64,000 nucleotides of DNA, from contig JASBRJ010000054.1 in assembly GCA_030149525.1 (NCBI GenBank), positions 599 to 64,598 on the forward strand. The letters run 5' to 3'. Source of the stretch: a bacterium (GTDB lineage: Bacteria > Vulcanimicrobiota > Xenobia > Xenobiales > JADMJV01). Of this stretch, positions 1-64,000 are shown piece after piece. The notes beneath the pieces were generated by a model. It did not search any database, had not been told where the DNA came from, and saw only the letters and a list, made by a program, of their open reading frames with translations. Position 1 is the first letter of the stretch, and every line of letters starts with the position of its first letter. The translations under genes were made by a program, and so were the position numbers.

Positions 1-322
1 CGCTTGTCTTGAAACGCTCACGCCTCACATCCCAATGAGGCTCATGCTCTATGGGGATCAGGCACGCGTCGTGGGTCCAATCTTCAAAAAGGGCCCGGTC
101 CTTCTCGAAGTGACTCTTGAGGTGGTGGCGTCGGTATCCGTCCCAGCGAGCTCCCAAAGTGAGATGATGGGCCCGCTCCAAGACATTGATAGAATCCAGT
201 TGAACATAGCCGAGTCGACGAACCAACTCACCCGTGTCTTGTCTTCCGGCCGGAGAGCGCAAAAGGTCCTGCCCTTTCAAGATTAGTTTTCTCGCCTGAG
301 CCGGGCTCAGCGTCTCCATCAT
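1..322 (-). CDS. YcaQ-family winged-helix DNA glycosylase-like protein. Only the N-terminal 107 aa are present because the gene runs off the window start.
   Basis: My translation of the minus strand from ATG at 320-322: MMETLSPAQARKLILKGQDLLRSPAGRQDTGELVRRLGYVQLDSINVLERAHHLTLGARWDGYRRHHL... This matches the conserved N-terminus of YcaQ (DUF1006) proteins. An AGGAG Shine-Dalgarno lies upstream on the minus strand. Confidence 0.55.
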   Translation of the reverse strand, partial: MMETLSPAQARKLILKGQDLLRSPAGRQDTGELVRRLGYVQLDSINVLERAHHLTLGARWDGYRRHHLKSHFEKDRALFEDWTHDACLIPIEHEPHWDVRRERFKTS

Positions 323-531
323 TTTCTCCTTCTGTCAACTTCTGTCATACACCGCCGGTAGCTTCGGGTTATGTTTCAGAATGTTCCAAAGGCTCCTAGC
401 TCGTGCTCGGTCAAAATTAAGAATCCGGCCCGAGCGGTAGTACCCCAAGTATCTTTTCCAACTCCCCCATTAAGAAATCCATCAAACCGCCGAAGCTTTC
501 TCCTGGGGGAAACTCGTCAGGAAAAAGTGAC

Positions 532-1308
532 TTGAGACAACGTACAGTTCTTATACTCTCCTCTCAAAGGGTTCTCGTGGATCTTATCGTCCGCCAATTG
601 GGTGGAGAATTCGACGATTTGAAAATCCTCTGCTCCAGTAGCGTTTCGCACACTTTGCATCTTTTGGAGAAACACAGCTTTGATATAGCAATTTGCTGCA
701 ACCGCCTGATCAGCCAGCGGCTTTTTCATATCTTCAACAAGGAAGATACCGCAATTATCGTTTTGAAGCGAAATCGCTTTGAGGCCATTTACGCTCCGCT
801 GAGGGAACACAATGTGGGACAAATCTATCTCAACGAGAGCTGGAGCCATCGGCTGTTCACTCTTTTTAGGTCTCGATGCAACCCTAAACTTTTCCGCCAA
901 GAAGCCCGTTTCCATATCCCCTCCCTGACGGCGGAACTGGCTGTAGCTCACTTTAGGGCCAAGGCGGAAGTGTTGAACGTCAACTCCCACGCCTTTCTGA
1001 TCGACTTCGACTATCGGCCGGAGTATGCCGGACTTTTGAACGGACTGTCCGCTACGCTGAACTTCCCCGTTCACTACCCGCACAAGACATTGGGTCCGGT
1101 GGAGGGGGCGGTTTTGAGAATCCATATTCTTGAGACTTGCAAGAACGGGATTCCAAGACGCATTCGTATGGTTGTTCTGATGAGGCAAATGACCGACGAA
1201 CAACAGAAACATCTCCACAGCAATCTCGATCAAGCCGCTCGGGAGACAGCCAACTACGAGGAACAGGTTGAACCGGACGATCAGGTCTACATCGCTTCAG
1301 GGGAGTGA
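532..1308 (+). CDS. Hypothetical protein with an N-terminal receiver (REC)-like fold
   Basis: 258-aa ORF. Its N-terminus (VLILSSQRVLVDLIVRQL...FDIAICCNRL) resembles a response-regulator receiver domain. The overlapping minus-strand ORF at 517-1233 looks less protein-like. Confidence 0.35.
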   Translation: MRQRTVLILSSQRVLVDLIVRQLGGEFDDLKILCSSSVSHTLHLLEKHSFDIAICCNRLISQRLFHIFNKEDTAIIVLKRNRFEAIYAPLREHNVGQIYLNESWSHRLFTLFRSRCNPKLFRQEARFHIPSLTAELAVAHFRAKAEVLNVNSHAFLIDFDYRPEYAGLLNGLSATLNFPVHYPHKTLGPVEGAVLRIHILETCKNGIPRRIRMVVLMRQMTDEQQKHLHSNLDQAARETANYEEQVEPDDQVYIASGE

Positions 1309-1716
1309 CTTGAGTCTGAACTCCCAAGTGACACTTTTCTGACCTTCACCCGAAATTGTTGCCTGCAAACGATCGCCTACTCGGCGATAGTCGAGCCGCT
1401 GGGGGAAGTCGTGTTGAAGGTTCTGAAAAACAGCCCGGTGTTGTTCGGATTCCACGAGCTCAAAAGAGGTCCAAACCTTTCCCAGAGGGCAGGCCCGATA
1501 GACGACTCGACCGTCTGAGAGTTCGATACGAAGATGTTCGAAGAACACGACGGAACCATCCTTGAACTGGCGATTGAAGCCCATAAGGTTGCCGCCACGA
1601 ACCTCGCTCCAAACCTCTTCGTTACGATCGTTAACCCAATGTCCTGTGAGCCAGGACAGGTCTTGCGCCATAACGCCGGAGGAGAGCAAAAGCACCAGAA
1701 ATAATGTTCGTACCAT
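1297..1716 (-). CDS. Secreted DUF6265-like hypothetical protein
   Basis: Start placed at an internal Met giving a signal peptide, MVRTLFLVLLLSSGVMAQ. The mature part (LSWLTGHWVNDRNEEVWSEV...) resembles the DUF6265 family. Confidence 0.5.
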   Translation of the reverse strand: MVRTLFLVLLLSSGVMAQDLSWLTGHWVNDRNEEVWSEVRGGNLMGFNRQFKDGSVVFFEHLRIELSDGRVVYRACPLGKVWTSFELVESEQHRAVFQNLQHDFPQRLDYRRVGDRLQATISGEGQKSVTWEFRLKSLP

Positions 1717-1777
1717 CTTGGAATGATACACCCGAAGACCCGATAGGGAAACCACCGGACAATAAGAAGCCTTCCGA

Positions 1778-3643
1778 GTGGACCGATTTCTCAACAATCT
1801 CAGTAAATTAGGACGCCGGGACTCCGGGGGAACTTTCACCATCGACATGAGTCGCGCTCGCTTCAAATTGGCAGAATTCCAACTGGCCAAATACGAGCAC
1901 TATCCGAGATTTCTCCTCTCGGCAGCTGAAGCGGCCGGTTGCTCCTCACTGGACGTGACCCTTGTCCGGAGTAAAAAGCATGTGGCAGGTTTCATCACCA
2001 CCGTCTTTTTTCGGGGCTGGGCATTCGAGGATGAACAGCTTCACTACCTCGATCCTCTGCGGCAAAACGAAAATCTGGCTCCCTCCGTCCGCTATTTGGG
2101 AATCGCCCTATCCGCTCTTTGCTCTCGGGTTCCGGTCACCCTGAGAAGCCGTCGCGGCAACAAGTTTCTGAAGGTGAAATTTTCTCGCGACGGAGTGGAC
2201 GCCTCTAACGAAACGCTGGCCAATTTCCCGGACAACACCACCACCCTGCGAATCGGCATCAACCAGGGTCCGGTGCTTGATGAGAGCTTTCGAGAGACGG
2301 CTTTTTGGGCAGGCACCCCGATCACGTTCAATGGTCAGACCTACGTGAGTGAGGAGAACTGGCAACAGCTCTTCCAGGATTCTCTGGCGGCCCTGGTCGG
2401 TCGCCATCATGATCCGAACATCGTGGATCCTGGGCTCCTCAATCCGCGCCTGAAGATAGACGACCCGGAGGAAGACTTTTCCGCAGGTCTCATAATGTTG
2501 ACCAGTCCGGAGAAAGCACGCCGAATCGGGCTCAAATTCCTGGTTCACGGATTAGCCTATCCGGCCCACCCGGACTTGGAAAAACTGGACACCGGTGTTT
2601 GCGGATATCTGCGGGCCGATCACCTCAAACGTGACCTCTCCTACCAGGCTCTCCGACTCGAACCAGATCTCACCCTGGCCCGCAACGCCCTTGCCGGAAA
2701 GGTGAAGCGTCTTGCCAACAAGGTGCTAGAAACCAGAATCGCCTCCGAATTTCGTCAGCAGGCTCGCCTGGAGCGACTGTCTTACTTTCTCGACGGTGTA
2801 GCCTCCTCGCCTGTCGATGAGGAAATCCAGGAGGTTGAAAACCCACACCTGGAGGCCCTTAAAGAATCCGGTAAATATTTAGAGAAAATCCGAACGAACC
2901 GCTCTATCCCAAGATTTGCTCTGCGCAACGTCCGGGAGTACCTGGAGTGGATGAGACGTCAGGACAGGACCTCGGAGAACGCCCTTCTCTTAGAGTTTCT
3001 CTTCTCCACTCTGGCAGGCCATGAGCCGGCCGTCCCTGCTGTGAACTCTCTAGTGAAGCGATACATCCAAAAGGTTCAGGAGTGGAGATGGGATGAAATG
3101 GCCCCTTTGGGGACGGCCATAGACTCTTCCTGGCTTCTCCCGGGCCGTTTTCAAGACGAGAGTCACACCCCTACCTCCCCCCTTCCGGACTGGGCCGAAT
3201 TGGTCGTTTTGCTTCAAAACGCTGGGGTGAAAGAAGCCCTGGAAACCCTGGAGAACAAACCCAAATTCGGACTGAAAGAACATGCCGACATCTGGTTCGC
3301 TCTCTTCTGGCACGGCTTCAAAGGCCAACTGGCCTGGGAATTGGAGACCCACATTCGTGCCCGGCTGTCCGTCTTGGCACCGGATGGCGACAGACGTGGT
3401 TGGCCGCTGGAGTATCTCTATTCAAACCATTACACGGAGGAGGATTTTTGGCCGCGATTTTTCTACACGATCGTCTTCCTCAAGGACAAGGAACGACTCA
3501 AGCAGTTTTGGCAAAACTTGATTTTTCAGTCTCTGGTCGACGCTGTGCTAAAGAGCGACGACTCACTTCAAGCCCTTCAAACACCGTTTTTGGAGCGAGC
3601 TTTGGAAGAAGACGAAACCATCTCTCCTCGACGATTTTTCTAA
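1778..3643 (+). CDS. Hypothetical protein, 621 aa
   Basis: Long uninterrupted ORF with protein-like composition. I recognise no family. Confidence 0.5.
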   Translation: MDRFLNNLSKLGRRDSGGTFTIDMSRARFKLAEFQLAKYEHYPRFLLSAAEAAGCSSLDVTLVRSKKHVAGFITTVFFRGWAFEDEQLHYLDPLRQNENLAPSVRYLGIALSALCSRVPVTLRSRRGNKFLKVKFSRDGVDASNETLANFPDNTTTLRIGINQGPVLDESFRETAFWAGTPITFNGQTYVSEENWQQLFQDSLAALVGRHHDPNIVDPGLLNPRLKIDDPEEDFSAGLIMLTSPEKARRIGLKFLVHGLAYPAHPDLEKLDTGVCGYLRADHLKRDLSYQALRLEPDLTLARNALAGKVKRLANKVLETRIASEFRQQARLERLSYFLDGVASSPVDEEIQEVENPHLEALKESGKYLEKIRTNRSIPRFALRNVREYLEWMRRQDRTSENALLLEFLFSTLAGHEPAVPAVNSLVKRYIQKVQEWRWDEMAPLGTAIDSSWLLPGRFQDESHTPTSPLPDWAELVVLLQNAGVKEALETLENKPKFGLKEHADIWFALFWHGFKGQLAWELETHIRARLSVLAPDGDRRGWPLEYLYSNHYTEEDFWPRFFYTIVFLKDKERLKQFWQNLIFQSLVDAVLKSDDSLQALQTPFLERALEEDETISPRRFF

Positions 3644-4632
3644 GGAAGAACTTCCACAAGCACCTTACCAAAACGAGCGAAGTCCTGGATGTGGGGAAGA
3701 TGGCCGAGGCCTTCCAACTCGATCAATTTCCCGTCGGGGATATCGGCCACGACCTTCTTGCCCAGGGCCGGGTAGTCGCCCATGGTAGCTGCAACTTCAG
3801 CTGAAACAAGGTTCTTCCCTAACGCTGTACGATCTCGCTGCCCCAGGATCAGCACGGTGGGAACATCCAGTTGGGAGAACTCGTACACTACCGGCTGGGT
3901 GAAAATCATGTCGTAGGTGAGCGCCGCATTCCAAGCCAGACGAGGATAGTCCGGGCTTTCCAGAGGAGCGGCCAAAAGATAGACCCAAGGGTCGTATTTC
4001 TTGTCCCACTCTCCGAAGTAGTAGCTCTCCAATTGATAATTCTTAATTCCGGCCGCTGTCTTCTTCAACTCCTGTTCATACCACTGATCCACGCCAACAT
4101 ACGGCACTTTGAGTTTCCAGTCTTCCAGACCAATAGGATTGACAAGAATGAGCCTTTCCGTGTTTTGGGGATACATCAGCGCGTAACGAGTGGCAAGCAT
4201 TCCGCCCATGGAGTGCCCTAGAACCACGCACCTTTGAATCCCCTCCTTCTCAAGAAGATTCCGCGTATTCTCGGCCAACTGCTGGAACGTGTATTGGTAA
4301 GAATCCGGTTTGGTCGACTTTCCAAAGCCTATCTGGTCGGGCACGATGACGTTGTAGCCTTCGGCCAGAAGCATCTTCATGGTCTCCCCCCAGTAGGCTC
4401 CGTTGAAGTTTTTCCCGTGCAAAAGCAGTACGGTGGTGCCGTTGGGCCGGGGACTCTTCTCATACTGATAAGCCATAGAAAGCTTCTGCTGTTGAGATCG
4501 GAAGGTGTATCTCTTCACTTGATACGGATAGTCGTAACCTTCAAGATTGATGCCGAGGGTCTCTCGGGCCAGAGCGGGCGAAAGCAGAAGGCTAAAACAA
4601 ACTAAAAATGCGAGAAGGTTGTGTTGACTCAT
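3640..4632 (-). CDS. Secreted alpha/beta-hydrolase fold enzyme
   Basis: N-terminal signal peptide and the GHSMGG nucleophile-elbow motif. There is also an HGKNFNGAYW-type oxyanion-hole region. Confidence 0.8.
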   Translation of the reverse strand: MSQHNLLAFLVCFSLLLSPALARETLGINLEGYDYPYQVKRYTFRSQQQKLSMAYQYEKSPRPNGTTVLLLHGKNFNGAYWGETMKMLLAEGYNVIVPDQIGFGKSTKPDSYQYTFQQLAENTRNLLEKEGIQRCVVLGHSMGGMLATRYALMYPQNTERLILVNPIGLEDWKLKVPYVGVDQWYEQELKKTAAGIKNYQLESYYFGEWDKKYDPWVYLLAAPLESPDYPRLAWNAALTYDMIFTQPVVYEFSQLDVPTVLILGQRDRTALGKNLVSAEVAATMGDYPALGKKVVADIPDGKLIELEGLGHLPHIQDFARFGKVLVEVLP

Positions 4633-4715
4633 ATTTCCGCACTTTAACGGGTTGACACCCGTGGCCTACACCCCCTGGGAGAACTTGAGGGACATCTGAG
4701 GGGATATATCCCTTC

Positions 4716-5591
4716 TCAGTAAGTCTGCTCCAAAGCGTGATAAATCCGTTGAATGTTATCGTACTGCTCTTCTGTGTAGTGAGTATCCAGAGGCTTCTGA
4801 GCAGCCGCCTGCTTGTATCCGCTGATAGCTCTGGCCAGGAGCCGAGGATCGCTTTTGTGGAGCGCGCGAATTCGCTCCTCAGAGAGGCTGCTCACCTCAA
4901 GTGCGGCCTGCCGATTCTTTCTATCGATCCGGTCAAACTCACCTTGATGGTGTGACGTCATGGTGCGAACCATCATTTCGTCGGCTCCACTGACCTTCAT
5001 ACAGTAATCGGTGGCAAGACCCGCCTTGCCGGCGACCCCTACGGGACCGGGCACCAGACTCATCCCGGTCAGAAAACCGTTACTCGCACTCTCCCAGGCA
5101 TCCACCCCACGGCCTTTGTAGGCAAAATATCCCACATGAGCAACGTCGTTGAAAATGGAGACACCGTTGGCGACATGGCCAAGAACTTTAGTCTTCTCGT
5201 TTTCACCGGCAAGACCGGCAGCGGAGGAGACCGACGACAAAAGCTCTGCTCCTCCTTGAGCATAGTTGCCCTGCTTAAAGTTGTGATAGGCGGAGCGAGC
5301 GTAGGTGACAGCCGAAGCGGTCGAGTTGGCAGCACCCACCCGCCCTTTAAGGCCTAAATCTGAGAGGGCGACGGTTCCACTTGGTTGAGGTTTCGTGAGA
5401 AGCTGGGCGCGGCGCTTGTGCTCCAGAGCCCAACGATTTCGTCTTACCCGGCGCTTCACCACTCGGGTCTCCTTACGCCACTTTTTCTCTCTTGGCAGTT
5501 CCTTCTTGAGGATGGCCATGCGTCGCTCCAACCGTCGTTGACTGAGTGTCTTGGGGGCGCTCTCACCATTGGAAATTGTGCTCATGTTCAT
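4716..5591 (-). CDS. Hypothetical protein with a strongly basic (K/R-rich) N-terminus
   Basis: 291-aa ORF. The N-terminal ~70 aa are Lys/Arg-rich (RRLERRMAILKKELPREKKWRK...). No recognisable domain. Confidence 0.45.
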   Translation of the reverse strand: MNMSTISNGESAPKTLSQRRLERRMAILKKELPREKKWRKETRVVKRRVRRNRWALEHKRRAQLLTKPQPSGTVALSDLGLKGRVGAANSTASAVTYARSAYHNFKQGNYAQGGAELLSSVSSAAGLAGENEKTKVLGHVANGVSIFNDVAHVGYFAYKGRGVDAWESASNGFLTGMSLVPGPVGVAGKAGLATDYCMKVSGADEMMVRTMTSHHQGEFDRIDRKNRQAALEVSSLSEERIRALHKSDPRLLARAISGYKQAAAQKPLDTHYTEEQYDNIQRIYHALEQTY

Positions 5592-5693
5592 CCTCCTCGC
5601 AGAATCATAAGTGCGACGCAGCCTCTCAATCAGTGACGGTCGTCAACAAATTCAAGGATCGGCGCTCATTCTTGAGAACATGAAGATTGAGTT

Positions 5694-6662
5694 ATGGATG
5701 CCGGAGCGATCATCGTTGGGTTACCGCCCTCCTACACAGCTAAAGCCAAGGCGGCTAAGGCCCCGCAAAAGACCTTCCCCCTGGAAGGTCGCAAAGGCGA
5801 TCTTTTCGAGGCGGTTTCTCATTTAGGCCGCACTAGCCCCGATGGGCCCACCTACCCCGGGATCGGCTCTATCATCTTCCCCTCGCTCGACGCCATGGAT
5901 GAAACGGTCAAAGCGCTGGGAAAGAAGCCTACCCCCGAGGAAGTCGACCGCTCTAACCTGCGAAGGCTCACTAGAGCTTTAGAACCCGTGCTTTCCGCCT
6001 ATCAGGATTGCTATCCGGAGAAAGGCTTCGACAAGGCTTCCAAAGAGTTGAAGTCGGTGGGGAAAGCTCTTGGGAGCTACAAAGATCTGGCTGTTGTGGA
6101 GAGCGAACTGAAGGCTGTTAACCACGGGGTGGTTCCCAAAGATGTCCAAAAGGCGCTGGACAAATCTCGCAAGAAGAGCGAGGAGAAGTTTAAAGACGCC
6201 TATCGACACTTTCGCAAAAAAGGGCTTCCGAAGGCCCAGGAAGTTCTCTCCAAACCCACCCTCACCGGCGTTCCCGACCCACAGAAACTGGTCAAAGATG
6301 ATCGGACTCGACTTTCGGCCCAGGTGAGCGATTGTCTCGGAAAAACAGAGAAAGTGGGTCTGCACAATCAAGATCCCCACGACTTCCACGAAGGCCGAAA
6401 AGCCTTGCGCTCCACCCTGAATGCCATCAACGCTTCTTCCCAAACCGTGCCGGTAGATAAGCCCGCGGTGGAGCGAGCGACCCAGTTGGTGGACCTTTAC
6501 GGACAAGCTCAAGACGCCAACATCTGTGCCGAGTGGTTGAAGGATAAGGGGTTCAAAGGTCTGGCTAAAAAGGCTCGAGCGCGCTTCGAAACCCTTCAAA
6601 GCCAAGCTCTCGAGCAGGCTCAAGGGTTCGACCTTCATTCCCTCAGGCCTCAGGACTCATAA
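5694..6662 (+). CDS. CHAD-domain-like protein
   Basis: Motifs resembling CHAD (conserved His/Arg helices): NLRRLTRALEPV and HDFHEGRKALRSTLNAI. Confidence 0.4.
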   Translation: MDAGAIIVGLPPSYTAKAKAAKAPQKTFPLEGRKGDLFEAVSHLGRTSPDGPTYPGIGSIIFPSLDAMDETVKALGKKPTPEEVDRSNLRRLTRALEPVLSAYQDCYPEKGFDKASKELKSVGKALGSYKDLAVVESELKAVNHGVVPKDVQKALDKSRKKSEEKFKDAYRHFRKKGLPKAQEVLSKPTLTGVPDPQKLVKDDRTRLSAQVSDCLGKTEKVGLHNQDPHDFHEGRKALRSTLNAINASSQTVPVDKPAVERATQLVDLYGQAQDANICAEWLKDKGFKGLAKKARARFETLQSQALEQAQGFDLHSLRPQDS

Positions 6663-6670
6663 ACTTCTCC

Positions 6671-7234
6671 ATGTCTCGAGAGCCGGAGCCACAAGTCGTC
6701 GGTCATGCCGTGCAAGAGTTTATCGACGGTAGTCTCAAGGACGGCGATGAGGTCCTCCTTCTTCTTCAAGAGCACAATAACCGACTTAGAGCCCAGGTGC
6801 CCACCAACCCGCAAGCGGCTCTTAGGGCCAACGTCTTTCCTCAAGCCTTTGAGCTGGTGAGACACGCCGTGCGCCTGGCCCAGGAGTTTGCCCGACGCCA
6901 AGACACCATGCGAGAAGAAAAAGCCCTCCACCTCCGAACCGGCCCGGTTTGTTGGGTGCATGGCCATCATCGCCACCTGGTAGGACCGGCCATGCTGGAT
7001 TGGGCGGAGTGTAACGAACGATTGGGAAACCAGGAGAAAGCCGCCATGATCTATGACGCGGTGGTGAAAGATTTTGTCGAAATTTTGGATTGGGACCAAA
7101 ACGATAAAGGCTATAAAATCGCTTTGGAATCGCTTAAGAAAGCGTTGGAGAAATCCCCGCAAGCGGCTCCGGCTCTCCTTGAAAAAACTAACAGAAAGCT
7201 TGCTGTGACTTTCGATAAACCATCTGAAAACTGA
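6671..7234 (+). CDS. Hypothetical protein, 187 aa
   Basis: Lies 8 bp after the preceding + strand gene, so operon-like. The plus-strand frame is more protein-like than the overlapping minus-strand ORF. Confidence 0.4.
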   Translation: MSREPEPQVVGHAVQEFIDGSLKDGDEVLLLLQEHNNRLRAQVPTNPQAALRANVFPQAFELVRHAVRLAQEFARRQDTMREEKALHLRTGPVCWVHGHHRHLVGPAMLDWAECNERLGNQEKAAMIYDAVVKDFVEILDWDQNDKGYKIALESLKKALEKSPQAAPALLEKTNRKLAVTFDKPSEN

Positions 7235-8378
7235 GCCAGGCCGCAAGACAGCTCGCGGCCACCAGAATCGGCATGGCCATGGGGGTGAGAGTTTGGAGAT
7301 ACCCGACCCCGCTTGCCGTAACCGCGGCGGCAACGCTTCCCATCAAGCCCATCAGCGCCGAAGCGCTTCCGGCACGGCCCGGTTGTTCTTCCAAGGCTCC
7401 GGTTGTGGCGCAGGGAAATGAAAAGCCGAGGCTCGCCACAAAACAAAAGATGGAGGCTTCAGCAAGAGCCAGCGGTCCCTCCCCCAACCATCCCAGCACA
7501 AAGAGTGGCAAGGTTGCCAAGAGTGTGATGGCAAGAACCCGGCTATAGACCCTTTGATGCCCGTATCTTCCCACCAATCGACTGTTGATCTGAGAGGCTA
7601 GAACAAATCCGGCCGCGTTGGCCCCGAAGACGATCCCGAACAGCCTGGGCGACATTCCAAAGAAGCTCTGATAGAGAAACGGCGACCCTGTGATGTAGGC
7701 GAAGAGTCCGATTCGGATGAAAGTTGAGGAGAGGGAGTAAGCCAAGAATCCACGATGCTTCAGTAACTCAATGAAAGTTCGAAAACTCCCCGTCAGACTG
7801 AGGGGCTTCCCTACCTCGGGATGAGTTGGTGGAACCTTCCAAAGTGTTCCAAGAAGACAGAGAAAGCCGTAAGCACCCATCATAAAGAAGAGAGGACGCC
7901 AACCTTGCCATTCCACGATGACGGCTCCAACGGAAGGAGCCAGGACAGGGGCGATCCCCATGATGAGAAGCAGGGCCGAAAAAACTCTGGCCATCTGAGC
8001 AGGCTCGAAAAGGTCCCTCACTACGGCGCGACAGATCACCATGCCCGCACAACCTCCAAGAGCTTGCACCACTCGGGCCAGAGCGAGCCATTCGATGGTA
8101 GGAGACACGGCACATAAAATGGAGCCGGCCAGATAGAGAACCAGCCCCACCAAGAGTGGCCCACGGCGGCCATAGCTGTCACTTACCGGGCCATAGATCA
8201 TTTGACCCACCGCGATACCGACAAAATAGCTTGCCATGGTATGACTGACGGCGGCGGCGTTGGTGGCGAACTCCTCTTCCAAAAGAGGGAAAGCCGGTAA
8301 GTAAAGGTCGATGGACATAGGCCCCATGGCCGCCAGGCAGCCAAGAACCAGTATCAGCGTTCGCCGGTCTCTCTCCAC
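7188..8378 (-). CDS. MFS transporter, Bcr/CflA drug-resistance subfamily
   Basis: 12-TM-like hydrophobic profile. The N-terminal signature MGPMSIDLYLPAFP...GRRGPLLVGL is typical of Bcr/CflA MFS pumps. Confidence 0.85.
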   Translation of the reverse strand: MERDRRTLILVLGCLAAMGPMSIDLYLPAFPLLEEEFATNAAAVSHTMASYFVGIAVGQMIYGPVSDSYGRRGPLLVGLVLYLAGSILCAVSPTIEWLALARVVQALGGCAGMVICRAVVRDLFEPAQMARVFSALLLIMGIAPVLAPSVGAVIVEWQGWRPLFFMMGAYGFLCLLGTLWKVPPTHPEVGKPLSLTGSFRTFIELLKHRGFLAYSLSSTFIRIGLFAYITGSPFLYQSFFGMSPRLFGIVFGANAAGFVLASQINSRLVGRYGHQRVYSRVLAITLLATLPLFVLGWLGEGPLALAEASIFCFVASLGFSFPCATTGALEEQPGRAGSASALMGLMGSVAAAVTASGVGYLQTLTPMAMPILVAASCLAAWLSFQMVYRKSQQAFC

Positions 8379-8387
8379 GGGGAGAGC

Positions 8388-8804
8388 CTACGGGATTGAT
8401 GGAGGAACTCCCCTAGCAGGCTTGGTCTTTCCTTGAACAATAGTCAGGGGACAAAGAACTCCACATTCAAGCTCTCGGAGCGTTCTCTGATGATTCTTCT
8501 GGAGCCTTGTCCCCACCAACCCGCTCCTGAGCAGCAGGGCCAGAAGAAGAGCGAAGAGTCCCAACTCGAGAAAACTACACAGCCGGCTCAGTTGCGCCGC
8601 CTCTGCCACTCCAAGCAGCGTGAACGGTCCGGTAACGGTGTCCAAGAACGCCGCCACCAGAAGGAGTAGAGTGATAAAGCCTATACACCTTATCGGCATC
8701 CGGCTCTCCTCCACGACCTCTTCATGAAACTGTTCCGAGAGCACGGCAGCGGCTCGTTCCATCAAAGCCTGGCGCGGGAAATCCTCGGGTATAACATTCT
8801 TCAT
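8388..8804 (-). CDS. Small membrane protein, hypothetical
   Basis: Start placed at MKNVIPEDF, which has a GGAGG Shine-Dalgarno. Contains two predicted TM helices. Confidence 0.45.
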   Translation of the reverse strand: MKNVIPEDFPRQALMERAAAVLSEQFHEEVVEESRMPIRCIGFITLLLLVAAFLDTVTGPFTLLGVAEAAQLSRLCSFLELGLFALLLALLLRSGLVGTRLQKNHQRTLRELECGVLCPLTIVQGKTKPARGVPPSIP

Positions 8805-8857
8805 AGCAGCCTCCGTGTGTAAAGAGGCGACGACAAGAGAAAAAGTTCGCACCGGTT

Positions 8858-8898
8858 AAAATAAAAAAGCCCGCAATCGTGGCGAAACGATTGCAGGC
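8858..8898 (-). terminator. Rho-independent terminator downstream of the S8 peptidase gene
   Basis: On the minus strand: GCCTGCAATCGTTTCGCCACGATTGCGGGC stem-loop followed by TTTTTTATTTT. Confidence 0.6.
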
Positions 8899-8917
8899 GA
8901 ATGCCTCTAGTCCATTC

Positions 8918-11152
8918 CTAGAGCATTGTGACCACGGCGATGTCGGAGTCCGGGCTTGTATTTGTCGTGTTGTAGGCCCGGATCATGAACTCGTAGCTTT
9001 TTCCAGATCTCAGTCGTTTGACGGTGAAACCTGTGACACCGGCTCCCGTAGTACCGGCTTGACTCCATTTGGAGGAGCCGGCCTGTCGGCTGTAGACTTG
9101 GAATCCACTTTCGTTGTCGGAGTTGTCTTGCCAGGAAACCCTGGCCTCTCGACCACTGACGGCCGTCGCAACGACTTGGCTCGGGGCTGCCACGGGGGCC
9201 GGTGGGGCACCGGGGACGAAGAGCACGGCGGCTTCGCTGTAGGCAGACTCTCCCTGGGCGTTTCGAACTTGCACACGATAACCGTAGGTCACGCCGTCTG
9301 CCGGCACAGTATCCTGATAGGCTTCGGTATCGGCACCAAGTACGGCGACCTGTTCGTAGGAATTAGGCTTTCCTTTCGCCTTTTCTACACGGCGAAAGAC
9401 AATGGTCTCGGTTTCGGCCACGGCGTTGTCAACCCAAGCCAGTTGGACCTGCCGGTTCAGTAGCACCGACGCCACCAGGGCTGTCGGGGTCCCCAGGGGC
9501 TCGCCCACGGGGCTTGTTTGTTCGATGGCAAAAACAGCCGAGTCGGATGTGACCCCGTCCCCCCGCTCTACGGCAAGAGTTCCAACCATGCCGGAGGCTC
9601 CCTCAGGAACCACGGCTACAAGGCCGGTCTCGGACCAGGAAGTCGTGGGAAAGGTGAGGGCTCCCGGCTGAAAGACAACCCTTCCCGCCGCTCCAAATCC
9701 GGAACCGGCGAGAGTGACTGTCTCTCCGGGTGCCGCCATAGAAGGTGCCACTGAAGAGAGCACCACGGGCGCCGGTACGGGGACGGTTGCTCTCGCAGCA
9801 GAGGTCGCCGCGGCCGCGTTGAGACGTCCTCCGGTGGCACACAACGAGCTCAGCGAAGTCTTGGCGTCCACCGAAGCCATAAGAGCCTCCCGAACGTCGG
9901 CAAAGGAGAGGTCGGGATTGATACTCGTCATCAAAGCGACCACTCCCGCCACATGGGGTGAAGCCATGGAGGTTCCCGACAAATAAGCATAGCCGTTTCC
10001 GGGAACCGTGCTTAGAATGTTTGACCCTGGGGCGAAAAGGTCTACCGTAGTCAGTCCGTAGTTGGAAAAGCTTGAAGGCTGGTCGTAATGGTCGGAGGAA
10101 CCGACCGAGATGACGTTGGGCAGATCGTAACAAGAGGGATAGTTGAAAGATTGGTCGGTGTTGGTCGCCGCGTTTCCGGCGGCAGCCACGAAGAGCTGGT
10201 TGGCCGCGCCTGCGTTGTTGATCGCGTCCCGCATAACCTGGCTGTAGCCACCACCGCCCCAACTGTTGTTGCTCAGATGAGCGCCCTTGGAGACAGCATA
10301 ATTGATACAGCGAACGGCATCGCTGACGTATCCGCCCTCAGGCCCGAGAAAGCGCAATGCCATTATCTTGACGTTGGGAGCAACGCCCACCACGCCTGCT
10401 CGATTGTCCACAGCCGCAATGGTACCGGCTACGTGGGTTCCGTGCCCTTGCTCATCCATGGGGTCTCCATCGTTGGCGAAGGCGTCGATTCCGTGGACAT
10501 CGTCCACCCAACCGTTATTGTCGTCGTCGATTCCGTTACCCGGAATCTCATCAGGGTTGATCCACATGTTCTGTTTCAGATCGGGATGGTTATAGTCTAC
10601 CCCAGTGTCGATCACCGCAACGATCACTTCAGGGCGTCCGGTCGTCTCCCCCCAAGCTGTCGTGGCACTGATATCGGCCCCGGGGGTTCCTCCGGTTTGG
10701 CCGGAGTTCTGCAGCGCCCACTGATATCCAAAGTAAGGGTCGTCGGGAGTTGACTGATCAAACTTCAGCCAGTAGTCAGGTTCGGCGTATTCAACGTCGG
10801 GAAGGTTTCTCAAGGCGTTGACAGTTTCCTCAACGCTGTGTTCCGAGCTTATCTTGAGACGGTCCACTCCGTTGGGTAAGGTGCCCTGAAAGCTCAGTCC
10901 CACATCAGCCTGGCGAGCCAGGATGCTGATATCGTTCTGGGTGGTTCGAGCCGATATCCGCTCGCTGGTTTGGCGAAATTTCACCAAAACGGCCTCGGGT
11001 GCATAACGCGCGTTTTCAGGAATCGCGAAAGACGTGTCGTTTCCCGCGGAAGCCGAGGAAACTCCGGAGCCGGAGGTTGATTCTGTCCCACAGCCGCTAC
11101 AAAGCAATAGCGTAACGGCAACCCCCAGGCAAGATTGCATAACTTTTTTCAC
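8918..11152 (-). CDS. Secreted subtilisin-like serine peptidase (S8) lipoprotein with C-terminal FN3-like repeats
   Basis: Lipobox LLLCSGC. D/H/S catalytic motifs are present: VIDTGVD, HGTHVAGT, GTSMASPHVAG. The C-terminal ~250 aa look like tandem beta-sandwich (FN3-like) repeats. Confidence 0.9.
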   Translation of the reverse strand: MKKVMQSCLGVAVTLLLCSGCGTESTSGSGVSSASAGNDTSFAIPENARYAPEAVLVKFRQTSERISARTTQNDISILARQADVGLSFQGTLPNGVDRLKISSEHSVEETVNALRNLPDVEYAEPDYWLKFDQSTPDDPYFGYQWALQNSGQTGGTPGADISATTAWGETTGRPEVIVAVIDTGVDYNHPDLKQNMWINPDEIPGNGIDDDNNGWVDDVHGIDAFANDGDPMDEQGHGTHVAGTIAAVDNRAGVVGVAPNVKIMALRFLGPEGGYVSDAVRCINYAVSKGAHLSNNSWGGGGYSQVMRDAINNAGAANQLFVAAAGNAATNTDQSFNYPSCYDLPNVISVGSSDHYDQPSSFSNYGLTTVDLFAPGSNILSTVPGNGYAYLSGTSMASPHVAGVVALMTSINPDLSFADVREALMASVDAKTSLSSLCATGGRLNAAAATSAARATVPVPAPVVLSSVAPSMAAPGETVTLAGSGFGAAGRVVFQPGALTFPTTSWSETGLVAVVPEGASGMVGTLAVERGDGVTSDSAVFAIEQTSPVGEPLGTPTALVASVLLNRQVQLAWVDNAVAETETIVFRRVEKAKGKPNSYEQVAVLGADTEAYQDTVPADGVTYGYRVQVRNAQGESAYSEAAVLFVPGAPPAPVAAPSQVVATAVSGREARVSWQDNSDNESGFQVYSRQAGSSKWSQAGTTGAGVTGFTVKRLRSGKSYEFMIRAYNTTNTSPDSDIAVVTML

Positions 11153-11407
11153 TCGTTCTCATCTCCAAGCAAGTCGATCCCCCCAAGGATGGTCATGTTT
11201 GGTCGGTTGAAATCAGATGTTTGTCGGAAAAGGAAATCTTCTTTAGGCCAAACGAGGCCTACGAAGCGACTGTAACTAAGCATCTCGACGGGACAGCGCC
11301 TGCGTTAATGGGGGAAACCCTTCCAAAAGTGTTAAAGTTTTCCCCACTTCGCTCACCTCTGATGGGCTACGTGCACCAACCACTCAAAAACTTGCTAGAC
11401 TACTTCT

Positions 11408-11827
11408 ATGAAGAAGAAAAATGTCGGAGCACTCCTAGTTGAAGTGCTTATGGGGTTTGGAATATTTACGGCAGCTTTGCTTTTCGCTTTAGGGGTCTTC
11501 CCGCACAGCCAGAGAGCTAGCGCCCAGGCCAGAACCTACACTCTGGCACGAGCGACGGCTAAGGCCAATCTGCAAGAGGAACTTGCCAAAGACCCGGCGA
11601 GTGTCGTCAGTCGGCCGCCCACTGCAATCACCAGATTTCTCTATAGCAATTCCGCGACTCCCATTAAAGTCGATCTGGAATCAGAGCTGATCGTGAGCGT
11701 TGTTACACCGTCTCCCTTCCCTCCTCAAAACGTTAAGAATGTGGAAAGTATCGTTCGCTGGAATCAGGGTGGCGGGATCGGCGTGGTCCGTCGAGAGGTG
11801 AAATATAATGCCTGGATTGCAGAATAA
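11408..11827 (+). CDS. Prepilin-type N-terminal cleavage/methylation domain protein (pseudopilin-like)
   Basis: Short basic leader MKKKNVG, then ALLVEVLMGFGIFTAALL. The G-1 and E+5 hallmarks of type IV prepilins are present. Confidence 0.5.
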   Translation: MKKKNVGALLVEVLMGFGIFTAALLFALGVFPHSQRASAQARTYTLARATAKANLQEELAKDPASVVSRPPTAITRFLYSNSATPIKVDLESELIVSVVTPSPFPPQNVKNVESIVRWNQGGGIGVVRREVKYNAWIAE

Positions 11828-12455
11828 AAGCCGCTTCCCAAACCGAACGGGTATGACCCTTATCGAAGTGGTCATCTACATTTCCGTCCTCGGGCTTTTG
11901 CTCGCCGGTGTCTACGGAACGGTCATCACAGGGTTTCGCTACCTCCGCCTGGCTCAAGCCCAGGAAACGGCGAACCAACAAGCCTTCACAGCTCTTTCTC
12001 AAATTTGTCAGGAATTGGAGAACAGCTCTCAGACCGGCTATGTCATCGGTGGCACTCCAGGTGATCAGCACGTCATCTTCCTCTCCCTCTCCGCCCCTCA
12101 ACCAGCCGATCCAGACGACCTCTCCTTTTCTACCGGCAGTCAACCGGATTGGCAAAAATGGGTTTGTTTCTATAAAAACAGTTCCAACCAACTGGTGAGA
12201 ACGGAACTCGCTACAGGCACCGGTCCGGACCCGGTTCCCTCAAACCACACTCCTCCCAACTTCACCGCAGACATACTTCCCTTGACAGGACAGCCTGTGG
12301 CCCAAAACATTTTCAAACTCGATTTTGATGACACGAACATCCCTCGCGTGGAAGTGGTCGTAGAGACTCGAGTCGAGACCAACACCGGAACCGTCACTCA
12401 AGCGAACTCATCCAACCTCCGCCTGGAAGGCGCGGCAGTTCTACTGAACCCTTAG
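11808..12455 (+). CDS. Type IV pilin / T2SS pseudopilin-like protein
   Basis: Classical prepilin N-terminus NRTG|MTLIEVVIYISVLGLLLAGV (G-1, E+5). Overlaps the upstream gene by 20 nt. Confidence 0.65.
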   Translation: MPGLQNKSRFPNRTGMTLIEVVIYISVLGLLLAGVYGTVITGFRYLRLAQAQETANQQAFTALSQICQELENSSQTGYVIGGTPGDQHVIFLSLSAPQPADPDDLSFSTGSQPDWQKWVCFYKNSSNQLVRTELATGTGPDPVPSNHTPPNFTADILPLTGQPVAQNIFKLDFDDTNIPRVEVVVETRVETNTGTVTQANSSNLRLEGAAVLLNP

Positions 12456-12463
12456 GAGCTCAC

Positions 12464-13783
12464 ATGAAACAACGCACAAAGAATACCGGACTGGCCATGA
12501 TCGTGGTGATGATGGCACTAGGCATCCTGGCCGTCACCACTTTGGGCATCTCTGTAATGGGCAATCTTAGCTCCATGCAAAACCGAAGTGCCGACGAAAG
12601 CGACGACGCCTTCTTCGCTGCCCGCTCCGGGCTCAGTATCAAACTTGCCCAGCTCCGGGCGGGCGACCGAACGGATCTGGATACCGTTATGCCGAACGGC
12701 ACAAGATTCAATGTCGATGTCTATGGCCCGGGCGACCCCGACGTGCCATGGCCAGGCTTTACCGTACCTGGAGGACCCAACACTTATTACATTCTGGCCG
12801 AGGGCTACAGCAAAGACGGAACGGGCGGAGACTTCGGAAAAGTCCGGCGTGTGGGGATGCTTGTTCGGAAGAACAACAGTGTCTTCAACGCGGCGGTGAT
12901 CGCGGGTACTAAACTCCAGATGGACAGTCTCAGCTTCACCGACGTATTCGATTCAGCAGGTCCGAGCCTGGCAGCTCTCGACCATCGGCTGGCAGCCGTG
13001 GCTCTTTACGACCCCTCGGCCACAGTCCAGATTGACTCGGGAGCAAAGATAGGCCGAAATGGAACCTCGGCGGAGGCCAATCTTCTCTTGCCTCCCGGCT
13101 TCAACATCGCAAACATCCTCTCAGGTGCCGCTCCAGGAGAATTCGCCGCTCAGGTTACGGAGCCGCTCATAGCCGATCCCGGTCCCATAGCCCCCCGTAC
13201 CGTCAATACGGCCGCGCCGACCATCGATCAGGACGGCGTAGGCAATGACATTGTCCTCACTCCGACCTTTAACGGTACAGAATATGTCTACAGCGGACCG
13301 GAGCTGAAAGCAGCCAACGGCGCCAAGATTATTTTTGATATCAGCGGCGTTCCAAACGGGGAAGTCGCTCACTTCGACGTCACGAAAGTTATTCTGGAAA
13401 CCGGTGGCGTGATCGAGATCAACGACGGCGGGGTCACCGACGCCAAGGTCGAGCTGTACTCGGAGAACGAGTTCAAAATCGAAGGCGGCTCGCTGGTGAA
13501 TCCGAGTTCTGTTCCCGACCGCTTCCACTTATTCTGTCGCACCGGAGAGGTCAAACTCGAAGTTCTCAGCGCAACCTATGTTGTAGCCCGCTCAGACGTG
13601 AAGGCGGTGATCGAATCTGGAAGCGAGATCTTTGGTGCGGTCACCGCCCCCGAGGTGATAATGAATCAAGGCATTGTCCACTACGACAAGCAACTGGCGC
13701 TGGGAGGCGGTAGCGGTGGTTCGAGCCTGACCCTTCTGGGTTATCATACTCATTCAAAAAAGCCCTCGAGGGCCTTCCCCTAA
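12464..13783 (+). CDS. PilX-like minor pilin, N-terminal domain type
   Basis: N-terminus KNTGLAMIVVMMALGILAVTTLGIS is typical of PilX_N. The large C-terminal region is Gly/Thr-rich. Confidence 0.5.
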   Translation: MKQRTKNTGLAMIVVMMALGILAVTTLGISVMGNLSSMQNRSADESDDAFFAARSGLSIKLAQLRAGDRTDLDTVMPNGTRFNVDVYGPGDPDVPWPGFTVPGGPNTYYILAEGYSKDGTGGDFGKVRRVGMLVRKNNSVFNAAVIAGTKLQMDSLSFTDVFDSAGPSLAALDHRLAAVALYDPSATVQIDSGAKIGRNGTSAEANLLLPPGFNIANILSGAAPGEFAAQVTEPLIADPGPIAPRTVNTAAPTIDQDGVGNDIVLTPTFNGTEYVYSGPELKAANGAKIIFDISGVPNGEVAHFDVTKVILETGGVIEINDGGVTDAKVELYSENEFKIEGGSLVNPSSVPDRFHLFCRTGEVKLEVLSATYVVARSDVKAVIESGSEIFGAVTAPEVIMNQGIVHYDKQLALGGGSGGSSLTLLGYHTHSKKPSRAFP

Positions 13784-13796
13784 CCGTGGCCGACGA

Positions 13797-13830
13797 AAAG
13801 ACCGGGTCTCACGACCCGGTCTTTTTTACT
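13797..13830. terminator. Bidirectional rho-independent terminator between two convergent genes
   Basis: AAAAGACCGGGTCTCACGACCCGGTCTTTTTT: a GC stem flanked by an A-run and a T-run. Confidence 0.7.
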
Positions 13831-13839
13831 GACCAACGG

Positions 13840-15930
13840 CTATTTGTTGGTGATGGGGGACTCGGGCAGACCGAGGTGCTGCGCCATAAAGCTCAAGGAA
13901 AGCGCCTCTCGACCGACCTTCTGAGAAAAGGACGCCCCCTGTCCGTGCCCTGCGTTGGTCTTGGTGACCACGAGCACCGGTTCGCCGGATGTGGTGGCGG
14001 CCTGAAGAGCGGCGCCGAACTTGCGCGTCTGCCAGGGGGCCACTCGGAGATCGTTTTCACCCGTCTCCAGAAGAACGGCGGGATAGGGAGTTCCGGGCTT
14101 CACATTCTGAAGAGGCGAGTAGCCTAGAACCGCCTTGAACTCCGACTCCACTGCGGTGGCGCCGTACTCAGGGATGTTGTAGCGACCGTTGGGAAATCTC
14201 TCATGACCTAACGAGTCGTAAACTCCTACCAAGCCGACCACAGCCTCGAAAGCCTGAGGGTGCTGAACAAGGGAGGCAGCCACCAGAAGTCCACCGTTAC
14301 TGCCACCCATAATTCCCAGCTTCTGGGGATTGGTCCAACCCGCTTCCTGCAGAGCCTGGGCACAGGCGTAGAAATCGTCGAAGACGTTCTGCTTATTGGT
14401 CTTCTGTCCGCCTCTATGCCAGGGCTCTCCAAACTCCCCACCTCCTCGGATGTTGGCCACGGCGTAGACTCCTCCGCGCTCAAGCCAGGCCAGCTTGGCT
14501 CCAAGGTACCGGGGTTGCTGAACCACTCCGAAGCCGCCGTAGGCATAGAGAATTGTTGGACGCTCGGCGTTGGGCGTGACCGATTTGTGATGCAGTACAA
14601 CCAGAGGAACTCGTGTACCGTCCTTACTCACGGCCTCCGTTCGGGTGAGAACGATGTCGTCGAAATTGCCGACGGGGGGAACCTCAAAAACAGTCCTCAG
14701 CTTTCCCGAGTCTGCGTTGTAGCTCACCCAGCGAATGGGATGAGTCCAGCTTTGATAGGTGATCAGAGCCTCGGAAGAACTCCCTGAGGAAGCCATGGAG
14801 CCCAACCCTATACCATCCACCGGCAACGGCACCACGCGCACGAATTCGCCCTTGCTATTCCAGTGCTCCACCCGTTGCTGATCGCCCCAAACGCGGGAGA
14901 CCAGAAGCCCACCCTTGATCGGACGAACTTCCATCACCGCCCACTGACTTTGGGGAATGAGGACTTTGAAAGAGCCGTCGGGCCGATACACTCTCACTTC
15001 TCCCCGAGGGGCGTTCTCATGACTGACAGCCAACAAGCCTTCCGAAACCCACTTACCTCCAGCCCGAATATCCGCTTCTTCGTCGACCACCATCTTCCAG
15101 CCGTCTTCCGTTTGGAACGCCAACTGATATGGTGCGCCATCCCCGAAATGGACGAGGGCGGCGGTCATCTTGCCACCTGGAGAGGTGGTGAGTTCCCACT
15201 CGGCGACTTCTGAAAGACCCTGCCCAAAAGCTTCCCGATCCGTCTCCGACTCCGTGCCGAGTTTATGGTGGTAGAGCGACGCGCTGAACAAGCTGTCTTT
15301 GGGCAGCCTGACGTAGGTCACTCCTTGCTCGTCGGCATCCCAGGCGAGGGCGGGCGGCGTCGTCCCACCGGCAGCGTCCACAAGAACATCCTTGAGCTTT
15401 TTGCCGGTTGCCGTCTCCACGAAGAAGATGGTGGTCAATTCGCTCCCACCCACAGCCGTTCCGTAGGCGACGTATTTGCCGCTGGGAGAAGGCCAGAATT
15501 CCGTGATAGCCGCCGGATGTTCGTCGGCGTTGGTGTTGACCAGCACTTTCTCTTTGCCGTTGGGCCAATCCGCCACCATTAGCACCGGTTGCGGCGAGGG
15601 GGGCGTCTCTTTCATAAAAAAGAGAGTTTGCTCCACAACTCGGGGAGAGAAACGGGTGGCAGGCGTAAGAGACAGTTCTGAAATCCTTTTGGCCAGCGCC
15701 TCCCGCCCGGCGAAGCCGGAAAGCTCCTTTTCCGCATAGCTGTTCTGAGCCTCAATCCAAGCTTTGACTTTCGGGTCGCTCCCTTCCTCAAGCCAGGCGT
15801 AGGGATCGGGCACCTTGATTCCGTGGTAGGTGCGTGAGGCAGTTGTGGTGGCGGTTTGTGGCGGATTGTCCGCCAGGGCGAACGCTTGTAATGTTAACGT
15901 AACGGCAGCGGTCAGAAGTAGTTTCTTCAA
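13840..15930 (-). CDS. Prolyl oligopeptidase family serine peptidase (S9A), secreted
   Basis: Signal peptide present. The catalytic serine motif GGSNGGLLV and a C-terminal D/H region are present. An N-terminal beta-propeller region is inferred from length (696 aa). Confidence 0.9.
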   Translation of the reverse strand: MKKLLLTAAVTLTLQAFALADNPPQTATTTASRTYHGIKVPDPYAWLEEGSDPKVKAWIEAQNSYAEKELSGFAGREALAKRISELSLTPATRFSPRVVEQTLFFMKETPPSPQPVLMVADWPNGKEKVLVNTNADEHPAAITEFWPSPSGKYVAYGTAVGGSELTTIFFVETATGKKLKDVLVDAAGGTTPPALAWDADEQGVTYVRLPKDSLFSASLYHHKLGTESETDREAFGQGLSEVAEWELTTSPGGKMTAALVHFGDGAPYQLAFQTEDGWKMVVDEEADIRAGGKWVSEGLLAVSHENAPRGEVRVYRPDGSFKVLIPQSQWAVMEVRPIKGGLLVSRVWGDQQRVEHWNSKGEFVRVVPLPVDGIGLGSMASSGSSSEALITYQSWTHPIRWVSYNADSGKLRTVFEVPPVGNFDDIVLTRTEAVSKDGTRVPLVVLHHKSVTPNAERPTILYAYGGFGVVQQPRYLGAKLAWLERGGVYAVANIRGGGEFGEPWHRGGQKTNKQNVFDDFYACAQALQEAGWTNPQKLGIMGGSNGGLLVAASLVQHPQAFEAVVGLVGVYDSLGHERFPNGRYNIPEYGATAVESEFKAVLGYSPLQNVKPGTPYPAVLLETGENDLRVAPWQTRKFGAALQAATTSGEPVLVVTKTNAGHGQGASFSQKVGREALSLSFMAQHLGLPESPITNK

Positions 15931-16062
15931 TGGTAAATGTCCTTAGTCTCCAAGTTCTAAACTGCGATGCATAAATAATCGTTTCCCGAAAGATGGGTCG
16001 TTTACCCCTATGTCGAAGGCTGTTCATATAGGAAAATAGAAAACATATTCGGGAGGTAAATA

Positions 16063-16716
16063 GTGAAAAATTTCGTTTTGACAATGATGGCGTCCGTGGT
16101 CTTCTTGGCCGGTTGCGGAGGCATTTACAGAGATTGGAGAGTGCAAGGTCAGGATCTCGGATTCACGGCACCCATGCCGGCGCCTCCGCAATTCAAAGAA
16201 ACCACCAAAAAGTCTCTAGCCAACATGGGGGGCTACAAAGGCCCCGATGGGAACACGCTTCCCGAGGCGTATTACACGATCACAAAACATCAGTTGATTC
16301 TCCATCGTCCTAACCCTGATGCCAAAGCCACACCCTTTCAAAGCTCTAACGGGAATGTTGAAGAGATCCGAAAACAGACCGGTTTCGCCAGTTCCATCTC
16401 ACCGGAGATTGTGGAGATGAGCCTTATCGTTTACGAATTCGATCCCAAGATTCCGGACGATAAGATCGAAAGTGTGGTGAGTCGCCGGTATCCACAAGGC
16501 ATCACCAAAGACACCAAAATAAAGGACAAAAAGGGCAACGAATGGCTCCACCGCAAGGCCGTCTACCGATTGAAAGAGTCGGGTAACGAAATCCGGATGG
16601 AAAGGGAGAGACACCTGGTCAAGGATCATAAGGCCTACATTTGTCGACTGGCCGGTCCGGCCACACCGGATATGACCAACTTCTTTATGGATAACGCCAG
16701 AATCGTGGACAAATAA
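16063..16716 (+). CDS. Lipoprotein, hypothetical
   Basis: GTG start with a GGGAGG Shine-Dalgarno. Lipobox VVFLAGCGG. Confidence 0.6.
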   Translation: MKNFVLTMMASVVFLAGCGGIYRDWRVQGQDLGFTAPMPAPPQFKETTKKSLANMGGYKGPDGNTLPEAYYTITKHQLILHRPNPDAKATPFQSSNGNVEEIRKQTGFASSISPEIVEMSLIVYEFDPKIPDDKIESVVSRRYPQGITKDTKIKDKKGNEWLHRKAVYRLKESGNEIRMERERHLVKDHKAYICRLAGPATPDMTNFFMDNARIVDK

Positions 16717-16842
16717 CCCACCGCCATAGGTTTAAACAGAGGCTCCATCGGGGCCTCATTTGTTTTTTGGGAGACGATTCAAACCAGAGGGGTAACGGCC
16801 GACCTTCAAGGAGCCGAGACCTCCGCAGTCCAAACCCGCAGA

Positions 16843-18966
16843 ATGTCAACCTACCACCAACAAGCCAGAGGCACCGACTCCGCCTATGAGCGCTATCTCA
16901 AGAGCATGGACGCTTCGATGCAGCAGAAGGTTGCTCTGACAGCCGCTCATCTCCTGGCCGAAGGATGGCTGGCCGACATGGGGATGGGGTCGGGGACGGG
17001 GAGTGAAGCCTTAGCCTCTCTGTATCCCAACATGAGAGTTACGGGGGTCGATATCAATCCCGAGATGGTAAAAAGAGCGAAGAACCGATACCAACTTGGG
17101 AATCTTGACTTTCGCACGGGCGACATCGCCGATGAATGCTTCCAACCCGGCTCCCTAGACATGATCTTCAACTCCTCCGTGCTCCATCATGTGACAAGCT
17201 TCAACAACTACGAAGTGAAAGAGGCCGCTCGGGCCGTGACCAATCAGGTGCGGCAGTTGAAAGAGGGCGGCACTCTTATCGTTCGAGATTTTCTGCGACC
17301 GGATCCGGAGACGGTCGTACTGGAGCTTCCAGATTCGACGGCAGAGCTCTTTGAGCGCTTCTCCCGGGAATTCAGGAGCTTGCTCCCTCAAGAGCGTCGG
17401 GGGTTCGCGTACGAGGAGTTGGAGCCTGCCCCCGACGGCCTTCGTCGATTTCGACTGAGCTCTCAGGCGGCTGTGGAGTTTGTCCTGAGAAAAGACTACA
17501 TCGCCGACTGGGAAACCGAGGTTCAGGAAGAATACACCTACTTCACCCAGGAGCAGTTCGAGGCACTCTTCCACTCTTTAGGGCTGCGTATCCTTGCCTC
17601 CACTCCTCTCCGCAACCCCTGGATCGTGCGCAACCGTTTCCAGGGCAAGTTTCGCCTTCTCTCGATGGACGAGCGGCTCCTTATGGTTCCTCCCACCAAC
17701 TATTTGATCGTGGGAGAAAAGGTCAGTCACAAGATGGGTGTGCGTTTTCTAGCTGGTGAGGAGCGCGATCCCCTTAACTACCTTCACTTTGTGCATTATC
17801 GTCACCGAGAACGAGGAGTGATTCGAGATCTGGTACGCCGACCCAACGCGACACTCGACGTGCTACCTTATTACCGGCAAAACGGAGAGGTCTATGTTCT
17901 GGCAAGACGCAGCTACCCTCGACCCATTCTGAGCCTTTGCGGGCTCCGGTTGGACGGCAGTCTCTCACCTCACTACGTGACCGAACCGGTGATTGTCTTA
18001 CAGAAAGACCGCCCGTTGGCCCAGACCGTGGAAGAGGCCCTGAGAGACGATCTGCAGATAAGGCCTGAGAACATCCTAAGCTTCAGTCTTGGCTCCCATT
18101 GTTTTCCATCCCCCGGCGGCCTCCAAGAGCGGGTCCAAGCGGTCTTCGTGGAAATTGAACCGGTTCTGCAAAGCGGAACAACGCAGCGAGTGCGAGCCGT
18201 ATCCGCTCGGCAACTCCTGAGGGCTGCCCAAGTCGACGGCTTGCCCGACTCTCGCCTGGAAATTCATTGCGCGGAACTCCTTGGTTATTTGGGCGAACAT
18301 CCCGGCTCCTGGATCGGAGAATCGCTCACCCTGGAAGGCTCTTCAAAGAAACCGCCAAGGTCCGTCGGTCCTGGCAAGCCAAGACGCGCTTTCCTTGAAA
18401 CAGACGTGGGCTCGAACTTTCTCCACTTAGGCTCCCGAGTCTTCCGGGAGGTTAACGCTTCCGGGTCTCTCATCAAGGAAACCCAATTGGATTATGTGAT
18501 GCCCCGAGAGCTTAGCCTCAACACTGTGGCCACCGCCCTCCTCTACCAGCATGACGGCACCACCTACATCGGGCTTCAAGACGACGACTTCCCCTCTTTC
18601 CAGTGCTTCGTGGGACACAGCAATCTCGTGGTGGCTCCCGCCTGGCGCCTCCCTCGAACGGTCAACGATCTTCTGGACCTGGAAAGCTTCACGACGGGCG
18701 TGCTGGGCAAACAGCATGGGCTGAAAGTGAAGCAATTCTTTACTCTGGGCGGGCCGTACTATCCCAGCGCCGGGGCCACACCCGAGATCGTCTATCCCTA
18801 TGCAGTGGAGGTGGAACCGGCGAACCAAACCCCACCGGAACCGCTCATCTGGATCCCCATCGAGGAGGTTGCCGAAGGATTGTCGGGGTATCAAGACGGG
18901 CATCTCAGGGTGCTGGCAAGTCGCGTCTTTCGAGCGCTACATGAGATGATGGGTGAGACGATTTGA
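16843..18966 (+). CDS. Class I SAM-dependent methyltransferase domain protein with a large C-terminal extension
   Basis: N-terminal motifs MGMGSGTGSE and VTGVDINPEMV match MTase motifs I and post-I. The remaining ~480 aa are unassigned. Confidence 0.6.
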   Translation: MSTYHQQARGTDSAYERYLKSMDASMQQKVALTAAHLLAEGWLADMGMGSGTGSEALASLYPNMRVTGVDINPEMVKRAKNRYQLGNLDFRTGDIADECFQPGSLDMIFNSSVLHHVTSFNNYEVKEAARAVTNQVRQLKEGGTLIVRDFLRPDPETVVLELPDSTAELFERFSREFRSLLPQERRGFAYEELEPAPDGLRRFRLSSQAAVEFVLRKDYIADWETEVQEEYTYFTQEQFEALFHSLGLRILASTPLRNPWIVRNRFQGKFRLLSMDERLLMVPPTNYLIVGEKVSHKMGVRFLAGEERDPLNYLHFVHYRHRERGVIRDLVRRPNATLDVLPYYRQNGEVYVLARRSYPRPILSLCGLRLDGSLSPHYVTEPVIVLQKDRPLAQTVEEALRDDLQIRPENILSFSLGSHCFPSPGGLQERVQAVFVEIEPVLQSGTTQRVRAVSARQLLRAAQVDGLPDSRLEIHCAELLGYLGEHPGSWIGESLTLEGSSKKPPRSVGPGKPRRAFLETDVGSNFLHLGSRVFREVNASGSLIKETQLDYVMPRELSLNTVATALLYQHDGTTYIGLQDDDFPSFQCFVGHSNLVVAPAWRLPRTVNDLLDLESFTTGVLGKQHGLKVKQFFTLGGPYYPSAGATPEIVYPYAVEVEPANQTPPEPLIWIPIEEVAEGLSGYQDGHLRVLASRVFRALHEMMGETI

Positions 18967-20048
18967 AATTTGAACGGATAAAGAGACTAGCGCGCGCTCT
19001 AGGCTGGGGCTCCTGGCGTTGGCTTGCGCTAGAAAAAAAGTTGGCACGCAAGGTCCGCCGGACAGCCGACGGCGCCTTAACCTTGTATGATGACCTCATC
19101 GCCGATTTCCGGGATGTCGTTGTTTCTCCGGAAGGAGAGCTCTTCTGCTCCAGTGAGTTGCTCCAAGGCATCGACTCGCTGAATCTCGTCTCACCAGCCT
19201 CCAAATACCCGCCGGAGTTGCGCCTGCCGCAGCCCTGGCTTGACCGTTGTCGACTGGAGACGACAACGAAGGCCGAGGACACGCGCGAGGGGCTCACGGT
19301 AGCGATTCCTCGTTGCGAGTGGCTCAACTACTATCACTCCATGGTCGACCTCTATAACTGCTACTTTCTCGCGCGATTTCTTGGGGAGGCGCCATCTCAA
19401 ACCCGGATTCTCTTCCTTGACAGTCATGGGAAGAGCCCGTTCGAAGAGTTATGGGCAGCACAGTTTAAAGAGGTGCTGACCACGAACTTCCTGGAGACAA
19501 ATGTCAGATTCGAACGGCTGGCCGTCGGGCCTATCAACTACGAAAGCCCTTTCGGCCCGGGTTTGGGGCCTTCCCCGCCCTACTTCGAAGACTTTTCTAG
19601 GCTCTTTCAGAATCGCGATCAGGACCCTGACCAGTTGACATTCGTCAGTCGAAGCTTGGCCAGGCAGAGAAAGCTCGCTAATGAGGAAGAGCTCCTCCAA
19701 TGCCTCCGAGAGCGACTCCCTCAAGCCAGGATCGAGTCTGTTCTCTTTGAGCACCTTTCACCGTTGCAACAGATCGCGCTCATGAGCAGAACCAAGCTCC
19801 TTGTCGGCCTCCACGGTGCGGGACTCACGCACTCGCTCTTCCTACCTCAAGAGTCCGGCGTCTTTGAGATGTTTCCCGGGGTCCTCCATGCTTTTAGGGT
19901 GAACTTCTACAACATTGCCATATGGCGGAAGTTGTCCTACCGGCGCCATATCGACTGGAGCCGTCTAACCGAACCGGCTGAAGGTGATAATCATCTGCCA
20001 GTAGAGAGGGTGGCGGACAAAATCGCCGCACACTGGAATTCTCTGTAG
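18963..20048 (+). CDS. Glycosyltransferase family 61-like (DUF563) protein
   Basis: Motif LLVGLHGAGLTHSLFLPQESGVFEM matches the GT61/DUF563 signature (HGAGLTN...E). Overlaps the upstream gene by 4 nt. Confidence 0.55.
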   Translation: MKFERIKRLARALGWGSWRWLALEKKLARKVRRTADGALTLYDDLIADFRDVVVSPEGELFCSSELLQGIDSLNLVSPASKYPPELRLPQPWLDRCRLETTTKAEDTREGLTVAIPRCEWLNYYHSMVDLYNCYFLARFLGEAPSQTRILFLDSHGKSPFEELWAAQFKEVLTTNFLETNVRFERLAVGPINYESPFGPGLGPSPPYFEDFSRLFQNRDQDPDQLTFVSRSLARQRKLANEEELLQCLRERLPQARIESVLFEHLSPLQQIALMSRTKLLVGLHGAGLTHSLFLPQESGVFEMFPGVLHAFRVNFYNIAIWRKLSYRRHIDWSRLTEPAEGDNHLPVERVADKIAAHWNSL

Positions 20049-20060
20049 GGAAAGCTGACT

Positions 20061-21029
20061 ATGCAAAGCTCGCTCAACGCCTTAAAATCCTGGACTCGAC
20101 TGAGAATCTCCATTCTAGTGCAGTATCTTCAACACGCCCAGGCTTGGCTTAGAGACAAACTGAACCCACCCAGCTATTGGGACAAACCGGCTCGGGTCGG
20201 CGTTATGACTTGCACCCTCAATGAAGCAACATGCATCGGCTTCACCGTGGGCTCCCTTCTCGATCATGTGGACTTGTACGTGGTTATCGACACCGGGTCC
20301 ACCGATAACACGACCCAACTCCTCCGCGCTCTCTATCCCGAGGCTTTGAGCGAAGGGAAGCTCATTCTGGTGGAACTCGGTCCCTTGCCGGACTTCGACA
20401 TCAGCATAGCGAGAAATAAGGCTCTGAAAATCCTCCAAGAGCACAACATCGACCTTGCGTTCAAAGTCGACGGTGACGATGTCTTTTACGACGAAGGCGC
20501 CGCCTATCTTGTGAATCGAGTCCGAAAATGGTCACCTGAATTCGCTAGTTTCTATTGCGGAAACTATGAGCTTTACCAGTGGAAAGCCGAAGAGCGTGAT
20601 GCCTGGCTTGAAGCACTGGAGAGTCAAGCCGATATCTTTTGGACCATGGGTTTTCAACCGCTTCATCCTCGAGTCTACCCGGTGAAAGGTTCCGTAGCAC
20701 GAGGTCGTTGGACGGATGAGGCTCAAGGCCAGACTCCGGAAAACTTGTATAGCCGGCAAGCCGGGTCCCTCCGAAGAGGGACACTGAAGGTTTGCGCTGC
20801 CCACTACGGCTGGGCCAAACCGGTAAATGAGAAGATTCGCAAAGTGGAAATCTGGAACCCCGGGAAGAGCCTCGACCCGAGAGTCAAGACCATGCACGAA
20901 CGTTTCGACAGTCGATGGCCTCTCTCTCAATTTGAGAAACATCCCGAGATCGTAGCCCGGAAACTCCCAGCCGTCCGAGCCTTCTTCGCACGACTTGAGA
21001 ACGTCGACTCAATCCCAACCATCGAGTAG
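20061..21029 (+). CDS. Glycosyltransferase family 2-like protein
   Basis: GT-A fold signatures: VVIDTGSTDNT and the DXD-like FKVDGDDV. Confidence 0.55.
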   Translation: MQSSLNALKSWTRLRISILVQYLQHAQAWLRDKLNPPSYWDKPARVGVMTCTLNEATCIGFTVGSLLDHVDLYVVIDTGSTDNTTQLLRALYPEALSEGKLILVELGPLPDFDISIARNKALKILQEHNIDLAFKVDGDDVFYDEGAAYLVNRVRKWSPEFASFYCGNYELYQWKAEERDAWLEALESQADIFWTMGFQPLHPRVYPVKGSVARGRWTDEAQGQTPENLYSRQAGSLRRGTLKVCAAHYGWAKPVNEKIRKVEIWNPGKSLDPRVKTMHERFDSRWPLSQFEKHPEIVARKLPAVRAFFARLENVDSIPTIE

Positions 21030-21686
21030 GGTCTTCAAGAAACTCTTATGGAAGTCGTTCCAGGACTTCATTTGATGGAGGTATTGCTGCTTCCAGATTT
21101 CTGAGATCTCGTTGTCCGCCTCCATCTTGATCTGTCGGATCTGTTCAAAGGATTTCCGGTTCTCAGCCATCATCTCTTGATAGATTTCCTGAATTCTATT
21201 CTGCGTCTGCTGACGCTCTCGAGCCTCCTCCATGAGCTTCTCGCTCTTCAGAAAAGCAGCCGCCTTATCCACCACGGAAAGAGTTTTGGAGAGTTCCGGA
21301 TCCTCCTGAGAGGCCTGACGTAGTTCGCGGCGACTGAGCCCTGGGTGAGTTTGTCGAAGCTCTTCCATCCCTCGACGATAAGAAAGAGCGGCCAGAAAAG
21401 GACGGGAATCCTTCTCACCGGCTTGCTTGTCTGCTTCCCGAGCGATTTCACCCTGATCGTTTGTGGTGAATTTTTCGGCGAAAGCCTGTCCAAACTCGGC
21501 AAAGAGTTCGTCCCTGTCCTTGACTCGCTTCGGAAAGCGTCTAGAGGGCGCTGAAATCTCCACCGAGTCTTTGCGCTGTCGGGTTTGAGAGGTCTGAATT
21601 TGAGTGTTTCGGGCGGCTTGCTGTTGGAATTCGGTCTTGAGCATTCGGTTGTTACGTATATGTGAGTGGAGTCTTTTGATATTCAT
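21009..21686 (-). CDS. Hypothetical coiled-coil protein
   Basis: 225-aa ORF rich in E/K/R/Q with heptad-like stretches. Confidence 0.4.
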   Translation of the reverse strand: MNIKRLHSHIRNNRMLKTEFQQQAARNTQIQTSQTRQRKDSVEISAPSRRFPKRVKDRDELFAEFGQAFAEKFTTNDQGEIAREADKQAGEKDSRPFLAALSYRRGMEELRQTHPGLSRRELRQASQEDPELSKTLSVVDKAAAFLKSEKLMEEARERQQTQNRIQEIYQEMMAENRKSFEQIRQIKMEADNEISEIWKQQYLHQMKSWNDFHKSFLKTLLDGWD

Positions 21687-21873
21687 ACTTCAAGGGTAGG
21701 TAGCGGTGGCTAATGCGTTGTGTCTAAATCGTTTCCGGCATGTGTGCATAATGTTACAAAGTTTTGAACGACCCAGGTTTTATGCGGTTTCTGCTAACAA
21801 GTGGAAGACAAGACAACGTCTGAGACCCAGGCGCAAGGCAGGCAGAGCGTCCGGGAAGTCGAACTTTGAAGCA

Positions 21874-23796
21874 ATGGCCGAAATATCGCCTCTCAAGACG
21901 TCTCAGGCTCCCTTTCTGCGGAAGTCCCAAACAAAGCCAGTCAAACAAGACAAGGCTCCTACGGCCTTGCCCACCTCTCAGGAGCCCAGCGAGTCGTTCG
22001 AGCCCCAGAATGCCGCTCTGCCGCTCAATTTCAAGCCACAGTCTTCGCCTCAAGCGCCCCCGGTCTCCAAGCCCGAGGCCGGGCAAACAGGGCCGCCGGC
22101 AACAGCCGCTTCTTCCTCTGCTGTCATCAGCAACGACAAGGCAGGCGGCACTCTCACCCTTTTGGAAACCCCATTAACGTCAACCGCTTCAACGGAAAAA
22201 GGCGTTTCTCTGGTCGACCTGTTCGGACTCGACGATCCCAAGACCAACAACGGTTCGGCTCAGCGCATGGCCAAAGCCGAGGCCACCTATTTGCAGCGCT
22301 ATCCGTACAAAGAGGGTGAAAAGGCGGACCAAACTCGCCGTGAACTGTCCGAGCGCTATCATCATCCCAAGAACTCCACCCAGGCCTTTAGCCAACAATT
22401 GAATGATTTCGCAGCCTCCCGAGGAGTGCAGAAGAAGGCGCCCCACGGTTTCGACAAGCCGCTTGCGGAGGTGGGCATCGAGCAGGTCAAGCGAGCCCTT
22501 GCCCCCACTGTGGACGCCCTTTTTTCCAATCGAGAGTTCAACAACAACCCGGACAAGAAGCAGGTGGTTTCCGAGCAGGTGAATCGCTTCCTCGATCTGG
22601 TGGGAGAAGCTGCTCCCAAAGACTTAACCGCTGCCGACGCCTTCAAGATCGCCCAGGACAACACCGTTCTGGTGGCCTATCAAGACCGAGCCGCCGGGGA
22701 AGTTTTCATGGGAGATCACGGTGTGCGCCACTTACTCGGGCACAATATTCGCGTCTGTGAAGAGTTGGCCGACAAGGCTGTTGCCAAAGGGGCGCAAGTT
22801 ACGGCCAAAGATCGACTCGTTATGCATCAAGCCATGGTCATGCACGACTTGGGCTACGCCATGGATACGGTCAAGAACGGGATTCAGAAAGACGGTATCG
22901 CCGGTCAGGAAAACGGTCACAACGTTCTGGCCGCTCGCGTGCTGCGCGACCAAACCTCCGATCCCGAGCATCCACTTAACAAGCTTTTTGAAAAGCGGGA
23001 TCTTGAGCATATTCATGCCTGCATGCTTCACCACGACCGGGATGCCGAAGGCAAAGCCGGTATCGATCTCAGGCTGACCTCTCATCCCACCGAAGAAGAC
23101 CGCCGGGCGAACCTGGAAACCATGGTTCGAACCGCCGACAACACCCACGCCTTCGACGACAAGCTACCCGAACTGCTTCTTCAGGAGCCTCGCTCACTCA
23201 AGAGTCTTCGTATGATTCAAACGGCCGCCGAGATCGGCGACAAAACACTTTTTCGGGAACTCCAAGACGACCTCAAGTCCATGGTAGAGCAGAGAAAAGA
23301 TCTCGCTCCCGACGATCGCAAAGCTCTGGCAAGCTCGGTTGGCACCATCGACGAAGTGGCCCACAAGTTCAACGCCCGAAGGATCGCCGGACGTAGACCC
23401 ACTTATGAGATCAGCGATTCCGGCCAGATCACCGTGGGCGTCCAAGAGTCACCCATCCACCGACCCGTCTCCGCCCTCTTCGGACTACCCGCCTACAAAC
23501 AGATGGAGAATTTTGTTGAGGACAACGCCAGTCGCGAAGTGAAGCTCCAGGGTGGCAAAGAGAGAATCGAAGGTGACGGGATCAGCGTGGAGCTGGACCT
23601 GGGCGTGGCCTCCAAAGCCTCCAACCGCTTTGAGACTCAGATCCAGGATCAGGTCTTGAAAGATCGCGATTTCACAAGATTCGCTCTCCTGGACGCCCAG
23701 CTTTCGAAACAACAAAAATTAGTCGACAATCCGGACAAAATCATCGCTAAGCGCCGCCAACTTTTGCAAGATTATCGACAAAGCCAGACAGCATGA
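21874..23796 (+). CDS. Hypothetical protein with a disordered Pro/Ser-rich N-terminus and an HD-domain-like region
   Basis: The ORF is open from 21706, but a start at 21874 (MAEISPL) avoids junk-like N-terminal residues. HD-like motifs are present: GHNIRV, VMHDLGYA, HHDRD. Confidence 0.45.
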   Translation: MAEISPLKTSQAPFLRKSQTKPVKQDKAPTALPTSQEPSESFEPQNAALPLNFKPQSSPQAPPVSKPEAGQTGPPATAASSSAVISNDKAGGTLTLLETPLTSTASTEKGVSLVDLFGLDDPKTNNGSAQRMAKAEATYLQRYPYKEGEKADQTRRELSERYHHPKNSTQAFSQQLNDFAASRGVQKKAPHGFDKPLAEVGIEQVKRALAPTVDALFSNREFNNNPDKKQVVSEQVNRFLDLVGEAAPKDLTAADAFKIAQDNTVLVAYQDRAAGEVFMGDHGVRHLLGHNIRVCEELADKAVAKGAQVTAKDRLVMHQAMVMHDLGYAMDTVKNGIQKDGIAGQENGHNVLAARVLRDQTSDPEHPLNKLFEKRDLEHIHACMLHHDRDAEGKAGIDLRLTSHPTEEDRRANLETMVRTADNTHAFDDKLPELLLQEPRSLKSLRMIQTAAEIGDKTLFRELQDDLKSMVEQRKDLAPDDRKALASSVGTIDEVAHKFNARRIAGRRPTYEISDSGQITVGVQESPIHRPVSALFGLPAYKQMENFVEDNASREVKLQGGKERIEGDGISVELDLGVASKASNRFETQIQDQVLKDRDFTRFALLDAQLSKQQKLVDNPDKIIAKRRQLLQDYRQSQTA

Positions 23797-24143
23797 CAGA
23801 AGAAGCTCTGAGGCAGCGTCTCCAAAACTGGATGAACGCCTACTCTCTTCCCACGCTCAGCGACCCTTCTCGAGAGAAAGAGCAAGCCGGCTACGAAATG
23901 CTCCAGAACTTCTTGCTCCTGCTCCTCATCTGCGACCAGGAGGCGCCGGAAACTCCCGAGCAAGCCTTGCAGAAAGTGGCCGAGGGACACTCCTGGCCCG
24001 CGAGTCAGTCTCCCGCCGAAGTAGCCCTGGCCCTGGGCCTGGGTGACCCCGACAGTGAGCTTTTTGCTCTTCAACAAAACTTGCTTGAGAAGGTGCCTGA
24101 GGAGCGGCGGAGCTGGCTTTGGCAGTATGGGTATCTGAGTTAG
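23793..24143 (+). CDS. Hypothetical small protein, translationally coupled to the upstream gene
   Basis: ATGA start/stop overlap with the upstream gene. 116 aa. Confidence 0.4.
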   Translation: MTEEALRQRLQNWMNAYSLPTLSDPSREKEQAGYEMLQNFLLLLLICDQEAPETPEQALQKVAEGHSWPASQSPAEVALALGLGDPDSELFALQQNLLEKVPEERRSWLWQYGYLS

Positions 24144-24552
24144 TTTATAGCCCTTATGTGACGCGTGAAGCGATTCTAAAGGGGCTCTGCACCGGGCAGG
24201 AAGCGACTCTTCCAGTATTGGCACGTAGTGTTTCGGAAGTGACGGATCGGCGGGAGCGGATCTAGACTGCAGCAGAGATTCTCAAACTCACAGATGAGTG
24301 CTGGGGCAAAAGCCAGGACACGGAAATCGTTCAAATTAACCCTGATGGGACGATGACTTACGATATTGAATATTGGACCGGTGGTCGCCCATAGGTTGCC
24401 ATTATCCTAAATTTGGGAACTCGGGCTAAGCCGGTACCGCGCCGCCAAGGGCTTCGAGCAGTACTGGCGCTGAATTGACTTGCATCTGGCGAAGAAAGGA
24501 GTCAAGTCCCTGAATTCAGTATCGATCAGTTAGCAAGCGTGGCAGTTTGGTT

Positions 24553-24867
24553 TCATACACCTGTAATAAGCAGATCTAATGCGGCGAGTATCTCTGTTCG
24601 AAAGTTAGAGAGATTCTCGACCTGGCTGCTCAACTCACGTACGGGTATACCAGCGAGTTGGGGGGTGACCGCCACATGGTTCTGGCCCTGAACCGGGAGA
24701 ACCGGCATAAGTTGGGAGAGGATAATCTCTTTGGACTCGGTTTCGACAGCGAGGGGTATCACCACACGAGTTCCAATTGAGTCAAGAAGCTCCGCCTGAA
24801 CGTCAAGTAGATAAGGGAATCTCTTCTTGGTGGAAGCGTTCTTGTTTTCATAAACATCGAATTGCAC
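24553..24867 (-). CDS. ccdB: CcdB-family toxin (DNA gyrase poison)
   Basis: MQFDVYENK...RFPYLLDVQAELLDSIGTRVVIPL aligns by eye with F-plasmid CcdB ([36 protein letters not shown]). Confidence 0.8.
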   Translation of the reverse strand: MQFDVYENKNASTKKRFPYLLDVQAELLDSIGTRVVIPLAVETESKEIILSQLMPVLPVQGQNHVAVTPQLAGIPVRELSSQVENLSNFRTEILAALDLLITGV

Positions 24868-25118
24868 TAGAAGCTTCTCATTCCATCGCTGAACACGCCG
24901 TACTCTTCAACGTCCTGATTGTATTTGGCGATCGCATTCTTATTTTCTTCAAGCCAACTCTGAGCCTTAAGCTCTTTCACTTTCTGGGCCAATGATTGCT
25001 CCAGGACGGCAGAAAGGTTGATTCCCAACTGCTTAGCGTGGGCGAGTAGCTCGCTATTGACGCTCAGGTTCGCGGACTTCTTTGGCGCGCTCGAATCGTA
25101 AAGGTTAGACATGCGCAT
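24867..25118 (-). CDS. ccdA: CcdA-family antitoxin
   Basis: 83 aa, overlapping ccdB by 1 nt. The C-terminal WLEENKNAIAKYNQDVEEYGVFSDGMRSF resembles CcdA (WKAENQEGMAEVARFIEMNGSFADENRDW). Confidence 0.75.
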   Translation of the reverse strand: MRMSNLYDSSAPKKSANLSVNSELLAHAKQLGINLSAVLEQSLAQKVKELKAQSWLEENKNAIAKYNQDVEEYGVFSDGMRSF

Positions 25119-25135
25119 ATCTTATGCGCGCTCCA
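25105..25135 (-). promoter_or_regulatory. Palindrome overlapping the ccdA start; candidate autoregulatory operator
   Basis: GCGCATA-TCT-TATGCGC inverted repeat at 25113-25129, spanning the first ATG of ccdA. Confidence 0.35.
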
Positions 25136-25149
25136 GTTGAGTGTCAAGA

Positions 25150-25588
25150 AAATCAGAACTATATGGCGTAGGTCGCGGTAGGACCACCGGTCACCCGGCG
25201 CCCCCCGCACAGATCAGGACGTGAGGAATTACCTCATCCGGCTCCTGCCTCAGGTAATGACGCCAAACTGCTGTGTCGGATAAGGATGGACGACTTTGGG
25301 ACGGGGGATGTATTTCTCCGCCAGGCGTGTGATTCGTTGCCAGCTACATCGGTGTTTCTGGCTTCTCCGCCGTAACGACCGACACCAGAGGCGAACCACC
25401 TGATGTCGGAACGACTCGAGGGCCCTAAAGTTCATCGGAATACCGTGATACTGAAAGTAACCTCGGACGACCTGATTCTGCCATTTCCCGACGTCTGGTA
25501 CGCGGTCATGCAGGCGGCGACGGAGCTCAAACTTGAGCTCCCGTAGTTTGTCTCGTTGGCGCTTCTTCATCGTTTTGCGGAGTACCAT
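25150..25588 (-). mobile_element. Group II intron 3' remnant: maturase C-terminal fragment plus a domain-V-like motif, with the 5' part truncated
   Basis: The ORF at 25250-25588 encodes ...RGYFQYHGIPMNFRALESFRHQVVRLWCRSLRRRSQKHRCSWQRITRLAEKY, a typical C-terminus of group II intron RT/maturases. Five nt after its stop, the minus strand reads GAGCCGGAUGAGGUAAUUCCUCACGUCCUGAUC (25244..25212). This has the AGC triad, an inner hairpin and an AC bulge as in domain V. No RT domain is found upstream. Confidence 0.55.
25250..25588 (-). pseudogene. Truncated group II intron reverse transcriptase/maturase (C-terminal X/En-less fragment only)
   Basis: Only ~110 aa corresponding to the maturase C-terminus are present. 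The region upstream on the minus strand has no RT motifs. Confidence 0.55.
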
Positions 25589-25813
25589 GAACGCTCCCTT
25601 GCGAGTCTTGCCACAGATGTGGGTAAACCCGAGGAAGTCAAAAGTTTCCGGCTGTACACGTTCCAGTCAGAATTCATATACCGAGCCGTTTTCGCAGAGC
25701 CGCTATTCGAGCTTCTTGACTCCCATTCGAGGATTTTCCGATTGGTCTATTCCGTGTGCACCCCCTTCGGCGCAAGTGCTCAGGACATAACCTACGAGGG
25801 CAATCTTAGAGAA

Positions 25814-25860
25814 CCGGCAAGTGCGACAATTACCGGCAAGTGCGACAATTACCAGCAAAT
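25814..25860. repeat. 20-bp direct tandem repeat, about 2.3 copies
   Basis: CCGGCAAGTGCGACAATTAC is repeated twice perfectly, followed by a partial third copy (CAGCAAATGC). Confidence 0.7.
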
Positions 25861-26330
25861 GCAGAACTGCTAGCGTGTCGTTGAAAGTACAGTTGACAAA
25901 TCTGCAGGTGCACTGGACGTATTCCCCGGGCGAAGATATTGCTCCAGCGCAAACTGTCGCTGAAAAAACGATCGAGTTACTTGGCGAGGCAGGTTTCTCG
26001 GTGCTTCCTCTCGGCACTCACCTTATTACTTGGGCTGGACACTTAAAGTTAAGTGACATCACGCCGTCAGAGTATCTATCTCGATTTGTCTCCGGAGTAC
26101 CCATAGAGTTAGGCGCAACCGAGCCAGTTGGCGTCGGTTTTAGCAAGGAAGCTACCGATGAAAGACTCGCTTGTGCGATTAATTTTCAACCATCTATAGC
26201 CGTGGAGGATGGCATCTACAGTCGGTTTGATTTACAATGGAGCGGACAGCTTGGCATCAGTGACGTGGTTGAAAAGACCCGTACAGAGGTCTGGAAGACC
26301 CTGAAGTCTTGTGGGTTGATAGAGAAGTAG
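25821..26330 (+). CDS. Hypothetical orphan protein
   Basis: 169-aa ORF starting inside the tandem repeat. No recognisable family. The true start is uncertain. Confidence 0.3.
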   Translation: MRQLPASATITSKCRTASVSLKVQLTNLQVHWTYSPGEDIAPAQTVAEKTIELLGEAGFSVLPLGTHLITWAGHLKLSDITPSEYLSRFVSGVPIELGATEPVGVGFSKEATDERLACAINFQPSIAVEDGIYSRFDLQWSGQLGISDVVEKTRTEVWKTLKSCGLIEK

Positions 26331-26332
26331 CA

Positions 26333-26866
26333 ATGGTTATTGAAGCACAGAATTTAAGGTTAGAATTCGAGAACGGCAGAACCCAAGACCAATTGGCTCT
26401 ATTCCGGGTGAAAGAAACTCGGCGTCACGACTTTCTGGTTGATGAATATGGTCGGGGGCAACAAGCTTGTTTGACAGAAGAATTTGGAGAGGACGCACCT
26501 GTAAAACGTCGTTTACAGCCGGTTGCAAGTTCTGGAGTGAAAGCTCTTCTCAATCAGGGAAAGATTGAAAAGGCTGCACAGCTCTCGCAATCGTTACCTC
26601 GCGGAGCGCAGCTACGAGAGATAGCGAGTGTACTTGCTCCGCCTAAATTTCGATTTTCAAAGCGCCAAGAAAAGGCTAACCCAGCTCTGGATTACAATTG
26701 GCTTCGTGAAAATTATCAAGACTTTTGCGGTCAGTGGGTGGCTCTGAAGAATGGCCAACTCCAACGGTCGGCCGATAGCCTCCGTGAGCTAGTCTCTGGC
26801 CTGAGCAAACACGAGATTAGTGATTTTACGTTGGTTTATCAAGTTGATGATGCTCACAAGGTCTGA
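26333..26866 (+). CDS. Hypothetical protein with a C-terminal DUF5678-like domain
   Basis: C-terminus LDYNWLRENYQDFCGQWVALKNGQLQRSADSLRELVSGL fits the W..N...Y.G.WVAL.nG pattern of DUF5678. ATG at 26333 lies 2 nt after the upstream stop. Confidence 0.4.
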   Translation: MVIEAQNLRLEFENGRTQDQLALFRVKETRRHDFLVDEYGRGQQACLTEEFGEDAPVKRRLQPVASSGVKALLNQGKIEKAAQLSQSLPRGAQLREIASVLAPPKFRFSKRQEKANPALDYNWLRENYQDFCGQWVALKNGQLQRSADSLRELVSGLSKHEISDFTLVYQVDDAHKV

Positions 26867-27302
26867 TGGCACGTTCTTTTCCCGCGGATGCCTGCCCTAT
26901 CTCGACCAAAGACCTGATGAGCCGGATGGAAACTCTAAGATTCATTTGCCGGTTCGTTTTCTGAACAGAGACCTCAGCATCCGAACCCTGTGCCTGATTG
27001 ATACTAGAGCCGATTGGTCTGCACTGGACTGGAGCCTCGCACAGCAGCTGGGATGTCAAGACCTGCCTAGTTGTGGCGAAGTCACGGACCTCACCAGATT
27101 TGGTAGGCTTAAAGGTCAACTTTTTCGACTCGGATTTTCGATCGAAGCCGAAGAGGGAGAGTCGATGGAGGCCGAAGGTGCCTTTTGGGTATCCGAGGAG
27201 TGGACGACAGGTATATCAATTCTGGGCTTCAATGGCTTTCTGAGCCATTTGCGGTTTGCTGTTGACCCCTTCAAGAATCGTTTCTACTTCGGTTGTGGAT
27301 GA
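26850..27302 (+). CDS. Retropepsin-like (clan AA) aspartic-protease-fold protein with DTR in place of the catalytic DTG
   Basis: IRTLCLIDTRADWSALDWSLAQQLG matches the bacterial retropepsin-like signature hh.DTGAs.s.i..la..lG, but with Gly replaced by Arg. Confidence 0.4.
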   Translation: MLTRSDGTFFSRGCLPYLDQRPDEPDGNSKIHLPVRFLNRDLSIRTLCLIDTRADWSALDWSLAQQLGCQDLPSCGEVTDLTRFGRLKGQLFRLGFSIEAEEGESMEAEGAFWVSEEWTTGISILGFNGFLSHLRFAVDPFKNRFYFGCG

Positions 27303-27601
27303 CTTGGTCCCCTATAGGTCCCCAAACTGTGGGGACCAGTCCAGTCCGTCCAAAGAAGAATCTTGGAGAAGCCAATAACCACGGCGTTCAGGCTCGACCA
27401 TTGCGCACGGTTAGCTTACTGGACTCTAACATGGCGAATGTTCAAGTCAATCTTACGGCAAATCGAGATAGGCAGTGTTCCCAGATATGAACTTGACTTG
27501 GTCATTCGACATCCCCTGCTTGTTTGCGAATGCTTGGATTTCGGATGTGATCTTTGGGCCGAGGTCATAGGTAGAATTTTCCCGCTCTAGAAGATTCAGG
27601 A

Positions 27602-28885
27602 GTGAATTCCCTAGACGAAGAGCAAGAACTGGATCGCCCTCACAACCCTCTGGGCGATTGGCTCCAATCCTTGAGCTCCGCTGGTGAGATGAAGTCGGAG
27701 GGGAGTGGTTTTAGCATTGCCCAGGAGAAGGCCTGGGAAAAGCTTGGCGCCTTTCAGCTTCCCTTCGAGAGCGCCTGGGTCCTCAAAGTCGTGCAAGCCG
27801 CGGTGGTAGGTGGGGCGTTGTCCATTGAAGTTGTGCAGACACGCTCGGAGACTCATTTTACTCTTTCGAGTCTGGCGGGAGTGACCTGGAATTCCGTGCA
27901 AAAGCTCTTATTCGAAGTGGATTCCGCTTCCGAATCTGCATCGAGCCATTTGGCGGTCGCGTTTCGAACACTTGCAAAATCTGTGGGAAATCCGTTCTTT
28001 GTGAACTTTCCCGGCGACTCTGTCGTGGTTTGGGACGGTTCAGCTTTTCAGGCGGCCGATCCAACATCGGATATCTTCGAGATCAAAATTTCCCACTTTC
28101 TCTCCACCGGAGTTTTTAAAGCGATTCGCTTCATGACCGGGATTCAAAAGGCGTTGTGTGACTACTGTCATCTTTGCCCCATACCGCTTAGCATCGATAA
28201 TCGAGCGATCAATTCTCTGGTGGACGATCCCCTCTGTAGGCCTTCTGCGGATTGCTCGCTGCTAGCTTTTCAGACAGCGAAGGTAAGCGACGATCTACCG
28301 AGACTCAAGCTTCCCTCGACCGACTGGAACGCTCTTCACCCGGACGGTGCTAGACCATCCTTAGATTTTGAGTCGGCCTTCAGAGAGAGCGACGAAGAGT
28401 GTGGTGCGGGGATGCTGCTCTGTGGCTTCCGAAAGGTTATTCACGGGGGTGAGCAATACTTTCGGTCCTACCGAAAGTCGAGTGAGTTGATTTGGCTACG
28501 CCACGGTGTGATAGTGGCCAGAGAATCTCTCAATATTGCCCAGTCGGTGGCACTCCTGCTGATAGTCAATGCCGAGTGCCTGGATACCGACCTGACCGGC
28601 TTCGATTTGAGAAAAAACGATCGCAAAATGAGCCGTCGCAACGCGGCTATTGAATCAGCTTTTTCAGCGCTGAAGGAATTGAAGAGTAGGAGCCGGGTCA
28701 AGCTTCAGGGACGCAATAGCTTTATGTCCTTACTCGGCTGGGGCGGCATCGCGTTAACGGTCTTGATTCCTCCCGCAGGCCTCGCTCTTTGGGGGCTCAG
28801 AGCTTCTGCGCTGCGCGAAGACCAGGAGCGGATTGCCAAGGAATTCGACAACGGCCTGAGCCGTGTTTTTGCGAATCTCCGATAG
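27602..28885 (+). CDS. Hypothetical protein, 427 aa, with a C-terminal transmembrane segment
   Basis: Protein-like ORF with a C-terminal hydrophobic stretch (FMSLLGWGGIALTVLIPPAGLALWGL). It immediately precedes the PilT-like pair. Confidence 0.5.
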   Translation: MNSLDEEQELDRPHNPLGDWLQSLSSAGEMKSEGSGFSIAQEKAWEKLGAFQLPFESAWVLKVVQAAVVGGALSIEVVQTRSETHFTLSSLAGVTWNSVQKLLFEVDSASESASSHLAVAFRTLAKSVGNPFFVNFPGDSVVVWDGSAFQAADPTSDIFEIKISHFLSTGVFKAIRFMTGIQKALCDYCHLCPIPLSIDNRAINSLVDDPLCRPSADCSLLAFQTAKVSDDLPRLKLPSTDWNALHPDGARPSLDFESAFRESDEECGAGMLLCGFRKVIHGGEQYFRSYRKSSELIWLRHGVIVARESLNIAQSVALLLIVNAECLDTDLTGFDLRKNDRKMSRRNAAIESAFSALKELKSRSRVKLQGRNSFMSLLGWGGIALTVLIPPAGLALWGLRASALREDQERIAKEFDNGLSRVFANLR

Positions 28886-29052
28886 AGTGCGGAGCGGGTT
28901 TGAGGCAAGAGCGGCGGGCCTTGGAGGGAGCTAGCTCTGTTGGCGAGTGAGGGGCAATTCCACAGCAGGAGAGTCGGCAATTATTGTCCGACGTGTGGGA
29001 GTAGACGTTTCCCAGAGGGTGCCCCTAACAGCCACCGCGAAGAATCTTTCCG

Positions 29053-30123
29053 ATGGCCACTCAATTTACGGAAATCCGCCTGGATTCACTGCTCCTTCAG
29101 GCTCGAGAAATGGGAGCGGAAGACATCCACCTGCAGGCGGGCTCTCCGCCTCTTTTCAGAGTTTTCGGAGACCTCAAGGCGCGCCAGAATAAGAACGTCA
29201 GCATGGAGGCGTTGTACGATCTTTTGGGTCGAATGTTGGAACCGGAACAACTCCCTCTGCTGGAGAAGCAAAGGCGGCTACGCTGGGTACATTGGGCCTC
29301 CGACGATCGGCTGGTGCGGTGCCAGGCTAGCAAATGGCCCAGCGGCTGCACTCTCACTCTGCGCCTCCTCCGAGAGGAACCGCTCCCGCTAGAAGAACTT
29401 GGGTGGGACTCGCACCTGCCCAACCTGCTTGAAGGCTCGGGCCTGATACTTCTGACAGGTCACGCTGGAAGCGGGGTGAGTACGACCCTGGCCTCACTGG
29501 TGAATCTCCTGAATATGACTTCCCGACAACACATTTTGTGCTTGGAGCATGATCTCGAGATAATGCACCCCTACAAGCTCTCTATGATCAACCAGCGCTG
29601 TTTCGATCGCGACTTCGACTGCTGGAAACAGGCGGTTGGTCAGGCCGCCCGCCAAGAGGTAGACACTCTAGTGCTTCACGACGCCCCGTTGAAGGAGGTT
29701 TGGAGCGAGCTTTGTTCTTTTTTAGACGGCGGTGGTCTAGCACTTGTGACCATGAGAGCGTCAAGTGTTTACCGGGCCCTGGAAAGCCTACCCGACTTCT
29801 ATCCGCCCGCAGAGCAACAGTGGGTCCGCCCTCATCTTAGCCGATACCTCGCCGGTGCCACCCATCAGCGCTTGGTGACGGGCAAGCAGGCTCGATACAT
29901 GGCAGGCGCGCTGCTGACCGCCACATTAGGCATCAGAAATCTGTTACTTGAGAACAAGCTTCGGCAGCTCTCTCGCGCCATGGCCTCGAATCCGACCTGC
30001 CGAACTTTGGAGCAAAGCCTTTGCCTGCTGGTGCAAGACGGCACTCTCCGGGCAGAGGAAGCCCTGGCCGTCAGCGACTACCCCGAAGAACTGAAGAGTT
30101 TACTCGCTGGAGGTGCAAGTTGA
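29053..30123 (+). CDS. PilT-like type IV pilus retraction ATPase homologue with a degenerate Walker A (Lys replaced by Val) and degenerate Asp/His boxes
   Basis: PilT N-domain signature DIHLQAGSPPLFRVFGDL is present. The Walker A region reads GHAGSGVSTTLASLVNLLN where canonical PilT has GPTGSGKSTTLAAMLDYLN. EDPIEF is replaced by EHDLEI, GEMRD by HDAPL, and the His box is absent. Confidence 0.7.
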   Translation: MATQFTEIRLDSLLLQAREMGAEDIHLQAGSPPLFRVFGDLKARQNKNVSMEALYDLLGRMLEPEQLPLLEKQRRLRWVHWASDDRLVRCQASKWPSGCTLTLRLLREEPLPLEELGWDSHLPNLLEGSGLILLTGHAGSGVSTTLASLVNLLNMTSRQHILCLEHDLEIMHPYKLSMINQRCFDRDFDCWKQAVGQAARQEVDTLVLHDAPLKEVWSELCSFLDGGGLALVTMRASSVYRALESLPDFYPPAEQQWVRPHLSRYLAGATHQRLVTGKQARYMAGALLTATLGIRNLLLENKLRQLSRAMASNPTCRTLEQSLCLLVQDGTLRAEEALAVSDYPEELKSLLAGGAS

Positions 30124-31187
30124 GGCAAAACTGGAATCTGAGAGAGCTCTTCACATTGGCTTTAGAAGCCGGAGGCACAAGCCTTCATCTCAACAGCGCA
30201 CTCCCGGCGGTGGCCAAGACCAAAGGCGGCTTGGTGCCACTGACCGAGCAATACCTGACTCCAGACGACTGTGAAGACATAGCGGCCACGCTTTCGACCC
30301 AGGCCGTACATCGTCTGAAGCAGGAGAGTTTCTATGGCCTGGAGCCGGGAATTTGTCGATATCGAGCGGAGCTGTATCGCCAACGAGACGTAATCAGCCT
30401 GATTTTTAAGCTGGCCCCCTGGCGACTGCGCCCTCTAGAAGAACTAGGGTTGCCGCCGAACGTTCCCGAGCTTCTACAGGCACGGCGAGGGCTCATACTC
30501 GTATGCGGCCCCCAGGGAGCGGGCAAGAGTTGGACTCTAGCCGCTCTGCTTGACTATATACATCGGCAGCGGTCTGTTCGGAGCCTTGTGCTGGGCGACC
30601 CGTTGGAGTTTGAGCTTGAAGCCCGACTTGGCATGACAACCACTCAGTCGGTGAAGCAGGGTCACTGGGAGGAGGCCTTAGACCAGATAGAATTCTCCGA
30701 CGTGGACGTGGTAGCGCTCGACGATTTTCCAGTTCGCAGAACCCTTGAAAGAGCACTTGAGTTGGCCGAGGCCGGCATCCTGGTTCTGGCCACTGTTCGC
30801 AACGCCCTCGACGTTAGCAGCAGTCTCTTTGAGCTGTGGACCAAACACCCGGCCTGGCTTCATCACAGCCTGAGAGAACGAGTCAGCCAAGCCCTCCAGG
30901 CAATAATTTTTCAGAAGTTAGTAGCGGGCATGACAGACCAGGAAAAATTCCCGGCAACCGAGATTATGTTGGCGAGTCCCCCGATGCGCCACCTCATCCA
31001 AGAAGAGCGATTCATTCAGTTCTACAACTCTATCCAAACTGGTCTGAACTCCGGGATGCACACTCTTGAGCAATCCCTGTTCGAGTTATTCCGTTCCGGA
31101 TGTATCGACGAGAAAACGGCCCTCTCCGAAACCCGTTACCCGGACGACGTGAGACGAAGCATCGGGACGTGGCGGAGTCGAGATTGA
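30120..31187 (+). CDS. Second PilT-like ATPase homologue, with Walker A intact and the Walker B Glu and His box degenerate
   Basis: Probable TTG start overlapping the upstream stop (TTGA). GLILVCGPQGAGKSWTLAALLDYIH is the Walker A. DVDVVALDDFPV replaces DPDVILVGEMRD, and ATVRN replaces GTLHT. Confidence 0.65.
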   Translation: MRQNWNLRELFTLALEAGGTSLHLNSALPAVAKTKGGLVPLTEQYLTPDDCEDIAATLSTQAVHRLKQESFYGLEPGICRYRAELYRQRDVISLIFKLAPWRLRPLEELGLPPNVPELLQARRGLILVCGPQGAGKSWTLAALLDYIHRQRSVRSLVLGDPLEFELEARLGMTTTQSVKQGHWEEALDQIEFSDVDVVALDDFPVRRTLERALELAEAGILVLATVRNALDVSSSLFELWTKHPAWLHHSLRERVSQALQAIIFQKLVAGMTDQEKFPATEIMLASPPMRHLIQEERFIQFYNSIQTGLNSGMHTLEQSLFELFRSGCIDEKTALSETRYPDDVRRSIGTWRSRD

Positions 31188-31200
31188 CGCTCCTAAAAGT

Positions 31201-31674
31201 CTAGCAACCCGCCTCCCTACGACGGTCTGCCGGTCTGAGCCTTGCCAACTCCCTGGCCGAGGCGGTGCTGAGATATTGCGGGTCGGGAGTTTTGCCGACC
31301 CTGTCGAGATCGAGGCGGTCCGAATCCCAGCAGGTGCCGACGGTCGGGTCTTCCGTCAGACGGCCCTTTTCATGATCTCGGCAGGCCAGGGCTAAGAGCT
31401 CTAATCGATGTGGCTCCAGCTGAAAGTAGTCTCCACAGAGCGTGCGGGCTATCAGTTCTGCACGCTCTCCGTGGAGTGGGTCGTGACCGTCGGATTCTCT
31501 CTGACTGTCGTGAAGCCAGGCAAAAAGCCGTACAATTATAATATCGGCCCCGTTGATTGGGGCCAAATACATTCCGTACCTTTCGACTCGACGCCAATGG
31601 TCTTGATCATGCGCACTGAAGTTGCCCAACTTGAAACCTGATATCAGATGACGCTGGAGTCTTTCCCAATCCAT
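31201..31674 (-). CDS. HD-domain-like phosphohydrolase family protein
   Basis: Motifs HDQDHWRRV and LFAWLHD (His...His-Asp) are typical of small HD-domain proteins. Confidence 0.5.
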   Translation of the reverse strand: MDWERLQRHLISGFKLGNFSAHDQDHWRRVERYGMYLAPINGADIIIVRLFAWLHDSQRESDGHDPLHGERAELIARTLCGDYFQLEPHRLELLALACRDHEKGRLTEDPTVGTCWDSDRLDLDRVGKTPDPQYLSTASARELARLRPADRRREAGC

Positions 31675-31932
31675 TTTTTGCGGCTTCGTCAGGAGCGGGA
31701 ACTTTCCCGGAATGGCGACTGCCGGGCCTTGAACGCTGCCGAATCAAATTTAATATTGAACCAAAGTTGCCAAAAAACTCAACACAGGCTAATGTCTGGA
31801 AGTCGTCACGGTTCCCGATACCGTTGACCACAGACAGATTAGTTCAGATCCTTCTCAGATTGGTTTTCTGCTATCTCTCTCAGTGGCCGATCTTCGCATC
31901 CCGGACGTTATAAAATTAGGAGGATCATTATT

Positions 31933-32199
31933 ATGAATCTTTATGTTGGAAATCTATCTTACGACTTGACCGAAAAAGACCTGAGCAACGCTTTTGGAGA
32001 CTACGGTATCGTTACTTCTGCCCGCATCATCACCGATCGTGAAACCGGTAAGAACCGTGGCTTCGCTTTCGTTGAAATGGAAGAAAAAAGCGCCGGCCTC
32101 AACGCTATTGAAGGCTTGAACCAAAAAGAACTCTTCGGTCGCCGACTGATCGTGAACGAAGCCAAGCCTAAAGCTAGCCGTGAGCGCGCTCGCTGGTAA
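31933..32199 (+). CDS. RRM-type RNA-binding protein
   Basis: RNP2 motif LYVGNL and RNP1 motif RGFAFVEM. An AGGAGGA Shine-Dalgarno sits 8 nt upstream. Confidence 0.9.
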   Translation: MNLYVGNLSYDLTEKDLSNAFGDYGIVTSARIITDRETGKNRGFAFVEMEEKSAGLNAIEGLNQKELFGRRLIVNEAKPKASRERARW

Positions 32200-32224
32200 G
32201 CGGTTGTAGGATTTGCTACGAAAA

Positions 32225-32253
32225 AGGCCACCTTCCGGGGTGGCCTTTTTTAT
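32225..32253. terminator. Bidirectional rho-independent terminator
   Basis: AAAAAGGCCACCTTCCGGGGTGGCCTTTTTTATTT sits between convergent genes. Confidence 0.75.
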
Positions 32254-32271
32254 TTGATTCCAGACCTTGTT

Positions 32272-32748
32272 CTAGATGACCGTGATGGTTGTTTTCAAGG
32301 GAACTTCGTCACGTCTCCACTCGCGTCCGTAGAACTGCTCCCGAGGGTCTTCTTCACGAACGAGTTCGCTGGTGTGACCGGACACCGTCTTGGTCACGCT
32401 TTCGCCGTCGAACCGGTAGGTGTGGATCAGTAAATCCCTGTCCGAGAACGTTTCTTGCTGCGCCTTCAGGACAAATCCGTCCTTGTTGGTTTGCAAGTCG
32501 ACTGAGTCGACTCCCAACTTTTCGAGCTCCGGGGGTTTGGGACGAGAGGTTGCTCCTGAGAGATAAACGGTGTTGGTACGACCGTCTCCGTCGAAAGCGG
32601 TATTGTTGTACTTTTCCGCTATCAGGACAAGGTCTTCGAACCTCTGTCGTTCAGCGGCCTTCTTCTCTTGAGCCGGAGTAGATTTAGGAAGTCGCTTCAT
32701 CTCCGACTTTGTTCGGAACATGGTGTTGAGTCTTTTGTTTGTGAGCAT
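32272..32748 (-). CDS. Hypothetical protein, 158 aa
   Basis: Protein-like ORF, convergent with the RRM gene. No family recognised. Confidence 0.4.
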   Translation of the reverse strand: MLTNKRLNTMFRTKSEMKRLPKSTPAQEKKAAERQRFEDLVLIAEKYNNTAFDGDGRTNTVYLSGATSRPKPPELEKLGVDSVDLQTNKDGFVLKAQQETFSDRDLLIHTYRFDGESVTKTVSGHTSELVREEDPREQFYGREWRRDEVPLKTTITVI

Positions 32749-32913
32749 AGTGTTTCTTTCTAGTGAGTGAGACTACACTAACAAGCTCTCCTTAAAAAAT
32801 CCGAAAAACGGGCCGTGGGGCGTTCGGCCATCGGCCAGGCTGCAAAGGACTCCCCTGGCGCCTTATGCATAGGGGAGTCCTGGCTCCGGCAGGCCGCTAA
32901 ACCGGTCGACCCG

Positions 32914-34374
32914 TTAGGCGATACTTTTCAAAGTCTCCCTACTCGAACTCAACCATCTCCTAGCTATCTCCACATCCTGCCGAGTCAGGTTGTGTCCGGT
33001 AGGAACCTGACGAACCTCTACCTCGGCTCCCCGTTCACGGAAAACCTCAGCCAGCTTCTCACCCGCTTCAGGCGAGACAATCCGGTCGTCGCGGCCGATC
33101 AGCAGCAGAATCTGCTTGCCGGAGAGGTCGGCCGGCCCCGGTTCCCATCCCAACATCGGGCGAAAAAGAATCGCCTTATCGAAGCTGTCGGCCTCCTCAA
33201 GCAGGGTAGCAGCCGCCATGTTGGCACCGTTGGAGTAGCCCACAGCCACTCGCGGACCGGGATGTCTTTCCAAGAACTTGGCCAACTCAGTGGCTCGTTG
33301 TCGGAGGTCGTCCTCATCAAACACTCCAGCTTGAAGTCGCCTGAAGAAGCGGCGGGCTCCGCGCTCTTTCACATTACCGCGCAAACTCAACACCGGTTTG
33401 CCGGGTGCAACCTCAGCCACCAGGCTGAGGAGATCATACTCGTCGCCTCCGGTTCCGTGAAGAGCCACCACTAAGTCGCCCTGACCGGAAGTCTCGGCAA
33501 ACTTGTACGGTTCTTCCAGCGGGTCCAAAACCGCCTCGATCCCTTCTCGATGGGGTTCGTACTGGGGTGGAAGCACAAGCTTTTCTCCCAACTCCTCCAC
33601 ACTTTCGTCGATCATCATACCCGGCGGATCGGTGGCGAGTTCGAACAGAACTCCCCCTGGTCCACGAAAGTAGATGGAGTGAAAGTAGTTGCGGTCCATC
33701 ACCGGGCTCACCTGATAACCGGCCTTAATGAGCTTATTGCGCCAGTGGGCCTGAGCTTCATCGTCGGCGACTCGCAGTGCGATATGATGAACGGTTCCTG
33801 CTCCTCCCCTGGTTGAAGGCTCGTCAGACTGTTCAAGATCCAGGTAATCTCCCGATCCTTTCAGGCGATAGCGCGCTCTGGCGTTCTCCCGGCCTTCTTC
33901 TTCAAAGCCCATAAGTTTCAGCAGTTCGGCTGTCGGAGCAGTGCTCTTCAGTTTGAGAGTCGCTCCTCCAATGGGGCCTAGCGTCGGTGGCGCGGACTTG
34001 CTCTCATACAGTTCCAAAGTCATGCCGTGAGGGTCTTCAAATATCACGTACTCTTGGCCGAAGCGAACTTCACTGCGATAGGGAACGCCGAGTCTCTGCT
34101 TCCACACCTCTAAGTTCTCTACCGGATAGCTGCTAGCTACAACCTGTCCTGTCCCCTTGTCGCCCGGTGCCCCACCGTAGGGGAAGAACGTCATCAAGGT
34201 GCCCGGCGAACCGGTTTCGTCCCCGTAGTAGAGATGATAGACGCCAGGGTCGTCGAAGTTTACCGTGCGCTTGACCAGGCGAAGGCCCAGGGTCTCGGTG
34301 TAAAATTTGAAATTTTCGTGAGCCGGACCGCTGATGGCGGTGACGTGGTGAATTCCCAAAATGCTTTTATTCAT
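32914..34374 (-). CDS. Fusion protein: N-terminal VOC-family ring-cleaving dioxygenase (two glyoxalase-like modules) joined to a C-terminal alpha/beta-hydrolase esterase
   Basis: Two VOC modules are visible (ILGIHHVTAISGPAHENFKFY and GTVHHIALRVADDE). The C-terminal part has the phospholipase/carboxylesterase-like motif GYSNGANMAA and ends with ...PTGHNL. Confidence 0.7.
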   Translation of the reverse strand: MNKSILGIHHVTAISGPAHENFKFYTETLGLRLVKRTVNFDDPGVYHLYYGDETGSPGTLMTFFPYGGAPGDKGTGQVVASSYPVENLEVWKQRLGVPYRSEVRFGQEYVIFEDPHGMTLELYESKSAPPTLGPIGGATLKLKSTAPTAELLKLMGFEEEGRENARARYRLKGSGDYLDLEQSDEPSTRGGAGTVHHIALRVADDEAQAHWRNKLIKAGYQVSPVMDRNYFHSIYFRGPGGVLFELATDPPGMMIDESVEELGEKLVLPPQYEPHREGIEAVLDPLEEPYKFAETSGQGDLVVALHGTGGDEYDLLSLVAEVAPGKPVLSLRGNVKERGARRFFRRLQAGVFDEDDLRQRATELAKFLERHPGPRVAVGYSNGANMAAATLLEEADSFDKAILFRPMLGWEPGPADLSGKQILLLIGRDDRIVSPEAGEKLAEVFRERGAEVEVRQVPTGHNLTRQDVEIARRWLSSSRETLKSIA

Positions 34375-34504
34375 ACGTTTGCTCCTCTCGATGCGAGCGT
34401 TTCCCGCCCACTCCTAAATCTTAACACTGTTGCCTCATTTTTAGTAGACAGCAAAATCGATACACTTTGTTTCCACTCCAACAACAAAAGCCATGAAAGG
34501 TTGA

Positions 34505-35275
34505 ATGCTCAAAGCGCGGAAATCTAACCGCATGTGGAACCCACTGGTCCTTTTGAGGCGTCACCCGTTCGAAGTGAAGGCGTTCTTCGACTACTCCCTG
34601 GTTCTCACTTACGCCCTCCCGGCAGATTTTCTCCAGGGCCTGTTGCCTTCCAGGCTGGAGGTTGATCGCTGTGGTGAGCTGGGATTTTTGGCTATCGCAC
34701 TGGTCAAGACGCGCCACCTGAGGCCTGCCCCACTACCGAAATTTCTAGGACAGAGCTTCTTCCTCTCCGGCTATCGGATCTTCTGTCGTTTTCCCGTGGA
34801 AGGAAGACGTTACCGCGGTCTCAAGATTCTGCGCTCCGACACCGACCGCTGGACCATGGTGCTGCTGGGCAACCTCATGACCCACTACTCCTATCGCAAA
34901 GTGAGCATTGAGGAGCATCGCGCCAACTCCAACCTCAAACTTCAGGTCAAGAGCCAAGACGGACAAACGGACCTCACGGTGAGGGTGGCGCTTGACCAGG
35001 CGGAACTGCCTCCCGATACTCCTTTTGCCGACTGGCGAGAGGCCAGAAAGTGGTGCGGGCCGCTGCCCTTCACCTTCAGCCCGGAAAAGGAAACTGGAAA
35101 GATGGTTGTGGTCGAGGGCGTGCGCTCGGAGTGGCAGCCTCAACCGGTGAAGGCTACCGTCGACCGGATAAGCTTTTTTGATCAAGCGGTGTTTCGCGGA
35201 ATAACGCCTGTCTTGGCCAACGCCTTTTACACCGAGCGAATCCCCTACAGTTGGAAGGCCGGTGTGTTGAAATGA
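34505..35275 (+). CDS. DUF2071-family protein
   Basis: Pattern FDYSLVLTYALPADFLQGLLPSRLEVD...YRGLKILRSDTD resembles DUF2071 (YqjF-like). Confidence 0.45.
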   Translation: MLKARKSNRMWNPLVLLRRHPFEVKAFFDYSLVLTYALPADFLQGLLPSRLEVDRCGELGFLAIALVKTRHLRPAPLPKFLGQSFFLSGYRIFCRFPVEGRRYRGLKILRSDTDRWTMVLLGNLMTHYSYRKVSIEEHRANSNLKLQVKSQDGQTDLTVRVALDQAELPPDTPFADWREARKWCGPLPFTFSPEKETGKMVVVEGVRSEWQPQPVKATVDRISFFDQAVFRGITPVLANAFYTERIPYSWKAGVLK

Positions 35276-36015
35276 GACGGAGCCGATTCCAAGGCCTCTT
35301 GAATGTGGTGAGGTTCAACTACGACATGTATCTGAAAGCCGGCCTGGTTCTGGTGCTTGCCTACCTCATCCCCTGGCCCCGGCCTCTGCTCCCTCTGGTG
35401 GGGCTTGGCTGTGTAGGCGCCACCTATTTTTTGCTCGCTTCCTTGCTGGTCTCCCACTACATCTACGACCTTTCCGATCTTTATGGGTGGGGTTGGCTTG
35501 AAAAGCGGTTTCCTCGTCCTGACAGGCTGGTCAATATTCACTCAGGTTTCGACGAAACGACGGAGCAACTGAAACAAGTCTTTCCCCATTGCGAGATCGA
35601 GACCCTGGACTTTTACGACCCGGAATTGATGACTGAGCCGTCCATTGAAAGGGCGCGGGCCACCTACCCCGCCAAGTTCGGGAGGTCTGTGAAATCGCAT
35701 GAGTTACCCCTCGCCGACGGGGCCGAGCCGCTCATCTGCTGCCTGCTGGCGGCCCACGAGTTACGCTCCCATACCGACAAGGTCGCTTTCCTTGGAGAAG
35801 TCGCACGAAGCCTCCACCCGGAGGGGCATTTCGTGATGATCGAACACATGCGGGATCCGGCCAACTTCCTGGCATTCGGGCCCGGTTTCGTGCATTTTTT
35901 CTCCCGCAGCACCTGGCTCCGAGCTCTTTCGGATGCCGGACTGTCGGTGCGAGAAGAGTTTGCCCTGACCCCGTTCTTGAGAGGATTTGTGTGCCGTGCT
36001 ACTTCTCAATCTTAA
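35251..36015 (+). CDS. Membrane-anchored SAM-methyltransferase-like protein
   Basis: Two N-terminal TM helices followed by a Rossmann-like region (LVNIHSGFDETTEQL...). The methyltransferase assignment is tentative. Confidence 0.45.
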   Translation: MEGRCVEMRRSRFQGLLNVVRFNYDMYLKAGLVLVLAYLIPWPRPLLPLVGLGCVGATYFLLASLLVSHYIYDLSDLYGWGWLEKRFPRPDRLVNIHSGFDETTEQLKQVFPHCEIETLDFYDPELMTEPSIERARATYPAKFGRSVKSHELPLADGAEPLICCLLAAHELRSHTDKVAFLGEVARSLHPEGHFVMIEHMRDPANFLAFGPGFVHFFSRSTWLRALSDAGLSVREEFALTPFLRGFVCRATSQS

Positions 36016-36403
36016 AATCGCGGGCTACCTGATGTTCTGCCTGAGTGCTCTGCATCTGGTCTTCCCCAAGCGCTTCCGATGGAAAGAAGATCTCGCCAAA
36101 CTCCAAGATCTCAACCGTCAGATCTTCTGGGTTCACTGCTTCTTTATCTGCCTCATTTTGTTGCTTATGGGTGCCTTGTGCAGCTTCTTCGGCGCAGCCC
36201 TGTTGACAGGTGGCGAGTTGAGGCCCGTGGTGGCCGGAGGGTGTGCGCTCTTCTGGTTTATGAGACTGTTAGCCCAGCTCTTTGTCTACGACTCAGCCCT
36301 GTGGCAAGGCAAGCCCCTGGAAACGTTCGTGCATATCGTCTTCACCGGGCTTTGGAGCTACTTCACTGCGGTTTTCACCTGGGTGGTCGTCACCTCTCCA
36401 TGA
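35987..36403 (+). CDS. Small integral membrane protein
   Basis: Four predicted TM helices. ATGA overlap with the following gene. The start is uncertain. Confidence 0.35.
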   Translation: MCAVLLLNLKIAGYLMFCLSALHLVFPKRFRWKEDLAKLQDLNRQIFWVHCFFICLILLLMGALCSFFGAALLTGGELRPVVAGGCALFWFMRLLAQLFVYDSALWQGKPLETFVHIVFTGLWSYFTAVFTWVVVTSP

Positions 36404-36789
36404 GACCGCTCGAACTCCTGGCAATCCGGGTCATTCTGGCCGCCGTCTGGTTCTACAACGGCCTTTATCTCAAGCTCATCCTGGTCGATCCCGAACATCT
36501 CAAAGTGGTGGAAGCCGTCGGTCAATTAGGGCCTCTGACTCCGGCCCGCTTTCTCTTTTTGATAGGGCTCGGAGAAACGCTTTTAGGGCTGTGGATACTG
36601 AGCGGATTCCTCTATCGCTATTCCTGTGGCCTGCAGTTTGTTCTCATCGTGCTCATGAACTGTATCGGCATCCTTTCCGGCGGAGTGGCAAACCCACCGG
36701 GTCTTGTCATCACCAACCTCCCCCTGTTGGCCGCTATCTGGACCTCCGCTCGCTTAGGGCCGGGAGAATGGACACGTTCCAAACCGTGA
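36400..36789 (+). CDS. DoxX-family membrane protein
   Basis: AIRVILAAVWFYNGLYLKLI... is typical of DoxX. The start is placed at an internal Met overlapping the upstream stop. Confidence 0.5.
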   Translation: MRPLELLAIRVILAAVWFYNGLYLKLILVDPEHLKVVEAVGQLGPLTPARFLFLIGLGETLLGLWILSGFLYRYSCGLQFVLIVLMNCIGILSGGVANPPGLVITNLPLLAAIWTSARLGPGEWTRSKP

Positions 36790-37817
36790 ACATGTGGACC
36801 CGCAGCGGACTTCTGTTCGGAAAAATGTGGGAGGACTCAGATGTTGAGTACAAGCTGTTGCAGCAGGTCCTCGCCCGCAAAGGCAAATGCCGCGCTCTTT
36901 GCATCGCGTCTTCCGGTGATACGGCGTTTCATCTTGCCTCCGCCTCCCAAGCCGAAATTACGGCGTTCGACATCAATCCTTCTCAGATCTCTCTGTGCCG
37001 GCTCAAGCAAGCGATCCTCTCTCAGGGCGGCGGGAAAGCTTTGGCCGACCTTCTCTATTCCGACGCTCGCCCGGCCCTGGGAGTCTATAGGCTGCCTGAA
37101 GAGTGCGGGATTTTCTGGCAGCGACACAAGCCACTACTCAAGAGCGGCTTTCATCGGGCGGGTCGAGTCGACAAGATGATGGCTTTCTGGGTCTGGTTGT
37201 TCTCAAAACTTGTGGTCTCCCGCTCGCGGATCGACCAGCTTCTCAGCTGTGCCGACCTTGACCAACAAAAGGCCCTGGTGGACGGTCAATGGCGAGGCTG
37301 GAAATGGGACCTGGGCCTCAAAGTGGCTTTTTGGCCACCCATCCTTCGGGCCATCTACGGTTCTGAACTGGTGAGCGGTTTGCCCCCCGATTTCGGAGAG
37401 CAGATAGGGCAGAGAATGGTGAGGTTTTTGACCGAGTTCGAAGCCGATAAAAATCCCTACCTCTGGCAAACCTTCGGGCCCCCACGCTTGGGTCGTTCCC
37501 TTCCTCCCTACTTGAAGAGTTGGGGCATGGTGAATTTTCAAGCCGGTACGATGGAGCAGGTGGCTGAGGGGCCGTACGACCTCTTCACCCTTTCCAATAT
37601 TCTGGAAGTCGCGTCCCCATCCCAAATTCAAGAGCTGCTAGAGTCGGTGTTAAAATCGGCCGCACCGGGCGCTCTGGTCTGCTTGCGCTTCATGGCACCG
37701 CGCCCTCGGGTATGGAAAGACCAAGAATATCTAGAGGAAGAAAGCTCTGAGGCGACCCGCTCCGATCGAGCCTTCTTCTGTAACGGTATACAGCTTTATC
37801 GGATGCCGTCAGCCTAA
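36768..37817 (+). CDS. DUF3419 / BtaA-like protein (S-adenosylmethionine:diacylglycerol 3-amino-3-carboxypropyltransferase family)
   Basis: N-terminal FGKMWEDSDVEYKLL motif and overall length (~350 aa) fit DUF3419. Confidence 0.5.
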   Translation: MDTFQTVNMWTRSGLLFGKMWEDSDVEYKLLQQVLARKGKCRALCIASSGDTAFHLASASQAEITAFDINPSQISLCRLKQAILSQGGGKALADLLYSDARPALGVYRLPEECGIFWQRHKPLLKSGFHRAGRVDKMMAFWVWLFSKLVVSRSRIDQLLSCADLDQQKALVDGQWRGWKWDLGLKVAFWPPILRAIYGSELVSGLPPDFGEQIGQRMVRFLTEFEADKNPYLWQTFGPPRLGRSLPPYLKSWGMVNFQAGTMEQVAEGPYDLFTLSNILEVASPSQIQELLESVLKSAAPGALVCLRFMAPRPRVWKDQEYLEEESSEATRSDRAFFCNGIQLYRMPSA

Positions 37818-37933
37818 GCACAGTCGACCGACCCGAGCCATTTTTTTTTGACCCTTTACAGATCTCTTCAAACGGGTTAGACTTCGAACTCTAAAGAACG
37901 AACAAAAATTCACGTAAAGGAGTTCGCGCAAAA

Positions 37934-39430
37934 ATGAGCGATACGCAAACAAAGAACGCCCCGGCCAAAGGACAACCCAAGACAGCCGTCCCCATTACCG
38001 TGGCCCACGGTGATGGAATCGGACCAGAGATCATGGGTGCAACTCTGCACATACTTCGAGAGGCGGGAGCTCTACTCGATATTGAAACTATCGATATCGG
38101 CGAGAGCGTCTACAAAGCCGGCTTCTCCTCCGGAATCAAGCCCGAAGCTTGGGATTCGCTCCGTCGGACCGGGGTATTTTTGAAAGCCCCCATCACCACT
38201 CCGCAGGGTGGCGGATACAAGAGTCTCAACGTGACCGTGAGGAAAAGCCTCGGTCTCTATGCGAATCTCAGGCCTTGTGTCGCCTATGCGCCCTACGTTC
38301 ACACCAAGCACCCCGGCATGGACGTCGTTATTGTGAGGGAGAACGAAGAAGACTTGTACGCAGGTATTGAGCACCGCCAGACCGGTGAGGTCTATCAGTG
38401 CCTCAAACTCATCTCTCGACCAGGTTGTGAGAAGGTTGTGCGATACGCTTTTGAATTCGCCCGGTCTCAGGGTCGGAAAAAAGTGACTTGCTTTACCAAA
38501 GACAACATCATGAAACTGACCGACGGTCTCTTTCATAAAGTCTTCGACGAAATTGCTCAGGAGTATTCCGACATCGAAAACGAGCATTGGATCGTGGATA
38601 TCGGAGCGGCGAAGTTGGCGGATACCCCAAGTCAGTTCGACGTTGTGGTGATGCCCAACCTTTATGGGGATATTCTCTCCGACGTGGCCGCTCAAATCGC
38701 AGGCTCCGTGGGGCTGGCAGGCTCGGCCAACATCGGCGAACACTGCGCCATGTTCGAAGCCATTCACGGCTCGGCACCTCGTCGCGCCGGTCAAAACATG
38801 GCCAATCCTTCCGGTCTGCTCCAAGGCTCGCTTTTGATGCTTGATCATATCGGACAATCCGATGTTGCGGCCAGAATCCAAGATGCCTGGCTCAAGACTC
38901 TCGAAGACGGCTATCACACCTATGACATCGCGACTCCGGAGCACACCAAGGAAACCGTCGGTACGAAAGAATTCGCAGAACATGTTGTGAAGCGTCTAGG
39001 TCAGAAGCCGGAGAAACTCCAGGGGCGAAAGATGTCGGGCTCGAGCTTTAAAGTCCCCACGGCCAAGAGACCTCTTCTCGACCGCGCGTCGCTGAAGAAA
39101 ACCACCCTGGGCGTCGACGTCTTCCTACACTGTTGCGACACCGATGCCGAGAAGCTCGGTACGAGACTTCATGCCAGCTCAACCTCCCAACTGGAACTGA
39201 AGATGATCACCAATCGAGGTCAGAAAGTTTGGCCCGACGGAATGCCGGAAACCTTCTGCACCGACCATTGGCGTTGCCGCTTCGTTCATCCGGAGGGCAA
39301 GGAGATCACCAATCGAGATGTGGTGGAACTGTTGGATAAGCTAGAGTCCAACGACTTCGACTTCATTAAGACCGAGCACCTTTGCAGTTTCGACGGAGAG
39401 CGCGGCTTTTCCATGGGACAAGGCGAGTAA
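37934..39430 (+). CDS. icd: Isocitrate dehydrogenase, homodimeric ICDH/IPMDH family, with a ~140-aa C-terminal extension
   Basis: GDGIGPEIM, LRPCVAY, NLYGDILSD and GSAPRRAG motifs are present. AAAGGAG Shine-Dalgarno upstream. Confidence 0.85.
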   Translation: MSDTQTKNAPAKGQPKTAVPITVAHGDGIGPEIMGATLHILREAGALLDIETIDIGESVYKAGFSSGIKPEAWDSLRRTGVFLKAPITTPQGGGYKSLNVTVRKSLGLYANLRPCVAYAPYVHTKHPGMDVVIVRENEEDLYAGIEHRQTGEVYQCLKLISRPGCEKVVRYAFEFARSQGRKKVTCFTKDNIMKLTDGLFHKVFDEIAQEYSDIENEHWIVDIGAAKLADTPSQFDVVVMPNLYGDILSDVAAQIAGSVGLAGSANIGEHCAMFEAIHGSAPRRAGQNMANPSGLLQGSLLMLDHIGQSDVAARIQDAWLKTLEDGYHTYDIATPEHTKETVGTKEFAEHVVKRLGQKPEKLQGRKMSGSSFKVPTAKRPLLDRASLKKTTLGVDVFLHCCDTDAEKLGTRLHASSTSQLELKMITNRGQKVWPDGMPETFCTDHWRCRFVHPEGKEITNRDVVELLDKLESNDFDFIKTEHLCSFDGERGFSMGQGE

Positions 39431-39454
39431 CATCACGTTCAAGGAGCTGAGAGA

Positions 39455-40924
39455 ATGTCTTATTTAGAAATGTCGGCAGAAGTACAGGCCCTGTTGAGGG
39501 TGAGCTATTCCCTACTCACACTTCTTATGCTCGGTCTGAGTTTCCCCAATTCCCATCGTTTTTTTTCCACGGAAAAATACCGCGGATACGCCGAATCAGG
39601 ACGAATCAAAGACATTCTTCTCAGCCCTTGGGGTCGGGTTATCTTGCTATCGGTTTGGGTCTCGGCCTCGTGCTGGCTCTTAATGGGCCGATATACCGTT
39701 GTAGCAGCTCTGATCTGCCTTGGTCTATCTCGCTACTTTTTCGTGAGCGCCCGTTGGACAAGCATCGCTCGCGGGATGGGAGCTCCAGGTTTCATGCTCT
39801 ACTGGCTTGGAGCTCTCGTCTTCCTTCTGGAGTACAGTTCAAAATTCGAGCCGACCGGTTACCTTCGCGCCCTGGTGCTCCTGGCGTTCAAGATCGATTT
39901 CGCCGTTATCTTCCTCTGCGCCGGACAGTATAAACTTTTCTCGGGCTACCCCCAGAACAACGGTATGGAGCGTGGGATGGTCAACCCAGGGTGGGGATAC
40001 TGGTGGAAACAGTATCGGCGTCTACCCCCCGGTCACCCTGTCTTTCGAACACTCAATCATCTCGCCTACCTCACGGAAATTGCCACAGCTGTTCTTATGA
40101 TGATTCCGAGATTTTCGGAACTAGGGGCTCTCACGCTTGCCGCCACATTCGTGTTCATTGGATGCAACATCCGGCTGGGATTTCTGTGCGAGACGGTTAT
40201 TGCTTGCTGCTTCTTATTCGGCGCTCCCGGCGGCGTCATAGACACTGTGGCGAAGTGGTTCTTCACATCCCCGCCATCCAGTGCCGGCATAACCGCTCTG
40301 GCCCCTCTCAACCTTTTCATCGCAGGCTTCCTATGTTTCTACATCCTCATGCTACCGGTGACGAAAGCCGGGCTGTATTACAACTTCTACGCTCGTAAGA
40401 GATTGCCCCAGAAATGGCAAGCGTGGCAAGACTACTGGGCCAACCTGATGGGAATCATCATCTGGCGAGTGTTCACAATCGATAACACGAACTTTTATGT
40501 GCAGGCTTGGTTTGAAAATAAGAAGACCGGTGAGCGAAGGCTCTACTCCAAAATCGGTAAGCTCGATCCGGAAGCCGATTTTCGCTACCTTCATGTTTGT
40601 GAATACGTTTGTTTCGCCTCGGTTTTCACGACCCTGAAGTACTTCCCGAGCAACTCCAACCTTTTCGTGACGAGGCTTTTGAGATACGCAAAAAGCATCC
40701 CGGTTCCCGATGAGCATGTCCTGGTCTTTGAGTATATCGATATCCAGAAAACAGAGGCGGAGTTCCGAGACGTGTCCAGTCGAGAATTTCTAGTGAATCC
40801 GGCCAACAACGAAGTGGTGGAGAAAAGCCTGGCAGACGGTAAAAGCACAACCGATCACCTGCGTTTTTCCGAACTTCACCAGGGCCATCGTGTGGGCTCC
40901 TACGCCCCCGCCGAGGCCGAGTAA
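39455..40924 (+). CDS. Polytopic membrane protein, possibly HTTM-domain-like
   Basis: At least 8 predicted TM helices. Sits 24 nt downstream of icd on the same strand. Confidence 0.5.
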   Translation: MSYLEMSAEVQALLRVSYSLLTLLMLGLSFPNSHRFFSTEKYRGYAESGRIKDILLSPWGRVILLSVWVSASCWLLMGRYTVVAALICLGLSRYFFVSARWTSIARGMGAPGFMLYWLGALVFLLEYSSKFEPTGYLRALVLLAFKIDFAVIFLCAGQYKLFSGYPQNNGMERGMVNPGWGYWWKQYRRLPPGHPVFRTLNHLAYLTEIATAVLMMIPRFSELGALTLAATFVFIGCNIRLGFLCETVIACCFLFGAPGGVIDTVAKWFFTSPPSSAGITALAPLNLFIAGFLCFYILMLPVTKAGLYYNFYARKRLPQKWQAWQDYWANLMGIIIWRVFTIDNTNFYVQAWFENKKTGERRLYSKIGKLDPEADFRYLHVCEYVCFASVFTTLKYFPSNSNLFVTRLLRYAKSIPVPDEHVLVFEYIDIQKTEAEFRDVSSREFLVNPANNEVVEKSLADGKSTTDHLRFSELHQGHRVGSYAPAEAE

Positions 40925-40928
40925 GAGA

Positions 40929-41588
40929 CTACGGCTTGACGGATTTGGCCTTGGGTTCGAACCGGTAGATATCGGAGATTCCGTGCTGGCTCGTGACCTT
41001 CTCGGCCACATCTTTCAAGATGCCGTTGGAGATATCGTAAACCCATCCGTGAACATAGGGGAGCTTTCGCTTTTGCCAGGACTCTTGAATGATGGAAGTG
41101 GCGCACAGGTTGTTCACCTGCTCGATGACGTTCAACTCCACCAGACGACGGAGGCGTTCGTCTTCGTCTTCAATAGCCTCAAGCTCGTCCCGGTGCAAGC
41201 GACGGACATCCTTAATGTGGTTCAACCAGTTGTCGATCATACCGTGGCTCTTGTTGGAGAGCGAGGCGGCCACGCCACCGCAGCCATAGTGACCGCAGAC
41301 GACAACAAGCTTAACCTCCAACACGTTCACGGCGTACTCCAAGACGCTGAGACAGTTCAGATCGGTGTGGACCACCACGTTAGCAATGTTGCGATGGACA
41401 AAAACCTCGCCCGGCAGAGTACCTGTGATCTGATTGGCCGGGACTCGGCTATCAGCGCAACCGATCCAAAGCGCTTTAGGCTTTTGGGTTTCAGATAGAG
41501 ACGAGAAAAACTCGGGATTGTGAAGGTTGGTCAACTCCACAAATTTGCGATTTCCGTCTTTCAGTTGCTTGTATGTATCTTCGGGCAT
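40929..41588 (-). CDS. Beta-class carbonic anhydrase
   Basis: Zinc-ligand motifs IGCADSRV and VCGHYGCGG. AAGGAG Shine-Dalgarno before the ATG at 41588. Confidence 0.8.
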   Translation of the reverse strand: MPEDTYKQLKDGNRKFVELTNLHNPEFFSSLSETQKPKALWIGCADSRVPANQITGTLPGEVFVHRNIANVVVHTDLNCLSVLEYAVNVLEVKLVVVCGHYGCGGVAASLSNKSHGMIDNWLNHIKDVRRLHRDELEAIEDEDERLRRLVELNVIEQVNNLCATSIIQESWQKRKLPYVHGWVYDISNGILKDVAEKVTSQHGISDIYRFEPKAKSVKP

Positions 41589-41682
41589 GGTAATCTCCTT
41601 GTCTGAAGATTCCGTGAATCCGAGACGAATTCCCCCGGAAAACAAGCCGTGAATTATGAGGATTTGATGAAGAAACTCCGCC

Positions 41683-42525
41683 CTAAGGATTACACACCGG
41701 ACAGTAGCAAGGGTCGGCTGATTCCCGATTGGCCATCTTCCGGCACTCGCGGTGTTGGCAAACTCGACAGACGAAGACCTCTTCTTTGATACCTTCCGTG
41801 GGATAGTCACAGAGACTGCAAGGTAGGCCTCTCACAACTTCGCGCACCCGAAAACCGGGCGATTGACAGGCGGGGCAGAAACTCCTCAGAGAGGTCACCA
41901 GGTCTCGGGTTGCTTGCTCGATGGCGGACATGCGAGTGGGATTCACCATGGCGCGCATGTCGGCTTCAATAAAGGCTCTTTGCTGCCGCCCCAAGAGAAA
42001 CTCCACAGACTCCTGGAAGATCTGGTGAGTGACGATCCCTTTCTTGAGGAACTCGAACTCTTCCGGTCCCGAACGAACGATAAGACCGTGCTTCGGGAAG
42101 CCGAGCCTTTGGGCGAACTCTTCTGCCTCCTCAAGACTCGACACCCAGCCGGAACGAAAGTTCGTCTTTGTACCGCTCCACCAGCCCTCAACGACCGTTT
42201 CGGTAGCAGCGTCCAGGAGAACGACAAGCTCGCGACCCAGAGGCACGAAAGGTATGACAGGGTGAGGCCCGTAGGCCCCCTCGCTCGCCACCGCCTTCTG
42301 CAAACCGGTCAGTTCAATCGCTTTCCTCGCTTTGGCCACAGCCGTCTCAAATTGGCTGCCCGGCCTTTCTCGCTCCCCCGAAAAGGTACCAAAGTCGTCG
42401 CTTGGGAAGTCTGGCGGCACGGTTATCAGGAGGCCGACCTGTCGCAGATGAGCTGCGATCGCCGCCTCCTTGCCATGCCTTGTGGCCAGAGCGACATCTT
42501 CAAAGGTCGCCTCCTCTTTCGACAC
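41683..42525 (-). CDS. Hypothetical protein with a C-terminal Cys-rich zinc-ribbon
   Basis: C-terminal CPACQ...CSLCDY...CRVCQHRECR...CYCPVCNP gives four or more CxxC pairs. Confidence 0.45.
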   Translation of the reverse strand: MSKEEATFEDVALATRHGKEAAIAAHLRQVGLLITVPPDFPSDDFGTFSGERERPGSQFETAVAKARKAIELTGLQKAVASEGAYGPHPVIPFVPLGRELVVLLDAATETVVEGWWSGTKTNFRSGWVSSLEEAEEFAQRLGFPKHGLIVRSGPEEFEFLKKGIVTHQIFQESVEFLLGRQQRAFIEADMRAMVNPTRMSAIEQATRDLVTSLRSFCPACQSPGFRVREVVRGLPCSLCDYPTEGIKEEVFVCRVCQHRECRKMANRESADPCYCPVCNP

Positions 42526-42529
42526 CGCT

Positions 42530-43012
42530 TTACCTTAGGGCGAGAGGAGAGACAAACTGGAGCTTTTCGGGATGAAGGACCAGGAACTGCCCCCGGTCTC
42601 CCTCCATCCAAGCATGCAGGCGAATCTTCTTCCTGACCAACTGATTCCCCAGCTGTTCAAACGTTGCAAGATGCCTGAACTGTCTCATAACGTGCAAGAA
42701 ATGAGTGTCCGCCTCCAGGAAACGGCAGCCGGAGTGAGTGAAAAAGACGATATCCTTGATCTGGTTTGGGTGGCTCACGAGACTCAGCACCTGTTGAACC
42801 GTGGGCCGCCATTTGTGACCACAGCAACCTCCGGGGTTCTGAATCACCCCGATCGGCTTGGAAGAGCCCAGATAACGGTCCAGTCCAAATCCCGTTTCAC
42901 TGCAGCTAAGACCAAGAATCCCTTCTGCGCGCCCCATTTTGATGTTATTAAAGAGATTCCAGAACGAACCGAGAGAGTCTATCAGTTGCTCCTCAGCTAA
43001 CAGAACACTCAT
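42530..43012 (-). CDS. Divergent beta-carbonic-anhydrase-like protein (Cys-His-Cys ligands retained, Asp/Arg dyad replaced)
   Basis: LSCSETGF and FTHSGCRF align positionally with CADSRV and GHYGCGG of the neighbouring beta-CA. Start placed at MSVLLAEEQ, 2 nt after the IDH2 stop. Confidence 0.35.
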   Translation of the reverse strand: MSVLLAEEQLIDSLGSFWNLFNNIKMGRAEGILGLSCSETGFGLDRYLGSSKPIGVIQNPGGCCGHKWRPTVQQVLSLVSHPNQIKDIVFFTHSGCRFLEADTHFLHVMRQFRHLATFEQLGNQLVRKKIRLHAWMEGDRGQFLVLHPEKLQFVSPLALR

Positions 43013-43013
43013 A

Positions 43014-44519
43014 TCATTCTCCCTGTCCGAGCGAGTAGCCACGCTCTCCGGCAAAAGAGCAAAGATTCTCAGTTTTGATGAAATCGTAGCCCCGTTCCGA
43101 GAGTCGGGTGAGCAATTGAAGGATGTGGGCGTGGTTCACCGCCGAACCCTCGGGATGAACGAATCGGCATCTCCAGTGATCGGTGCAGAACGTCTCCGGA
43201 AGGGGATTGGGCCAAACCTTCTGGCCCCGATTGGTGATCATCTTGATCTTCAATTGCTCCGTGGAAGCCTCTGTGAGACCCAGTCCAAGCCTCTCGGGAT
43301 CAAGATCGGTGTGATGGAGGAAGACGTCAACGCCCATCGTTTCCTTGCGAAGTGCCTTCAGATCGAGAGTGGTTCGCTGAATCTTGGGCTTGGCAACCGA
43401 AGAGTTTTCCGATTTGAGATCGCGAACCGTCAACTGCTTTGGCGCCGAGCCCAGTCTCTCGACAACAGCATCAGCAAACTCGTCTGTACCGACCAATCTG
43501 CGGGTGTGCTCTTGGGTGGAAATGTCGAAGGTGTGAACACCGTCTTCCAGAGTTCGGAGCCAGGCTTTCTGAATTCTTGTTGCCACCTCGGGCTGGCCGA
43601 GATGAACCAACATTTGATTGGCAGCCTGGAGCAGCCCCGACGGATTGGCTTGATTCTTTCCGGCAATCTGGGGAGCCGAACCGTGAATCGCCTCGAACAT
43701 AGCACAGCTCTCCCCGATGTTGGCAGAACCGGCAAGCCCCACCGAACCGGCGATCTGTGCGGCCACGTCGGAGACGATGTCGCCATACAGATTGGGGGTC
43801 ACGATCAGATCAAAATCTTCCGGAGTGTCGGCCAGGCGAGCAACTCCGATGTCAATAATCATGTGGTCCTTCTCCAGCTCGCCGTACTCCGAACCGATCT
43901 CATCAAAAACGCGATGAAAAAGACCGTCGGTAAGCTTCATAATGTTGTCCTTGGTGAAGCAAGTGACTTTTTTTCGACCGTTGGCGCGAGCGTACTCAAA
44001 GGCAAACCTGACGATTTTCTCACAACCCGGTCTGGTGATGAGCTTCAAGCATTGATAGACTTCACCGGTCTGGCGATGCTCAATACCGGCATAGAGGTCC
44101 TCTTCATTCTCCCTGACGATGACCACATCCATACCCGGGTGACGAGTTCTTACGAAAGGTGCGTAAGCGACGCATGGCCTGAGATTGGCGTAGAGCCCAA
44201 GGCTTTTTCGGATGGTGACATTCAGACTTTTGTAGCCTCCACCTTGGGGAGTTGTAATAGGACCCTTCAGGAGAACCCCGCTCTCTCGAATCGCCTCCCA
44301 CGCCTCAGGCCGAATGCCGGAGGTGAATCCCTGCTTGTAGACTTTCTCTCCGATATCGATAGCGGTAATATCGAGCGATGCACCGGCTTCTTTGAGAATT
44401 CGCAGAGTGGCGGACATTATTTCCGGCCCGATTCCGTCACCGTAAGCCACCGCAAGGGCCGGCTTCGTGAGCGTGCCGATCTCCTGACGTTCTGTCCTGT
44501 TTTCTAGAGCAATATTCAT
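43014..44519 (-). CDS. icd: Isocitrate dehydrogenase paralogue (~80% aa identity to the copy at 37934-39430)
   Basis: Same motifs and the same C-terminal extension as the first copy. DNA identity to copy 1 is roughly 75%, which is not recent. Confidence 0.85.
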   Translation of the reverse strand: MNIALENRTERQEIGTLTKPALAVAYGDGIGPEIMSATLRILKEAGASLDITAIDIGEKVYKQGFTSGIRPEAWEAIRESGVLLKGPITTPQGGGYKSLNVTIRKSLGLYANLRPCVAYAPFVRTRHPGMDVVIVRENEEDLYAGIEHRQTGEVYQCLKLITRPGCEKIVRFAFEYARANGRKKVTCFTKDNIMKLTDGLFHRVFDEIGSEYGELEKDHMIIDIGVARLADTPEDFDLIVTPNLYGDIVSDVAAQIAGSVGLAGSANIGESCAMFEAIHGSAPQIAGKNQANPSGLLQAANQMLVHLGQPEVATRIQKAWLRTLEDGVHTFDISTQEHTRRLVGTDEFADAVVERLGSAPKQLTVRDLKSENSSVAKPKIQRTTLDLKALRKETMGVDVFLHHTDLDPERLGLGLTEASTEQLKIKMITNRGQKVWPNPLPETFCTDHWRCRFVHPEGSAVNHAHILQLLTRLSERGYDFIKTENLCSFAGERGYSLGQGE

Positions 44520-44547
44520 CCCAAACCCTCTCCCTTTAACCTTAACT

Positions 44548-44600
44548 TGAACGAAATTTCTTGCACGAATTTCTTTTCGTGTATCATATTTCGCACATTA
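44548..44600. promoter_or_regulatory. Divergent promoter region with short direct repeats between IDH2 and an HTH regulator
   Basis: ACGAAATTTCTT and ACGAATTTCTTTT direct repeats, followed by a TATCAT -10-like element. Confidence 0.3.
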
Positions 44601-44664
44601 ACCCGGTTGGGAGTATCTGTCAACCGCCGCAGGACGGAAATGTTCTCGGGAGAACCTGGGGGCA

Positions 44665-45012
44665 ATGTCTTCAAACTCTTGGACGTTCCTAACCAATCAC
44701 GGGCACCTTCTGCTGTGCCTGGCTGCGGAGCCTGATTTGCGAGTCCGGGAACTTGCTCTAAAGATCGGTATCACCGAGAGAGCTGTTCAGAAAATCATCG
44801 CCGAGATGGTGGAAGACGGCTATCTGGAAAAGCAAAAAGAGGGTCGACGAAACAGCTATCGCGTTGTTATGGGCCGGCACCTCAGGCATCCGGTTGAAGG
44901 TCATCGTCAGGTGGAAGACCTGATTGAAATGGTTCTTGGAGCCGAGGCGGTGGAGGCGGCTCGCCAGGTTTTTTTCGATGAAGAGACCGAAGACGAGTCG
45001 AACTCCCTTTAA
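44665..45012 (+). CDS. Winged helix-turn-helix transcriptional regulator (MarR/ArsR-like)
   Basis: LRVRELALKIGITERAVQKIIAEMVEDGYLEKQKEGRRNSYR is an HTH plus wing pattern. Confidence 0.55.
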   Translation: MSSNSWTFLTNHGHLLLCLAAEPDLRVRELALKIGITERAVQKIIAEMVEDGYLEKQKEGRRNSYRVVMGRHLRHPVEGHRQVEDLIEMVLGAEAVEAARQVFFDEETEDESNSL

Positions 45013-45380
45013 CTTAAAGATCTCTTTAGGTTTTGTTCAGGATCGAAGTCACTGCTAGAGTTAAGATCCTGACACCAAGACAACTCGGGAGATCTTTCTT
45101 TGCTCAGCTCTTCTTTCACTCCATCGACATTGCTCGGTTCCTCTTTGGGGACGTTTCATTCCCAACATCGCCGAAAGCGCAGGAGAAAGCGTCGCCGCCC
45201 ACCCCTGACAGTCGTTTTTTTATTGGGGGGTATCGTGGGTTACGCGTTAGCGCAAAAAGGCCTCAACAAGGGCGAAAGTGACTCAGAGAACTCGGAAGAA
45301 TCGGTTCCAACCTCCCCCGACCAGGAATAGTTCTTACCACGCAAAAGCCGAGAGGACCCATTCTCAGGAGTTCTCCTCAC

Positions 45381-45581
45381 ATGCCTCCCAAACGTTGCGA
45401 TCTCAAACCGGGCAGTCGCGTCCGCATCGTATTGAAGAAAGATCAGAAAACCGGTGCCTTGACCGAGGGAATCGTTCAAGAGATCCTGACCAAGTCGGCC
45501 CAGCATCCACACGGAATCAAGGTGAGACTCAAGAGCGGTGAAGTGGGCCGAGTGAAAGCCGTTTGGCATGCCGACGGTTGA
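45381..45581 (+). CDS. YwbE-family small protein (DUF2196)
   Basis: Matches the YwbE family pattern ...GALTEGIVQEILTKSAQHPHGIKVRLKSGEVGRVK. Confidence 0.6.
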   Translation: MPPKRCDLKPGSRVRIVLKKDQKTGALTEGIVQEILTKSAQHPHGIKVRLKSGEVGRVKAVWHADG

Positions 45582-46353
45582 GGAGAACTACGCCTTCTGG
45601 AACGATCGCTTCGACTGGTCGAACCATCGCGGTGATGTTTGGTCCAGGGAATGGGGAGGCCCCACCAATCAGTGGTACTGGTGTGTCTATCCAAGAATCC
45701 GCCGGCAACTCCCCACCGGGACGATCCTGGAAATCGGTCCGGGCCAGGGTCGATGGACTCACTTTCTTCTCCCCTACTGTGAGCGGCTGGTTCTTGTGGA
45801 CATCTCTCACCGCTGCATCGAGGTCTGCCGGGACCGGTTCGGCAAGGCCGCGGTCGAGTGTCATGTGGGCGACGGCCGAACCCTCTCTTTTCAGGAAGAT
45901 GAGAGCGTGGATTTCGTGTTCAGTTTCGAGTCGCTCGTCCATACGGAAATCCTTGATCTCACCTCTTATCTCAAGGAGGTTGCTCGAGTTCTCAAACCCA
46001 AAGGCCGGGCCTTTCTCCACCACTCAAACCTCGGCCACTATCCTCGGTACTACGGGTTGGTAAACGGGATTCCCGGAAGTTTACGGACCACTCTCCAGGG
46101 GCGAGGCGTGCTGGATTTCGATGGTTGGCGAGCCCTTTCCGTCAGCGCCGAAAAAGTGAGACGGGGCGCCGAGCAAGAGCAGTTGACCGTGCATTCTCAG
46201 GAGCTGGTTCCCTGGGGCGGGAAACGCCTTATCGACTGCTTTACAAGCCTTGGGAAAGGCACCGCCGCAGAGACCAAAGTTTATGAAAATCACGAATTTG
46301 CAGAGCGGGCTCGCGAAGTGAAAACCATTTCAGACGCCTATGAGATTCGCTGA
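45568..46353 (+). CDS. Class I SAM-dependent methyltransferase
   Basis: Motif I ILEIGPGQGRW and post-I LVLVDIS. Confidence 0.65.
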   Translation: MPTVEENYAFWNDRFDWSNHRGDVWSREWGGPTNQWYWCVYPRIRRQLPTGTILEIGPGQGRWTHFLLPYCERLVLVDISHRCIEVCRDRFGKAAVECHVGDGRTLSFQEDESVDFVFSFESLVHTEILDLTSYLKEVARVLKPKGRAFLHHSNLGHYPRYYGLVNGIPGSLRTTLQGRGVLDFDGWRALSVSAEKVRRGAEQEQLTVHSQELVPWGGKRLIDCFTSLGKGTAAETKVYENHEFAERAREVKTISDAYEIR

Positions 46354-47891
46354 AACTTCACTACGAGATCGTCACCGGCCACTCCGTCTTTGTTGCCGTC
46401 CAAGGGTCGGCCGAAAGGGTCTTTGAGATGTTTGGCCGAGCCTACGAGAGTGTAAGAGCCTTTGGGCAAGCGGGCCACGTTGAAGTCTATCTGATTGGTC
46501 ATAAGCCGCACCTCTTTGGGCGGCCCACTCTGCACAACCTCCCCTTCTTCGTTGAGAATGCGCCAGGCTTCCCCACTGTTGGCCGACTCAGGATCCAGAA
46601 CTTTGTCGAAACGGATCACCACATTCATGGTCTGTCCGTTGGGGAAAGTGTTGAGCTTGGTGGTGACTGTGGGAGGCGACAACTCCTCGGTGAGCGCTCT
46701 TCCGGCGTTGAGGCGACCGTAGCCTAGTTGGCCTTCGTCGTCGGTGTTGAGGGCATCGATAGAGTCGGCGGTTCCGGCGATTTGAGCCCAGCGCTGAGCC
46801 CTGTTCCAGTCGGGGTGGGCACTCTGGAGCAGAAGATCCACGCCCATAGCCACAGGGCTTGCCATGCTTGTGCCGCTCAGAGCACCTGTCCGACCGCCGG
46901 GCAAGGTGGAAAGGATATCGCTTCCAGGCGCCGAGATGTCGATACCCCAGCCGTAGTTGGAAAACTCACTCCGTTGATCCACATGCTCGGGATCGGTTTG
47001 AGTGGAAGCCACCAGCACGACATCGTCGAGAACGCTTCTTTTGGGGTTGCGTCGACCGCTGTTACCCGCAGAGTTAAAAAGGAGCACATCGTTGTCGGCC
47101 AGTTCCCGGTAAGTGGTCTCGATCGCCCGGTCACCGACAAAGCCGTCGATATTAAAACTCGTGTTGATGCTTTTGACACCCTCTTGGAGAGCGTAGAGAT
47201 AGGACTCTACCATCATAGAGGAGCTGAATCTTCTCTTTCCTCCACCGATGCGAAGAGACATACCTCGCGCTTGGGGTGCGACTCCCACAACCCCGGACTC
47301 GCCCTCCTGGGCGTGCAGAATGCCGAAAACATGGGTGTGATGGGTGCCGTCGGGCTCTGCCGGGTCGGCATCGTCGTCGGAGAAGTCCCAGCCCACCACA
47401 TCGTCGATCTTGCCGTTGTGATCGTCGTCGGTTCCGTTGCCATCGACCTCTTCGGCGTTCTTCCAAACGGCGGATTGAATCTGCGGATGGTCGAGATCAA
47501 GGCCGGAGTCTGTCACGGCCGAGAGAATAGAGGAATCGCCCCGAGTGACCTCCCAGGCCTTCTTGATATCGATAATATCGAGATGACGGGGAAGCCCCTG
47601 ACCCTCCTCGGCAATCGAGCCCGGCACCGGCGCATCGACCAAGTCGCCTTCGTACTGGTAGTTGGGAAAGACTTGAACGCCGGTGTCTGCAAGACTTTTG
47701 AGAGTCTCTACCGAGTCGGTGAGAAAGAAGGCCGTCTCTTTGGTGGTACCGAGCATCTTATCCTGATCGCTACCGGCAAGGCTCGATAACGAAGCGACCG
47801 AGTTCCGAGGGGCCGCAACGATGTAACTCTTGGGAATAAGATGTCTGGTGATATTCATCCAAGCATGATTTTGCCATCCGCTCCCGTGCAA
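46338..47891 (-). CDS. S8-family subtilisin-like peptidase with no obvious signal peptide
   Basis: VTDSGLDLDHP, HHTHVFG and GTSMASPVAMG give the D/H/S triad. Confidence 0.8.
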   Translation of the reverse strand: MHGSGWQNHAWMNITRHLIPKSYIVAAPRNSVASLSSLAGSDQDKMLGTTKETAFFLTDSVETLKSLADTGVQVFPNYQYEGDLVDAPVPGSIAEEGQGLPRHLDIIDIKKAWEVTRGDSSILSAVTDSGLDLDHPQIQSAVWKNAEEVDGNGTDDDHNGKIDDVVGWDFSDDDADPAEPDGTHHTHVFGILHAQEGESGVVGVAPQARGMSLRIGGGKRRFSSSMMVESYLYALQEGVKSINTSFNIDGFVGDRAIETTYRELADNDVLLFNSAGNSGRRNPKRSVLDDVVLVASTQTDPEHVDQRSEFSNYGWGIDISAPGSDILSTLPGGRTGALSGTSMASPVAMGVDLLLQSAHPDWNRAQRWAQIAGTADSIDALNTDDEGQLGYGRLNAGRALTEELSPPTVTTKLNTFPNGQTMNVVIRFDKVLDPESANSGEAWRILNEEGEVVQSGPPKEVRLMTNQIDFNVARLPKGSYTLVGSAKHLKDPFGRPLDGNKDGVAGDDLVVKFQRIS

Positions 47892-47925
47892 GATGAAGCG
47901 AACATGTTAAAGCCTGGTCGAATCG

Positions 47926-48630
47926 TTACTCCGAGAGCGGAAACTGAACCGCAATCTCAAACACCGTGGGATTGACCTCCTGAAGCACGGAGTTAGAACT
48001 TTCGATCTCCTTATCGCCCATAATCTCAGCGAAAGCCTCCTCTCCCACATTGGAATCGGCACCGGCCTGAACCCGAGCGTGGAGGCCGTCGAGAGCCCCA
48101 CCGCTCCAGTTGGTGACCGAACCACCGTAGTCCCAACCGAGTCCGAGGAGCTTGAACGGCTTTTCGTTTAGCCTCTCCAAATCTTTCACGGTGGTGCCGA
48201 GGGTGACTCCCTGAGGAGTGTGCCACTTGGAATTTTCCCCCTGAATCCTGATCATCTGAACCACCGACGGGTCTTCGTCCCACCAAAAAATCTCCACCAT
48301 GGTCGTCTTGTCGTCGGGGAAGACGGTGACTCCCTCCTTCTCCATCCCCTCGCCTACGTACAGCTTGGTCTTGAGGACATTCCTTTCCCCGTAGGTCTTC
48401 ACCAGCGACTCATAGGTGCTGCTTCGACCGATCTCTCCCACGCTTTTGCCCGGAATTATAAGAAAATCGCTCGACTGCGGTGTGGGATCAGGTGTGGCCC
48501 AGGACTGGGGAGACGATGTTGCCGCCACAGGCGCCGGGGGGGTCGACGTGGCAACCGGGGGTGGCTCTTGTTTGACCGAACAGCCCGAAACCAAAGAGAG
48601 AAGCAGAAAGGCAGCAAAAGTTCTTTTCAT
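47926..48630 (-). CDS. Lipoprotein, hypothetical
   Basis: Lipobox LLLSLVSGCS. Confidence 0.55.
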   Translation of the reverse strand: MKRTFAAFLLLSLVSGCSVKQEPPPVATSTPPAPVAATSSPQSWATPDPTPQSSDFLIIPGKSVGEIGRSSTYESLVKTYGERNVLKTKLYVGEGMEKEGVTVFPDDKTTMVEIFWWDEDPSVVQMIRIQGENSKWHTPQGVTLGTTVKDLERLNEKPFKLLGLGWDYGGSVTNWSGGALDGLHARVQAGADSNVGEEAFAEIMGDKEIESSNSVLQEVNPTVFEIAVQFPLSE

Positions 48631-48664
48631 CCCTCACGGTTCGAGCGCCCCTCATGCGCTCCTT

Positions 48665-49600
48665 TTAGTCCAGGAGAGACCCATGAGGCAACCTAGCCCC
48701 ACGACGAGGAGGCCGAATACCGGAGAACGCAATCCAGTATAAGATGCGAAAGCGTTGCCCTCGATAGGGCTCAAGCAGCCTCAGCATGTCGTCGTCGTTA
48801 CCGTCTCGACGCCCCTCGAAAAAATAGCCCACAATCTTAGGAAGATCGTAGTCTCCTAAAGGCACGGCGTCGGGGTCCCCCAGGAAGTGACCCCTGACAT
48901 ACTGCTCCGTCCAACCCCCGATGCCACGACAAGCAAGCATCTTCTCACCGGCTTCTTCCCACGGGATATGCGTTGGAAGCAATGCCGGAAGACGAGCTGC
49001 AGCCTCTCTGATCGGTATTTCTCTTTTCCTCTCAATTCCACAGGAGGCAAAATCTGCCGAGCTGAGAGACAACAGTGTTCTTGCCGAGGGGCAGCTCACG
49101 AGACCGTCCCATGACTCCCCGAAGCGGCGACAGAGACGGCTCCAAGAACGGGCCGCCTCCGTACCGGACACCCTTTGGTGGAGGATGGTTTGAATCACAA
49201 CTTCTTGGAACCAAAAGCTGCGCCCCAGGCGAATCTGGCGAGCGCGAGCCGGCACTCGATGCAACACCGAGCCGCTGGATATATCCAGGTTGTAACGGTC
49301 CTCAAGAGCAATCAATCGCTCGATATCGGACTGCTGAAGCGAAACGGCTTGAACCGGTTCCTCTCGAGTCTCAAGCTCCACCACGATGCAATGATCGTTG
49401 CAGCCTGCCGTGATCCTGGCCAGATTCTCGCCCAACCAGAACAGCTTGCGCCGACCTCCTCTAGGAAGCCTCAGTTGAGTGGGGTCGTTTGCAGGGAGTC
49501 CGAAACATCGCAAGGCCGAGGACAATCGGTATCCTTCAGGTTTAGGAAATGACCATCTCAACTTCGCCATGGAAGAGAGTTTGAACCTTCGAGGTGGCAA
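48665..49600 (-). CDS. HhH-GPD superfamily DNA glycosylase, AlkA-like
   Basis: Motif GIGGWTEQYVRGHFLGDPDAVPLGDYDL, with a helix-hairpin-helix followed by the catalytic Asp. Confidence 0.65.
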   Translation of the reverse strand: MPPRRFKLSSMAKLRWSFPKPEGYRLSSALRCFGLPANDPTQLRLPRGGRRKLFWLGENLARITAGCNDHCIVVELETREEPVQAVSLQQSDIERLIALEDRYNLDISSGSVLHRVPARARQIRLGRSFWFQEVVIQTILHQRVSGTEAARSWSRLCRRFGESWDGLVSCPSARTLLSLSSADFASCGIERKREIPIREAAARLPALLPTHIPWEEAGEKMLACRGIGGWTEQYVRGHFLGDPDAVPLGDYDLPKIVGYFFEGRRDGNDDDMLRLLEPYRGQRFRILYWIAFSGIRPPRRGARLPHGSLLD

Positions 49601-49611
49601 ACTCCTTTAGA

Positions 49612-51018
49612 CTAGAGAAGCGGATGAAGCATTTTGGCAACGGACCGTTTCAGCCGCTGAGGTGCCGACTCTTTCTCAAAAAACTCTCGACTCAGCTTCT
49701 CCGCCTTCTCAAAGTCCGAACCCAACAACTCGTCCATCGACTTCACAATGTCGTTGTCCTCAATCCAAGCCACCAGTTCCAGATTCAAGCGAAAAGACCG
49801 ATAGTCGAAGTTGGCACTCCCTACCAGAACCCCCTTGTCGTCCACCAGGAGGGCTTTCTGGTGGAGCGCTCCTTGGCACTTACGATAGATCTCGATTTTG
49901 GAGTGGGTGATAAGACGCTCCGCATTGGTCAGGTTGGCACAATCGGCAAGCTTGACTTCACTCTCTTCGGGAATGATTATCTTGACCTCGACTCCACGGA
50001 GGGCTGCTGCCTCAAGAGCCGCCAGCCCCTTCTCGTCTGGAATTAAGTAAGGGCTCGACAGCCAGATCTTCTCCTGAGCACTATTGAGCGCCGACAGGTA
50101 AGACAAACCGGCAGGGTCCCAAAAATCGCGGGGTTCACTGGGAACGATCGTCATCCGAACCGAACCGTGACGGGAGGCCTTCCATCGAGCCGGCGGTACA
50201 TCGCCTGTGACATGAAAATAGTCTCGAATGAAACTCTGCTGAGCGACTAACACCGCAGGGCCTTTCACCCGAAAGTGAGTGTCTCGCCAATGGCCCACTT
50301 CCGGATCTCTGGAGAGATAGGCGTCTCCAACATTGTGCCCTCCGATGAAAGCCGTCTCACCATCCACAATACAATTCTTGCGGTGGTTGCGAAAATTGCC
50401 TTCATAGGGGTCGGTGTAGCCTACGGAGGGGTCGTGGGCTGCAACCTCGGCTCCCACGTCTCGCAGGGGTTGAAGCCACTCATCGTCTAAGCCGGATTCA
50501 AACGGGTCGTAAAAAAGATAAACTCTGACACCCCGGCGGCCCGCTCTCTCCAGATGGTCGCGAAACTCCTTACCGGTCCGGTCGTCCCGGATCTCGTAGA
50601 ACTGAGCGAAAATGTACTCTTGCGCCTGATCCATGGCCGAATATATGGCCTCGAACGTGGCCGGTCCGTCCTTAAAAATCTCCACCGAATTGCCGTCTGT
50701 GGTGGGGAAGCGATCGATCTCCGACATGGCCACGGCCACCGGCGAGTCTGAACGGACCACGAACGGCTGAAGCTCCTGCAGAATGCGCTCTTCGTGCTCC
50801 TGGAGTTCAGCCAACTTCTCACTCCGATTCTTGGCAAACCCTCCCGAAAAGCTTCGCCCCACGAGCCAGTACCACGGTACAAAGAGCTGAGGGAGTATCG
50901 ACAGGCTGGCACTCCAGGCAAACTTGGAAAAATTGTCCCGGGGTTGCACCAAAGCGTGGGCGGCACTGGCCAGTCCCGCGAGGTAGAATAGAAGATTGAT
51001 GAGTAGAAAAGTTTTCAT
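49612..51018 (-). CDS. cls: Cardiolipin synthase (PLD superfamily)
   Basis: Two N-terminal TM helices and two HKD motifs (HxKxxxxD). Confidence 0.85.
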   Translation of the reverse strand: MKTFLLINLLFYLAGLASAAHALVQPRDNFSKFAWSASLSILPQLFVPWYWLVGRSFSGGFAKNRSEKLAELQEHEERILQELQPFVVRSDSPVAVAMSEIDRFPTTDGNSVEIFKDGPATFEAIYSAMDQAQEYIFAQFYEIRDDRTGKEFRDHLERAGRRGVRVYLFYDPFESGLDDEWLQPLRDVGAEVAAHDPSVGYTDPYEGNFRNHRKNCIVDGETAFIGGHNVGDAYLSRDPEVGHWRDTHFRVKGPAVLVAQQSFIRDYFHVTGDVPPARWKASRHGSVRMTIVPSEPRDFWDPAGLSYLSALNSAQEKIWLSSPYLIPDEKGLAALEAAALRGVEVKIIIPEESEVKLADCANLTNAERLITHSKIEIYRKCQGALHQKALLVDDKGVLVGSANFDYRSFRLNLELVAWIEDNDIVKSMDELLGSDFEKAEKLSREFFEKESAPQRLKRSVAKMLHPLL

Positions 51019-51038
51019 GGCTGTCCCTCCCCAACCCG

Positions 51039-51080
51039 AAAAAAAAAGGAGCCCGTAGGGCGATCTGAGCCCGGGCTCCT
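51039..51080 (-). terminator. Rho-independent terminator on the minus strand
   Basis: On the minus strand: GGAGCCCGGGCTCAGATCGCCCTACGGGCTCC followed by TTTTTTTTT. Confidence 0.55.
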
Positions 51081-51239
51081 TCTGAGTAGTCGGCGGGTCG
51101 CCGTTCTCATTGATAGGTTAGTACGTTGTTCTATAGATAGAATAGCGAGGTCGGTAGCAAAACCCACCCTCCAGGCGTCTACAATCGGGGTATTCTATGG
51201 GGTACTATACCTTTGATTCGGATGATACCGTTGAGCGGT

Positions 51240-52016
51240 CTAGCGAAGAAGGCGCTGCGGCGGCCAGCCCTTGAAATGTCCGGCCACCGCCTGGCTCAGC
51301 CATCCTAGAGCTTCAGGGATCATGCCTTTGAGTTCATACAGATAGGCCAGTCGCATCTGGTCTTTCACACCTTCGGGCTGACCGAACTCCTTGATGGCCT
51401 CCCAGGTGACCTGAGGGACACCGTCAAGCGCCCCGCGCAATTCCTTAGAATTCAGGAGGGCCAATTTGTAGGAAGTGACGGCCTCTGCCAAACTCCCCTT
51501 TCGCATATGAAGGTCTCCCAGCAGAAGATGGACCTCGTGACTTTTCGGAAACACCTTGGCATAGCTTCGGGCATGCATTAGAGCCTGATCGATATCGCCT
51601 CGCTCTGCGTCCAGACGGGCCAGCCACCAATGGGCGTTGGGCTGAGTTGGGTCTCCCTCGACCGCTTCTCTTAAAGCTCGTTCACCGTCGGCGATTCGCC
51701 CTTCCCCAAGAGCTGCTATTCCTCGTTGAAGATAGGTCGAAGTGAGCGGCTTAAGAACGGCGTGTCTTTTGAGCGCCGCGCTCCCCTCGACTTCAATGGT
51801 TTCGGTAAAAGGGTGAAAGGACTCTCCGTTAGCGACTCGCACCTTGTGCGGGCCTGGTGAAAGCTTCTCCAGTTTGAGGGGAGTCCGACCGACGATCTTG
51901 TGGTCGATAGCCACCAAACAGTTGGAGGGCTCCGAAGTGATCTCGAGAGACTGAGCCACGCTCGATTGGGTCAAAGACAGAGATAAGAAAGCCAATGCAA
52001 GAATTCTTTTCATCAC
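51240..52016 (-). CDS. Secreted PEGA-domain / TPR-repeat protein
   Basis: Signal peptide, then a PEGA-like segment (VAIDHKIVGRTPLKLEKLSPGPHKVRV), then TPR-like helical repeats. Confidence 0.6.
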   Translation of the reverse strand: MMKRILALAFLSLSLTQSSVAQSLEITSEPSNCLVAIDHKIVGRTPLKLEKLSPGPHKVRVANGESFHPFTETIEVEGSAALKRHAVLKPLTSTYLQRGIAALGEGRIADGERALREAVEGDPTQPNAHWWLARLDAERGDIDQALMHARSYAKVFPKSHEVHLLLGDLHMRKGSLAEAVTSYKLALLNSKELRGALDGVPQVTWEAIKEFGQPEGVKDQMRLAYLYELKGMIPEALGWLSQAVAGHFKGWPPQRLLR

Positions 52017-52031
52017 AGCATTGATTTTCCC

Positions 52032-53471
52032 TCAAGACACTCGCCTCCCTGGGGGAAGAGGAAAGAATGTGGGTTGAGCGAGTCGTCTCATCCAGCCGCC
52101 CACCGAACCGGCCCCTAAGCCGACGACGAGATCACCCGGTCGACAAACGGTCCGGACCTGAGACTTGAGTTCCGGGAATCCGGGGACAAAAAGAATCGTC
52201 TTGCCGGGATAGGCCGCCACTAGGGAGCGATAGAGACTGTGCCCGTCGACGCCCGTAATCGGCTCCTCACCGGCCCCGAAAATCTCCGTCACCATAATCA
52301 CGTCGGCGTTGTCGAAAGCGAAGGGATATTGATCTTGTAGCAACTTGGAGCGAGTGTATCGATGGGGCTGAAAGACGGCCACGACGCGCTCGCGACAGAC
52401 CGACCGAGCCCCCGCCAGAGCAGCTTCAATCTTCTGGGGATTGTGAGCGTAATCGTCTACGTAAATCACTCCGTTGCTTTCGCCCACAATTTCAAATCGA
52501 CGGCGAATTCCTTGGAAACGCTCGATGGCTCCGGCAATATCTTCGAATCGAAGACCGGCGTTCAGCGCTATGCCCACAGCGGCGAGAGCGTTTCGAAGAT
52601 TATGCGAACCGGGAAGCGGAACTCGAAGAACACCCAGCGGGCGGCCCTCAAGAACAATCCGGGCTTGGGTGCAATGGCCGTCCTGTTGAACATCAACGGC
52701 ACGAAGCTTCGCTTCCTCATCCAAGCCGTAAGTCAACCACTGGGGGCTGGCTATCAGTCGCAGCATGCGCTTTATGTTGGGATGATCGCAACAAACCAAA
52801 AGTCTTTGTTCAACACCCAGGCAAAATTTGAGAAAGACCTGAGTGACCTCTTCCAGCGCCTGATCGAGGTTGTAGGAACAGCCGGAATATCTCTCAGAAG
52901 TGACATTGATATCGGGATCGATGCTAGTCAGAACGGCGTACTGAGGCTGGAATTTCTCCAGGGTACCGTCCGACTCGTCTGCCTCGGCTATGAGGATATC
53001 GGATGTCCCAACAACACAGTTCGTCTTTTCTTTGGCCAACTCTCCGCCGAGGAGCGCTGTGGGCGATAGACCGTTGGAGGACAAGACATGATAAATCAGA
53101 GATGAGGTCGTCGTCTTTCCGTGGGTTCCGGCCACAACCACGCTTTGGAGGTCGGAGATAAACTCCGCCAGCAAATCGGAACGATGGAGAATGGGGATAT
53201 TCATGGCCTGATAGACCTGGAGTTCTCGATGATCCGGAGGGATGGCCGATGAAACTATCACACGATTGGCATCTCTTCTTGCTTGCGCCTCCGGCCCGGT
53301 CTCAATTTCCGCACCAAGCTCTCGCAGTTCACGAGTTCGACGACCGGCCTGAAGATCGGTTCCGGAGACCCGTTTCCCGCGCTTGAGGCAGAGTTTCGCT
53401 AGAGCCGACATGCCGACGCCACCCGCCCCCAGAAAATGGGTTGTTCCTATGTCCTCTTTGATGTAGTTCAC
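52032..53471 (-). CDS. murC: UDP-N-acetylmuramate--L-alanine ligase (Mur ligase family; Mpl not excluded)
   Basis: N-terminal HFLGAGGVGMSALAKLCLKRGKRVSGTDL and the Walker-like GTHGKTTTSSL. Confidence 0.7.
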   Translation of the reverse strand: MNYIKEDIGTTHFLGAGGVGMSALAKLCLKRGKRVSGTDLQAGRRTRELRELGAEIETGPEAQARRDANRVIVSSAIPPDHRELQVYQAMNIPILHRSDLLAEFISDLQSVVVAGTHGKTTTSSLIYHVLSSNGLSPTALLGGELAKEKTNCVVGTSDILIAEADESDGTLEKFQPQYAVLTSIDPDINVTSERYSGCSYNLDQALEEVTQVFLKFCLGVEQRLLVCCDHPNIKRMLRLIASPQWLTYGLDEEAKLRAVDVQQDGHCTQARIVLEGRPLGVLRVPLPGSHNLRNALAAVGIALNAGLRFEDIAGAIERFQGIRRRFEIVGESNGVIYVDDYAHNPQKIEAALAGARSVCRERVVAVFQPHRYTRSKLLQDQYPFAFDNADVIMVTEIFGAGEEPITGVDGHSLYRSLVAAYPGKTILFVPGFPELKSQVRTVCRPGDLVVGLGAGSVGGWMRRLAQPTFFPLPPGRRVS

Positions 53472-53592
53472 TGACTCTAGAATGGAAGAAATCAGCCTGG
53501 CTCAAAAGGCCCTATAGAGGATTGAAACGGTATCTCTTTGGATAATGGCCGGATATGGGAAGTGCACCGGACCGCGCATCGGAAGGAAGGCT

Positions 53593-54579
53593 TCAGCGAC
53601 CCGGCGCCTGCCCCGACAGCAGACGAGAGACTGTTTCACCTACCCTGCGGCTATCCACAATGTGAGTCGCCGCTCCCAGCATAATCGCTGATTCGGGCAT
53701 CCCCGCCACGGCAGCGGTGGAAGGATCTTCCACCACAGTGACAGCACCGGCCAGGCGCAACTCCAGCAGCCCTCTGGCTCCGTCGGCGCCCATCCCGGAA
53801 AGGACAATCCCCAAACTCTCGTTACCGCGAGAGCGGGCAAACGACTCAAAAAGCCTATCGGCGGAAGGGGCAAAGTGATCTTGAGGAGAGGCCTTCCCCA
53901 AATAGAGTTCTCGATCATTGAAAAGCAGATGACGACCGGGAAGCCCGACGTAGAGAGTGCCCGGCTCCGGAACAATATTGGCGGTGACCAATTCACATCG
54001 CCAATCCGTCACTTCCCTCAGCCAGGTCAAGAAGCCTGAGGTCCCTTCCTGAGTCAGATGTTGAACGAGTATGGCACTGACGCCTGTGTCGGGTCGAACT
54101 TGCCGCAAAAGTTGTTCGACCGTGCGGGGGCCACCAGAGGAAGAGGCGATGAGCATAAAATGCCTCTTCTTGAAGAGATGACTTCGGTAGTTCCGTCGAC
54201 GAATGACTCGCAAACCTCTCATGAGCCGGACAGTCTTGACTAACTCCCGGTAGCTTGCTTGAAAGTCCTCGCTCTTGCTGACCACGGCCACAGCGCCCGA
54301 GCGTTCGGCACTACTTTTGAACTCTGCCGGGCTTGCCGTGAAGAGGACGATAGGCACAGGATAAAGCTCCAGAAGCTTCTCCGTGACTTGAGGGCCGCTC
54401 AGCCCAGGCAGTTGACCGTCCACCACCACAACGTTTGGCTTTAGGATGGGAACCAGGCGCAAACACTCTCGGCCGTCTCCCACTGCGGCCACAACCTGAA
54501 TATCGTCCTCTTCGGAGAATTGCTTCAGAAGAGCTTCTCGCTGAAAATCACTGTCTTCTAGAAGAACGATTCGTATCAC
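53593..54579 (-). CDS. cheB: Chemotaxis response regulator protein-glutamate methylesterase CheB
   Basis: N-terminal REC domain, then an esterase domain with the SSSGGP, PSAD and GMGADGA motifs. Confidence 0.85.
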   Translation of the reverse strand: MIRIVLLEDSDFQREALLKQFSEEDDIQVVAAVGDGRECLRLVPILKPNVVVVDGQLPGLSGPQVTEKLLELYPVPIVLFTASPAEFKSSAERSGAVAVVSKSEDFQASYRELVKTVRLMRGLRVIRRRNYRSHLFKKRHFMLIASSSGGPRTVEQLLRQVRPDTGVSAILVQHLTQEGTSGFLTWLREVTDWRCELVTANIVPEPGTLYVGLPGRHLLFNDRELYLGKASPQDHFAPSADRLFESFARSRGNESLGIVLSGMGADGARGLLELRLAGAVTVVEDPSTAAVAGMPESAIMLGAATHIVDSRRVGETVSRLLSGQAPGR

Positions 54580-56399
54580 AGTAGTCGACTCACAATTTGA
54601 AGAAATTTGGCTTCCTGGAAATCTCCCTTACCCAGGCAACGGTCGGCCCCGAGCAAACGAGCTTTCTGAAAGGAATCATAATCGTCGCGTGAGGTAAAAA
54701 GCACAAAAGGCAGACTGGGGTAGGGACTCTGCTCAGATCTGAGCCACTCCAAGAACTCCAGCCCGTTAAGATTCGGCATCTCCAGGTCACAAACTATCAG
54801 GTCAAAGGACTGTTCCGCAAGCTTGGCCTGCGCATCCAGGCCGTCCACCGCTTGCTCAACAGAATATCCGTTGCGTTTCAAGACGTCCAGGAGAATCGTT
54901 CTGGTCGTGACCGAATCATCCACAACCAGAACTCGCTTTCCGTCCTCCTCCACCCGGGGCACGTATTTCTGAGTCACCCGTCTTGCTGGGTTCGTCTCCA
55001 TTCTCAGATCCTCGAGATCGACGAGGAAAATCGTCTCCGCGTTCCAGGACGCGACGCCGAAGGCGGAGGGGCTAAGATGACTGACGGATGGAAGAGCATA
55101 GCCCAGGATCTCTGAAATCCCCTGGCAATCGGAGATAAGAAACCCTTTGCGGACCGACTTCTTAGCGGAAACCTCATCTTGGCACCAGACGATATAATGA
55201 GGTCTCTCCGCTTCCTGACTTTCATACCCGAAAGCTAAGCCGAGTATCGGGAGTGTGGGCTCCTCGCTTTCCAGCACTTCCACTTTTTCAATGGAGGAGG
55301 TTGCCAGCCCGAACACCTTCCCACAACTGCGCGCAATCAGGCATCGGCTCAAGAAGAACGGCGAGGGCACCTCGATCCGAAGGCATGTGCCCTGGTCCAC
55401 CGGCTTAAAGAAGACGCGCCCGTTCAATCGATGCACACTTTCTCGAACAGCCGCAAGTCCCACTCCGCGACCGGCGTGATGATCGGCGGTGTCACGAAGC
55501 GAACGACCGGTTTCAAAGAGCAGATTGACCTTCTCTTCAAGCTCCAGGGCCTCCCATGATTGCGGTCGATTCTCTTTCTCATAGGATCGACGAAGTTTGT
55601 CGAGATTGACCCCGCCTCCGTCGTCATGAACTTCCAAGCAGATGAAACGTTCATCTTGAAAAAGCTCGACGGTGAGAAGTCCCTGGGGGTCTTTACCTCT
55701 CTCGATCCGGGCCTGCGGAGTTTCGATACCGTGCACGACACTATTGCTCACCAGGTGAACGAGAGCGCCCCTGAGTTCTGTCAAATAGTCCCGCAAGATC
55801 TGATCGGTGGATGCTCGACAGTGGAGACTCACCTTCTTCGAGTGAGACGCGCTCACACTCTGAACGACCGAGTCGAGCCCCAGAAAGAGCTGGTGAACTG
55901 GAGCGAAGACGGTCTGAAAAGTGAGTTCTCTGAGCCTTCGAACCTCCGACTCAACAACCGGCTCTTTCTTCTTTTCGGCTGTCGCTTTGACCAGAGTCTC
56001 AAGCTTTGCTACCGTGCTCAAGAGTCTTTGCAAAATCGAGATGGAGCCGGCGCTCTCCACAGCCGGCATAGGAGCGGGCGCAGACTCCCTCGGTCCAGCA
56101 ACCGTTTCCCCGATCAGTTCCTGAAGTTCTCCCAGGAGTCTCTCCAGCCGAGCAAACTCCGGGGAGTGGGGAGTGAGAGGAGAGCCCAATATCTCCTCAG
56201 CCTCGTGAGCCTTTCGAGCCGCCTCCTCCAGACCCATCATGTTGGCCGAACCCTTGAGGGTATGGAGAGTCGTCTTCACCGGAGTTAAGTCGGAGTTACC
56301 CTTCTTGAACTCTTCCACGGTGTTAAACACCAACTCCAACCGCTTCCGAGTTTCGCTGGCAAACAGCTGCTGAAGAGAGGCTTCATTTGAACGACTCAA
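54576..56399 (-). CDS. cheA: CheA-type histidine kinase fused to a C-terminal receiver (WspE/FrzE-like)
   Basis: Hpt domain (HTLKGSANMMG), HATPase_c domain (HDDGGGVN), CheW-like domain, and a C-terminal REC domain (VLVVDDS...DLIVCDLEMP). Confidence 0.85.
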   Translation of the reverse strand: MSRSNEASLQQLFASETRKRLELVFNTVEEFKKGNSDLTPVKTTLHTLKGSANMMGLEEAARKAHEAEEILGSPLTPHSPEFARLERLLGELQELIGETVAGPRESAPAPMPAVESAGSISILQRLLSTVAKLETLVKATAEKKKEPVVESEVRRLRELTFQTVFAPVHQLFLGLDSVVQSVSASHSKKVSLHCRASTDQILRDYLTELRGALVHLVSNSVVHGIETPQARIERGKDPQGLLTVELFQDERFICLEVHDDGGGVNLDKLRRSYEKENRPQSWEALELEEKVNLLFETGRSLRDTADHHAGRGVGLAAVRESVHRLNGRVFFKPVDQGTCLRIEVPSPFFLSRCLIARSCGKVFGLATSSIEKVEVLESEEPTLPILGLAFGYESQEAERPHYIVWCQDEVSAKKSVRKGFLISDCQGISEILGYALPSVSHLSPSAFGVASWNAETIFLVDLEDLRMETNPARRVTQKYVPRVEEDGKRVLVVDDSVTTRTILLDVLKRNGYSVEQAVDGLDAQAKLAEQSFDLIVCDLEMPNLNGLEFLEWLRSEQSPYPSLPFVLFTSRDDYDSFQKARLLGADRCLGKGDFQEAKFLQIVSRLL

Positions 56400-56839
56400 C
56401 GCAGGGCCTCCATGTCGAGAACGAGGATATCTCCGATTTTCCCCTTTGCTCCGCTCTGCTGCACAGGTGACATGTCCTCATGAAAAAGCTCGGCCAAGGA
56501 AGTTTTCCTGGGGAGTCTCAGGGCCAATGATTTGTCTCTCAGGAGCGCAAAAAGGTAGTCTGAATGGTGAACCGGACGCTCACCGATAAGCTCTACGATA
56601 TCCACCACCGGATAGGCGGAAAGCTCCCAGCAAAGTAGACCCAAACATCGATATCCGCGCCAGGAGACCCCTCTGGGACACTCCAGCGGGGTGGTCTCAA
56701 CCACTGTTGAGAAATAGCGACTGGGCAGAGCCCATCGCTGATCTTCCATGTCCACCACTAGAAAACTCGAGGTGGGCCGGCTTTCTCGGGTCTCGCGGTT
56801 GGCAAGCTCAAGAGCACGAGCATCGAAAATCTCCTTCAC
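56396..56839 (-). CDS. cheW: CheW-like coupling protein
   Basis: 147-aa single CheW domain. Overlaps both neighbouring genes by 4 nt. Confidence 0.8.
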   Translation of the reverse strand: MKEIFDARALELANRETRESRPTSSFLVVDMEDQRWALPSRYFSTVVETTPLECPRGVSWRGYRCLGLLCWELSAYPVVDIVELIGERPVHHSDYLFALLRDKSLALRLPRKTSLAELFHEDMSPVQQSGAKGKIGDILVLDMEALR

Positions 56840-57795
56840 CGGCCGGCCTCGATACGCTCCCGAATCAGTTGGGTGGAACGAAAGAATTGCTCTCCGCTCA
56901 CCCCTCTCTCGGAGAGATAGTTTTGAGTGTCGTCGTCTAGAAGATTGCGGTTCTCAAGGATGAATCCCACCCGACTTCGAGCTTCCTGGACCTGCTCTTC
57001 TTCAAGATCCACCAGGGCCAGAAAATAATGACCTGCAAGAAAGCCCTTTTTGTCCGACAGAATCGTATTGAGCTTGCTCCTGACTGCTCTGAGATCGCCA
57101 TGGGCGAAGTCTTTCAAGGCGCTCCCCAGAGTCACCGAACGCCTGCCCTCTTCCACGACCGGCTCAGGCTCGGACATCTTAGCAAGGCTCTTTGGCGGCC
57201 GCCTTGGAGGGAGAGCCGTCCGGGCTTGAAAAATGCCGTGCTGATCGAGCCTGGTCAGACCGGAATGCTCAATCAAACTCGATTCGGCGTAACCCAGAAC
57301 CAGAAGTCCGTTGGGCAAGAGCGCGTCCACAAGCTTATTCAGAACCTCTAGCTGGGTCCCCTTATCAAAGTAGATGAGAACGTTTCGGCAAACCACCACA
57401 TGGTAGGCTGCTTGCGGTGGGCGAGTCTTGAGAAGATCCGATCTTTCAAAATCCACCGAGCGCCTGACTTCGGGGGCAACGGTGTAGCGGGAGTCTCCCA
57501 CTGCTTCTATTTCGTAGGCTCGAGGAAGAAGTCGAAAAGTCTCCTCCCGATAGATCGCGAGAACGGCCTGCGCCAGGGACTCTTCGTCTTTGTCGGTGGC
57601 CCGAATGTGATGAGGCCGGCCCAGTCGATGGAGAAGATAGGAAAGAGAGTAGGCCTCTTCCCCCCGGGAGCATCCGGCACACCAAACCCGCAAAGTCTCC
57701 TTAACCGGCAAACGAGAAAGGTGACCCGTTAACGCCTCCATCTGGGCGGGATGGCGCCAAAAATAGGAATGATTGGGCAGCTTACCCTCACTCAC
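56836..57795 (-). CDS. cheR: CheR-type MCP methyltransferase with a C-terminal TPR-like extension
   Basis: FWRHPAQMEALTGHL...LRVWCAGCSRGEEAYS is the CheR SAM-binding core. The ORF is open to 57957, but the first ~55 codons overlap the CheW2 tail and look non-protein-like, so the start is placed at GTG 57795. This start is uncertain. Confidence 0.7.
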   Translation of the reverse strand: MSEGKLPNHSYFWRHPAQMEALTGHLSRLPVKETLRVWCAGCSRGEEAYSLSYLLHRLGRPHHIRATDKDEESLAQAVLAIYREETFRLLPRAYEIEAVGDSRYTVAPEVRRSVDFERSDLLKTRPPQAAYHVVVCRNVLIYFDKGTQLEVLNKLVDALLPNGLLVLGYAESSLIEHSGLTRLDQHGIFQARTALPPRRPPKSLAKMSEPEPVVEEGRRSVTLGSALKDFAHGDLRAVRSKLNTILSDKKGFLAGHYFLALVDLEEEQVQEARSRVGFILENRNLLDDDTQNYLSERGVSGEQFFRSTQLIRERIEAGR

Positions 57796-58297
57796 CGTGT
57801 GCCTCGTCCAAAAGGGCAAGCTCAGCCTCAGCCTTCTGTTTTCGCTCTTCGATAAGTTGTGTTTGCCTTTCCATGGCAAGCCTCTCCGACTCCAGAAGGA
57901 GTTGTGGCAGGACCAACACGGGGATCTGACCGTTTTCGTCGTCGATATGGGCGGCAAGACCGGGATAGGTGTTCTGACTCCCTGGTACCGGCTTGAGATC
58001 TTCCCAGCTGCAGCGCTGGAACCCCACCACTCTACCCACCCTCAGAGCCCAGGGGTTCTGTTCTTGAGCCACTAGTAGCGCATCGTAGAGGGCGATCTCC
58101 CGAGGTGGGCTTTGCAGAAGTTTGTAGAGCGGGATGACCGGAACCCATCTCTCTCCCAGCCGGAAGTACCCCTCCACCAAGGCTTGTTCGCTCCGTTCCG
58201 AGGGTTGCAAGGTTGGGCAGAGGGTCACTTCCCGGACGTCGTGAGTGTAAAATGCATAGCTTGAATCGCCTTCTTGAACCTTCAAGAGGGAAAACAT
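57788..58297 (-). CDS. cheW: Second CheW-like coupling protein
   Basis: 169-aa CheW domain with a coiled-coil tail. Confidence 0.7.
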   Translation of the reverse strand: MFSLLKVQEGDSSYAFYTHDVREVTLCPTLQPSERSEQALVEGYFRLGERWVPVIPLYKLLQSPPREIALYDALLVAQEQNPWALRVGRVVGFQRCSWEDLKPVPGSQNTYPGLAAHIDDENGQIPVLVLPQLLLESERLAMERQTQLIEERKQKAEAELALLDEAHGE

Positions 58298-58300
58298 ATC

Positions 58301-59911
58301 CTAACGCACCGCCTTGAGAAGTTCACTATTCTCCAACGACTCATTCAGTTGAGCAAGACGAGCTGCGTCGGAACGAAGCTGACGGCTTTCATCCTCCACC
58401 AGCTCCGCACTCTCGCGCATGGCTTGCAACGCTTGTTCCACTTGAGTCAGGGCCGTGCTCTGTTGGCGAACGGCGGCCACAACTTGAAGGAAGGTATTGT
58501 TCCCGTGATCCACGGCATTCTTAAGCACTTTGATCGATTCTGAGGCTTGACTTGCAGCATCGTTTCCGTACTTCACTTGCTTGGAGGTCTCTTCCGTTGC
58601 AAGAACCACCCGTTGAATCTGGCTTCGCACGTCTTGCAGAGTTTCGTGAATCTCAAGCGTTGCCGTCTTGGAACGTGAGGTGAGCTTCTGCATTTCCTCG
58701 GCCAAAACGGAGAAGGAATCGCGGTTTCCGTCGTTGGCCGAGGCGAGAAGCGCTGCGTTAATACTCAAAATATTCGATCTCTCGGTCAACTCGTTCACAA
58801 AAAATACAATGCGTTCGATGCGAGCAGCCTTCTGATTGAGCTCAAGGGTGATCTCACCAACCTGGTTCACCTGGCGAGTGACAGTCTGGGCAGCTTCCAG
58901 GCTGCGGTCCACGGCACTGAGGCCCTGGGTTCCTGCAGCCTCGCGAGCGCGTGCCTCCTCTACCGACTCCGAGGCCTTCTCCGACATCTGAGAGGCGGAA
59001 ACATTCATGTCTTTGATGGTAGCAGCGATCTCCTGAATGGCTGCTGAAAGCTGAGAGATGGCGGCCGTTTGCTCCACCGCTCGCTTAGACAGAGCGGATG
59101 CGAGACCGGCGACTTTGACTCTGGCCGCGTCGACTTCGCCTGCCCCTCGACCGAGTGCCTGGGTCATCTCATTGATGGAGCGAGTCAGAGTCCCGATCTC
59201 ATCCTCCTGCTGTACCACCAGGAGGTCGTTGGGGAACTGATTATGGGCGATAGCTTCCGCCCGATTGATACAGGCCGACAGTGGCTCAAGCCGCTTCTTG
59301 ACACCTTCGAACCAGAAGTAATTGAAGAGACCGATGATGAGGACTCCTCCGACGGCGATAATCTTAAGAGCCGTGATGGCCGAATTCACCTTACTCCAGG
59401 CCTGTTTGACATACTCCGTCTCCAGATCGGTCACCGAGCGTGTGAGTTCGGCGATGTCTGTCATGAGCTGTTTGCCCTGATCGGACAAAACGATTGTCCT
59501 CGCTTGCTCCGAACTATTCTGACGGGCGAGTCTTATGGTCTCACTCAGCTCGGCCAGCTTCTCGGTCGCGGTGGTACTGAGAAGCGAGAGACGGGCCTTC
59601 TGGTCCGATTTCTCAGAAAGTTCTTGCGCCTCGGTTAGGGCCTGATTGATCTGACGTGTTTTCTTCGGAACATCCACCAGATAGTCGGAACGACCGGTGT
59701 AGAGATAGCCGCGCTGGCTACTCTCGATCTCTCTTATGAGATTCTCCGCTGTCAGCACATTCTTCACAATCTTCGAAGAGAGTTCGGCTTGAGTGGAGGC
59801 CTGATCGAAGGAAAAGACACTGATCAAGGAGAGCAATCCCATTCCCCAGGCCAGAAAAAGCGAAATGATGATGCTCCATTTGGCGCTCTGTAATAGTCCT
59901 AGTTTACTCAT
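58301..59911 (-). CDS. Methyl-accepting chemotaxis protein with a periplasmic CHASE3-like sensor
   Basis: Predicted TM1, then a CHASE3-like region ([13 protein letters not shown]), TM2, a HAMP domain, and the MCP signalling domain ([38 protein letters not shown]). Confidence 0.85.
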
Positions 59912-61769
59912 GTGTTGTTTGCTCCGTCAGCACTTCGATTTTTGCGATCAATTCGTTGGTTGGGACCGGTTTGATCAGGTAGTCCGTCATTAAACCGTCC
60001 AGTCTCTCACGAAGATCGTCGGACTGGGTTCGGGCCGTGAGGGCGACCACCGGCTTTCGAGGAAGTGAGTTATCCGCCTCATGGCGCCGGATCAATTCGC
60101 AAGCTTCGATCCCGTTGAGTCCGGGCATCTGCAGGTCCATGAGAACAAGATCGAAGGAGGACTCTTTGAAGCACGCCACCGCGTCGTCGCCGTTTCTCAC
60201 CCAGTGGATGTCGAAGCCGTGTCGACCCAAGGACATACTGATTATCTGACCGTTGATGGGGTTATCCTCGGCCAAAAGGATCCTCAGTTTTTTGCCACAA
60301 GGCTTGGCGGCCTGCGGTAACTCCCCGGACTCCATCTGTTCCAGGGCGTGATGAAACTTCCAACTGACGAACGTTCCTTGAAAATCCCGCTCCGTCTCTC
60401 CATCGGAAAGCTTTGCGGTGTCGCCTTCGAGGGTCAAGATGCGAGGGGAATCCGAGTTCAGGTAGTCTTCGTCCAGGAGTTTGCCGAAGAGAGGTACCAG
60501 AGAGGTCGACTCGCCTTCTCGAAGCTGCAAAGACATCCACTCCCCAGACTCCTCGCCTGACTCCTTTTCGGCCGGAATGAACAACTCAAAAATACTTCCG
60601 GTACTATCGCTTCGCGTTAACTTCAGCCAACCCTTAAGGATGGAAGCTAATTGAGCCGAAATTGTGAGCCCCAACCCTGTTCCCTCCACCGGCTTAGCAA
60701 AGGATTGTTCCACCTGACTGAATTCTTCGAAAATTCGAGTTTGCGCCTCTTGAGGTATTCCGCTTCCGGTGTCCTCCACCAGAAATTTGAGACCGTTGCC
60801 CCATTCTTGCACCTGAACCAGGACGTAACCGCTGCGAGTGAACTTTAGAGCGTTTCCGATAAGGTTAATCAAAATTTGCCGAACAAAGGCGGGATCGGTG
60901 TCGTTCCAATGATCATGAAGGCTGTTGGGAACATGAATTCCCACCGGAATCTTTTTCTGAATAGCAAGACCCTTGATCGGCGCCAGCGTGCGTTCCAACA
61001 TAGGCCTCAGCCGAAACGCCTTCAGGTTGGGCTCCATTTTGGAGGACGCAATTTTGGAATAATCAAGAACCTTGTTAATAATGTCCAAGAGGTCCATGGA
61101 ACTCTGGTGTATGACCCTGATGGATTCGTGGGTGGACACTGAAAGTTGTGGATCGTCGAGAAGCAGCTTCGACATTCCGATAATGCCGACCATAGGAGTT
61201 CGAATCTCATGAGAGATGTTGGCTAAGAACGTGTCTTTGGCTTTTGTAGCGCGCTCTGCTCTCGCCCGAGCCTCGTCGACTTCCTGATTCTTTTTCTTCA
61301 ACTCATCGTTGGCTTGCTCGGCTTTATTTAGCTCTTCTTGAAGCCGCGATTCCAGCCTGAGAATCCGCTGGGGAACCCGTAAAATGAGGGACAATTCGGA
61401 GTTGTCGTAGGCCTTGGTCATAAAAGCATCGGCGCCGGCTTTCAAAGCCTCGATGTGCTGCTCGGCAGCCTGGCTGGTCATCACCACCAGGTAGAGATCT
61501 CGAAACTGCTGAGAGGCTCTCACCCAACGGCACAAATCCAAGCCTGTCATGCCTGCCATCATCCAGTCGGTAATGATAGCATGGAAGCTCTCGTTTCTAT
61601 TGAGCAGAGCCAGGGCTTCCGGGCCGGAAGCCGCCTCGGTGACGCAATGCCCCCATTCCTCGAGCACCTTCCTCAGGGTACGACGAGTAACCACATCGTC
61701 GTCGACGAGCAGGAGATTGAGTGAAGGCAGAGGCCCGGTACCGGAGCATGAAGACGCACTGCTATTCAT
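59904..61769 (-). CDS. Hybrid sensor histidine kinase / response regulator (REC-HisKA-HATPase-REC)
   Basis: N-terminal REC (LLLVDDD), HisKA H-box (ISHEIRTPM), G-boxes (DTGSGI, GTGLGL), and a C-terminal REC (ILLAEDN...[10 protein letters not shown]). Confidence 0.85.
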
Positions 61770-61924
61770 TCTGAACGCACCAAGCCGATTTAAGCTAATT
61801 CTTCCGTTGATGAAGCCATCAACCGATTCTGCACTATATGGACAGACGAAACGTTGTGCGCCGGGTTAGTCTACCCCTATACCAGAGGATAGGTTCATGC
61901 CGCTTTGGCCGTGAGGTCGGTATC

Positions 61925-62215
61925 CTAAGCAGCCAGCAGAGGCCCCTGGCCGAGAACTCGTCGCACGGATTCGGAAGTGCCTACCAGGCGCAAGGAGCCG
62001 CCGTGTCGGGCGAGATAGTCGGAGATGGAGTTCAGAAGCTCTACCCCAGTAACATCCAGGCTCGTGACTCCCGAAAGATCCAGGGCGATCTTAATATGCC
62101 CTTCACTGACAACTCGGTCGAGGCTTTGCAGTAGCTCTCGGTAATGCTCCATGTCGACTTCTCCATCCACCACGATGATGGGGATTCCGAACAGATCGTT
62201 TCTTAAAATGCTCAT
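61925..62215 (-). CDS. STAS-domain anti-sigma-factor antagonist-like protein
   Basis: 96 aa. LDLSGVTSLDVTGVELL is a SpoIIAA-like pattern. Confidence 0.65.
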   Translation of the reverse strand: MSILRNDLFGIPIIVVDGEVDMEHYRELLQSLDRVVSEGHIKIALDLSGVTSLDVTGVELLNSISDYLARHGGSLRLVGTSESVRRVLGQGPLLAA

Positions 62216-62376
62216 CTTCTTTAGTCCTCCCAGACCTTAATAACCAAATTCTATCGCCTTCGTTCGCTCGGGTCATCGGACATTTGTCGGACAGCAGGGT
62301 GGGGGAATCCCTACTTTTTTCGGCGAGCATTTCTTCCAACGGAAGGACCGTGAACATACCCTTCAAACTCCTTCAA

Positions 62377-64000
62377 ATGCGTATGGACAGGCTTTTGGAA
62401 CTGCTCGGAGAGACCGAAGTCTTCTCCTCACTTGAAAACGCCGAACTTGTCCAGCTCGCCCGTTCCATGGAGTTCCGAGAGTTTGCTCCCGGCAAGGTCT
62501 TAGTGCAGCAGCACGAGATGGGAGAAGAGTTTTTCATCCTGGTCGAGGGCTCGGCCCAGGTGGTGATGCAGAGCGAGCTCTTGAGAACCGAACGTCATGT
62601 TTTAACGCTTCAGGCGGGCCAGTCTTTCGGCGAAACCTCACTTCTCACGCGAGAACCCCGAACCGCTACGGTGAAGGCCCTGGAGAAAACCGTGTGCGCT
62701 GTGCTGAACCGCGAGAATTTTCAGAACTTGTTTGAACAGGTTCCTTCGGTCAGCCGCACCATGGCGCGCTACCTAGCTCAACGTCTAACCGCTCAGTGCC
62801 GCCTAGACGGCCCCGCTTTCGTGAGCCTCAATCAGTTTCCTTATCAACCGGAACTCTTCAGAATGGTCCCGTTGGAGCTTCTGAAGCGTTGTCGGGGTGT
62901 TCCGGTTCAACTCAACGGCCGCCTCCTGACTATCGCGATGGTCCAACCCGACAACTTCAGTTTGATCCGGCTACTTCAAGAAGAACTGGTCGGTTTCCGA
63001 CTCCAGTGCGCCGCTTGTTCGGCCGACGACTATCTCTCTTACATGGCCCAACACGAGACGGCTTCCGGCCGAACGGTCAGCTTCGTGGAGAGCCACGACC
63101 CTCTACCCAGCGTGGTCAGGCTGCTCACCAACCTGCCGTCGGGGACATTGGTTCTCGATCCGGGAGCCGAAACTCAAAAAGTCTACCTCCAAAAAGGGGG
63201 GCGTCTCAGCCCACTCCTCCCCTCCCCTTCGGACCAATTTCTTCGTCAACTGGAGTCGACTTTAACCTCCTTTTTCCTAACTCATCAGGCGGTGGAGAAC
63301 GTTGTCCGCTCAATCAGGGTCGACGGACAATCCTACCTCCTTCAGGTGAGCCGCTTCGAGCACCGATCAGGTTTTCGATACTCTCTTCGACTCTCTGAGA
63401 CCAGGATACAGCCGCTCAAGCACTTCTTCCCTGCCGGGGAAATGAGAGCTGCCGTGAGGGAGGTGCTCGCTTCACCTCACTCCTTCTTGCTCATCGACGG
63501 CAGTCAAAGAAACGTGGCGGAAGCGGTTCACAAGTCCATCTTAGGAGAGCTTGTGGAAGACCTGGGAGCCCAAGGGGTTCTCTATCTTGGCGACCTCTTA
63601 GAGAGTCAGCAGGTGCCCTGCACATTGGCAGTTCACGATCCGAAGCTCGCTCCTTATCTCGAGACGGCCTTCCATCAGGGCATCACCGTGGCCGCGCATC
63701 AGGGCATCGGCCGAAAGCAGTGGAAGGAGCTGATCAGATTCCAGGGCCAACTCCCCTCCGTCCTGGCGGTTTGGAAAGAGGGACCTCTCATTCCCGCCCT
63801 GGATTACCTGATCAAAGAAGTGGCTGCAGGAGACAGCCTGCTTTACGGCTTCCATCTGTTGACCCATAAGATGGTGAGGCAGGCTTGCCCTTATTGCCGT
63901 CAACCCTACAAGCCTTCTGAGAAAGTCGGTGCAGAACTGGGATGCCGCGGTCTAGACAATGAAGACGCCTTGTATTTTCGGTCCGGGGGCTGTGAACATT
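62377..64000 (+). CDS. cNMP-binding-domain + GspE N-terminal domain + degenerate GspE/PilB-like ATPase with a C-terminal CxxC zinc finger. The 3' end is truncated by the window edge.
   Basis: I translated this myself from the ATG at 62377 and found no stop through 64000 (541 codons). It contains a CAP-like cNMP-binding region (FGETSLLTREPRTATVKAL) and a T2SSE_N-like region (LELLKRCRGVPVQLNGRLLTIAMVQPDNFSLIRLL). The Walker A position reads LLIDGSQRNVAEAV where GspE has GPTGSGKT. The tail carries CPYCRQ...GCEH. The ORF is absent from the supplied track. Confidence 0.6.
   Translation, partial: MRMDRLLELLGETEVFSSLENAELVQLARSMEFREFAPGKVLVQQHEMGEEFFILVEGSAQVVMQSELLRTERHVLTLQAGQSFGETSLLTREPRTATVKALEKTVCAVLNRENFQNLFEQVPSVSRTMARYLAQRLTAQCRLDGPAFVSLNQFPYQPELFRMVPLELLKRCRGVPVQLNGRLLTIAMVQPDNFSLIRLLQEELVGFRLQCAACSADDYLSYMAQHETASGRTVSFVESHDPLPSVVRLLTNLPSGTLVLDPGAETQKVYLQKGGRLSPLLPSPSDQFLRQLESTLTSFFLTHQAVENVVRSIRVDGQSYLLQVSRFEHRSGFRYSLRLSETRIQPLKHFFPAGEMRAAVREVLASPHSFLLIDGSQRNVAEAVHKSILGELVEDLGAQGVLYLGDLLESQQVPCTLAVHDPKLAPYLETAFHQGITVAAHQGIGRKQWKELIRFQGQLPSVLAVWKEGPLIPALDYLIKEVAAGDSLLYGFHLLTHKMVRQACPYCRQPYKPSEKVGAELGCRGLDNEDALYFRSGGCEH

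What the first reader, a model, noticed from the sequence alone, without database searches (positions are those of the whole stretch)
26333..27337. DUF5678-like protein overlapping a retropepsin-like protein with DTR instead of DTG, closed by a perfect hairpin
The two ORFs overlap by ~17 nt, so are likely co-translated. The second has the retropepsin fold signature but with the catalytic-triad glycine replaced by arginine, which would make it inactive or substrate-binding only. Immediately after its stop there is a perfect 8-bp-stem hairpin GGTCCCCA-AACTG-TGGGGACC (27317-27337) without a T-tract. Such a small two-gene module next to a toxin-antitoxin pair and an intron scar could be an uncharacterised toxin-antitoxin, defence or abortive-infection pair.
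Basis: inference. Interest (0 to 1): 0.55.

Follow-up and report, generated by a model that had tools for sequence, protein, structure and literature searches.

The report
Decaying retropepsin protease–DUF5678 partner cassette
The two overlapping genes are a real, widely conserved but unstudied bacterial pairing of a small HIV-protease-like enzyme with a DUF5678 partner protein (usually preceded by a third unknown gene). The odd "DTR" active site is a private mutation of this one genome, in a copy that appears to be breaking down.

Summary
The sequence features are real: ORF B (26333-26866), ORF C (26847-27302), a 17-20 nt overlap, D-T-R at C residues 52-54, and an 8-bp hairpin at 27317-27337.

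Neither window protein hits Pfam directly, but both domain calls hold at family level.
- C belongs to a ~145-aa family (444 50%-identity representatives). 49 of 63 members hit Asp_protease_2, and its AF2 model (pLDDT 93) matches FIV protease and Rickettsia APRc.
- B belongs to a family in which 16 of 18 and 21 of 28 members hit DUF5678.

The pair is strongly conserved: B lies directly upstream of C in 94 of 95 loci. A third unknown gene, A (~220 aa), precedes B in 61 of 77 loci. The unit is therefore a B-C core, usually an A-B-C operon.

DTR is not a family trait. The family column is G 220, A 42, R 3. All sister-strain alleles, seen on more than 50 contigs, read DTG.

Against its sisters the window copy carries only G54R, Y81D, one intergenic SNP and a 19-nt duplication that frameshifts A. 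It is probably a decaying copy.

The hairpin is not more than chance would give and is not conserved in other loci. No known defence or TA family matches.

Function is untested. My best guess is a protease with a cognate regulator or pseudosubstrate, in a TA-like cassette.

The parts
25637..25873 (+). Gene A, 5' fragment. It has the native N-terminus (V/M-KSFRLYTFQSEF...) and runs into a premature stop after the frameshift.
   Evidence: It aligns with the N-termini of A orthologues and scores E=6e-28 against the A-family HMM. Sister strains carry an IS66 inserted at 25652/25653, which is codon 6.
25816..25854 (+). A 19-nt near-perfect tandem duplication (GGCAAGTGCGACAATTACC x2) that frameshifts gene A. 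It is private to this window.
   Evidence: The DNA alignment with L001/L002 shows a single 19-nt insertion at 25836-25854.
25821..26330 (+). Gene A, 3' fragment: 169 codons, equal to residues ~74-242 of the sister-strain A. The family has no known domain.
   Evidence: The A-family HMM gives E=7e-76. A orthologues lie directly upstream of B in 61 of 77 loci. There is no Pfam, NCBIfam or PDB sequence hit.
26333..26866 (+). Gene B (177 aa). It has a variable N-terminus, a conserved helical segment and a C-terminal DUF5678-like domain.
   Evidence: It scores E=1.4e-24 against a B-family HMM built without it. It is 100% identical to the sister-strain B. B lies directly upstream of C in 94 of 95 loci.
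26630..26653 (+). Conserved linear motif in B (V-L-A-P-P-K-F-R, aa 100-107; family consensus L-A-x-P-x-V-R) between the helical part and the DUF5678 domain. It is a candidate protease-binding or cleavage segment (inference).
   Evidence: Alignments A4 and A8 and the 85-sequence consensus.
26690..26842 (+). DUF5678-like domain of B (aa 120-170: DYNWLRENYQDFCGQWVALKNGQL...SLRELV...LVYQ).
   Evidence: 16 of 18 full-length B orthologues (best E=5.6e-8) and 21 of 28 diverse B tails (E<0.01, best 1.3e-8) hit PF18929. The window copy itself is below detection.
26847..27302 (+). Gene C (151 aa), a retropepsin-like aspartic protease. It overlaps the end of B by 20 nt (17 nt from the second ATG).
   Evidence: 444 family representatives. 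49 of 63 members hit PF13650. The family profile hits the Ddi1 RVP domain at 8.6e-4. The AF2 model has pLDDT 93.4. Foldseek top hits are FIV protease (1.4e-4) and Rickettsia APRc (1.5e-4).
27006..27008 (+). Codon AGA = R54, in the D-T-G position. Sister strains have GGA (Gly).
   Evidence: The family column reads G 220, A 42, R 3, S 1.
27087..27089 (+). Codon GAC = D81. Sister strains have TAC (Tyr). The family column is hydrophobic (L/I/M/Y/V).
27317..27337 (+). Perfect 8-bp hairpin with a 5-nt loop and no T-tract. It may be a 3'-end stem-loop of the transcript. It is lineage-specific.
   Evidence: the 91-nt region folds with z=-3.7. It is not enriched over chance and is not conserved in other loci.

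Best explanation
SHOWN. The finding is the B-C core of a conserved, uncharacterised cassette, usually a three-gene operon A-B-C.
- C is a ~145-aa cytoplasmic retropepsin-fold aspartic protease. Its family keeps an invariant Asp in a D-T-G/A-A motif and the C-terminal hydrophobic-Gly motif.
- B is a basic protein with a variable N-terminus, a helical segment, a conserved L-A-x-P-x-V-R linear motif and a C-terminal DUF5678 domain.
- A is a ~220-aa protein with no recognisable domain.
- The cassette is patchily distributed in Acidobacteriota, Nitrospirota, Binatia, Deltaproteobacteria MAGs and this marine Phycisphaerales lineage.
- The window copy carries private lesions: a frameshift in A, plus G54R in the catalytic motif and Y81D in C. 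It is most likely an inactivated, decaying copy. DTR is a lesion, not a design.

INFERRED (mechanism).
- In intact copies C acts as a homodimeric aspartic protease, as retropepsins do.
- B is its dedicated partner. It docks through the DUF5678 domain and presents the extended L-A-x-P-x-V segment to the active-site cleft as a pseudosubstrate inhibitor and/or cleavable regulator.
- Protease activity would then be gated by the B:C ratio, which is a toxin-antitoxin-like or stress/infection-triggered logic.
- A, where present, would be an accessory effector or substrate.

My confidence in the identity and decay statements is about 0.85. My confidence in the regulatory/TA-like mechanism is about 0.3. 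The single figure given (0.5) is a compromise between the two.
For: Identity of C:
- The exhaustive phmmer search found 444 representatives at E<1e-3. The profile search found 930 clusters.
- 49 of 63 members hit PF13650 and 46 of 63 hit PF13975.
- The family profile hits the Ddi1 RVP domain in PDB.
- The AF2 model has pLDDT 93.4 and matches FIV, HTLV, APRc and Ddi1 proteases.

Identity of B:
- Family membership at E=1.4e-24.
- DUF5678 hits in 16 of 18 and 21 of 28 relatives.

Linkage:
- B lies upstream of C in 94 of 95 loci and A upstream of B in 61 of 77.
- The distance from the B stop to the C stop is mostly 443-472 nt. For a C gene of about 440 nt this implies a gap of roughly 5-20 nt between B and C.
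- Stand-alone B-C loci exist (L005, L032, L073-L111).
- Charges are complementary: B median +6, C median -8. None of the three has a TM or signal-like segment.

Decay:
- Over 25653-27438 the window differs from sister strains by only 3 SNPs and one 19-nt insertion. Two of the SNPs are radical changes at conserved C positions, and the insertion frameshifts A.
- All six other members of the 90% cluster read DTG.

Context:
- The cassette sits next to CcdAB, an intron remnant, IS66 and IS110 here.
- Elsewhere it sits next to PIN-Phd, PemK, ParE-like, RE_endonuc, SLFN_AlbA_2 and DDE transposases.
- GC drops to 0.47-0.52 over about 24250-28250, against 0.56-0.59 in the flanks.
Against: - No experiment or complex model supports a B-C interaction, cleavage or toxicity.
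- B has no detectable DNA-binding domain of the kind typical of type II antitoxins.
- There are no hits in PADLOC, PHROGs or plasmids.
- Several loci lie in housekeeping or metabolic contexts: def-fmt...rsmE in L005, acyl-CoA dehydrogenases in L030, an ABC transporter in L031.
- The private lesions could be MAG consensus errors, because the DTR allele is seen on one contig only.
- In sister strains the IS66 replaces only the first 6 codons of A, so A may still be functional there. Decay is therefore shown only for the window allele.
- The single-sequence model of B was unusable (pLDDT 38.6), and A could not be modelled.
Confidence: 0.5

Rival explanations
1. One reading: C is an evolved pseudo-protease. 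The DTR would make it a substrate-binding-only subunit working with B as a two-gene TA or defence pair.
For: DTR is really in the sequence. Two other family members (P0024, P0032) also read DTR, so Arg at this position recurs occasionally.
Against: R occurs in only 3 of 266 family sequences, and Asp is invariant. All other alleles of this very gene in the population read DTG. The change co-occurs with Y81D and a frameshift in A within a stretch that is otherwise 99.8% identical. That pattern looks like loss of function, not neofunctionalisation.
Confidence: 0.05
2. The cassette is an ordinary cellular regulatory or processing protease. C matures or degrades a specific cytoplasmic substrate, possibly A. 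B is an adaptor, chaperone or substrate-recruitment factor. There is no addiction or defence role.
For: Several loci are in housekeeping or metabolic neighbourhoods. Characterised bacterial retropepsin-like enzymes such as RimB and the Pseudomonas Rlo proteins have physiological roles (PMC11957791 and PMC12239564, found). There are no PADLOC hits.
Against: Distribution is very patchy: only 16 hits among 185,579 species genomes, using two peptide patterns drawn from one acidobacterial subfamily. The cassette often lies next to TA, IS or restriction genes. It sits in a low-GC island. It is readily lost or damaged in this population. All of this fits an accessory or selfish cassette better than a core function.
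Confidence: 0.3
3. The unusual features (DTR, Y81D, the frameshift in A) are assembly or consensus artefacts of the MAG, and the real genome carries an intact A-B-C operon.
For: The DTR allele (P0001) is recorded on a single NCBI contig, whereas DTG alleles are on more than 50 contigs. MAG consensus sequences can mix strains.
Against: The window allele also differs structurally from all the others: it has no IS66 at 25653. It therefore represents a genuinely distinct lineage. A 19-nt tandem duplication is not a typical short-read error. This rival bears only on the lesions, not on what the cassette is.
Confidence: 0.15
4. The cassette belongs to an already described TA or anti-phage system, or is a relic of the neighbouring retroelement. 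A retropepsin next to a group II intron remnant might suggest a retroelement protease.
For: A C orthologue gives weak PADLOC matches to the candidates PDC-M08B and PDC-M52B (E=0.004 and 0.035, over about 25 residues around DTG). The intron remnant is adjacent.
Against: The matches are below significance and cover only the DTG motif. A and B have no PADLOC hits. None of the other ~100 loci has an intron or reverse transcriptase next to the cassette. Group II introns do not encode proteases (established knowledge).
Confidence: 0.03

Closest known systems
Bacterial retropepsin-like aspartic proteases: Rickettsia APRc (PDB 5c9f), Pfam Asp_protease_2 / gag-asp_proteas, clan AA
   Same: The fold is the same (Foldseek E=1.5e-4). 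The family shares the D-T-G-A motif and the C-terminal hydrophobic-Gly motif, is a single domain of ~130-150 aa, and most members match PF13650/PF13975.
   Different: APRc is membrane-associated, whereas C has no hydrophobic segment. C has a conserved ~30-residue N-terminal extension and an obligate DUF5678 partner gene. The window copy itself fails the Pfam models and the DTG motif.
RimB of the RimABK system (Pseudomonas; PMC11957791)
   Same: It is a small cytoplasmic retropepsin-like protease encoded in a three-gene operon, and it acts on a partner or substrate encoded by or linked to that operon.
   Different: The partners are an EAL protein (RimA) and an ATP-grasp ligase (RimK). A and B show no such domains, and there is no sequence relationship beyond the superfamily.
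Eukaryotic Ddi1 RVP domain and retroviral proteases (FIV, HTLV, HIV)
   Same: The family profile hits the Ddi1 RVP domain (E=8.6e-4). The fold match to FIV protease is the best hit. The sister allele reads L-I-D-T-G-A-D, like HIV-1 protease (L-L-D-T-G-A-D; from memory).
   Different: C is a stand-alone bacterial protein with no polyprotein or UBL/UBA context. Sequence identity is 14-22% only.
Type II toxin-antitoxin modules, and co-encoded protease-inhibitor pairs such as staphopain-staphostatin (from memory)
   Same: It has two small, co-directional, tightly spaced or overlapping genes with complementary charges. It is patchily distributed, often sits next to other TA or IS genes, and is easily lost.
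   Different: No toxin of the retropepsin type is known. B lacks a recognisable DNA-binding domain. A third gene is usually present. Toxicity and neutralisation are untested.
PADLOC candidate systems PDC-M08 and PDC-M52 (component B)
   Same: Weak local similarity around the DTG motif (E=0.004 and 0.035), suggesting that those candidates also contain small retropepsin-like proteins.
   Different: The matches are not significant and cover only ~25 residues. The window proteins and the A and B orthologues have no PADLOC hit.

Membership tests
Retropepsin-like aspartic protease (clan AA; PF13650/PF13975) | Catalytic D-T/S-G(-A) motif | tested here: not met
   The window copy reads D52-T53-R54-A55. 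Sister alleles read DTGA. The family column is D 266/266, T 260, G 220, A 42, R 3. The feature is met by the family and lost in this copy.
Retropepsin-like aspartic protease (clan AA; PF13650/PF13975) | Retropepsin fold (six-stranded beta-barrel half of pepsin, with flap hairpin) | tested here: met
   The AF2 model has pLDDT 93.4 and pTM 0.85. The top Foldseek PDB hits are all retroviral or retropepsin-like proteases (5fiv, 5c9f, 2b7f, 2i1a), with probability 1.00.
Retropepsin-like aspartic protease (clan AA; PF13650/PF13975) | Profile match at or near the curated threshold | tested here: inconclusive
   The window protein has no hit even at E<=10. 49 of 63 relatives match PF13650 at E<0.1, best 5.2e-8. 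Precomputed Pfam hits exist for many relatives.
Retropepsin-like aspartic protease (clan AA; PF13650/PF13975) | Homodimerisation to form the two-Asp active site; proteolytic activity | not testable with these tools
   This needs a multimer model or biochemistry.
DUF5678 (PF18929) | Profile match to the 49-position model (W...Y.G.WVA...G.L motif) | tested here: inconclusive
   Window B has no hit at E<=10. 16 of 18 orthologues (best 5.6e-8) and 21 of 28 tails at E<0.01 match. Window B joins that orthologue family at E=1.4e-24. The motif NWLRENYQDFCGQWVALKNGQL is visible in the sequence.
Type II toxin-antitoxin system | Two adjacent co-directional small genes, translationally coupled, conserved as a pair | tested here: met
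   The genes overlap by 17-20 nt here. The implied gap in other loci is roughly 5-20 nt. Pair conservation is 94 of 95 loci.
Type II toxin-antitoxin system | Antitoxin with a DNA-binding domain (RHH/HTH/AbrB/Phd) for autoregulation | tested here: not met
   The B family has no such Pfam hit. hhalign against a Phd/YefM protein gave probability 0.05. There is only a non-significant resemblance to TTHA1013 (E=0.86).
Type II toxin-antitoxin system | Toxin arrests growth and cognate antitoxin neutralises it | not testable with these tools
   This requires expression experiments.
Known anti-phage defence systems (PADLOC-DB v2) | Significant profile match of the components to one system | tested here: not met
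   The window proteins and the A and B orthologues have no hits. One C orthologue has weak local hits only.
Intrinsic (Rho-independent) terminator | GC-rich stem-loop followed by a T-tract | tested here: not met
   The hairpin at 27317-27337 is followed by AGTCCAGTCC and was not called by the terminator scan. Genuine terminators in the window have 12-13 bp stems flanked by A/T runs (13796-13825 and 32221-32250).

The most novel reading that the evidence does not exclude
The DUF5678-retropepsin pair (with or without gene A) is a new class of protease-based toxin-antitoxin or abortive-infection cassette. In it a cytoplasmic retropepsin-like homodimer is held in check by a DUF5678 pseudosubstrate partner and is released on stress or infection. 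This would be the first bacterial immunity or addiction module built on an HIV-protease-like enzyme.
Probability: 0.2. Interest if true: 0.75.

Novelty: new variant of a known kind. Interest (0 to 1): 0.45.

Why it matters
Bacterial retropepsin-like proteases are numerous, yet only a handful (APRc, RimB, PerP, SpoIIGA, Rlo) have a known role.

This work defines a distinct, widespread family: at least 444 representatives at 50% identity and 930 clusters at 90%. The family has a near-obligate DUF5678 partner, which gives the orphan domain DUF5678 its first concrete functional context. It also has a frequent third gene of completely unknown fold.

If B proves to be a dedicated inhibitor or pseudosubstrate, the cassette would be a simple, genetically tractable model for how retropepsin activity is gated in cells, and possibly a new TA or defence architecture.

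For this particular window the practical message is more modest. The 'DTR' curiosity is a lesion in a decaying copy and should not be read as a designed pseudo-enzyme.

Tried and rejected
- Direct Pfam and NCBIfam scans of both window proteins, including at E<=10 and on the B tail alone: nothing.
- phmmer of C against PDB: nothing.
- Word-indexed homologue search with either single protein: only the self cluster.
It worked with the subfamily alignments A3 and A7.
- Single-sequence AF2 model of B: pLDDT 38.6, unusable.
- PADLOC, PHROGs and plasmid tblastn with A, C and the DUF5678 tail: no meaningful hits.
- Literature searches for DUF5678, PF18929 and TIGR03698, for retropepsin with toxin-antitoxin, and for aspartyl protease with defence island: nothing relevant.
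- B against Phd/YefM by hhalign: no relation.
- PDB profile search with the DUF5678 region: only non-significant hits, YflH at 0.43 and TTHA1013 at 0.86.
- Search for an alternative conserved upstream partner in loci lacking A: none found.
- The idea that the hairpin is an IS110 target: rejected, because the IS110 in sister strains sits about 100 nt further downstream at ~27438.
- The idea that the hairpin is a repeated REP-like element: rejected, because the window has a single copy.
Full report
**1. What is in the sequence**

The stretch 26333-27337 holds two plus-strand ORFs. B runs 26333-26866 (177 aa, ATG start). C runs 26847-27302 (151 aa, or 150 aa from the second ATG at 26850). They overlap by 20 or 17 nt in different frames.

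C reads ...L-C-L-I-D-T-R-A-D-W..., so the 'DTR' is real (codon AGA, 27006-27008). Fifteen nucleotides after the TGA stop lies GGTCCCCA-AACTG-TGGGGACC (27317-27337), a perfect 8-bp stem with no T-tract. The 91 nt around it fold better than shuffles (z=-3.7).

On the neighbours, CcdB (E=3e-33) and CcdA (E=2e-27) are solid. The 'intron scar' is supported by a maturase X-domain fragment (25250-25588, minus strand; GIIM E=0.005). Immediately 3' of it is a group II intron D5/D6 match (25172-25246, minus strand; 30.5 bits, E=0.004, below the gathering score).

Exact-sequence look-up identifies the source as a marine Phycisphaerales MAG.

**2. Is it more than chance?**

The hairpin is not. The window contains about ten distinct perfect hairpins with stems of 8 bp or more and loops of 3-8 nt. 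These give 15 raw hits when loop-length variants of one hairpin are counted separately, against a mean of 7.7 raw hits (range 1-13) in first-order Markov shuffles.

The terminator scan did not call the hairpin. The genome's evident terminators have 12-13 bp stems flanked by A/T runs (13796-13825 and 32221-32250). No comparable hairpin is conserved after C in 17 other loci. I treat it as a possible 3' stem-loop specific to this lineage, not as a defining part of the module.

**3. Domain assignments**

Neither window protein matches Pfam, NCBIfam or PDB sequences, even at E<=10. The word-indexed search found only their own 90% clusters. The exhaustive phmmer search with C found 444 representatives at E<1e-3 and 97 at E<1e-10. 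A profile of 63 of them then recovered 930 clusters.

*C family.*
- 49 of 63 members hit PF13650 (Asp_protease_2) and 46 of 63 hit PF13975.
- The family profile hits the Ddi1 retroviral-protease-like domain in PDB at 8.6e-4.
- An AF2 model of the window protein, built with a 105-sequence alignment, has pLDDT 93.4 and pTM 0.85.
- Its best PDB matches are FIV protease (1.4e-4), Rickettsia APRc (1.5e-4), HTLV protease and Ddi1.

*B family.*
- The orthologues recovered from related loci hit PF18929 (DUF5678) in 16 of 18 cases (best 5.6e-8).
- 21 of 28 diverse C-terminal tails hit it at E<0.01.
- The window B scores E=1.4e-24 against a B-family HMM built without it.
- 'DUF5678-like' is therefore also right, at family level.

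**4. The real unit: a B-C core, usually an A-B-C operon**

I collected loci in three ways: exact look-up of family members, a GTDB genome scan and a metagenome scan. I then searched their ORFs with HMMs of the three families.

- Among 95 loci with at least 400 nt upstream of C, 94 have a B-family gene ending at the C start.
- Among 77 loci with room, 61 have a third family, A (~220 aa), directly upstream of B.
- The loci without A have short B proteins (123-185 aa) and no alternative conserved partner.
- The distance from the B stop to the C stop is mostly 443-472 nt. For a C gene of about 440 nt this implies a gap of roughly 5-20 nt.
- A has no Pfam, NCBIfam or PDB sequence match.
- None of the three proteins has a TM-like or signal-like hydrophobic stretch.
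- B is basic (median net charge +6) and C is acidic (median -8).
- B contains a conserved linear motif, L-A-x-P-x-V-R (window: V-L-A-P-P-K-F-R, aa 100-107), between its helical segment and the DUF5678 domain.
- Carriers include Vicinamibacterales, Bryobacterales, Thermoanaerobaculaceae, Nitrospira, Binatia and Deltaproteobacteria MAGs.

**5. The DTR is a private lesion in a damaged copy**

All six other members of C's 90% cluster read L-I-D-T-G-A-D and T-Y-L-T-R-F. One of these alleles is on 43 contigs and another on 9. Only the window's allele, seen on one contig, reads DTR and T-D-L-T-R-F.

Across 266 aligned family members the motif columns are D 266, T 260, and G 220 / A 42 / R 3 / S 1. 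Position 81 is hydrophobic (L/I/M/Y/V).

DNA alignment with the sister-strain contigs shows that 25653-27438 differs by only three SNPs and one insertion:
- 27006 G>A, giving G54R.
- 27087 T>G, giving Y81D.
- 27345, which is intergenic.
- A 19-nt near-perfect tandem duplication (25816-25854).

The duplication frameshifts gene A, splitting it into 25637-25873 and 25821-26330. The glycine of D-T/S-G is needed for the active-site loop and 'fireman's grip' of retropepsins (established knowledge). An arginine there, a charged residue in a buried hydrophobic column and a broken first gene together read as loss of function.

The sister strains, from many ocean metagenomes, instead carry a 2.6-kb IS66 inserted at codon 6 of A. 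This gives a chimeric 242-aa A. About half of them also carry an IS110 about 100 nt downstream of the hairpin.

The locus is therefore a hotspot of rearrangement within a low-GC island: 0.47-0.52 against 0.56-0.59 in the flanks.

Caveat: because the DTR allele is seen once, a consensus artefact cannot be excluded without the reads. However, the allele is structurally distinct because it lacks the IS66, so it represents a real separate lineage.

**6. How it most likely works**

*Shown.* This is a tightly linked, cytoplasmic, patchily distributed cassette. Its invariant core is a retropepsin-like protease plus a DUF5678 protein.

*Inferred.*
- C acts as a homodimeric aspartic protease.
- B is its cognate partner. 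The DUF5678 domain docks on C. The conserved extended L-A-x-P-x-V segment occupies the substrate cleft as an inhibitor and/or is cleaved.
- Activity would then depend on the B:C balance.
- A, where present, is an effector or substrate.

The gene order, coupling, complementary charge and patchiness are TA-like or defence-like. So is the frequent adjacency to:
- CcdAB here.
- PIN-Phd.
- PemK.
- ParE-like and Fic.
- A restriction-endonuclease-like gene.
- SLFN_AlbA_2.
- Transposases.

The easy loss in this population points the same way.

Against this reading:
- B has no DNA-binding domain.
- No PADLOC, PHROG or plasmid hits were found.
- Several contexts are housekeeping or metabolic.

I put about 0.3 on the TA-like gating model and about 0.3 on an ordinary regulatory or processing protease with an adaptor. 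The rest is unknown. A non-significant resemblance of the DUF5678 region to TTHA1013 (E=0.86) is a lead only. From memory, TTHA1013 has a HicB-N/UPF0150-like fold.

**7. Comparison with what is known, and novelty**

The closest structures are APRc and the retroviral and Ddi1 proteases. The closest operon analogy is RimABK, which has a retropepsin-like RimB (PMC11957791). Neither shares the partners.

Searches for DUF5678 and PF18929 found nothing relevant in the literature. The cassette as a unit appears undescribed. I rate it a new variant of a known kind: a retropepsin-like protease system with a novel obligate partner.

The window's own copy is ordinary in the sense that its headline oddity is a mutation.

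**8. Verdict**

The domain calls and the conserved pair hold. The pseudo-protease reading and the hairpin do not. The TA/defence function is untested.
- Interest is 0.45. The family and its DUF5678 linkage are worth an experiment, but this locus is a degraded example.

Noticed in passing
window 25172-25588 (-): This is the 3' remnant of a group II intron. It has a D5/D6 RNA match (Rfam RF00029, 30.5 bits, below gathering) next to a 112-aa maturase X-domain fragment (GIIM E=0.005). It ends about 50 nt from the native start of gene A and is also present in the sister strains.
   Followed up: partly
window 25652/25653 and ~27438; loci L001-L004, L114-L123: There are insertion polymorphisms in the population. 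All sister-strain contigs carry a 2.6-kb IS66 (three ORFs) inserted at codon 6 of gene A. About half also carry an IS110 about 100 nt downstream of the hairpin. The window allele lacks both and is the rare form.
   Followed up: partly
window 20001-25653 versus 25653-32000: Identity to the sister strains is uneven: about 96% upstream (219 mismatches in 5.6 kb), 99.8% across A-B-C, and about 99% downstream. This suggests recombination or different histories on the two sides of the IS66 site.
   Followed up: no
window 24250-28250: A low-GC island (0.47-0.52 against 0.56-0.59 in the flanks) spans ccdAB, the intron remnant, A-B-C and the start of the 427-aa ORF.
   Followed up: no
window 27602-28885 (+), 29053-31187 (+): A 427-aa ORF has no Pfam, NCBIfam, PADLOC or PHROG match. 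It is followed by two T2SSE (PilB/PilT-like) ATPase genes. This arrangement is conserved in the sister strains but is not part of the cassette elsewhere.
   Followed up: partly
window 13796-13825 and 32221-32250: Two long perfect palindromes (12-13 bp stems) are flanked by A-runs and T-runs. They look like bidirectional intrinsic terminators and show what terminators look like in this genome.
   Followed up: no
L008 3171-3992 (B orthologue): The variable N-terminus of this acidobacterial B contains an internal tandem repeat of about 70 aa (PEFLVEDNSGSVLS.IERAG...FGFQ.RPRFARRP, twice). B N-termini vary widely in length (123-319 aa overall).
   Followed up: no
C family (P0024, P0032; 42 DTA members): Two other family members independently read DTR, and 16% read DTA instead of DTG. 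DTA occurs in both A-B-C and B-C architectures. Whether DTA proteins are active is unknown.
   Followed up: partly
A family alignment (A5): Gene A orthologues keep a small set of near-invariant polar residues (D49, H127 and S178 in L011 numbering) and a G.G...YFG motif. This hints at an enzyme, but no fold or family could be assigned.
   Followed up: partly
window 21706-23796 (+) and 23793-24143 (+): A 696-aa ORF with a proline/serine-rich N-terminus and an overlapping 116-aa ORF (weak VMAP-M1 hit, E=0.56) lie upstream of ccdAB. They were not examined further.
   Followed up: no

Follow-up and report, generated by a model that had tools for sequence, protein, structure and literature searches.

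An overlapping tandem of catalytically degenerate PilT-like proteins as a candidate non-motor module in five bacterial lineages

Rings of the PilT family are textbook homohexameric motors. The accessory paralogs of PilT (PilU, PilT2-4, and MXAN_6705/6706) are poorly understood. A contig from an uncultured bacterium carries two overlapping PilT-like genes with degenerate catalytic motifs, and this raises the question of what a PilT-like protein does when catalytic residues of the motor are missing. Here, the pair is analyzed within a window, by which we mean the whole 64-kb stretch of DNA, and it is compared with its relatives in other lineages. A six-frame scan of the window with a PilT HMM matched two ORFs and no others:

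29053 to 30123, + strand: copy 1, a PilT-like protein of 356 aa in which the P-loop lysine is absent; predicted non-nucleotide-binding subunit.
30120 to 31187, + strand: copy 2, a PilT-like protein of 355 aa with an intact P-loop and without the catalytic Glu and the His box; predicted ATP-binding, hydrolysis-impaired subunit.

The reading that we favor, at a probability of roughly 0.55, is that this two-gene unit encodes an obligate two-subunit, non-motor PilT module. Its two copies would be made together and work together, ATP would be bound by copy 2, and the partner would be a pilus-like machine. The analysis shows the genes, their fold and motif states, the junction between them, their joint inheritance, purifying selection, and rarity; we infer that the proteins form a complex, that ATP is bound and not hydrolyzed, and that pili are involved.

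An earlier, sequence-only reading of this DNA had described both genes as PilT-like, and that description stands. They are genuine + strand ORFs and full-length homologs of PilT. The TIGR01420 (pilT_fam) model matches copy 1 (E = 4e-55, 187.4 bits) and copy 2 (E = 2.5e-58, 197.9 bits) over model positions 2-343 in each case, with both scores falling far short of the curated cut-off of 319.1 bits. In a Pfam scan the copies exceed the gathering cut-off of PF00437 (T2SSE). A HMMER comparison with the solved PilT structures of the PDB gives E-values of 3.5e-40 for copy 1 and 1.2e-47 for copy 2, and the pair members are 25-34% identical to canonical PilT. The AF2 models have high confidence: copy 1 has a pLDDT of 93.5 and a TM-score of 0.90-0.92 to PilT structures, the corresponding values for copy 2 are 92.2 and 0.85-0.88, and the range for both models against PilT and PilU structures together is 0.83-0.92. 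It is thus confirmed that both copies are full-length members of the PilT/PilU family, with end-to-end homology and the two-domain (N2D plus RecA-like CTD) fold. Their sequences are best read as those of ancient, highly diverged paralogs of PilT, the retraction ATPase of the type IVa pilus.

The two genes meet in a stop-start overlap, which is read directly from the DNA:

30109 to 30123, + strand: junction of copy 1 and copy 2, with GGAGG at 30109-30113, the TTG start of copy 2 at 30120-30122, and the TGA stop of copy 1 at 30121-30123 (TTGA overlap).

A start of copy 2 at 30021, as proposed earlier, has to be replaced by the TTG at 30120, which overlaps the copy 1 TGA and follows the GGAGG; gene callers on sister contigs also assign copy 2 a length of 355 aa. 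The same overlapping pair, with the same pattern of motifs, is found in four further metagenomic lineages (L001, L003, L005, and L089), where the equivalent junctions read ATGTTGA, GTGA, GTGA, and ATGA, respectively. A stop-start overlap is therefore present in all five lineages (4 nt, but 7 nt in L001). In each of the four additional lineages the junction is preceded by a G-rich, Shine-Dalgarno-like stretch, which in L089 is GGAGG. Translational coupling at this junction would allow copies 1 and 2 to be made together from a two-gene, operon-like unit. Scans of the DNA for promoters and terminators gave counts no better than chance level, and an Rfam scan of the window gave no match.

The catalytic motifs of both copies were located by three approaches, namely HMMER alignment to PilT of the PDB, MAFFT alignment with canonical PilT and PilU, and an HMM-anchored census of PilT-like domains. 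The reference for Walker A was GxxGxGK[ST], that for Walker B was hhhhGE(M/L)RD, in which the catalytic Glu is E204, and that for the His box was TGHLVxxTLH, in which the two histidines are H222 and H229 (P. aeruginosa numbering). The last Glu of the Asp box, EDPIE, contacts Mg (PMC6858323). The states found in the alignments are as follows:

29458 to 29484, + strand: degenerate Walker A of copy 1, GHAGSGVST, with Lys142 replaced by Val (HMMER and MAFFT alignments).
29542 to 29559, + strand: Asp box of copy 1, LEHDLE; both Glu of EDPIE are kept, and the D and P are changed.
29668 to 29691, + strand: degenerate Walker B of copy 1, LVLHDAPL against the canonical LVGEMRD (G to H, catalytic E to D, R to P, D to L).
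29728 to 29757, + strand: His-box region of copy 1, GGGLALVTMR; the T, H, and H of TGH...TLH are lost, and the gamma-phosphate His is replaced by R.
29929 to 29952, + strand: AIRNLIRE equivalent of copy 1, GIRNLLLE.
30507 to 30533, + strand: intact Walker A of copy 2, GPQGAGKSW.
30591 to 30608, + strand: Asp box of copy 2, LGDPLE; the first Glu is replaced by Gly, and the Mg-contacting last Glu is kept.
30708 to 30734, + strand: Walker B of copy 2, VVALDDFPV.
30771 to 30800, + strand: His-box region of copy 2, AGILVLATVR; both His are lost (I...R), the last H being replaced by R.
30981 to 31004, + strand: AIRNLIRE equivalent of copy 2, PMRHLIQE (PMRNLIRE in one ortholog).

The three approaches agree on these states. 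In the census, the canonical signature is complete in 187 of 284 PilT-like domains, which means that intact motifs are recognized where they exist. The worry that the motifs had simply been misaligned can be set aside, and the calls of degeneracy are no artefact. All alignments bear out the replacement of the Walker A Lys of copy 1 by Val (GSGVST), together with the degenerate Walker B and His box of that copy; they likewise agree that copy 2 has an intact Walker A (GAGKSW), LDDFPV in place of GEMRD at Walker B, and no His box. The claim that EDPIEF was lost outright from copy 1 was mistaken, as LEHDLE retains both Glu of EDPIE, including the one that contacts Mg. The loss of the first Asp-box Glu from copy 2 (LGDPLE) had been missed. 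AIRNLIRE is a PilT-specific motif, and in both copies it is altered yet recognizable.

Several of these states are fixed across the five lineages. In copy 1, the position of the P-loop Lys is occupied by V/V/V/L/V, and the E to D and R to P changes of Walker B occur in 5/5. In copy 2, the P-loop Lys is present in 5/5 and is followed by Ser or Thr (GKS/GKT), and the T to W change at the next position is fixed. The Mg-contacting Glu of copy 2 is found in 4/5 lineages, with Asp in L089. The G to D change of its Walker B is fixed in 5/5 and gives hhhhD, the position of the catalytic Glu varies (D/H/D/G/G), and Arg stands at the position of the gamma-phosphate His in four lineages. The conserved Arg residues of canonical PilT at alignment columns R307col and R353col are also lost. 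Beyond the catalytic states, the pair differs from canonical PilT by about 50 further substitutions at conserved positions. Retention is in part reciprocal: copy 1 keeps D24/P33/R36/G39 of the N-domain and the first Asp-box Glu, and the residues kept by copy 2 are the P-loop Lys, P112, E281, and G312/M313. Among the canonically conserved positions, those kept by the pair are invariant within the family in 55-57% of cases, whereas those lost are invariant in 12-13% and mostly drift, as expected if catalysis is relaxed and the fold and assembly remain under selection.

It had been suggested that the two copies decayed in a complementary manner. The asymmetry of the P-loop Lys fits this suggestion, but the catalytic Glu and the two His-box histidines are missing from copy 1 and copy 2 alike, and hence no complete active site would assemble by simple complementation. 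The term complementary decay is overstated.

The conservation of the pair speaks for function. The identity of copy 1 to its four orthologs is 71/66/53/38% and that of copy 2 is 74/65/53/39%. The dN/dS ratio is 0.11-0.24 for copy 1 and 0.16-0.20 for copy 2, where the overall range of 0.11-0.24 takes in near-identical strains and all of these statistics come from a thin sample of five lineages. Both genes are under purifying selection. Copies 1 and 2 form separate monophyletic groups in a neighbor-joining (NJ) tree, with support of 99% and 100%, and the internal branching order is identical, i.e., the two gene trees are congruent. Copies 1 and 2 appear as sisters with a bootstrap of only 58%, which could reflect long-branch attraction; shared derived residues, F to W (fixed in both), R to P, and His to Arg, weakly favor the sister relationship. 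Neither copy groups with P0077, the one PilU annotated as such at its source. The family is very small. When 1.84 billion representative proteins were searched exhaustively, it was recovered as two clusters only, and a profile scan of 185,579 GTDB species representatives with the copy 1 alignment returned, at the sensitivity used, 57 pattern matches and no relatives. The host, a marine MAG, was assigned to the Phycisphaerales; isocitrate dehydrogenase, scanned for the same purpose, had 60-66% identity to all phyla and gave no information. The earlier view that these are not two dead duplicates is upheld by the dN/dS range, the inheritance of the genes as an overlapping unit in five lineages, the congruent trees, and the fixed asymmetry of motifs. 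The further proposal of a regulatory or pseudo-ATPase pair survives in part: conserved overlap, congruent trees, selection, and motif asymmetry fit joint action in a fixed stoichiometry, but the complementary decay on which it had been built is only partial.

The surroundings of the pair name no partner. An all-against-all BLAST of the flanks (+/-10 kb, five loci) found the pair to be the sole shared genes, and there is no conserved third gene of any kind in these flanks. The flanking genes differ from locus to locus; among them, L089 has a histidine kinase, a response regulator, and a patatin, L003 has LMF1, and L001 has a glyoxalase. As had been stated earlier, PilB, PilC, PilM-Q, and a secretin are absent from the 64-kb window; Pfam scans of about 45 ORFs and the annotation of a sister contig concur. 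No pilus gene lies within +/-10 kb of the four orthologous pairs either. With no linked pilus gene at any of the five loci, a connection to pili is suggested only by the ancestry of the pair and its partial retention of AIRNLIRE. The sole gene of pilus type in the window is an N_methyl prepilin-like ORF at 11808-12455, 17 kb from the pair. Directly upstream of copy 1, a 427-aa ORF was reported, and it does exist, with a hydrophobic stretch at residues of about 377-400; it has no Pfam or NCBIfam domain. This protein was considered as a third component and rejected, as it has no homolog in the other four loci and its distant homologs do not adjoin PilT-like genes. A defense island was also considered, prompted by nearby CcdAB, transposases, and the variable flanks. 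It was discarded because PADLOC-DB gave no defense-system match, the only hit being a weak one between the P-loop region of copy 2 and mad8 (E = 7.5e-5, 20 bits).

How might such a module work? Without its P-loop lysine, copy 1 is most likely unable to bind nucleotide. For copy 2, binding of ATP-Mg is still the most likely state, a prediction made because its P-loop, its Mg-contacting Asp-box Glu, and a fixed acidic residue ending the Walker B strand are kept. Since both copies have lost the catalytic Glu and the gamma-phosphate His, the prediction is that they hydrolyze ATP very slowly or not at all. Some residual hydrolysis could come from the Asp that occupies the catalytic position (in copy 1 of all lineages and copy 2 of two) and from the Arg in place of the gamma-phosphate His. 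The subunits would form a PilT-shaped ring, either a mixed ring of both or two associated rings, and the occupancy of copy 2 by ATP would set the conformation of the ring or its binding to a partner. In a type IV pilus-like machine, the ring may dock where PilT has its partner site, i.e., on the platform protein or the motor PilT/PilB, and it would serve as an adaptor, brake, or nucleotide sensor and not as a force generator. We put forward one specific form of this proposal tentatively, as less likely than not. Here the ring would be an obligate mixed one (e.g., alternating A3B3) with no catalytic subunit, ATP at the copy 2 sites would switch its conformation, and the ring would plug or license a type IV pilus-like platform.

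The two proteins may instead form separate homohexamers that act in series, in the manner of PilT and PilU. In this arrangement a nucleotide-free ring of copy 1 would be a passive adaptor with a ring of copy 2 stacked on it, and there would be no mixed ring. PilT and PilU are indeed independent, interacting homohexamers and not mixed rings, and PilT K136A still functions as an adaptor (PMC6821130). In an AF3 model, it is PilT that bridges PilU to PilC (bioRxiv 10.1101/2025.10.30.685630), and the complete PilT fold predicted for both copies would suit such stacking. We nonetheless hold it to be doubtful, as the PilT/PilU system has at least one active motor and here the catalytic Glu and His are found in neither copy; moreover, the reciprocal retention of N-domain (copy 1) and C-domain (copy 2) residues and the overlap in 5/5 lineages fit a 1:1 co-assembly slightly better. 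A different possibility is a module that has been repurposed away from pili, with the PilT-shaped ring taking part in some unrelated process, where it would be a scaffold or would sense nucleotides. The variable flanks without a conserved pilus neighbor at any of the five loci agree with this idea, as does the name 'hypothetical protein' that NCBI gives to copy 2. Missing linkage is weak evidence, as well-studied bacteria often have pilT and pilU apart from their other pil genes. Both copies also have recognizable versions of the PilT-specific AIRNLIRE, and no alternative partner is conserved, so we regard repurposing as unlikely.

Could copy 2 still be a working motor of an unconventional kind? 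It would then hydrolyze ATP through substitute residues (Asp201 ending the Walker B strand, Glu163, and Arg227), perhaps stimulated by copy 1, in a manner similar to F1/V1 ATPases, where the alternation of active and inactive subunits is established. The P-loop Lys with its following Ser/Thr, the largely conserved Mg-contacting Glu, the classical hhhhD Walker B that the fixed G to D change creates, and the Arg that replaces the gamma-phosphate His in 4/5 lineages would all serve such a mechanism. On the other hand, copy 2 varies at the position of the catalytic Glu, the R307col and R353col residues are gone, and the lost catalytic positions mostly drift instead of being fixed anew. In PilT itself, mutation of E204 or H229 abolishes function (PMC6858323, PMC6821130). 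An active motor is thus improbable. Of the readings considered, the least credible is that the genes are decaying duplicates or pseudogenes, or ordinary pilT and pilU with misread motifs. Scores below the TIGR01420 cut-off and long branches might suggest as much, but this reading is refuted by intact ORFs held at 38-74% identity in five lineages, a dN/dS of 0.11-0.24, high-confidence AF2 models, and motif states that are identical by three alignment methods in a census where most domains score as fully canonical.

The favored reading, an obligate non-motor pair, has consequences beyond this locus. A search of the open-access literature found no description of a degenerate PilT pair or of a 'pseudo-ATPase' PilT. 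If the mixed non-catalytic ring is real, it would give the PilT/VirB11 secretion-ATPase superfamily its first heteromeric member and the first in which no subunit is catalytic. A strongly conserved natural pair of this kind would mean that the PilT scaffold can be selected for something other than the generation of force. The pair would lend itself to studying whether different subunits can share one PilT-like ring, and how the binding of ATP by itself affects the conformation of the ring and the docking of partners. In practice, work on the pair is limited by the great rarity of the family, so far known only from uncultured marine MAGs of a Phycisphaerales-like kind, and by the absence of a genomic link to any phenotype.

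Several known systems resemble the pair in part. Similar to PilT/PilU of Vibrio cholerae, Pseudomonas aeruginosa, and Acinetobacter, it consists of two adjacent genes whose PilT-family products are about 350 aa long and share the two-domain fold. The PilT/PilU proteins work only together, and one of them can be a non-hydrolyzing adaptor (PMC6821130; bioRxiv 10.1101/2025.10.30.685630). Natural PilT and PilU are both motors with intact Walker A, Asp, Walker B, and His boxes, whereas here the catalytic Glu and His are missing from both proteins, the P-loop Lys is also missing from copy 1, and the scores lie far below the TIGR01420 cut-off. A closer match in catalytic state is provided by engineered alleles, with copy 1 resembling the Walker A mutant PilT K136A and copy 2 the Walker B mutant PilT E204A. 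Although dead for ATP binding, the K136A protein is still the adaptor through which PilU can retract pili, and E204A behaves as if locked with ATP; proteins of this type still fold, self-associate, bind partners, and can be adaptors (PMC6821130). These point mutants were made in the laboratory, have been used to dissect motor coordination, and depend on an active PilU, whereas the states of the pair are natural and ancient.

MXAN_6705 and MXAN_6706 of Myxococcus xanthus are likewise adjacent PilT-like genes kept as a pair. They are conserved across a phylum, have an auxiliary or unknown role, and their deletion causes a partial defect in S-motility (PMC13584747). They are reported to keep the four catalytic motifs and to be 58-66% identical to PilT, and MXAN_6705 has a long disordered N-terminus (PMC13584747). 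The pair described here has degenerate motifs and lacks an extension of this kind. The closest functional analog may be FlaH (ArlH), an ATP-binding, non-hydrolyzing ring protein of the RecA fold that requires ATP for binding the motor FlaI, such that its nucleotide state controls this interaction (PMC5019145); for the pair, control of this kind is a proposal. FlaH differs in being a single-domain KaiC/RecA-like protein of archaea that is encoded inside the archaellum operon and is not a paralog of PilT. The rings of F1/V1-ATPases alternate catalytic and non-catalytic subunits. They resemble the pair in that duplicated RecA-like ring subunits have diverged into a nucleotide-binding, non-catalytic form and a partner, but one subunit remains catalytic there and apparently neither does here, and nothing beyond the P-loop fold relates the protein families to each other.

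PilT modules that are naturally degenerate or duplicated also occur outside this family. Some polypeptides are natural fusions of two PilT modules, and one of these, P0113, joins a degenerate N-terminal module (GSGRSC, no His) to a canonical one. L091 has an overlapping tandem in which a 587-aa T2SSE protein (GKTW, GE kept, His lost) is followed by the degenerate P0240 (K to R, E to D, R to P). Both belong to other sequence clusters, are at most about 30% identical to copy 1, and are no nearer to it than canonical PilT is. They differ from the pair in order or architecture, and at least one module in each keeps the catalytic Glu. By analogy, double-PilT fusions offer a natural precedent in favor of paired PilT modules acting jointly.

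The tandem genes copy 1 and copy 2 encode two PilT-like proteins, and the pair is clearly functional. The pair and the ORF upstream of it are as follows.

27602-28885, upstream of the pair: ORF of 427 aa with a plausible C-terminal hydrophobic segment
29053-30123, forward strand: copy 1, ORF of 356 aa
30120-31187, forward strand: copy 2, 355 aa; start set by junction, homology extent and gene callers

Taken from TTG 30021, the start of its mechanical ORF, copy 2 would overlap copy 1 by 103 nt. Copy 2 is placed at 30120-31187 because a GGAGG (30109-30113) is followed by a TTG (30120-30122) overlapping the TGA stop of copy 1 (30121-30123), PilT homology starts just a few residues past this TTG, and gene callers give a 355-aa copy 2 with a 4-nt overlap on near-identical contigs. 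In NCBI, copy 2 is labelled a hypothetical protein.

Copy 1 and copy 2 each align over the whole of the PilT/PilU model TIGR01420 (model positions 2-343; E 4e-55 for copy 1 and 2.5e-58 for copy 2). Their scores of 187 and 198 bits are both below its curated cut-off of 319; for Pfam T2SSE, each exceeds the gathering score. The best solved relatives of both are the PilT proteins of Thermus, Aquifex, Geobacter and Pseudomonas (E 1e-40 to 1e-47, 25-31% identity). AlphaFold2 models built from 63-64-sequence alignments are confident (pLDDT 93.5 and pTM 0.89 for copy 1; 92.2 and 0.85 for copy 2), and over about 350 residues they superpose on PilT4, PilT2 and PilU chains with TM scores of 0.90-0.92 and 0.85-0.88, respectively. 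The end-to-end match and the superposition bear out the sequence-only reading that both proteins retain the N-domain and the overall architecture.

Catalytic motifs of the two proteins compared with canonical PilT/PilU
Walker A: canonical GSGKST; copy 1 GSGVST (K->V); copy 2 GAGKSW (intact)
Asp box: canonical EDPIE; copy 1 EHDLE (both Glu kept); copy 2 GDPLE (lacks the first Glu, keeps the Mg-contacting one)
Walker B: canonical LVGEMRD; copy 1 LVLHDAPL (E->D, R->P); copy 2 VVALDDFPV
His box: canonical TGHLVxxTLH; copy 1 GGGLALVTMR; copy 2 AGILVLATVR (both His lost in each)
AIRNLIRE motif: canonical AIRNLIRE; copy 1 GIRNLLLE; copy 2 PMRHLIQE

In PilT, E164 contacts Mg, E204 is catalytic and H229/H230 contact the gamma-phosphate (PMC6858323, PMC6821130). 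Misalignment was checked with three independent alignments (HMMER to PDB chains, MAFFT with canonical PilT/PilU, and an alignment anchored to an HMM built from 80 canonical PilT homologues), which gave identical motif states; the earlier Walker A, Walker B and His-box calls are correct. The claim that copy 1 had lost EDPIEF was overstated: its D and P are altered and both Glu are kept. The missing first Glu of copy 2 had been overlooked. Among the 93 canonical columns conserved at 85% or more, copy 1 retains 44 and copy 2 retains 47. As a control, the full canonical eight-residue signature was found in 187/284 PilT-like domains collected, so the method detects intact motifs.

The family is very rare and uncultured. 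A word-indexed search of 5.8 billion clusters returned only three orthologue clusters per copy (53-74% identity), and an exhaustive HMMER search of 1.84 billion representatives placed only two clusters above the canonical-PilT background: P0004, the window's own, and P0108, at 39% identity. Every orthologue found sits in a tandem pair. Four further lineages carry it, listed with the identity of their copy 1 to that of the window.

L001, Tara Oceans: 71%
L003, metagenome run DRR438450: 66%
L005, metagenome run SRR33375174: 53%
L089, metagenome run DRR378781: 39%

In all four, the copy 1 stop and the copy 2 start overlap (ATGTTGA, GTGA, GTGA and ATGA, in this order), and each junction is preceded by a G-rich, Shine-Dalgarno-like stretch (GGAGG in L089). 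Across the five lineages, the P-loop Lys position reads V/V/V/L/V in copy 1 and K in 5/5 in copy 2. In copy 2 the Asp ending the Walker B strand is fixed, and the catalytic position drifts (D/H/D/G/G). Copy 1 has a pairwise dN/dS of 0.11-0.24 and copy 2 one of 0.16-0.20; copy 1 shows 6 synonymous and 2 non-synonymous differences between near-identical strains. In a neighbour-joining tree each copy is monophyletic (99% and 100% bootstrap) with the same internal topology, and the two clades are sisters at 58% bootstrap. Both families have F->W fixed and have R->P and His->Arg in common; these shared derived residues would fit a common, already divergent ancestor. Retained canonical positions are 55-57% invariant per family, lost positions 12-13% and background 21-24%, which indicates that constraint was relaxed on catalysis and maintained on fold and assembly. 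Conserved pairs, motif asymmetry, dN/dS, the tree and positional invariance together exclude pseudogenes or chance, and the earlier view that these are not two dead duplicates holds.

An all-against-all ORF comparison within 10 kb on either side of the five pairs found nothing in common besides the pair. The 427-aa ORF has no Pfam or NCBIfam domain, is confined to near-identical strains and has distant homologues in unrelated contexts; its proposed membrane anchor is plausible, and its membership in the system is rejected. Pfam scans of approximately 45 ORFs of the window found no PilB, PilC, PilM-Q or secretin, as had been stated, and a six-frame PilT-HMM scan of the window matched only the two copies. 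Other features of the window are:

11808-12455, forward strand: 215-aa protein with a prepilin-type N-terminal methylation motif (N_methyl, E 7e-6), the sole pilin-like feature
12464-13783, forward strand: adjoining domain-less 439-aa ORF
24553-25118, reverse strand: CcdB/CcdA toxin-antitoxin pair (Pfam E 3e-33 and 2e-27), 4 kb upstream of the PilT-like pair
25250-25588, reverse strand: 112-aa ORF weakly matching the group II intron maturase domain GIIM (E 0.005)
31201-31674, reverse strand: 157-aa ORF convergent with the pair, weak HD-domain match (E 0.009)
31933-32199, forward strand: 88-aa RRM-type RNA-binding protein, immediately downstream of the pair
37934-39430, forward strand, and 43014-44519, reverse strand: NADP-isocitrate dehydrogenase paralogues (498 and 501 aa, at most 6 kb apart), both with Iso_dh and bacterial C-terminal domains
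53593-61769, reverse strand: chemosensory cluster of CheB, a CheA-like Hpt/HATPase/receiver hybrid, CheR, CheW, an MCP with CHASE3/HAMP and a hybrid histidine kinase with two receiver domains

PADLOC gave no defence-system match, and Rfam found no intron RNA in the window. The stretch directly preceding the 427-aa gene is a variable mobile-element hotspot, since IS66 and IS110 transposases occupy the corresponding interval in near-identical strains (1926-7998 of the strain contig L006). In L089 genes for a histidine kinase and for a single-domain response regulator lie directly upstream of the pair and one for a patatin-like phospholipase downstream (7938-9952, 12174-13268), all co-oriented and separated by less than 50 nt, an arrangement absent from the other lineages.

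We show a co-translated and co-inherited PilT-fold pair, one member P-loop-less and one P-loop-intact, neither with the catalytic Glu or His. Its architecture, nucleotide behaviour and biological role we infer as follows. Copy 1 would not bind nucleotide. Copy 2 would bind ATP-Mg via its Lys, the following Ser/Thr, the Asp-box Glu and the hhhhD motif, with slow or absent hydrolysis. The two would form a PilT-like ring assembly at fixed stoichiometry, whose ATP-dependent conformation would control docking to a partner. The proposal is plausible in view of three precedents. In V. cholerae, PilT K136A remains an adaptor enabling pilus retraction by PilU, and PilT E204A behaves as ATP-locked (PMC6821130). 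PilU is linked to PilC through a bridging PilT (bioRxiv 10.1101/2025.10.30.685630). Archaeal FlaH binds ATP without hydrolysing it, and ATP is required for FlaI binding (PMC5019145).

Strict coupling and partly reciprocal residue retention suggest a mixed ring: of the canonical residues, copy 1 retains D24, P33, R36 and G39 in the N-domain, and copy 2 retains others in the C-domain. Naturally fused PilT modules, described below, add to this. Stacked rings would be a serious rival, because PilT and PilU are separate homohexamers (PMC6821130). Copy 2 may also retain some catalysis, or the pair may serve a function unrelated to pili. Coupling, co-inheritance and the reciprocal residue retention would fit the heteromeric or regulatory pair of the sequence-only reading, but the "complementary decay" it described is only partial, with the catalytic Glu and His gone from both copies.

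Some metagenomic proteins are natural fusions that combine a pair of complete PilT modules in a single polypeptide: P0111, P0112, P0115, P0118 and P0123 (~725-740 aa), P0113 (708 aa), and P0109/P0110 (942-1024 aa; P0109 is annotated as Candidatus Eremiobacterota). In most, each half is canonical or close to it; in P0113 the N-terminal half is degenerate (GSGRSC, no His box) and the C-terminal half canonical. An overlapping T2SSE-family tandem lies in the unrelated metagenome locus L091 (2456-5277). Its first gene (587 aa, long low-complexity N-terminus) has Walker A GKTW, retains GE and has lost the His; its second, P0240 (352 aa), is degenerate (K->R, E->D, R->P, His lost). This tandem suggests more than one origin of paired degenerate PilT paralogues.

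The pair is not unique in being degenerate, as the degenerate PilT-like proteins P0225 and P0240 and the fused P0113 occur in metagenomes. The observation of two catalytically degenerate PilT paralogues conserved as a natural pair is sound, and we found no such pair described in the open-access papers searched. The pair resembles pilT-pilU, known tandem PilT paralogues, and MXAN_6705/6706, which are likewise tandem but, unlike the pair, keep all motifs (PMC13584747). As proposed here for the pair, FlaH is a non-hydrolysing ring partner of a secretion ATPase.

Follow-up and report, generated by a model that had tools for sequence, protein, structure and literature searches.

Two paralogous isocitrate dehydrogenases and their recurrent partner genes: a possible inorganic-carbon-handling module

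Isocitrate dehydrogenases (IDHs) of subfamily IV form homodimers of 480 to 500 residues in which a C-terminal region unique to the group lies over the clasp (PMC3521221), and we found no report in the literature of such an enzyme being operon-linked to carbonic anhydrase (CA)-like genes. Among systems that handle inorganic carbon, DabAB (DAB) proteins are energy-coupled pumps according to Desmarais et al. (2019), as that work is cited in PMC13147460. They combine a beta-CA-like soluble protein (DabA; PF10070) with a polytopic membrane protein (DabB; PF00361). Beta-class CAs proper (PF00484) include the carboxysomal CcaA (5SWC) and Can of E. coli, and bicarbonate-transporter operons, with SbtA-family genes (PF05982), SulP-CA pairs, or LysR-type control, occur in heterotrophs and cyanobacteria. 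In the reductive tricarboxylic acid (rTCA) cycle, isocitrate is formed by the IDH of Chlorobium and by the 2-oxoglutarate carboxylase and oxalosuccinate reductase of Hydrogenobacter.

The locus described here lies in a 64-kb window (the whole stretch of DNA analyzed), where two full-length, convergent IDH genes enclose four others. All six open reading frames (ORFs) between positions 37934 and 44519 were confirmed at the coordinates below, which also include an adjoining intergenic region and regulator gene.

37934 to 39430, plus strand: IDH1, 498 aa, with PF00180 and PF18324 and a match to NF006673
39455 to 40924, plus strand: MEMB, a polytopic membrane ORF of 489 aa that starts 24 nt past IDH1
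40929 to 41588, minus strand: canonical beta-class CA, 219 aa, PF00484; last gene of the minus-strand group
41683 to 42525, minus strand: DUF6671/zinc-ribbon protein, 280 aa, PF20376
42530 to 43012, minus strand: ORF5, a miniature beta-CA-fold protein of 160 aa, identified by family profile against the PDB and by structural model
43014 to 44519, minus strand: IDH2, 501 aa, with PF00180 and PF18324 and a match to NF006673
44520 to 44664, no strand: putative divergent promoter/operator region separating IDH2 from the helix-turn-helix (HTH) gene, with shared elements
44665 to 45012, plus strand: small winged-helix (MarR/ArsR-like) transcription factor, 115 aa, with weak HTH-family matches

The gene calls of a preliminary description of this DNA hold, including that of a divergent beta-CA-like protein. 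The two convergent groups end in TAA (40922 to 40924) and in TAG on the complement (40929 to 40931), with a 4-nt spacer. On the minus strand, the ATG of ORF5 lies 1 nt past the IDH2 stop, and gaps of 4 nt and 95 nt precede the DUF6671 and beta-CA genes. The earlier proposal that IDH2 is co-transcribed with all three genes thus stands for ORF5 and DUF6671; for the beta-CA gene, with its longer gap, co-transcription is plausible but less certain. In five lineages, ORF5 and IDH are translationally coupled. Functions of all the genes of the locus, as worded below, are predicted ones.

Both dehydrogenases classify by sequence as subfamily-IV (Thermus/Rickettsia-type) IDHs. IDH1 and IDH2 scored 777 and 752 bits against NF006673 (equivalog cut-off, 509) and 712 and 684 bits against TIGR02924 (cut-off, 561), and each contains the ~110-aa C-terminal domain PF18324 (E = 8e-46 and 5e-44). 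This domain, which is standard in the subfamily, accounts for the ~140-aa extension that had been called unusual. The two proteins align over their full length, to the last residue, with the IDH of Thermus thermophilus (2D1C; E = 3e-113), which differs in reading APKYAG at the cofactor-discriminating position, where IDH1 has APRRAG and IDH2 has APQIAG. The family name specifies NADP+ as cofactor, and the position after HGSAP is widely variable within the family, with KY in the NADP-dependent Thermus enzyme and DI in NAD-type enzymes. IDH1 carries the family-majority RR (HGSAP-RR-AG), IDH2 reads HGSAP-QI-AG, and RR is replaced by QI or PI in IDH2 and in P0173, its tentative sister (locus L089; layout HTH/IDH-DUF6671). 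Given RR in IDH1 and QI in IDH2, cofactor use may have diverged. Family-invariant columns (conservation of 97% or more in 117 relatives) are kept at 182 of 182 positions in IDH1 and 179 of 182 in IDH2, where the three changes are L to I, V to L, and G to P.

The two IDHs are 71% identical in amino acid sequence and 69% identical over 1,332 nt, lower than the ~80% and ~75% first given. They were sisters in none of 300 bootstrap replicates, and IDH1 sits in an 89%-supported clade that lacks IDH2. IDH1 shares 87% identity with its counterpart at locus L091, an IDH that MEMB also follows, and IDH2 is ~70% identical to every relative found. These comparisons indicate old paralogues that arose by neither a recent nor a simple local duplication.

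The canonical beta-CA is a regular member of its class (PF00484, E = 3e-56; score, 190 bits; cut-off, 25.7), with the zinc-site motifs CADSR and GHYGCG readable in its translation. Its score against the Can-type equivalog NF007756 (240 bits) is slightly below the cut-off of 251. We place its true start at the ATG at 41588, giving 219 aa; a 293-aa ORF from a GTG at 41810 was rejected, as it overlaps the DUF6671 gene.

ORF5 matched neither Pfam, even at E ≤ 10, nor NCBIfam. A single near-identical match was found among 5.8 billion clustered proteins, and in a set of 1.84 billion proteins the family has only 12 cluster representatives. When the family profile was searched against the PDB, all 11 matches were beta-CAs, COS hydrolases or CS2 hydrolases (best, 5swc; E = 7e-6). 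The AlphaFold model (pLDDT 90) retrieved only beta-CAs among the top 50 PDB matches listed by Foldseek, with 5swc again best (E = 5e-5; TM 0.52). Both searches thus led to the beta-CA family only, in agreement with the first assignment, and the model supports ORF5 as a true, very rare beta-CA-fold homologue. Its conserved residues are C37, E39, Q58, H93, C96, and H133; of these, C37, H93, and C96, each with conservation of 90% or more, align to the CA zinc ligands and form a putative zinc site. With beta-CAs it shares the fold, the Cys...His-x-x-Cys ligand pattern, and the C-terminal hG/hAW strand, and its QN-GG segment is the counterpart of their RN-xN strand. Unlike them, members of the ORF5 family are small (140 to 160 aa) and lack the Arg, and ORF5 itself falls below every Pfam threshold. 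At the CxDxR position ORF5 reads C-S-E-T-G, with Glu for Asp, and no family member has Arg at that position; ORF5 lacks the Asp-Arg dyad required in beta-CA catalysis and may be inactive.

The DUF6671 protein matches PF20376 over profile positions 1 to 217 of 217 (E = 3.5e-55; score, 187.6 bits; cut-off, 23.8). Its N-terminal domain of ~210 aa has many invariant polar residues in an alignment of 26 sequences, and four CxxC pairs make up a C-terminal double zinc ribbon. The AlphaFold model (pLDDT 94) shows weak fold similarity to ITPase/Ham1/Maf proteins (E = 7e-4; TM 0.29/0.41), and the sequence profile retrieved only zinc ribbons from the PDB. MEMB has, by hydropathy, ~8 hydrophobic segments in residues 10 to 305 and a C-terminal soluble part of ~180 aa. 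Searches of Pfam, NCBIfam, and the PDB gave no match, PF00361 included, beyond a faint DoxX signal (E = 0.43); we therefore rejected assignments to DoxX and, in the absence of an HTTM match, to HTTM/vitamin-K-carboxylase-like proteins. On sequence grounds MEMB is a novel, uncharacterized membrane protein.

Conservation of the neighborhood in relatives, which the preliminary description had asked about, was found: ORF5, DUF6671, and MEMB recur beside subfamily-IV IDH. The arrangements are HTH/IDH-ORF5-DUF6671 (L002), HTH/IDH-ORF5-MEMB (L085), the same with a convergent DUF6671 gene (L098/L099), HTH-IDH-ORF5 (L086), HTH/IDH-DUF6671 (L089/L090), and IDH-MEMB (L091). The MEMB homologues that follow IDH in L091 and IDH-ORF5 in L085 are 76% and 67% identical to that of the window, and that of L098 is 66% identical. 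In L003, IDH is followed after a gap by DUF6671 and then by a SulP and beta-CA pair. On every contig with usable flanks, ORF5 lay with IDH, DabA, or DUF6671. The canonical beta-CA, on which the first interpretation chiefly relied, proved to be the least conserved member of the neighborhood: it adjoins the module in the source species only, is absent beside it in L002, L085, L089, and L098, and is next nearest in L003, at a distance of 2.7 kb.

The same partner families also accompany inorganic-carbon pumps. ORF5, DUF6671, and MEMB variously lie within or beside DabAB operons, as DabB-DabA-MEMB divergent from HTH-DUF6671-ORF5 (L087, where MEMB is 53% identical), as DabA-ORF5-DUF6671 (L100/L101), or with DUF6671 directly downstream of DabA (L046, L051, and L076); on one short contig (L066), a partial DabA lies ~1 kb upstream of DUF6671. 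Flavobacteriales loci (L070, L078, and L032) resemble bicarbonate-transporter operons in joining IDH to DUF6671 (the order of the two varies) and to an SbtA-family permease (PF05982) in one LysR-flanked string, as does L003 in placing its SulP and beta-CA pair 1 to 3 kb from IDH-DUF6671. Inorganic-carbon gene neighbors (DabA/B, SbtA-family, CmpC-like, SulP, or beta-CA) lay within 6 kb at 16 of 90 DUF6671 loci and IDH accompanied 10 of 90, as raw counts inflated by related genomes. Most DUF6671 genes, chiefly cyanobacterial, are close to neither IDH nor any inorganic-carbon gene, and the same holds for more distant MEMB homologues (L092 to L097). The window itself differs from these systems: DabA and DabB are absent from its 64 kb by tblastn, as are SbtA-family and SulP genes; an hhalign probability of 0.9% between ORF5 and DabA indicates no meaningful similarity; MEMB lacks PF00361; and the regulator is a small MarR/ArsR-like protein rather than LysR.

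The locus is a genuine, conserved gene neighborhood, attributed to a marine Phycisphaerales bacterium (Planctomycetota), and we tentatively prefer to read it as a module that handles inorganic carbon around IDH and thereby retains carbon. The broad proposal that IDH is linked to the handling of CO2, put forward earlier, gains support from comparative genomics (partners near IDH, DabAB, and SbtA-family genes), and these associations suggest an undescribed link between a CO2-releasing IDH and inorganic-carbon handling. The two IDHs have separate partner sets (MEMB for IDH1; ORF5, DUF6671, and beta-CA for IDH2) and probably differ in cofactor use (RR and QI, respectively), and the IDH2 group lies behind the conserved putative promoter/operator with the divergent winged-helix regulator gene alongside. 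Under the proposed model, flux would run toward 2-oxoglutarate with release of CO2, which the beta-CA would turn into bicarbonate before it is lost from the cell. ORF5, if it has CA activity, and MEMB may also help, in the way that the beta-CA-like DabA works with DabB, its partner in the membrane; a Dab-like mechanism for this pair is speculation. DUF6671 would be an accessory enzyme or regulator, possibly nucleotide dependent. The bicarbonate would feed anaplerotic carboxylations that replenish oxaloacetate, so that 2-oxoglutarate synthesis could be sustained in CO2-poor, alkaline seawater. Since the beta-CA is not conserved, the strongest catalytic element of this model is not conserved either. 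A bolder version, which we regard as unlikely, makes ORF5, MEMB, and DUF6671 a new inorganic-carbon device that docks on IDH or DabAB and might work either as a one-way CO2 hydratase coupled to the membrane, analogous to Dab, or as a complex that traps CO2. If it were true, heterotrophic marine bacteria would have their own "metabolic carbon-concentrating" mechanism that recaptures TCA-cycle CO2.

Two similar genes in inverted orientation within 6.6 kb might reflect a collapsed or inverted repeat that created a false second IDH, a possibility raised at the outset and now effectively refuted. The nucleotide identity of the copies is far too low for misassembly, each has its own counterparts in other organisms, and the two protein clusters (database source name, Phycisphaerales bacterium) each occur on 12 to 18 contigs (up to 97 kb), with sources in NCBI, ENA, and Logan. 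An independent ENA contig (L001) is 98 to 100% identical with the layout unchanged; the duplication is genuine. It is also very improbable, in our view, that the genes merely lie between two housekeeping IDHs, functionally uncoupled and adjacent through shared planctomycete ancestry. The unconserved beta-CA would fit such an account, as would the many IDH-linked loci that fall in one IDH clade and could come from related organisms. The association nonetheless survives rearrangement of gene order between lineages (IDH-ORF5-DUF6671, IDH-ORF5-MEMB, IDH-DUF6671, DUF6671-IDH-SbtA, and DabA-ORF5-DUF6671), ORF5 keeps to its few neighbors, and the Flavobacteriales loci extend the association to another phylum, with IDHs only ~60 to 66% identical.

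The remaining readings accept the coupling and differ on what it does. One paralogue, most plausibly IDH2 with its altered cofactor pocket, might run reductively, from 2-oxoglutarate, CO2, and NAD(P)H to isocitrate, with the CA-type proteins supplying CO2 from bicarbonate for a reductive or reversed TCA cycle or a carbon-assimilating shunt. A CA beside IDH is mechanistically sensible, since IDH uses CO2 rather than bicarbonate; co-occurrence of the partner families with DabAB and SbtA-family uptake implies a demand for inorganic carbon; and the QI or PI of IDH2 and its tentative sister departs from the family-typical RR. We nevertheless judge reductive carboxylation improbable. The rTCA enzymes share the reaction family and the need for CO2 but belong to other IDH subfamilies, and the genes examined in the window included neither ATP-citrate lyase nor 2-oxoglutarate:ferredoxin oxidoreductase, nor any further rTCA marker. 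Essentially all invariant residues of oxidative IDHs are kept in both copies, the Flavobacteriales hosts are aerobic heterotrophs, and L085 and L098 carry the module with a single IDH bearing the ordinary RR motif, so the module needs no specialized paralogue. Unlikely, too, is the view that the partners do not handle carbon as enzymes but regulate IDH or help it mature, with ORF5 as a dead beta-CA serving as a CO2/bicarbonate-sensing or zinc-binding subunit and DUF6671 as a nucleotide-dependent modifier that tunes IDH, much as AceK does E. coli IDH, and elsewhere DabAB. Retention of the zinc ligands of ORF5 with loss of the catalytic dyad, its translational coupling to IDH, and attachment of the ORF5/DUF6671 pair to either of two "clients" (IDH or DabA) would suit such a role. 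The invariant polar residues and ITPase/Ham1-like fold signal of DUF6671 suggest nucleotide binding, but that signal is weak, the profile found only zinc ribbons, and most DUF6671 genes have neither client nearby.

In the intergenic region at 44520 to 44664 are a 9-mer that is invariant (CGTCCTGCG), a TTGACA box, and palindromes that follow the pattern ACGAA/GCGAA-N6-TTCGT/TTCGC, all of which recur in the equivalent regions of L085, L089, and L098; we infer from this that the region is a conserved divergent promoter/operator. The winged-helix gene, divergent from IDH2, encodes a putative local regulator, predicted to act on this locus. Its orthologues are annotated MarR_2/HTH_24, and homologues 54 to 72% identical adjoin the module in L002, L085, L086, L087, L089, and L098.

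Inspection of open reading frames (ORFs) and start codons resolved six closely packed genes in two convergent operons, and a small winged-helix regulator gene (HTH) lies divergent from IDH2. The features are as follows.

37934-39430, + strand, IDH1, isocitrate dehydrogenase (IDH), 498 aa
39455-40924, + strand, MEMB, membrane protein, 489 aa
40929-41588, - strand, beta-carbonic anhydrase (beta-CA), 219 aa
41683-42525, - strand, DUF6671, zinc-ribbon protein, 280 aa
42530-43012, - strand, ORF5, miniature beta-CA-fold protein, 160 aa
43014-44519, - strand, IDH2, isocitrate dehydrogenase, 501 aa
44665-45012, + strand, HTH, small winged-helix regulator, divergent from IDH2

MEMB begins 24 nt after IDH1, and a single base separates the IDH2 stop codon from the ATG of ORF5. 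DUF6671 starts with GTG; the beta-CA starts with the ATG at 41588, and a longer ORF from a GTG at 41810 runs into DUF6671. The convergent pair of IDH genes enclosing further genes, as set out in the preliminary description, is borne out, although the identity values change: the two IDHs are 71% identical in amino acids and 69% in nucleotides, not ~80% and ~75%. Only 4 nt lie between the stop codons of the two operons (window 40922-40931), where no hairpin, terminator, or inverted repeat was detectable and where promoter and terminator scans remained at background level; transcripts of each operon may read through, antisense, into the other. An Rfam scan over 37500-45200 matched no RNA family.

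Both IDHs contain PF00180 and PF18324, exceed the NF006673 and TIGR02924 equivalog cutoffs, and have Thermus thermophilus IDH (2D1C) as the nearest solved structure, with an alignment that spans the full length, C-terminal domain included. The C-terminal extension, previously described as unusual, is PF18324 and is present in the 2D1C structure; subfamily IV IDHs, as described in PMC3521221, are homodimers of 480 to 500 residues in which a C-terminal region peculiar to the group lies over the clasp. The extension thus marks membership of an established family. IDH1 keeps all 182 of the 182 family-invariant residues and IDH2 keeps 179, so that neither looks like a pseudoenzyme. The two proteins differ in the dipeptide after the HGSAP motif, which is RR in IDH1 (window 38759-38764) and QI in IDH2 (43686-43691). 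In the enzymology of the wider IDH/IPMDH family, this dipeptide separates NADP (Lys-Tyr, as in E. coli) from NAD (Asp-Ile) enzymes, and Thermus IDH has Lys-Tyr at the aligned position. In a tally from the IDH family alignment (relatives P0171 to P0287), RR was the commonest state (54/122), followed by DI (15), RI (11), TI (10), and AI (8), with QI, PI, SI, MI, and AL found three times each; the tentative sister of IDH2 carries PI. It is a reasonable inference that cofactor use has diverged between IDH1 and IDH2, and the spread of dipeptides suggests that cofactor specificity has turned over repeatedly in subfamily IV, although its members are annotated uniformly as NADP dependent. Two versions of the motif kept in one organism constitute a natural experiment in cofactor specificity.

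The duplication itself is real. An assembly artefact, a possibility raised in the preliminary description, is ruled out by the identical layout of L001, a near-identical but independent ENA contig; by cluster look-ups that place each IDH on 12 to 18 contigs, the longest of 97 kb, drawn from NCBI, ENA, and Logan; and by the 69% nucleotide identity of the copies. In neighbor-joining trees (custom distances, 300 bootstraps), IDH1 fell into a clade with the IDHs of L091, L085, L098, and L002 and with P0171 and P0172 (89% support), from which IDH2 was excluded. Placement of IDH2 near L089 and P0183 was weakly supported, and the two copies were sisters in 0 of the 300 bootstraps. This makes them old paralogues, or else xenologues inside the group, rather than products of local duplication, and each is matched elsewhere by an IDH with the same partner gene: in L091 an IDH 87% identical to IDH1 is followed by a MEMB 76% identical to that of the window, and L089 and L090 carry HTH divergent from an IDH (PI motif) and DUF6671, the counterpart of IDH2 with its partner. 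These separate counterparts, together with the non-sister relationship, rule out a recent tandem or inverted duplication.

The two carbonic-anhydrase-type genes are of very different character. The 219-aa product is an ordinary beta-CA (PF00484) with CADSR and GHYGCG motifs. ORF5 matched no Pfam or NCBIfam model even at an E value of ≤10; a word-indexed search of 5.8 billion proteins returned 1 near-identical relative, and HMMER, run exhaustively over 1.84 billion proteins, returned 12 representatives. One of these, P0126, is a false positive and was left out of the alignment: it is a 1,259-aa protein built from some 22 tandem copies of a 57-aa unit that hardly differ from one another, has the appearance of a translated satellite repeat, and matched ORF5 residues 42 to 74 eleven times (E = 7.5e-13). 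The family alignment conserves C37, E39, Q58, H93, C96, and H133. Searched against the PDB, the ORF5 profile found beta-CA-family structures only, including CcaA (5swc, E = 7e-6) and COS and CS2 hydrolases, with its Cys and His-x-x-Cys aligned on their zinc ligands, and the top 50 Foldseek PDB hits listed for an AlphaFold model (pLDDT 90) were likewise all beta-CAs. The earlier call of a divergent beta-CA-like protein was correct. The catalytic Asp-Arg dyad is gone, Glu standing in place of Asp and the Arg being absent, and judging from these residues we would not class ORF5 among the carbonic anhydrases. Nor is it a fragment of DabA, a subunit of the DabAB inorganic-carbon pump, to which it has no similarity. 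Within the beta-CA superfamily, ORF5 marks out a new branch that is very rare.

DUF6671 (PF20376) consists of an N-terminal domain of ~210 aa with many invariant polar residues, followed by a double zinc ribbon; the invariant residues include H17, K19, D43, T47, E51, R54, S81-E82-G83, D189, and R191. Its sequence profile detected nothing besides the zinc ribbons, and its model (pLDDT 94) resembles ITPase/Ham1/Maf proteins weakly. At least 586 matches occur in the species-representative genomes of GTDB, mainly from cyanobacteria, Bacteroidota, and alkaliphilic Firmicutes; a search of viral contigs found none. MEMB combines roughly eight hydrophobic segments with a soluble C-terminal portion and matched no family model, NCBIfam entry, or PDB structure; an architecture-based guess at an HTTM/vitamin-K-carboxylase-like or DoxX protein found no support from any of these. 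A metagenome scan added six distant MEMB loci with uninformative neighbors (unknown proteins, a GGDEF protein, and a CHASE2 cyclase). The gene identities and fold assignments hold.

Comparison of homologous loci (L-numbers) showed that, on contigs with usable flanks, ORF5 always adjoins a subfamily IV IDH, DabA, or DUF6671.

Gene layouts at the loci compared
Window and L001: HTH divergent from IDH2-ORF5-DUF6671-CA
L002: HTH divergent from IDH-ORF5-DUF6671
L085: HTH divergent from IDH-ORF5-MEMB
L086: HTH-IDH-ORF5
L098 and L099: HTH divergent from IDH-ORF5-MEMB, with convergent DUF6671
L087: DabB-DabA-MEMB, divergent from HTH-DUF6671-ORF5
L100 and L101: DabA-ORF5-DUF6671

The IDH-ORF5, IDH-DUF6671, and IDH-MEMB partnerships persist through rearrangement and across phyla, and ORF5, DUF6671, and MEMB alternatively accompany inorganic-carbon pumps. 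As raw, nonstatistical counts, 10 of 90 DUF6671 loci have an IDH within 6 kb, and 16 of 90 have a DabA/B, SbtA-family, CmpC-like, SulP, or beta-CA gene within that distance. Three Flavobacteriales genomes place IDH next to DUF6671, in either order, within one LysR-flanked string that also includes an SbtA-family permease. Neither IDH nor inorganic-carbon genes neighbor most of the cyanobacterial DUF6671 genes or the more distant MEMB homologues, the canonical beta-CA beside the module is not conserved, and the 64-kb window contains no Dab, SbtA-family, or SulP gene. These neighborhoods give DUF6671 its first functional context, and with MEMB a new family of membrane proteins that accompanies DabAB pumps is defined.

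Within the 145 bp between IDH2 and HTH (window 44520-44664) lie a TTGACA box, the 9-mer CGTCCTGCG, which is invariant, and palindromes of the GCGAA-N6-TTCGC type (ACGAAAAGAAATTCGT here, GCGAA-N6-TTCGC itself in relatives). The equivalent regions of L085, L089, and L098 carry the same elements, so this interval is a likely promoter/operator, and its conservation suggests a shared site bound by the HTH protein.

We infer that the module manages CO2/bicarbonate around IDH, and we prefer a version based on carbon retention. IDH would yield 2-oxoglutarate and CO2; the CO2 would be converted to bicarbonate by the beta-CA and perhaps also by ORF5 with MEMB, by analogy with DabA/DabB; and the bicarbonate would feed the anaplerotic carboxylation needed for each new 2-oxoglutarate. 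Reductive carboxylation by IDH is a possible alternative. No reductive tricarboxylic acid (TCA) cycle genes were seen among the window genes examined, and relatives that have just one IDH, of the ordinary kind, carry the same module. Given the degraded active site of ORF5, the view that ORF5 and DUF6671 act purely as regulators competes seriously with carbon retention. Prior knowledge covers the IDH type, the beta-CA, and the notion of CA/transporter toolkits. In the literature searched, the ORF5 and MEMB families appear to be undescribed, as does the IDH/DabAB-centered neighborhood of ORF5 and MEMB with DUF6671; DUF6671 is not mentioned there, nor are PF18324, TIGR02924, or DabA with IDH in the sense proposed. 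If carbon retention is correct, heterotrophic marine bacteria would wire a TCA cycle decarboxylase directly to CO2/bicarbonate-handling proteins, with a bearing on the extent of “dark”/anaplerotic carbon fixation in such cells and on how they cope with low CO2.

Many of the DUF6671 hosts outside the cyanobacteria and Bacteroidota are alkaliphiles (L009, L025, L029, L031, L036, L050, L069, and L071), among them Evansella, Alkalihalobacterium, Alkalibacterium, Alkaliphilus, and a Dethiobacter MAG (isolate name beginning CROMO), which fits a DUF6671 role tied to bicarbonate/CO2 scarcity. The gene directly after DUF6671 in Bacteroidota is usually Sua5/TsaC, the threonylcarbamoyl-AMP synthase, which consumes bicarbonate; the spacing is 0 to 70 bp in L010, L023, L053, L070, L076, and L077, which are from Bacteroidota and one Nitrospirota-labelled MAG. 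The Flavobacteriales IDH/SbtA-family operons also encode, immediately ahead of DUF6671, small unannotated proteins of about 85 to 105 aa (L070, 9040-10019; L078, 9693-9998; L032, 9738-9998) that lack Pfam matches and are not homologous to ORF5. In L003, 530 bp without a plausible ORF (5472-6000) lie between IDH and DUF6671, the place of ORF5 in other lineages, and may be either the remnant of an ORF5 gene or regulatory DNA. Directly upstream of IDH1, and also in L001, a + strand gene string at 34505-37817 encodes DUF2071, unknown proteins of 254 and 138 aa, DoxX_3, and DUF3419 (a putative SAM-dependent transferase), ending 117 nt before IDH1. At 29053-31187, two adjacent or overlapping ORFs with weak matches to T2SSE (type II/IV secretion ATPase) may be one frameshifted or miscalled gene.
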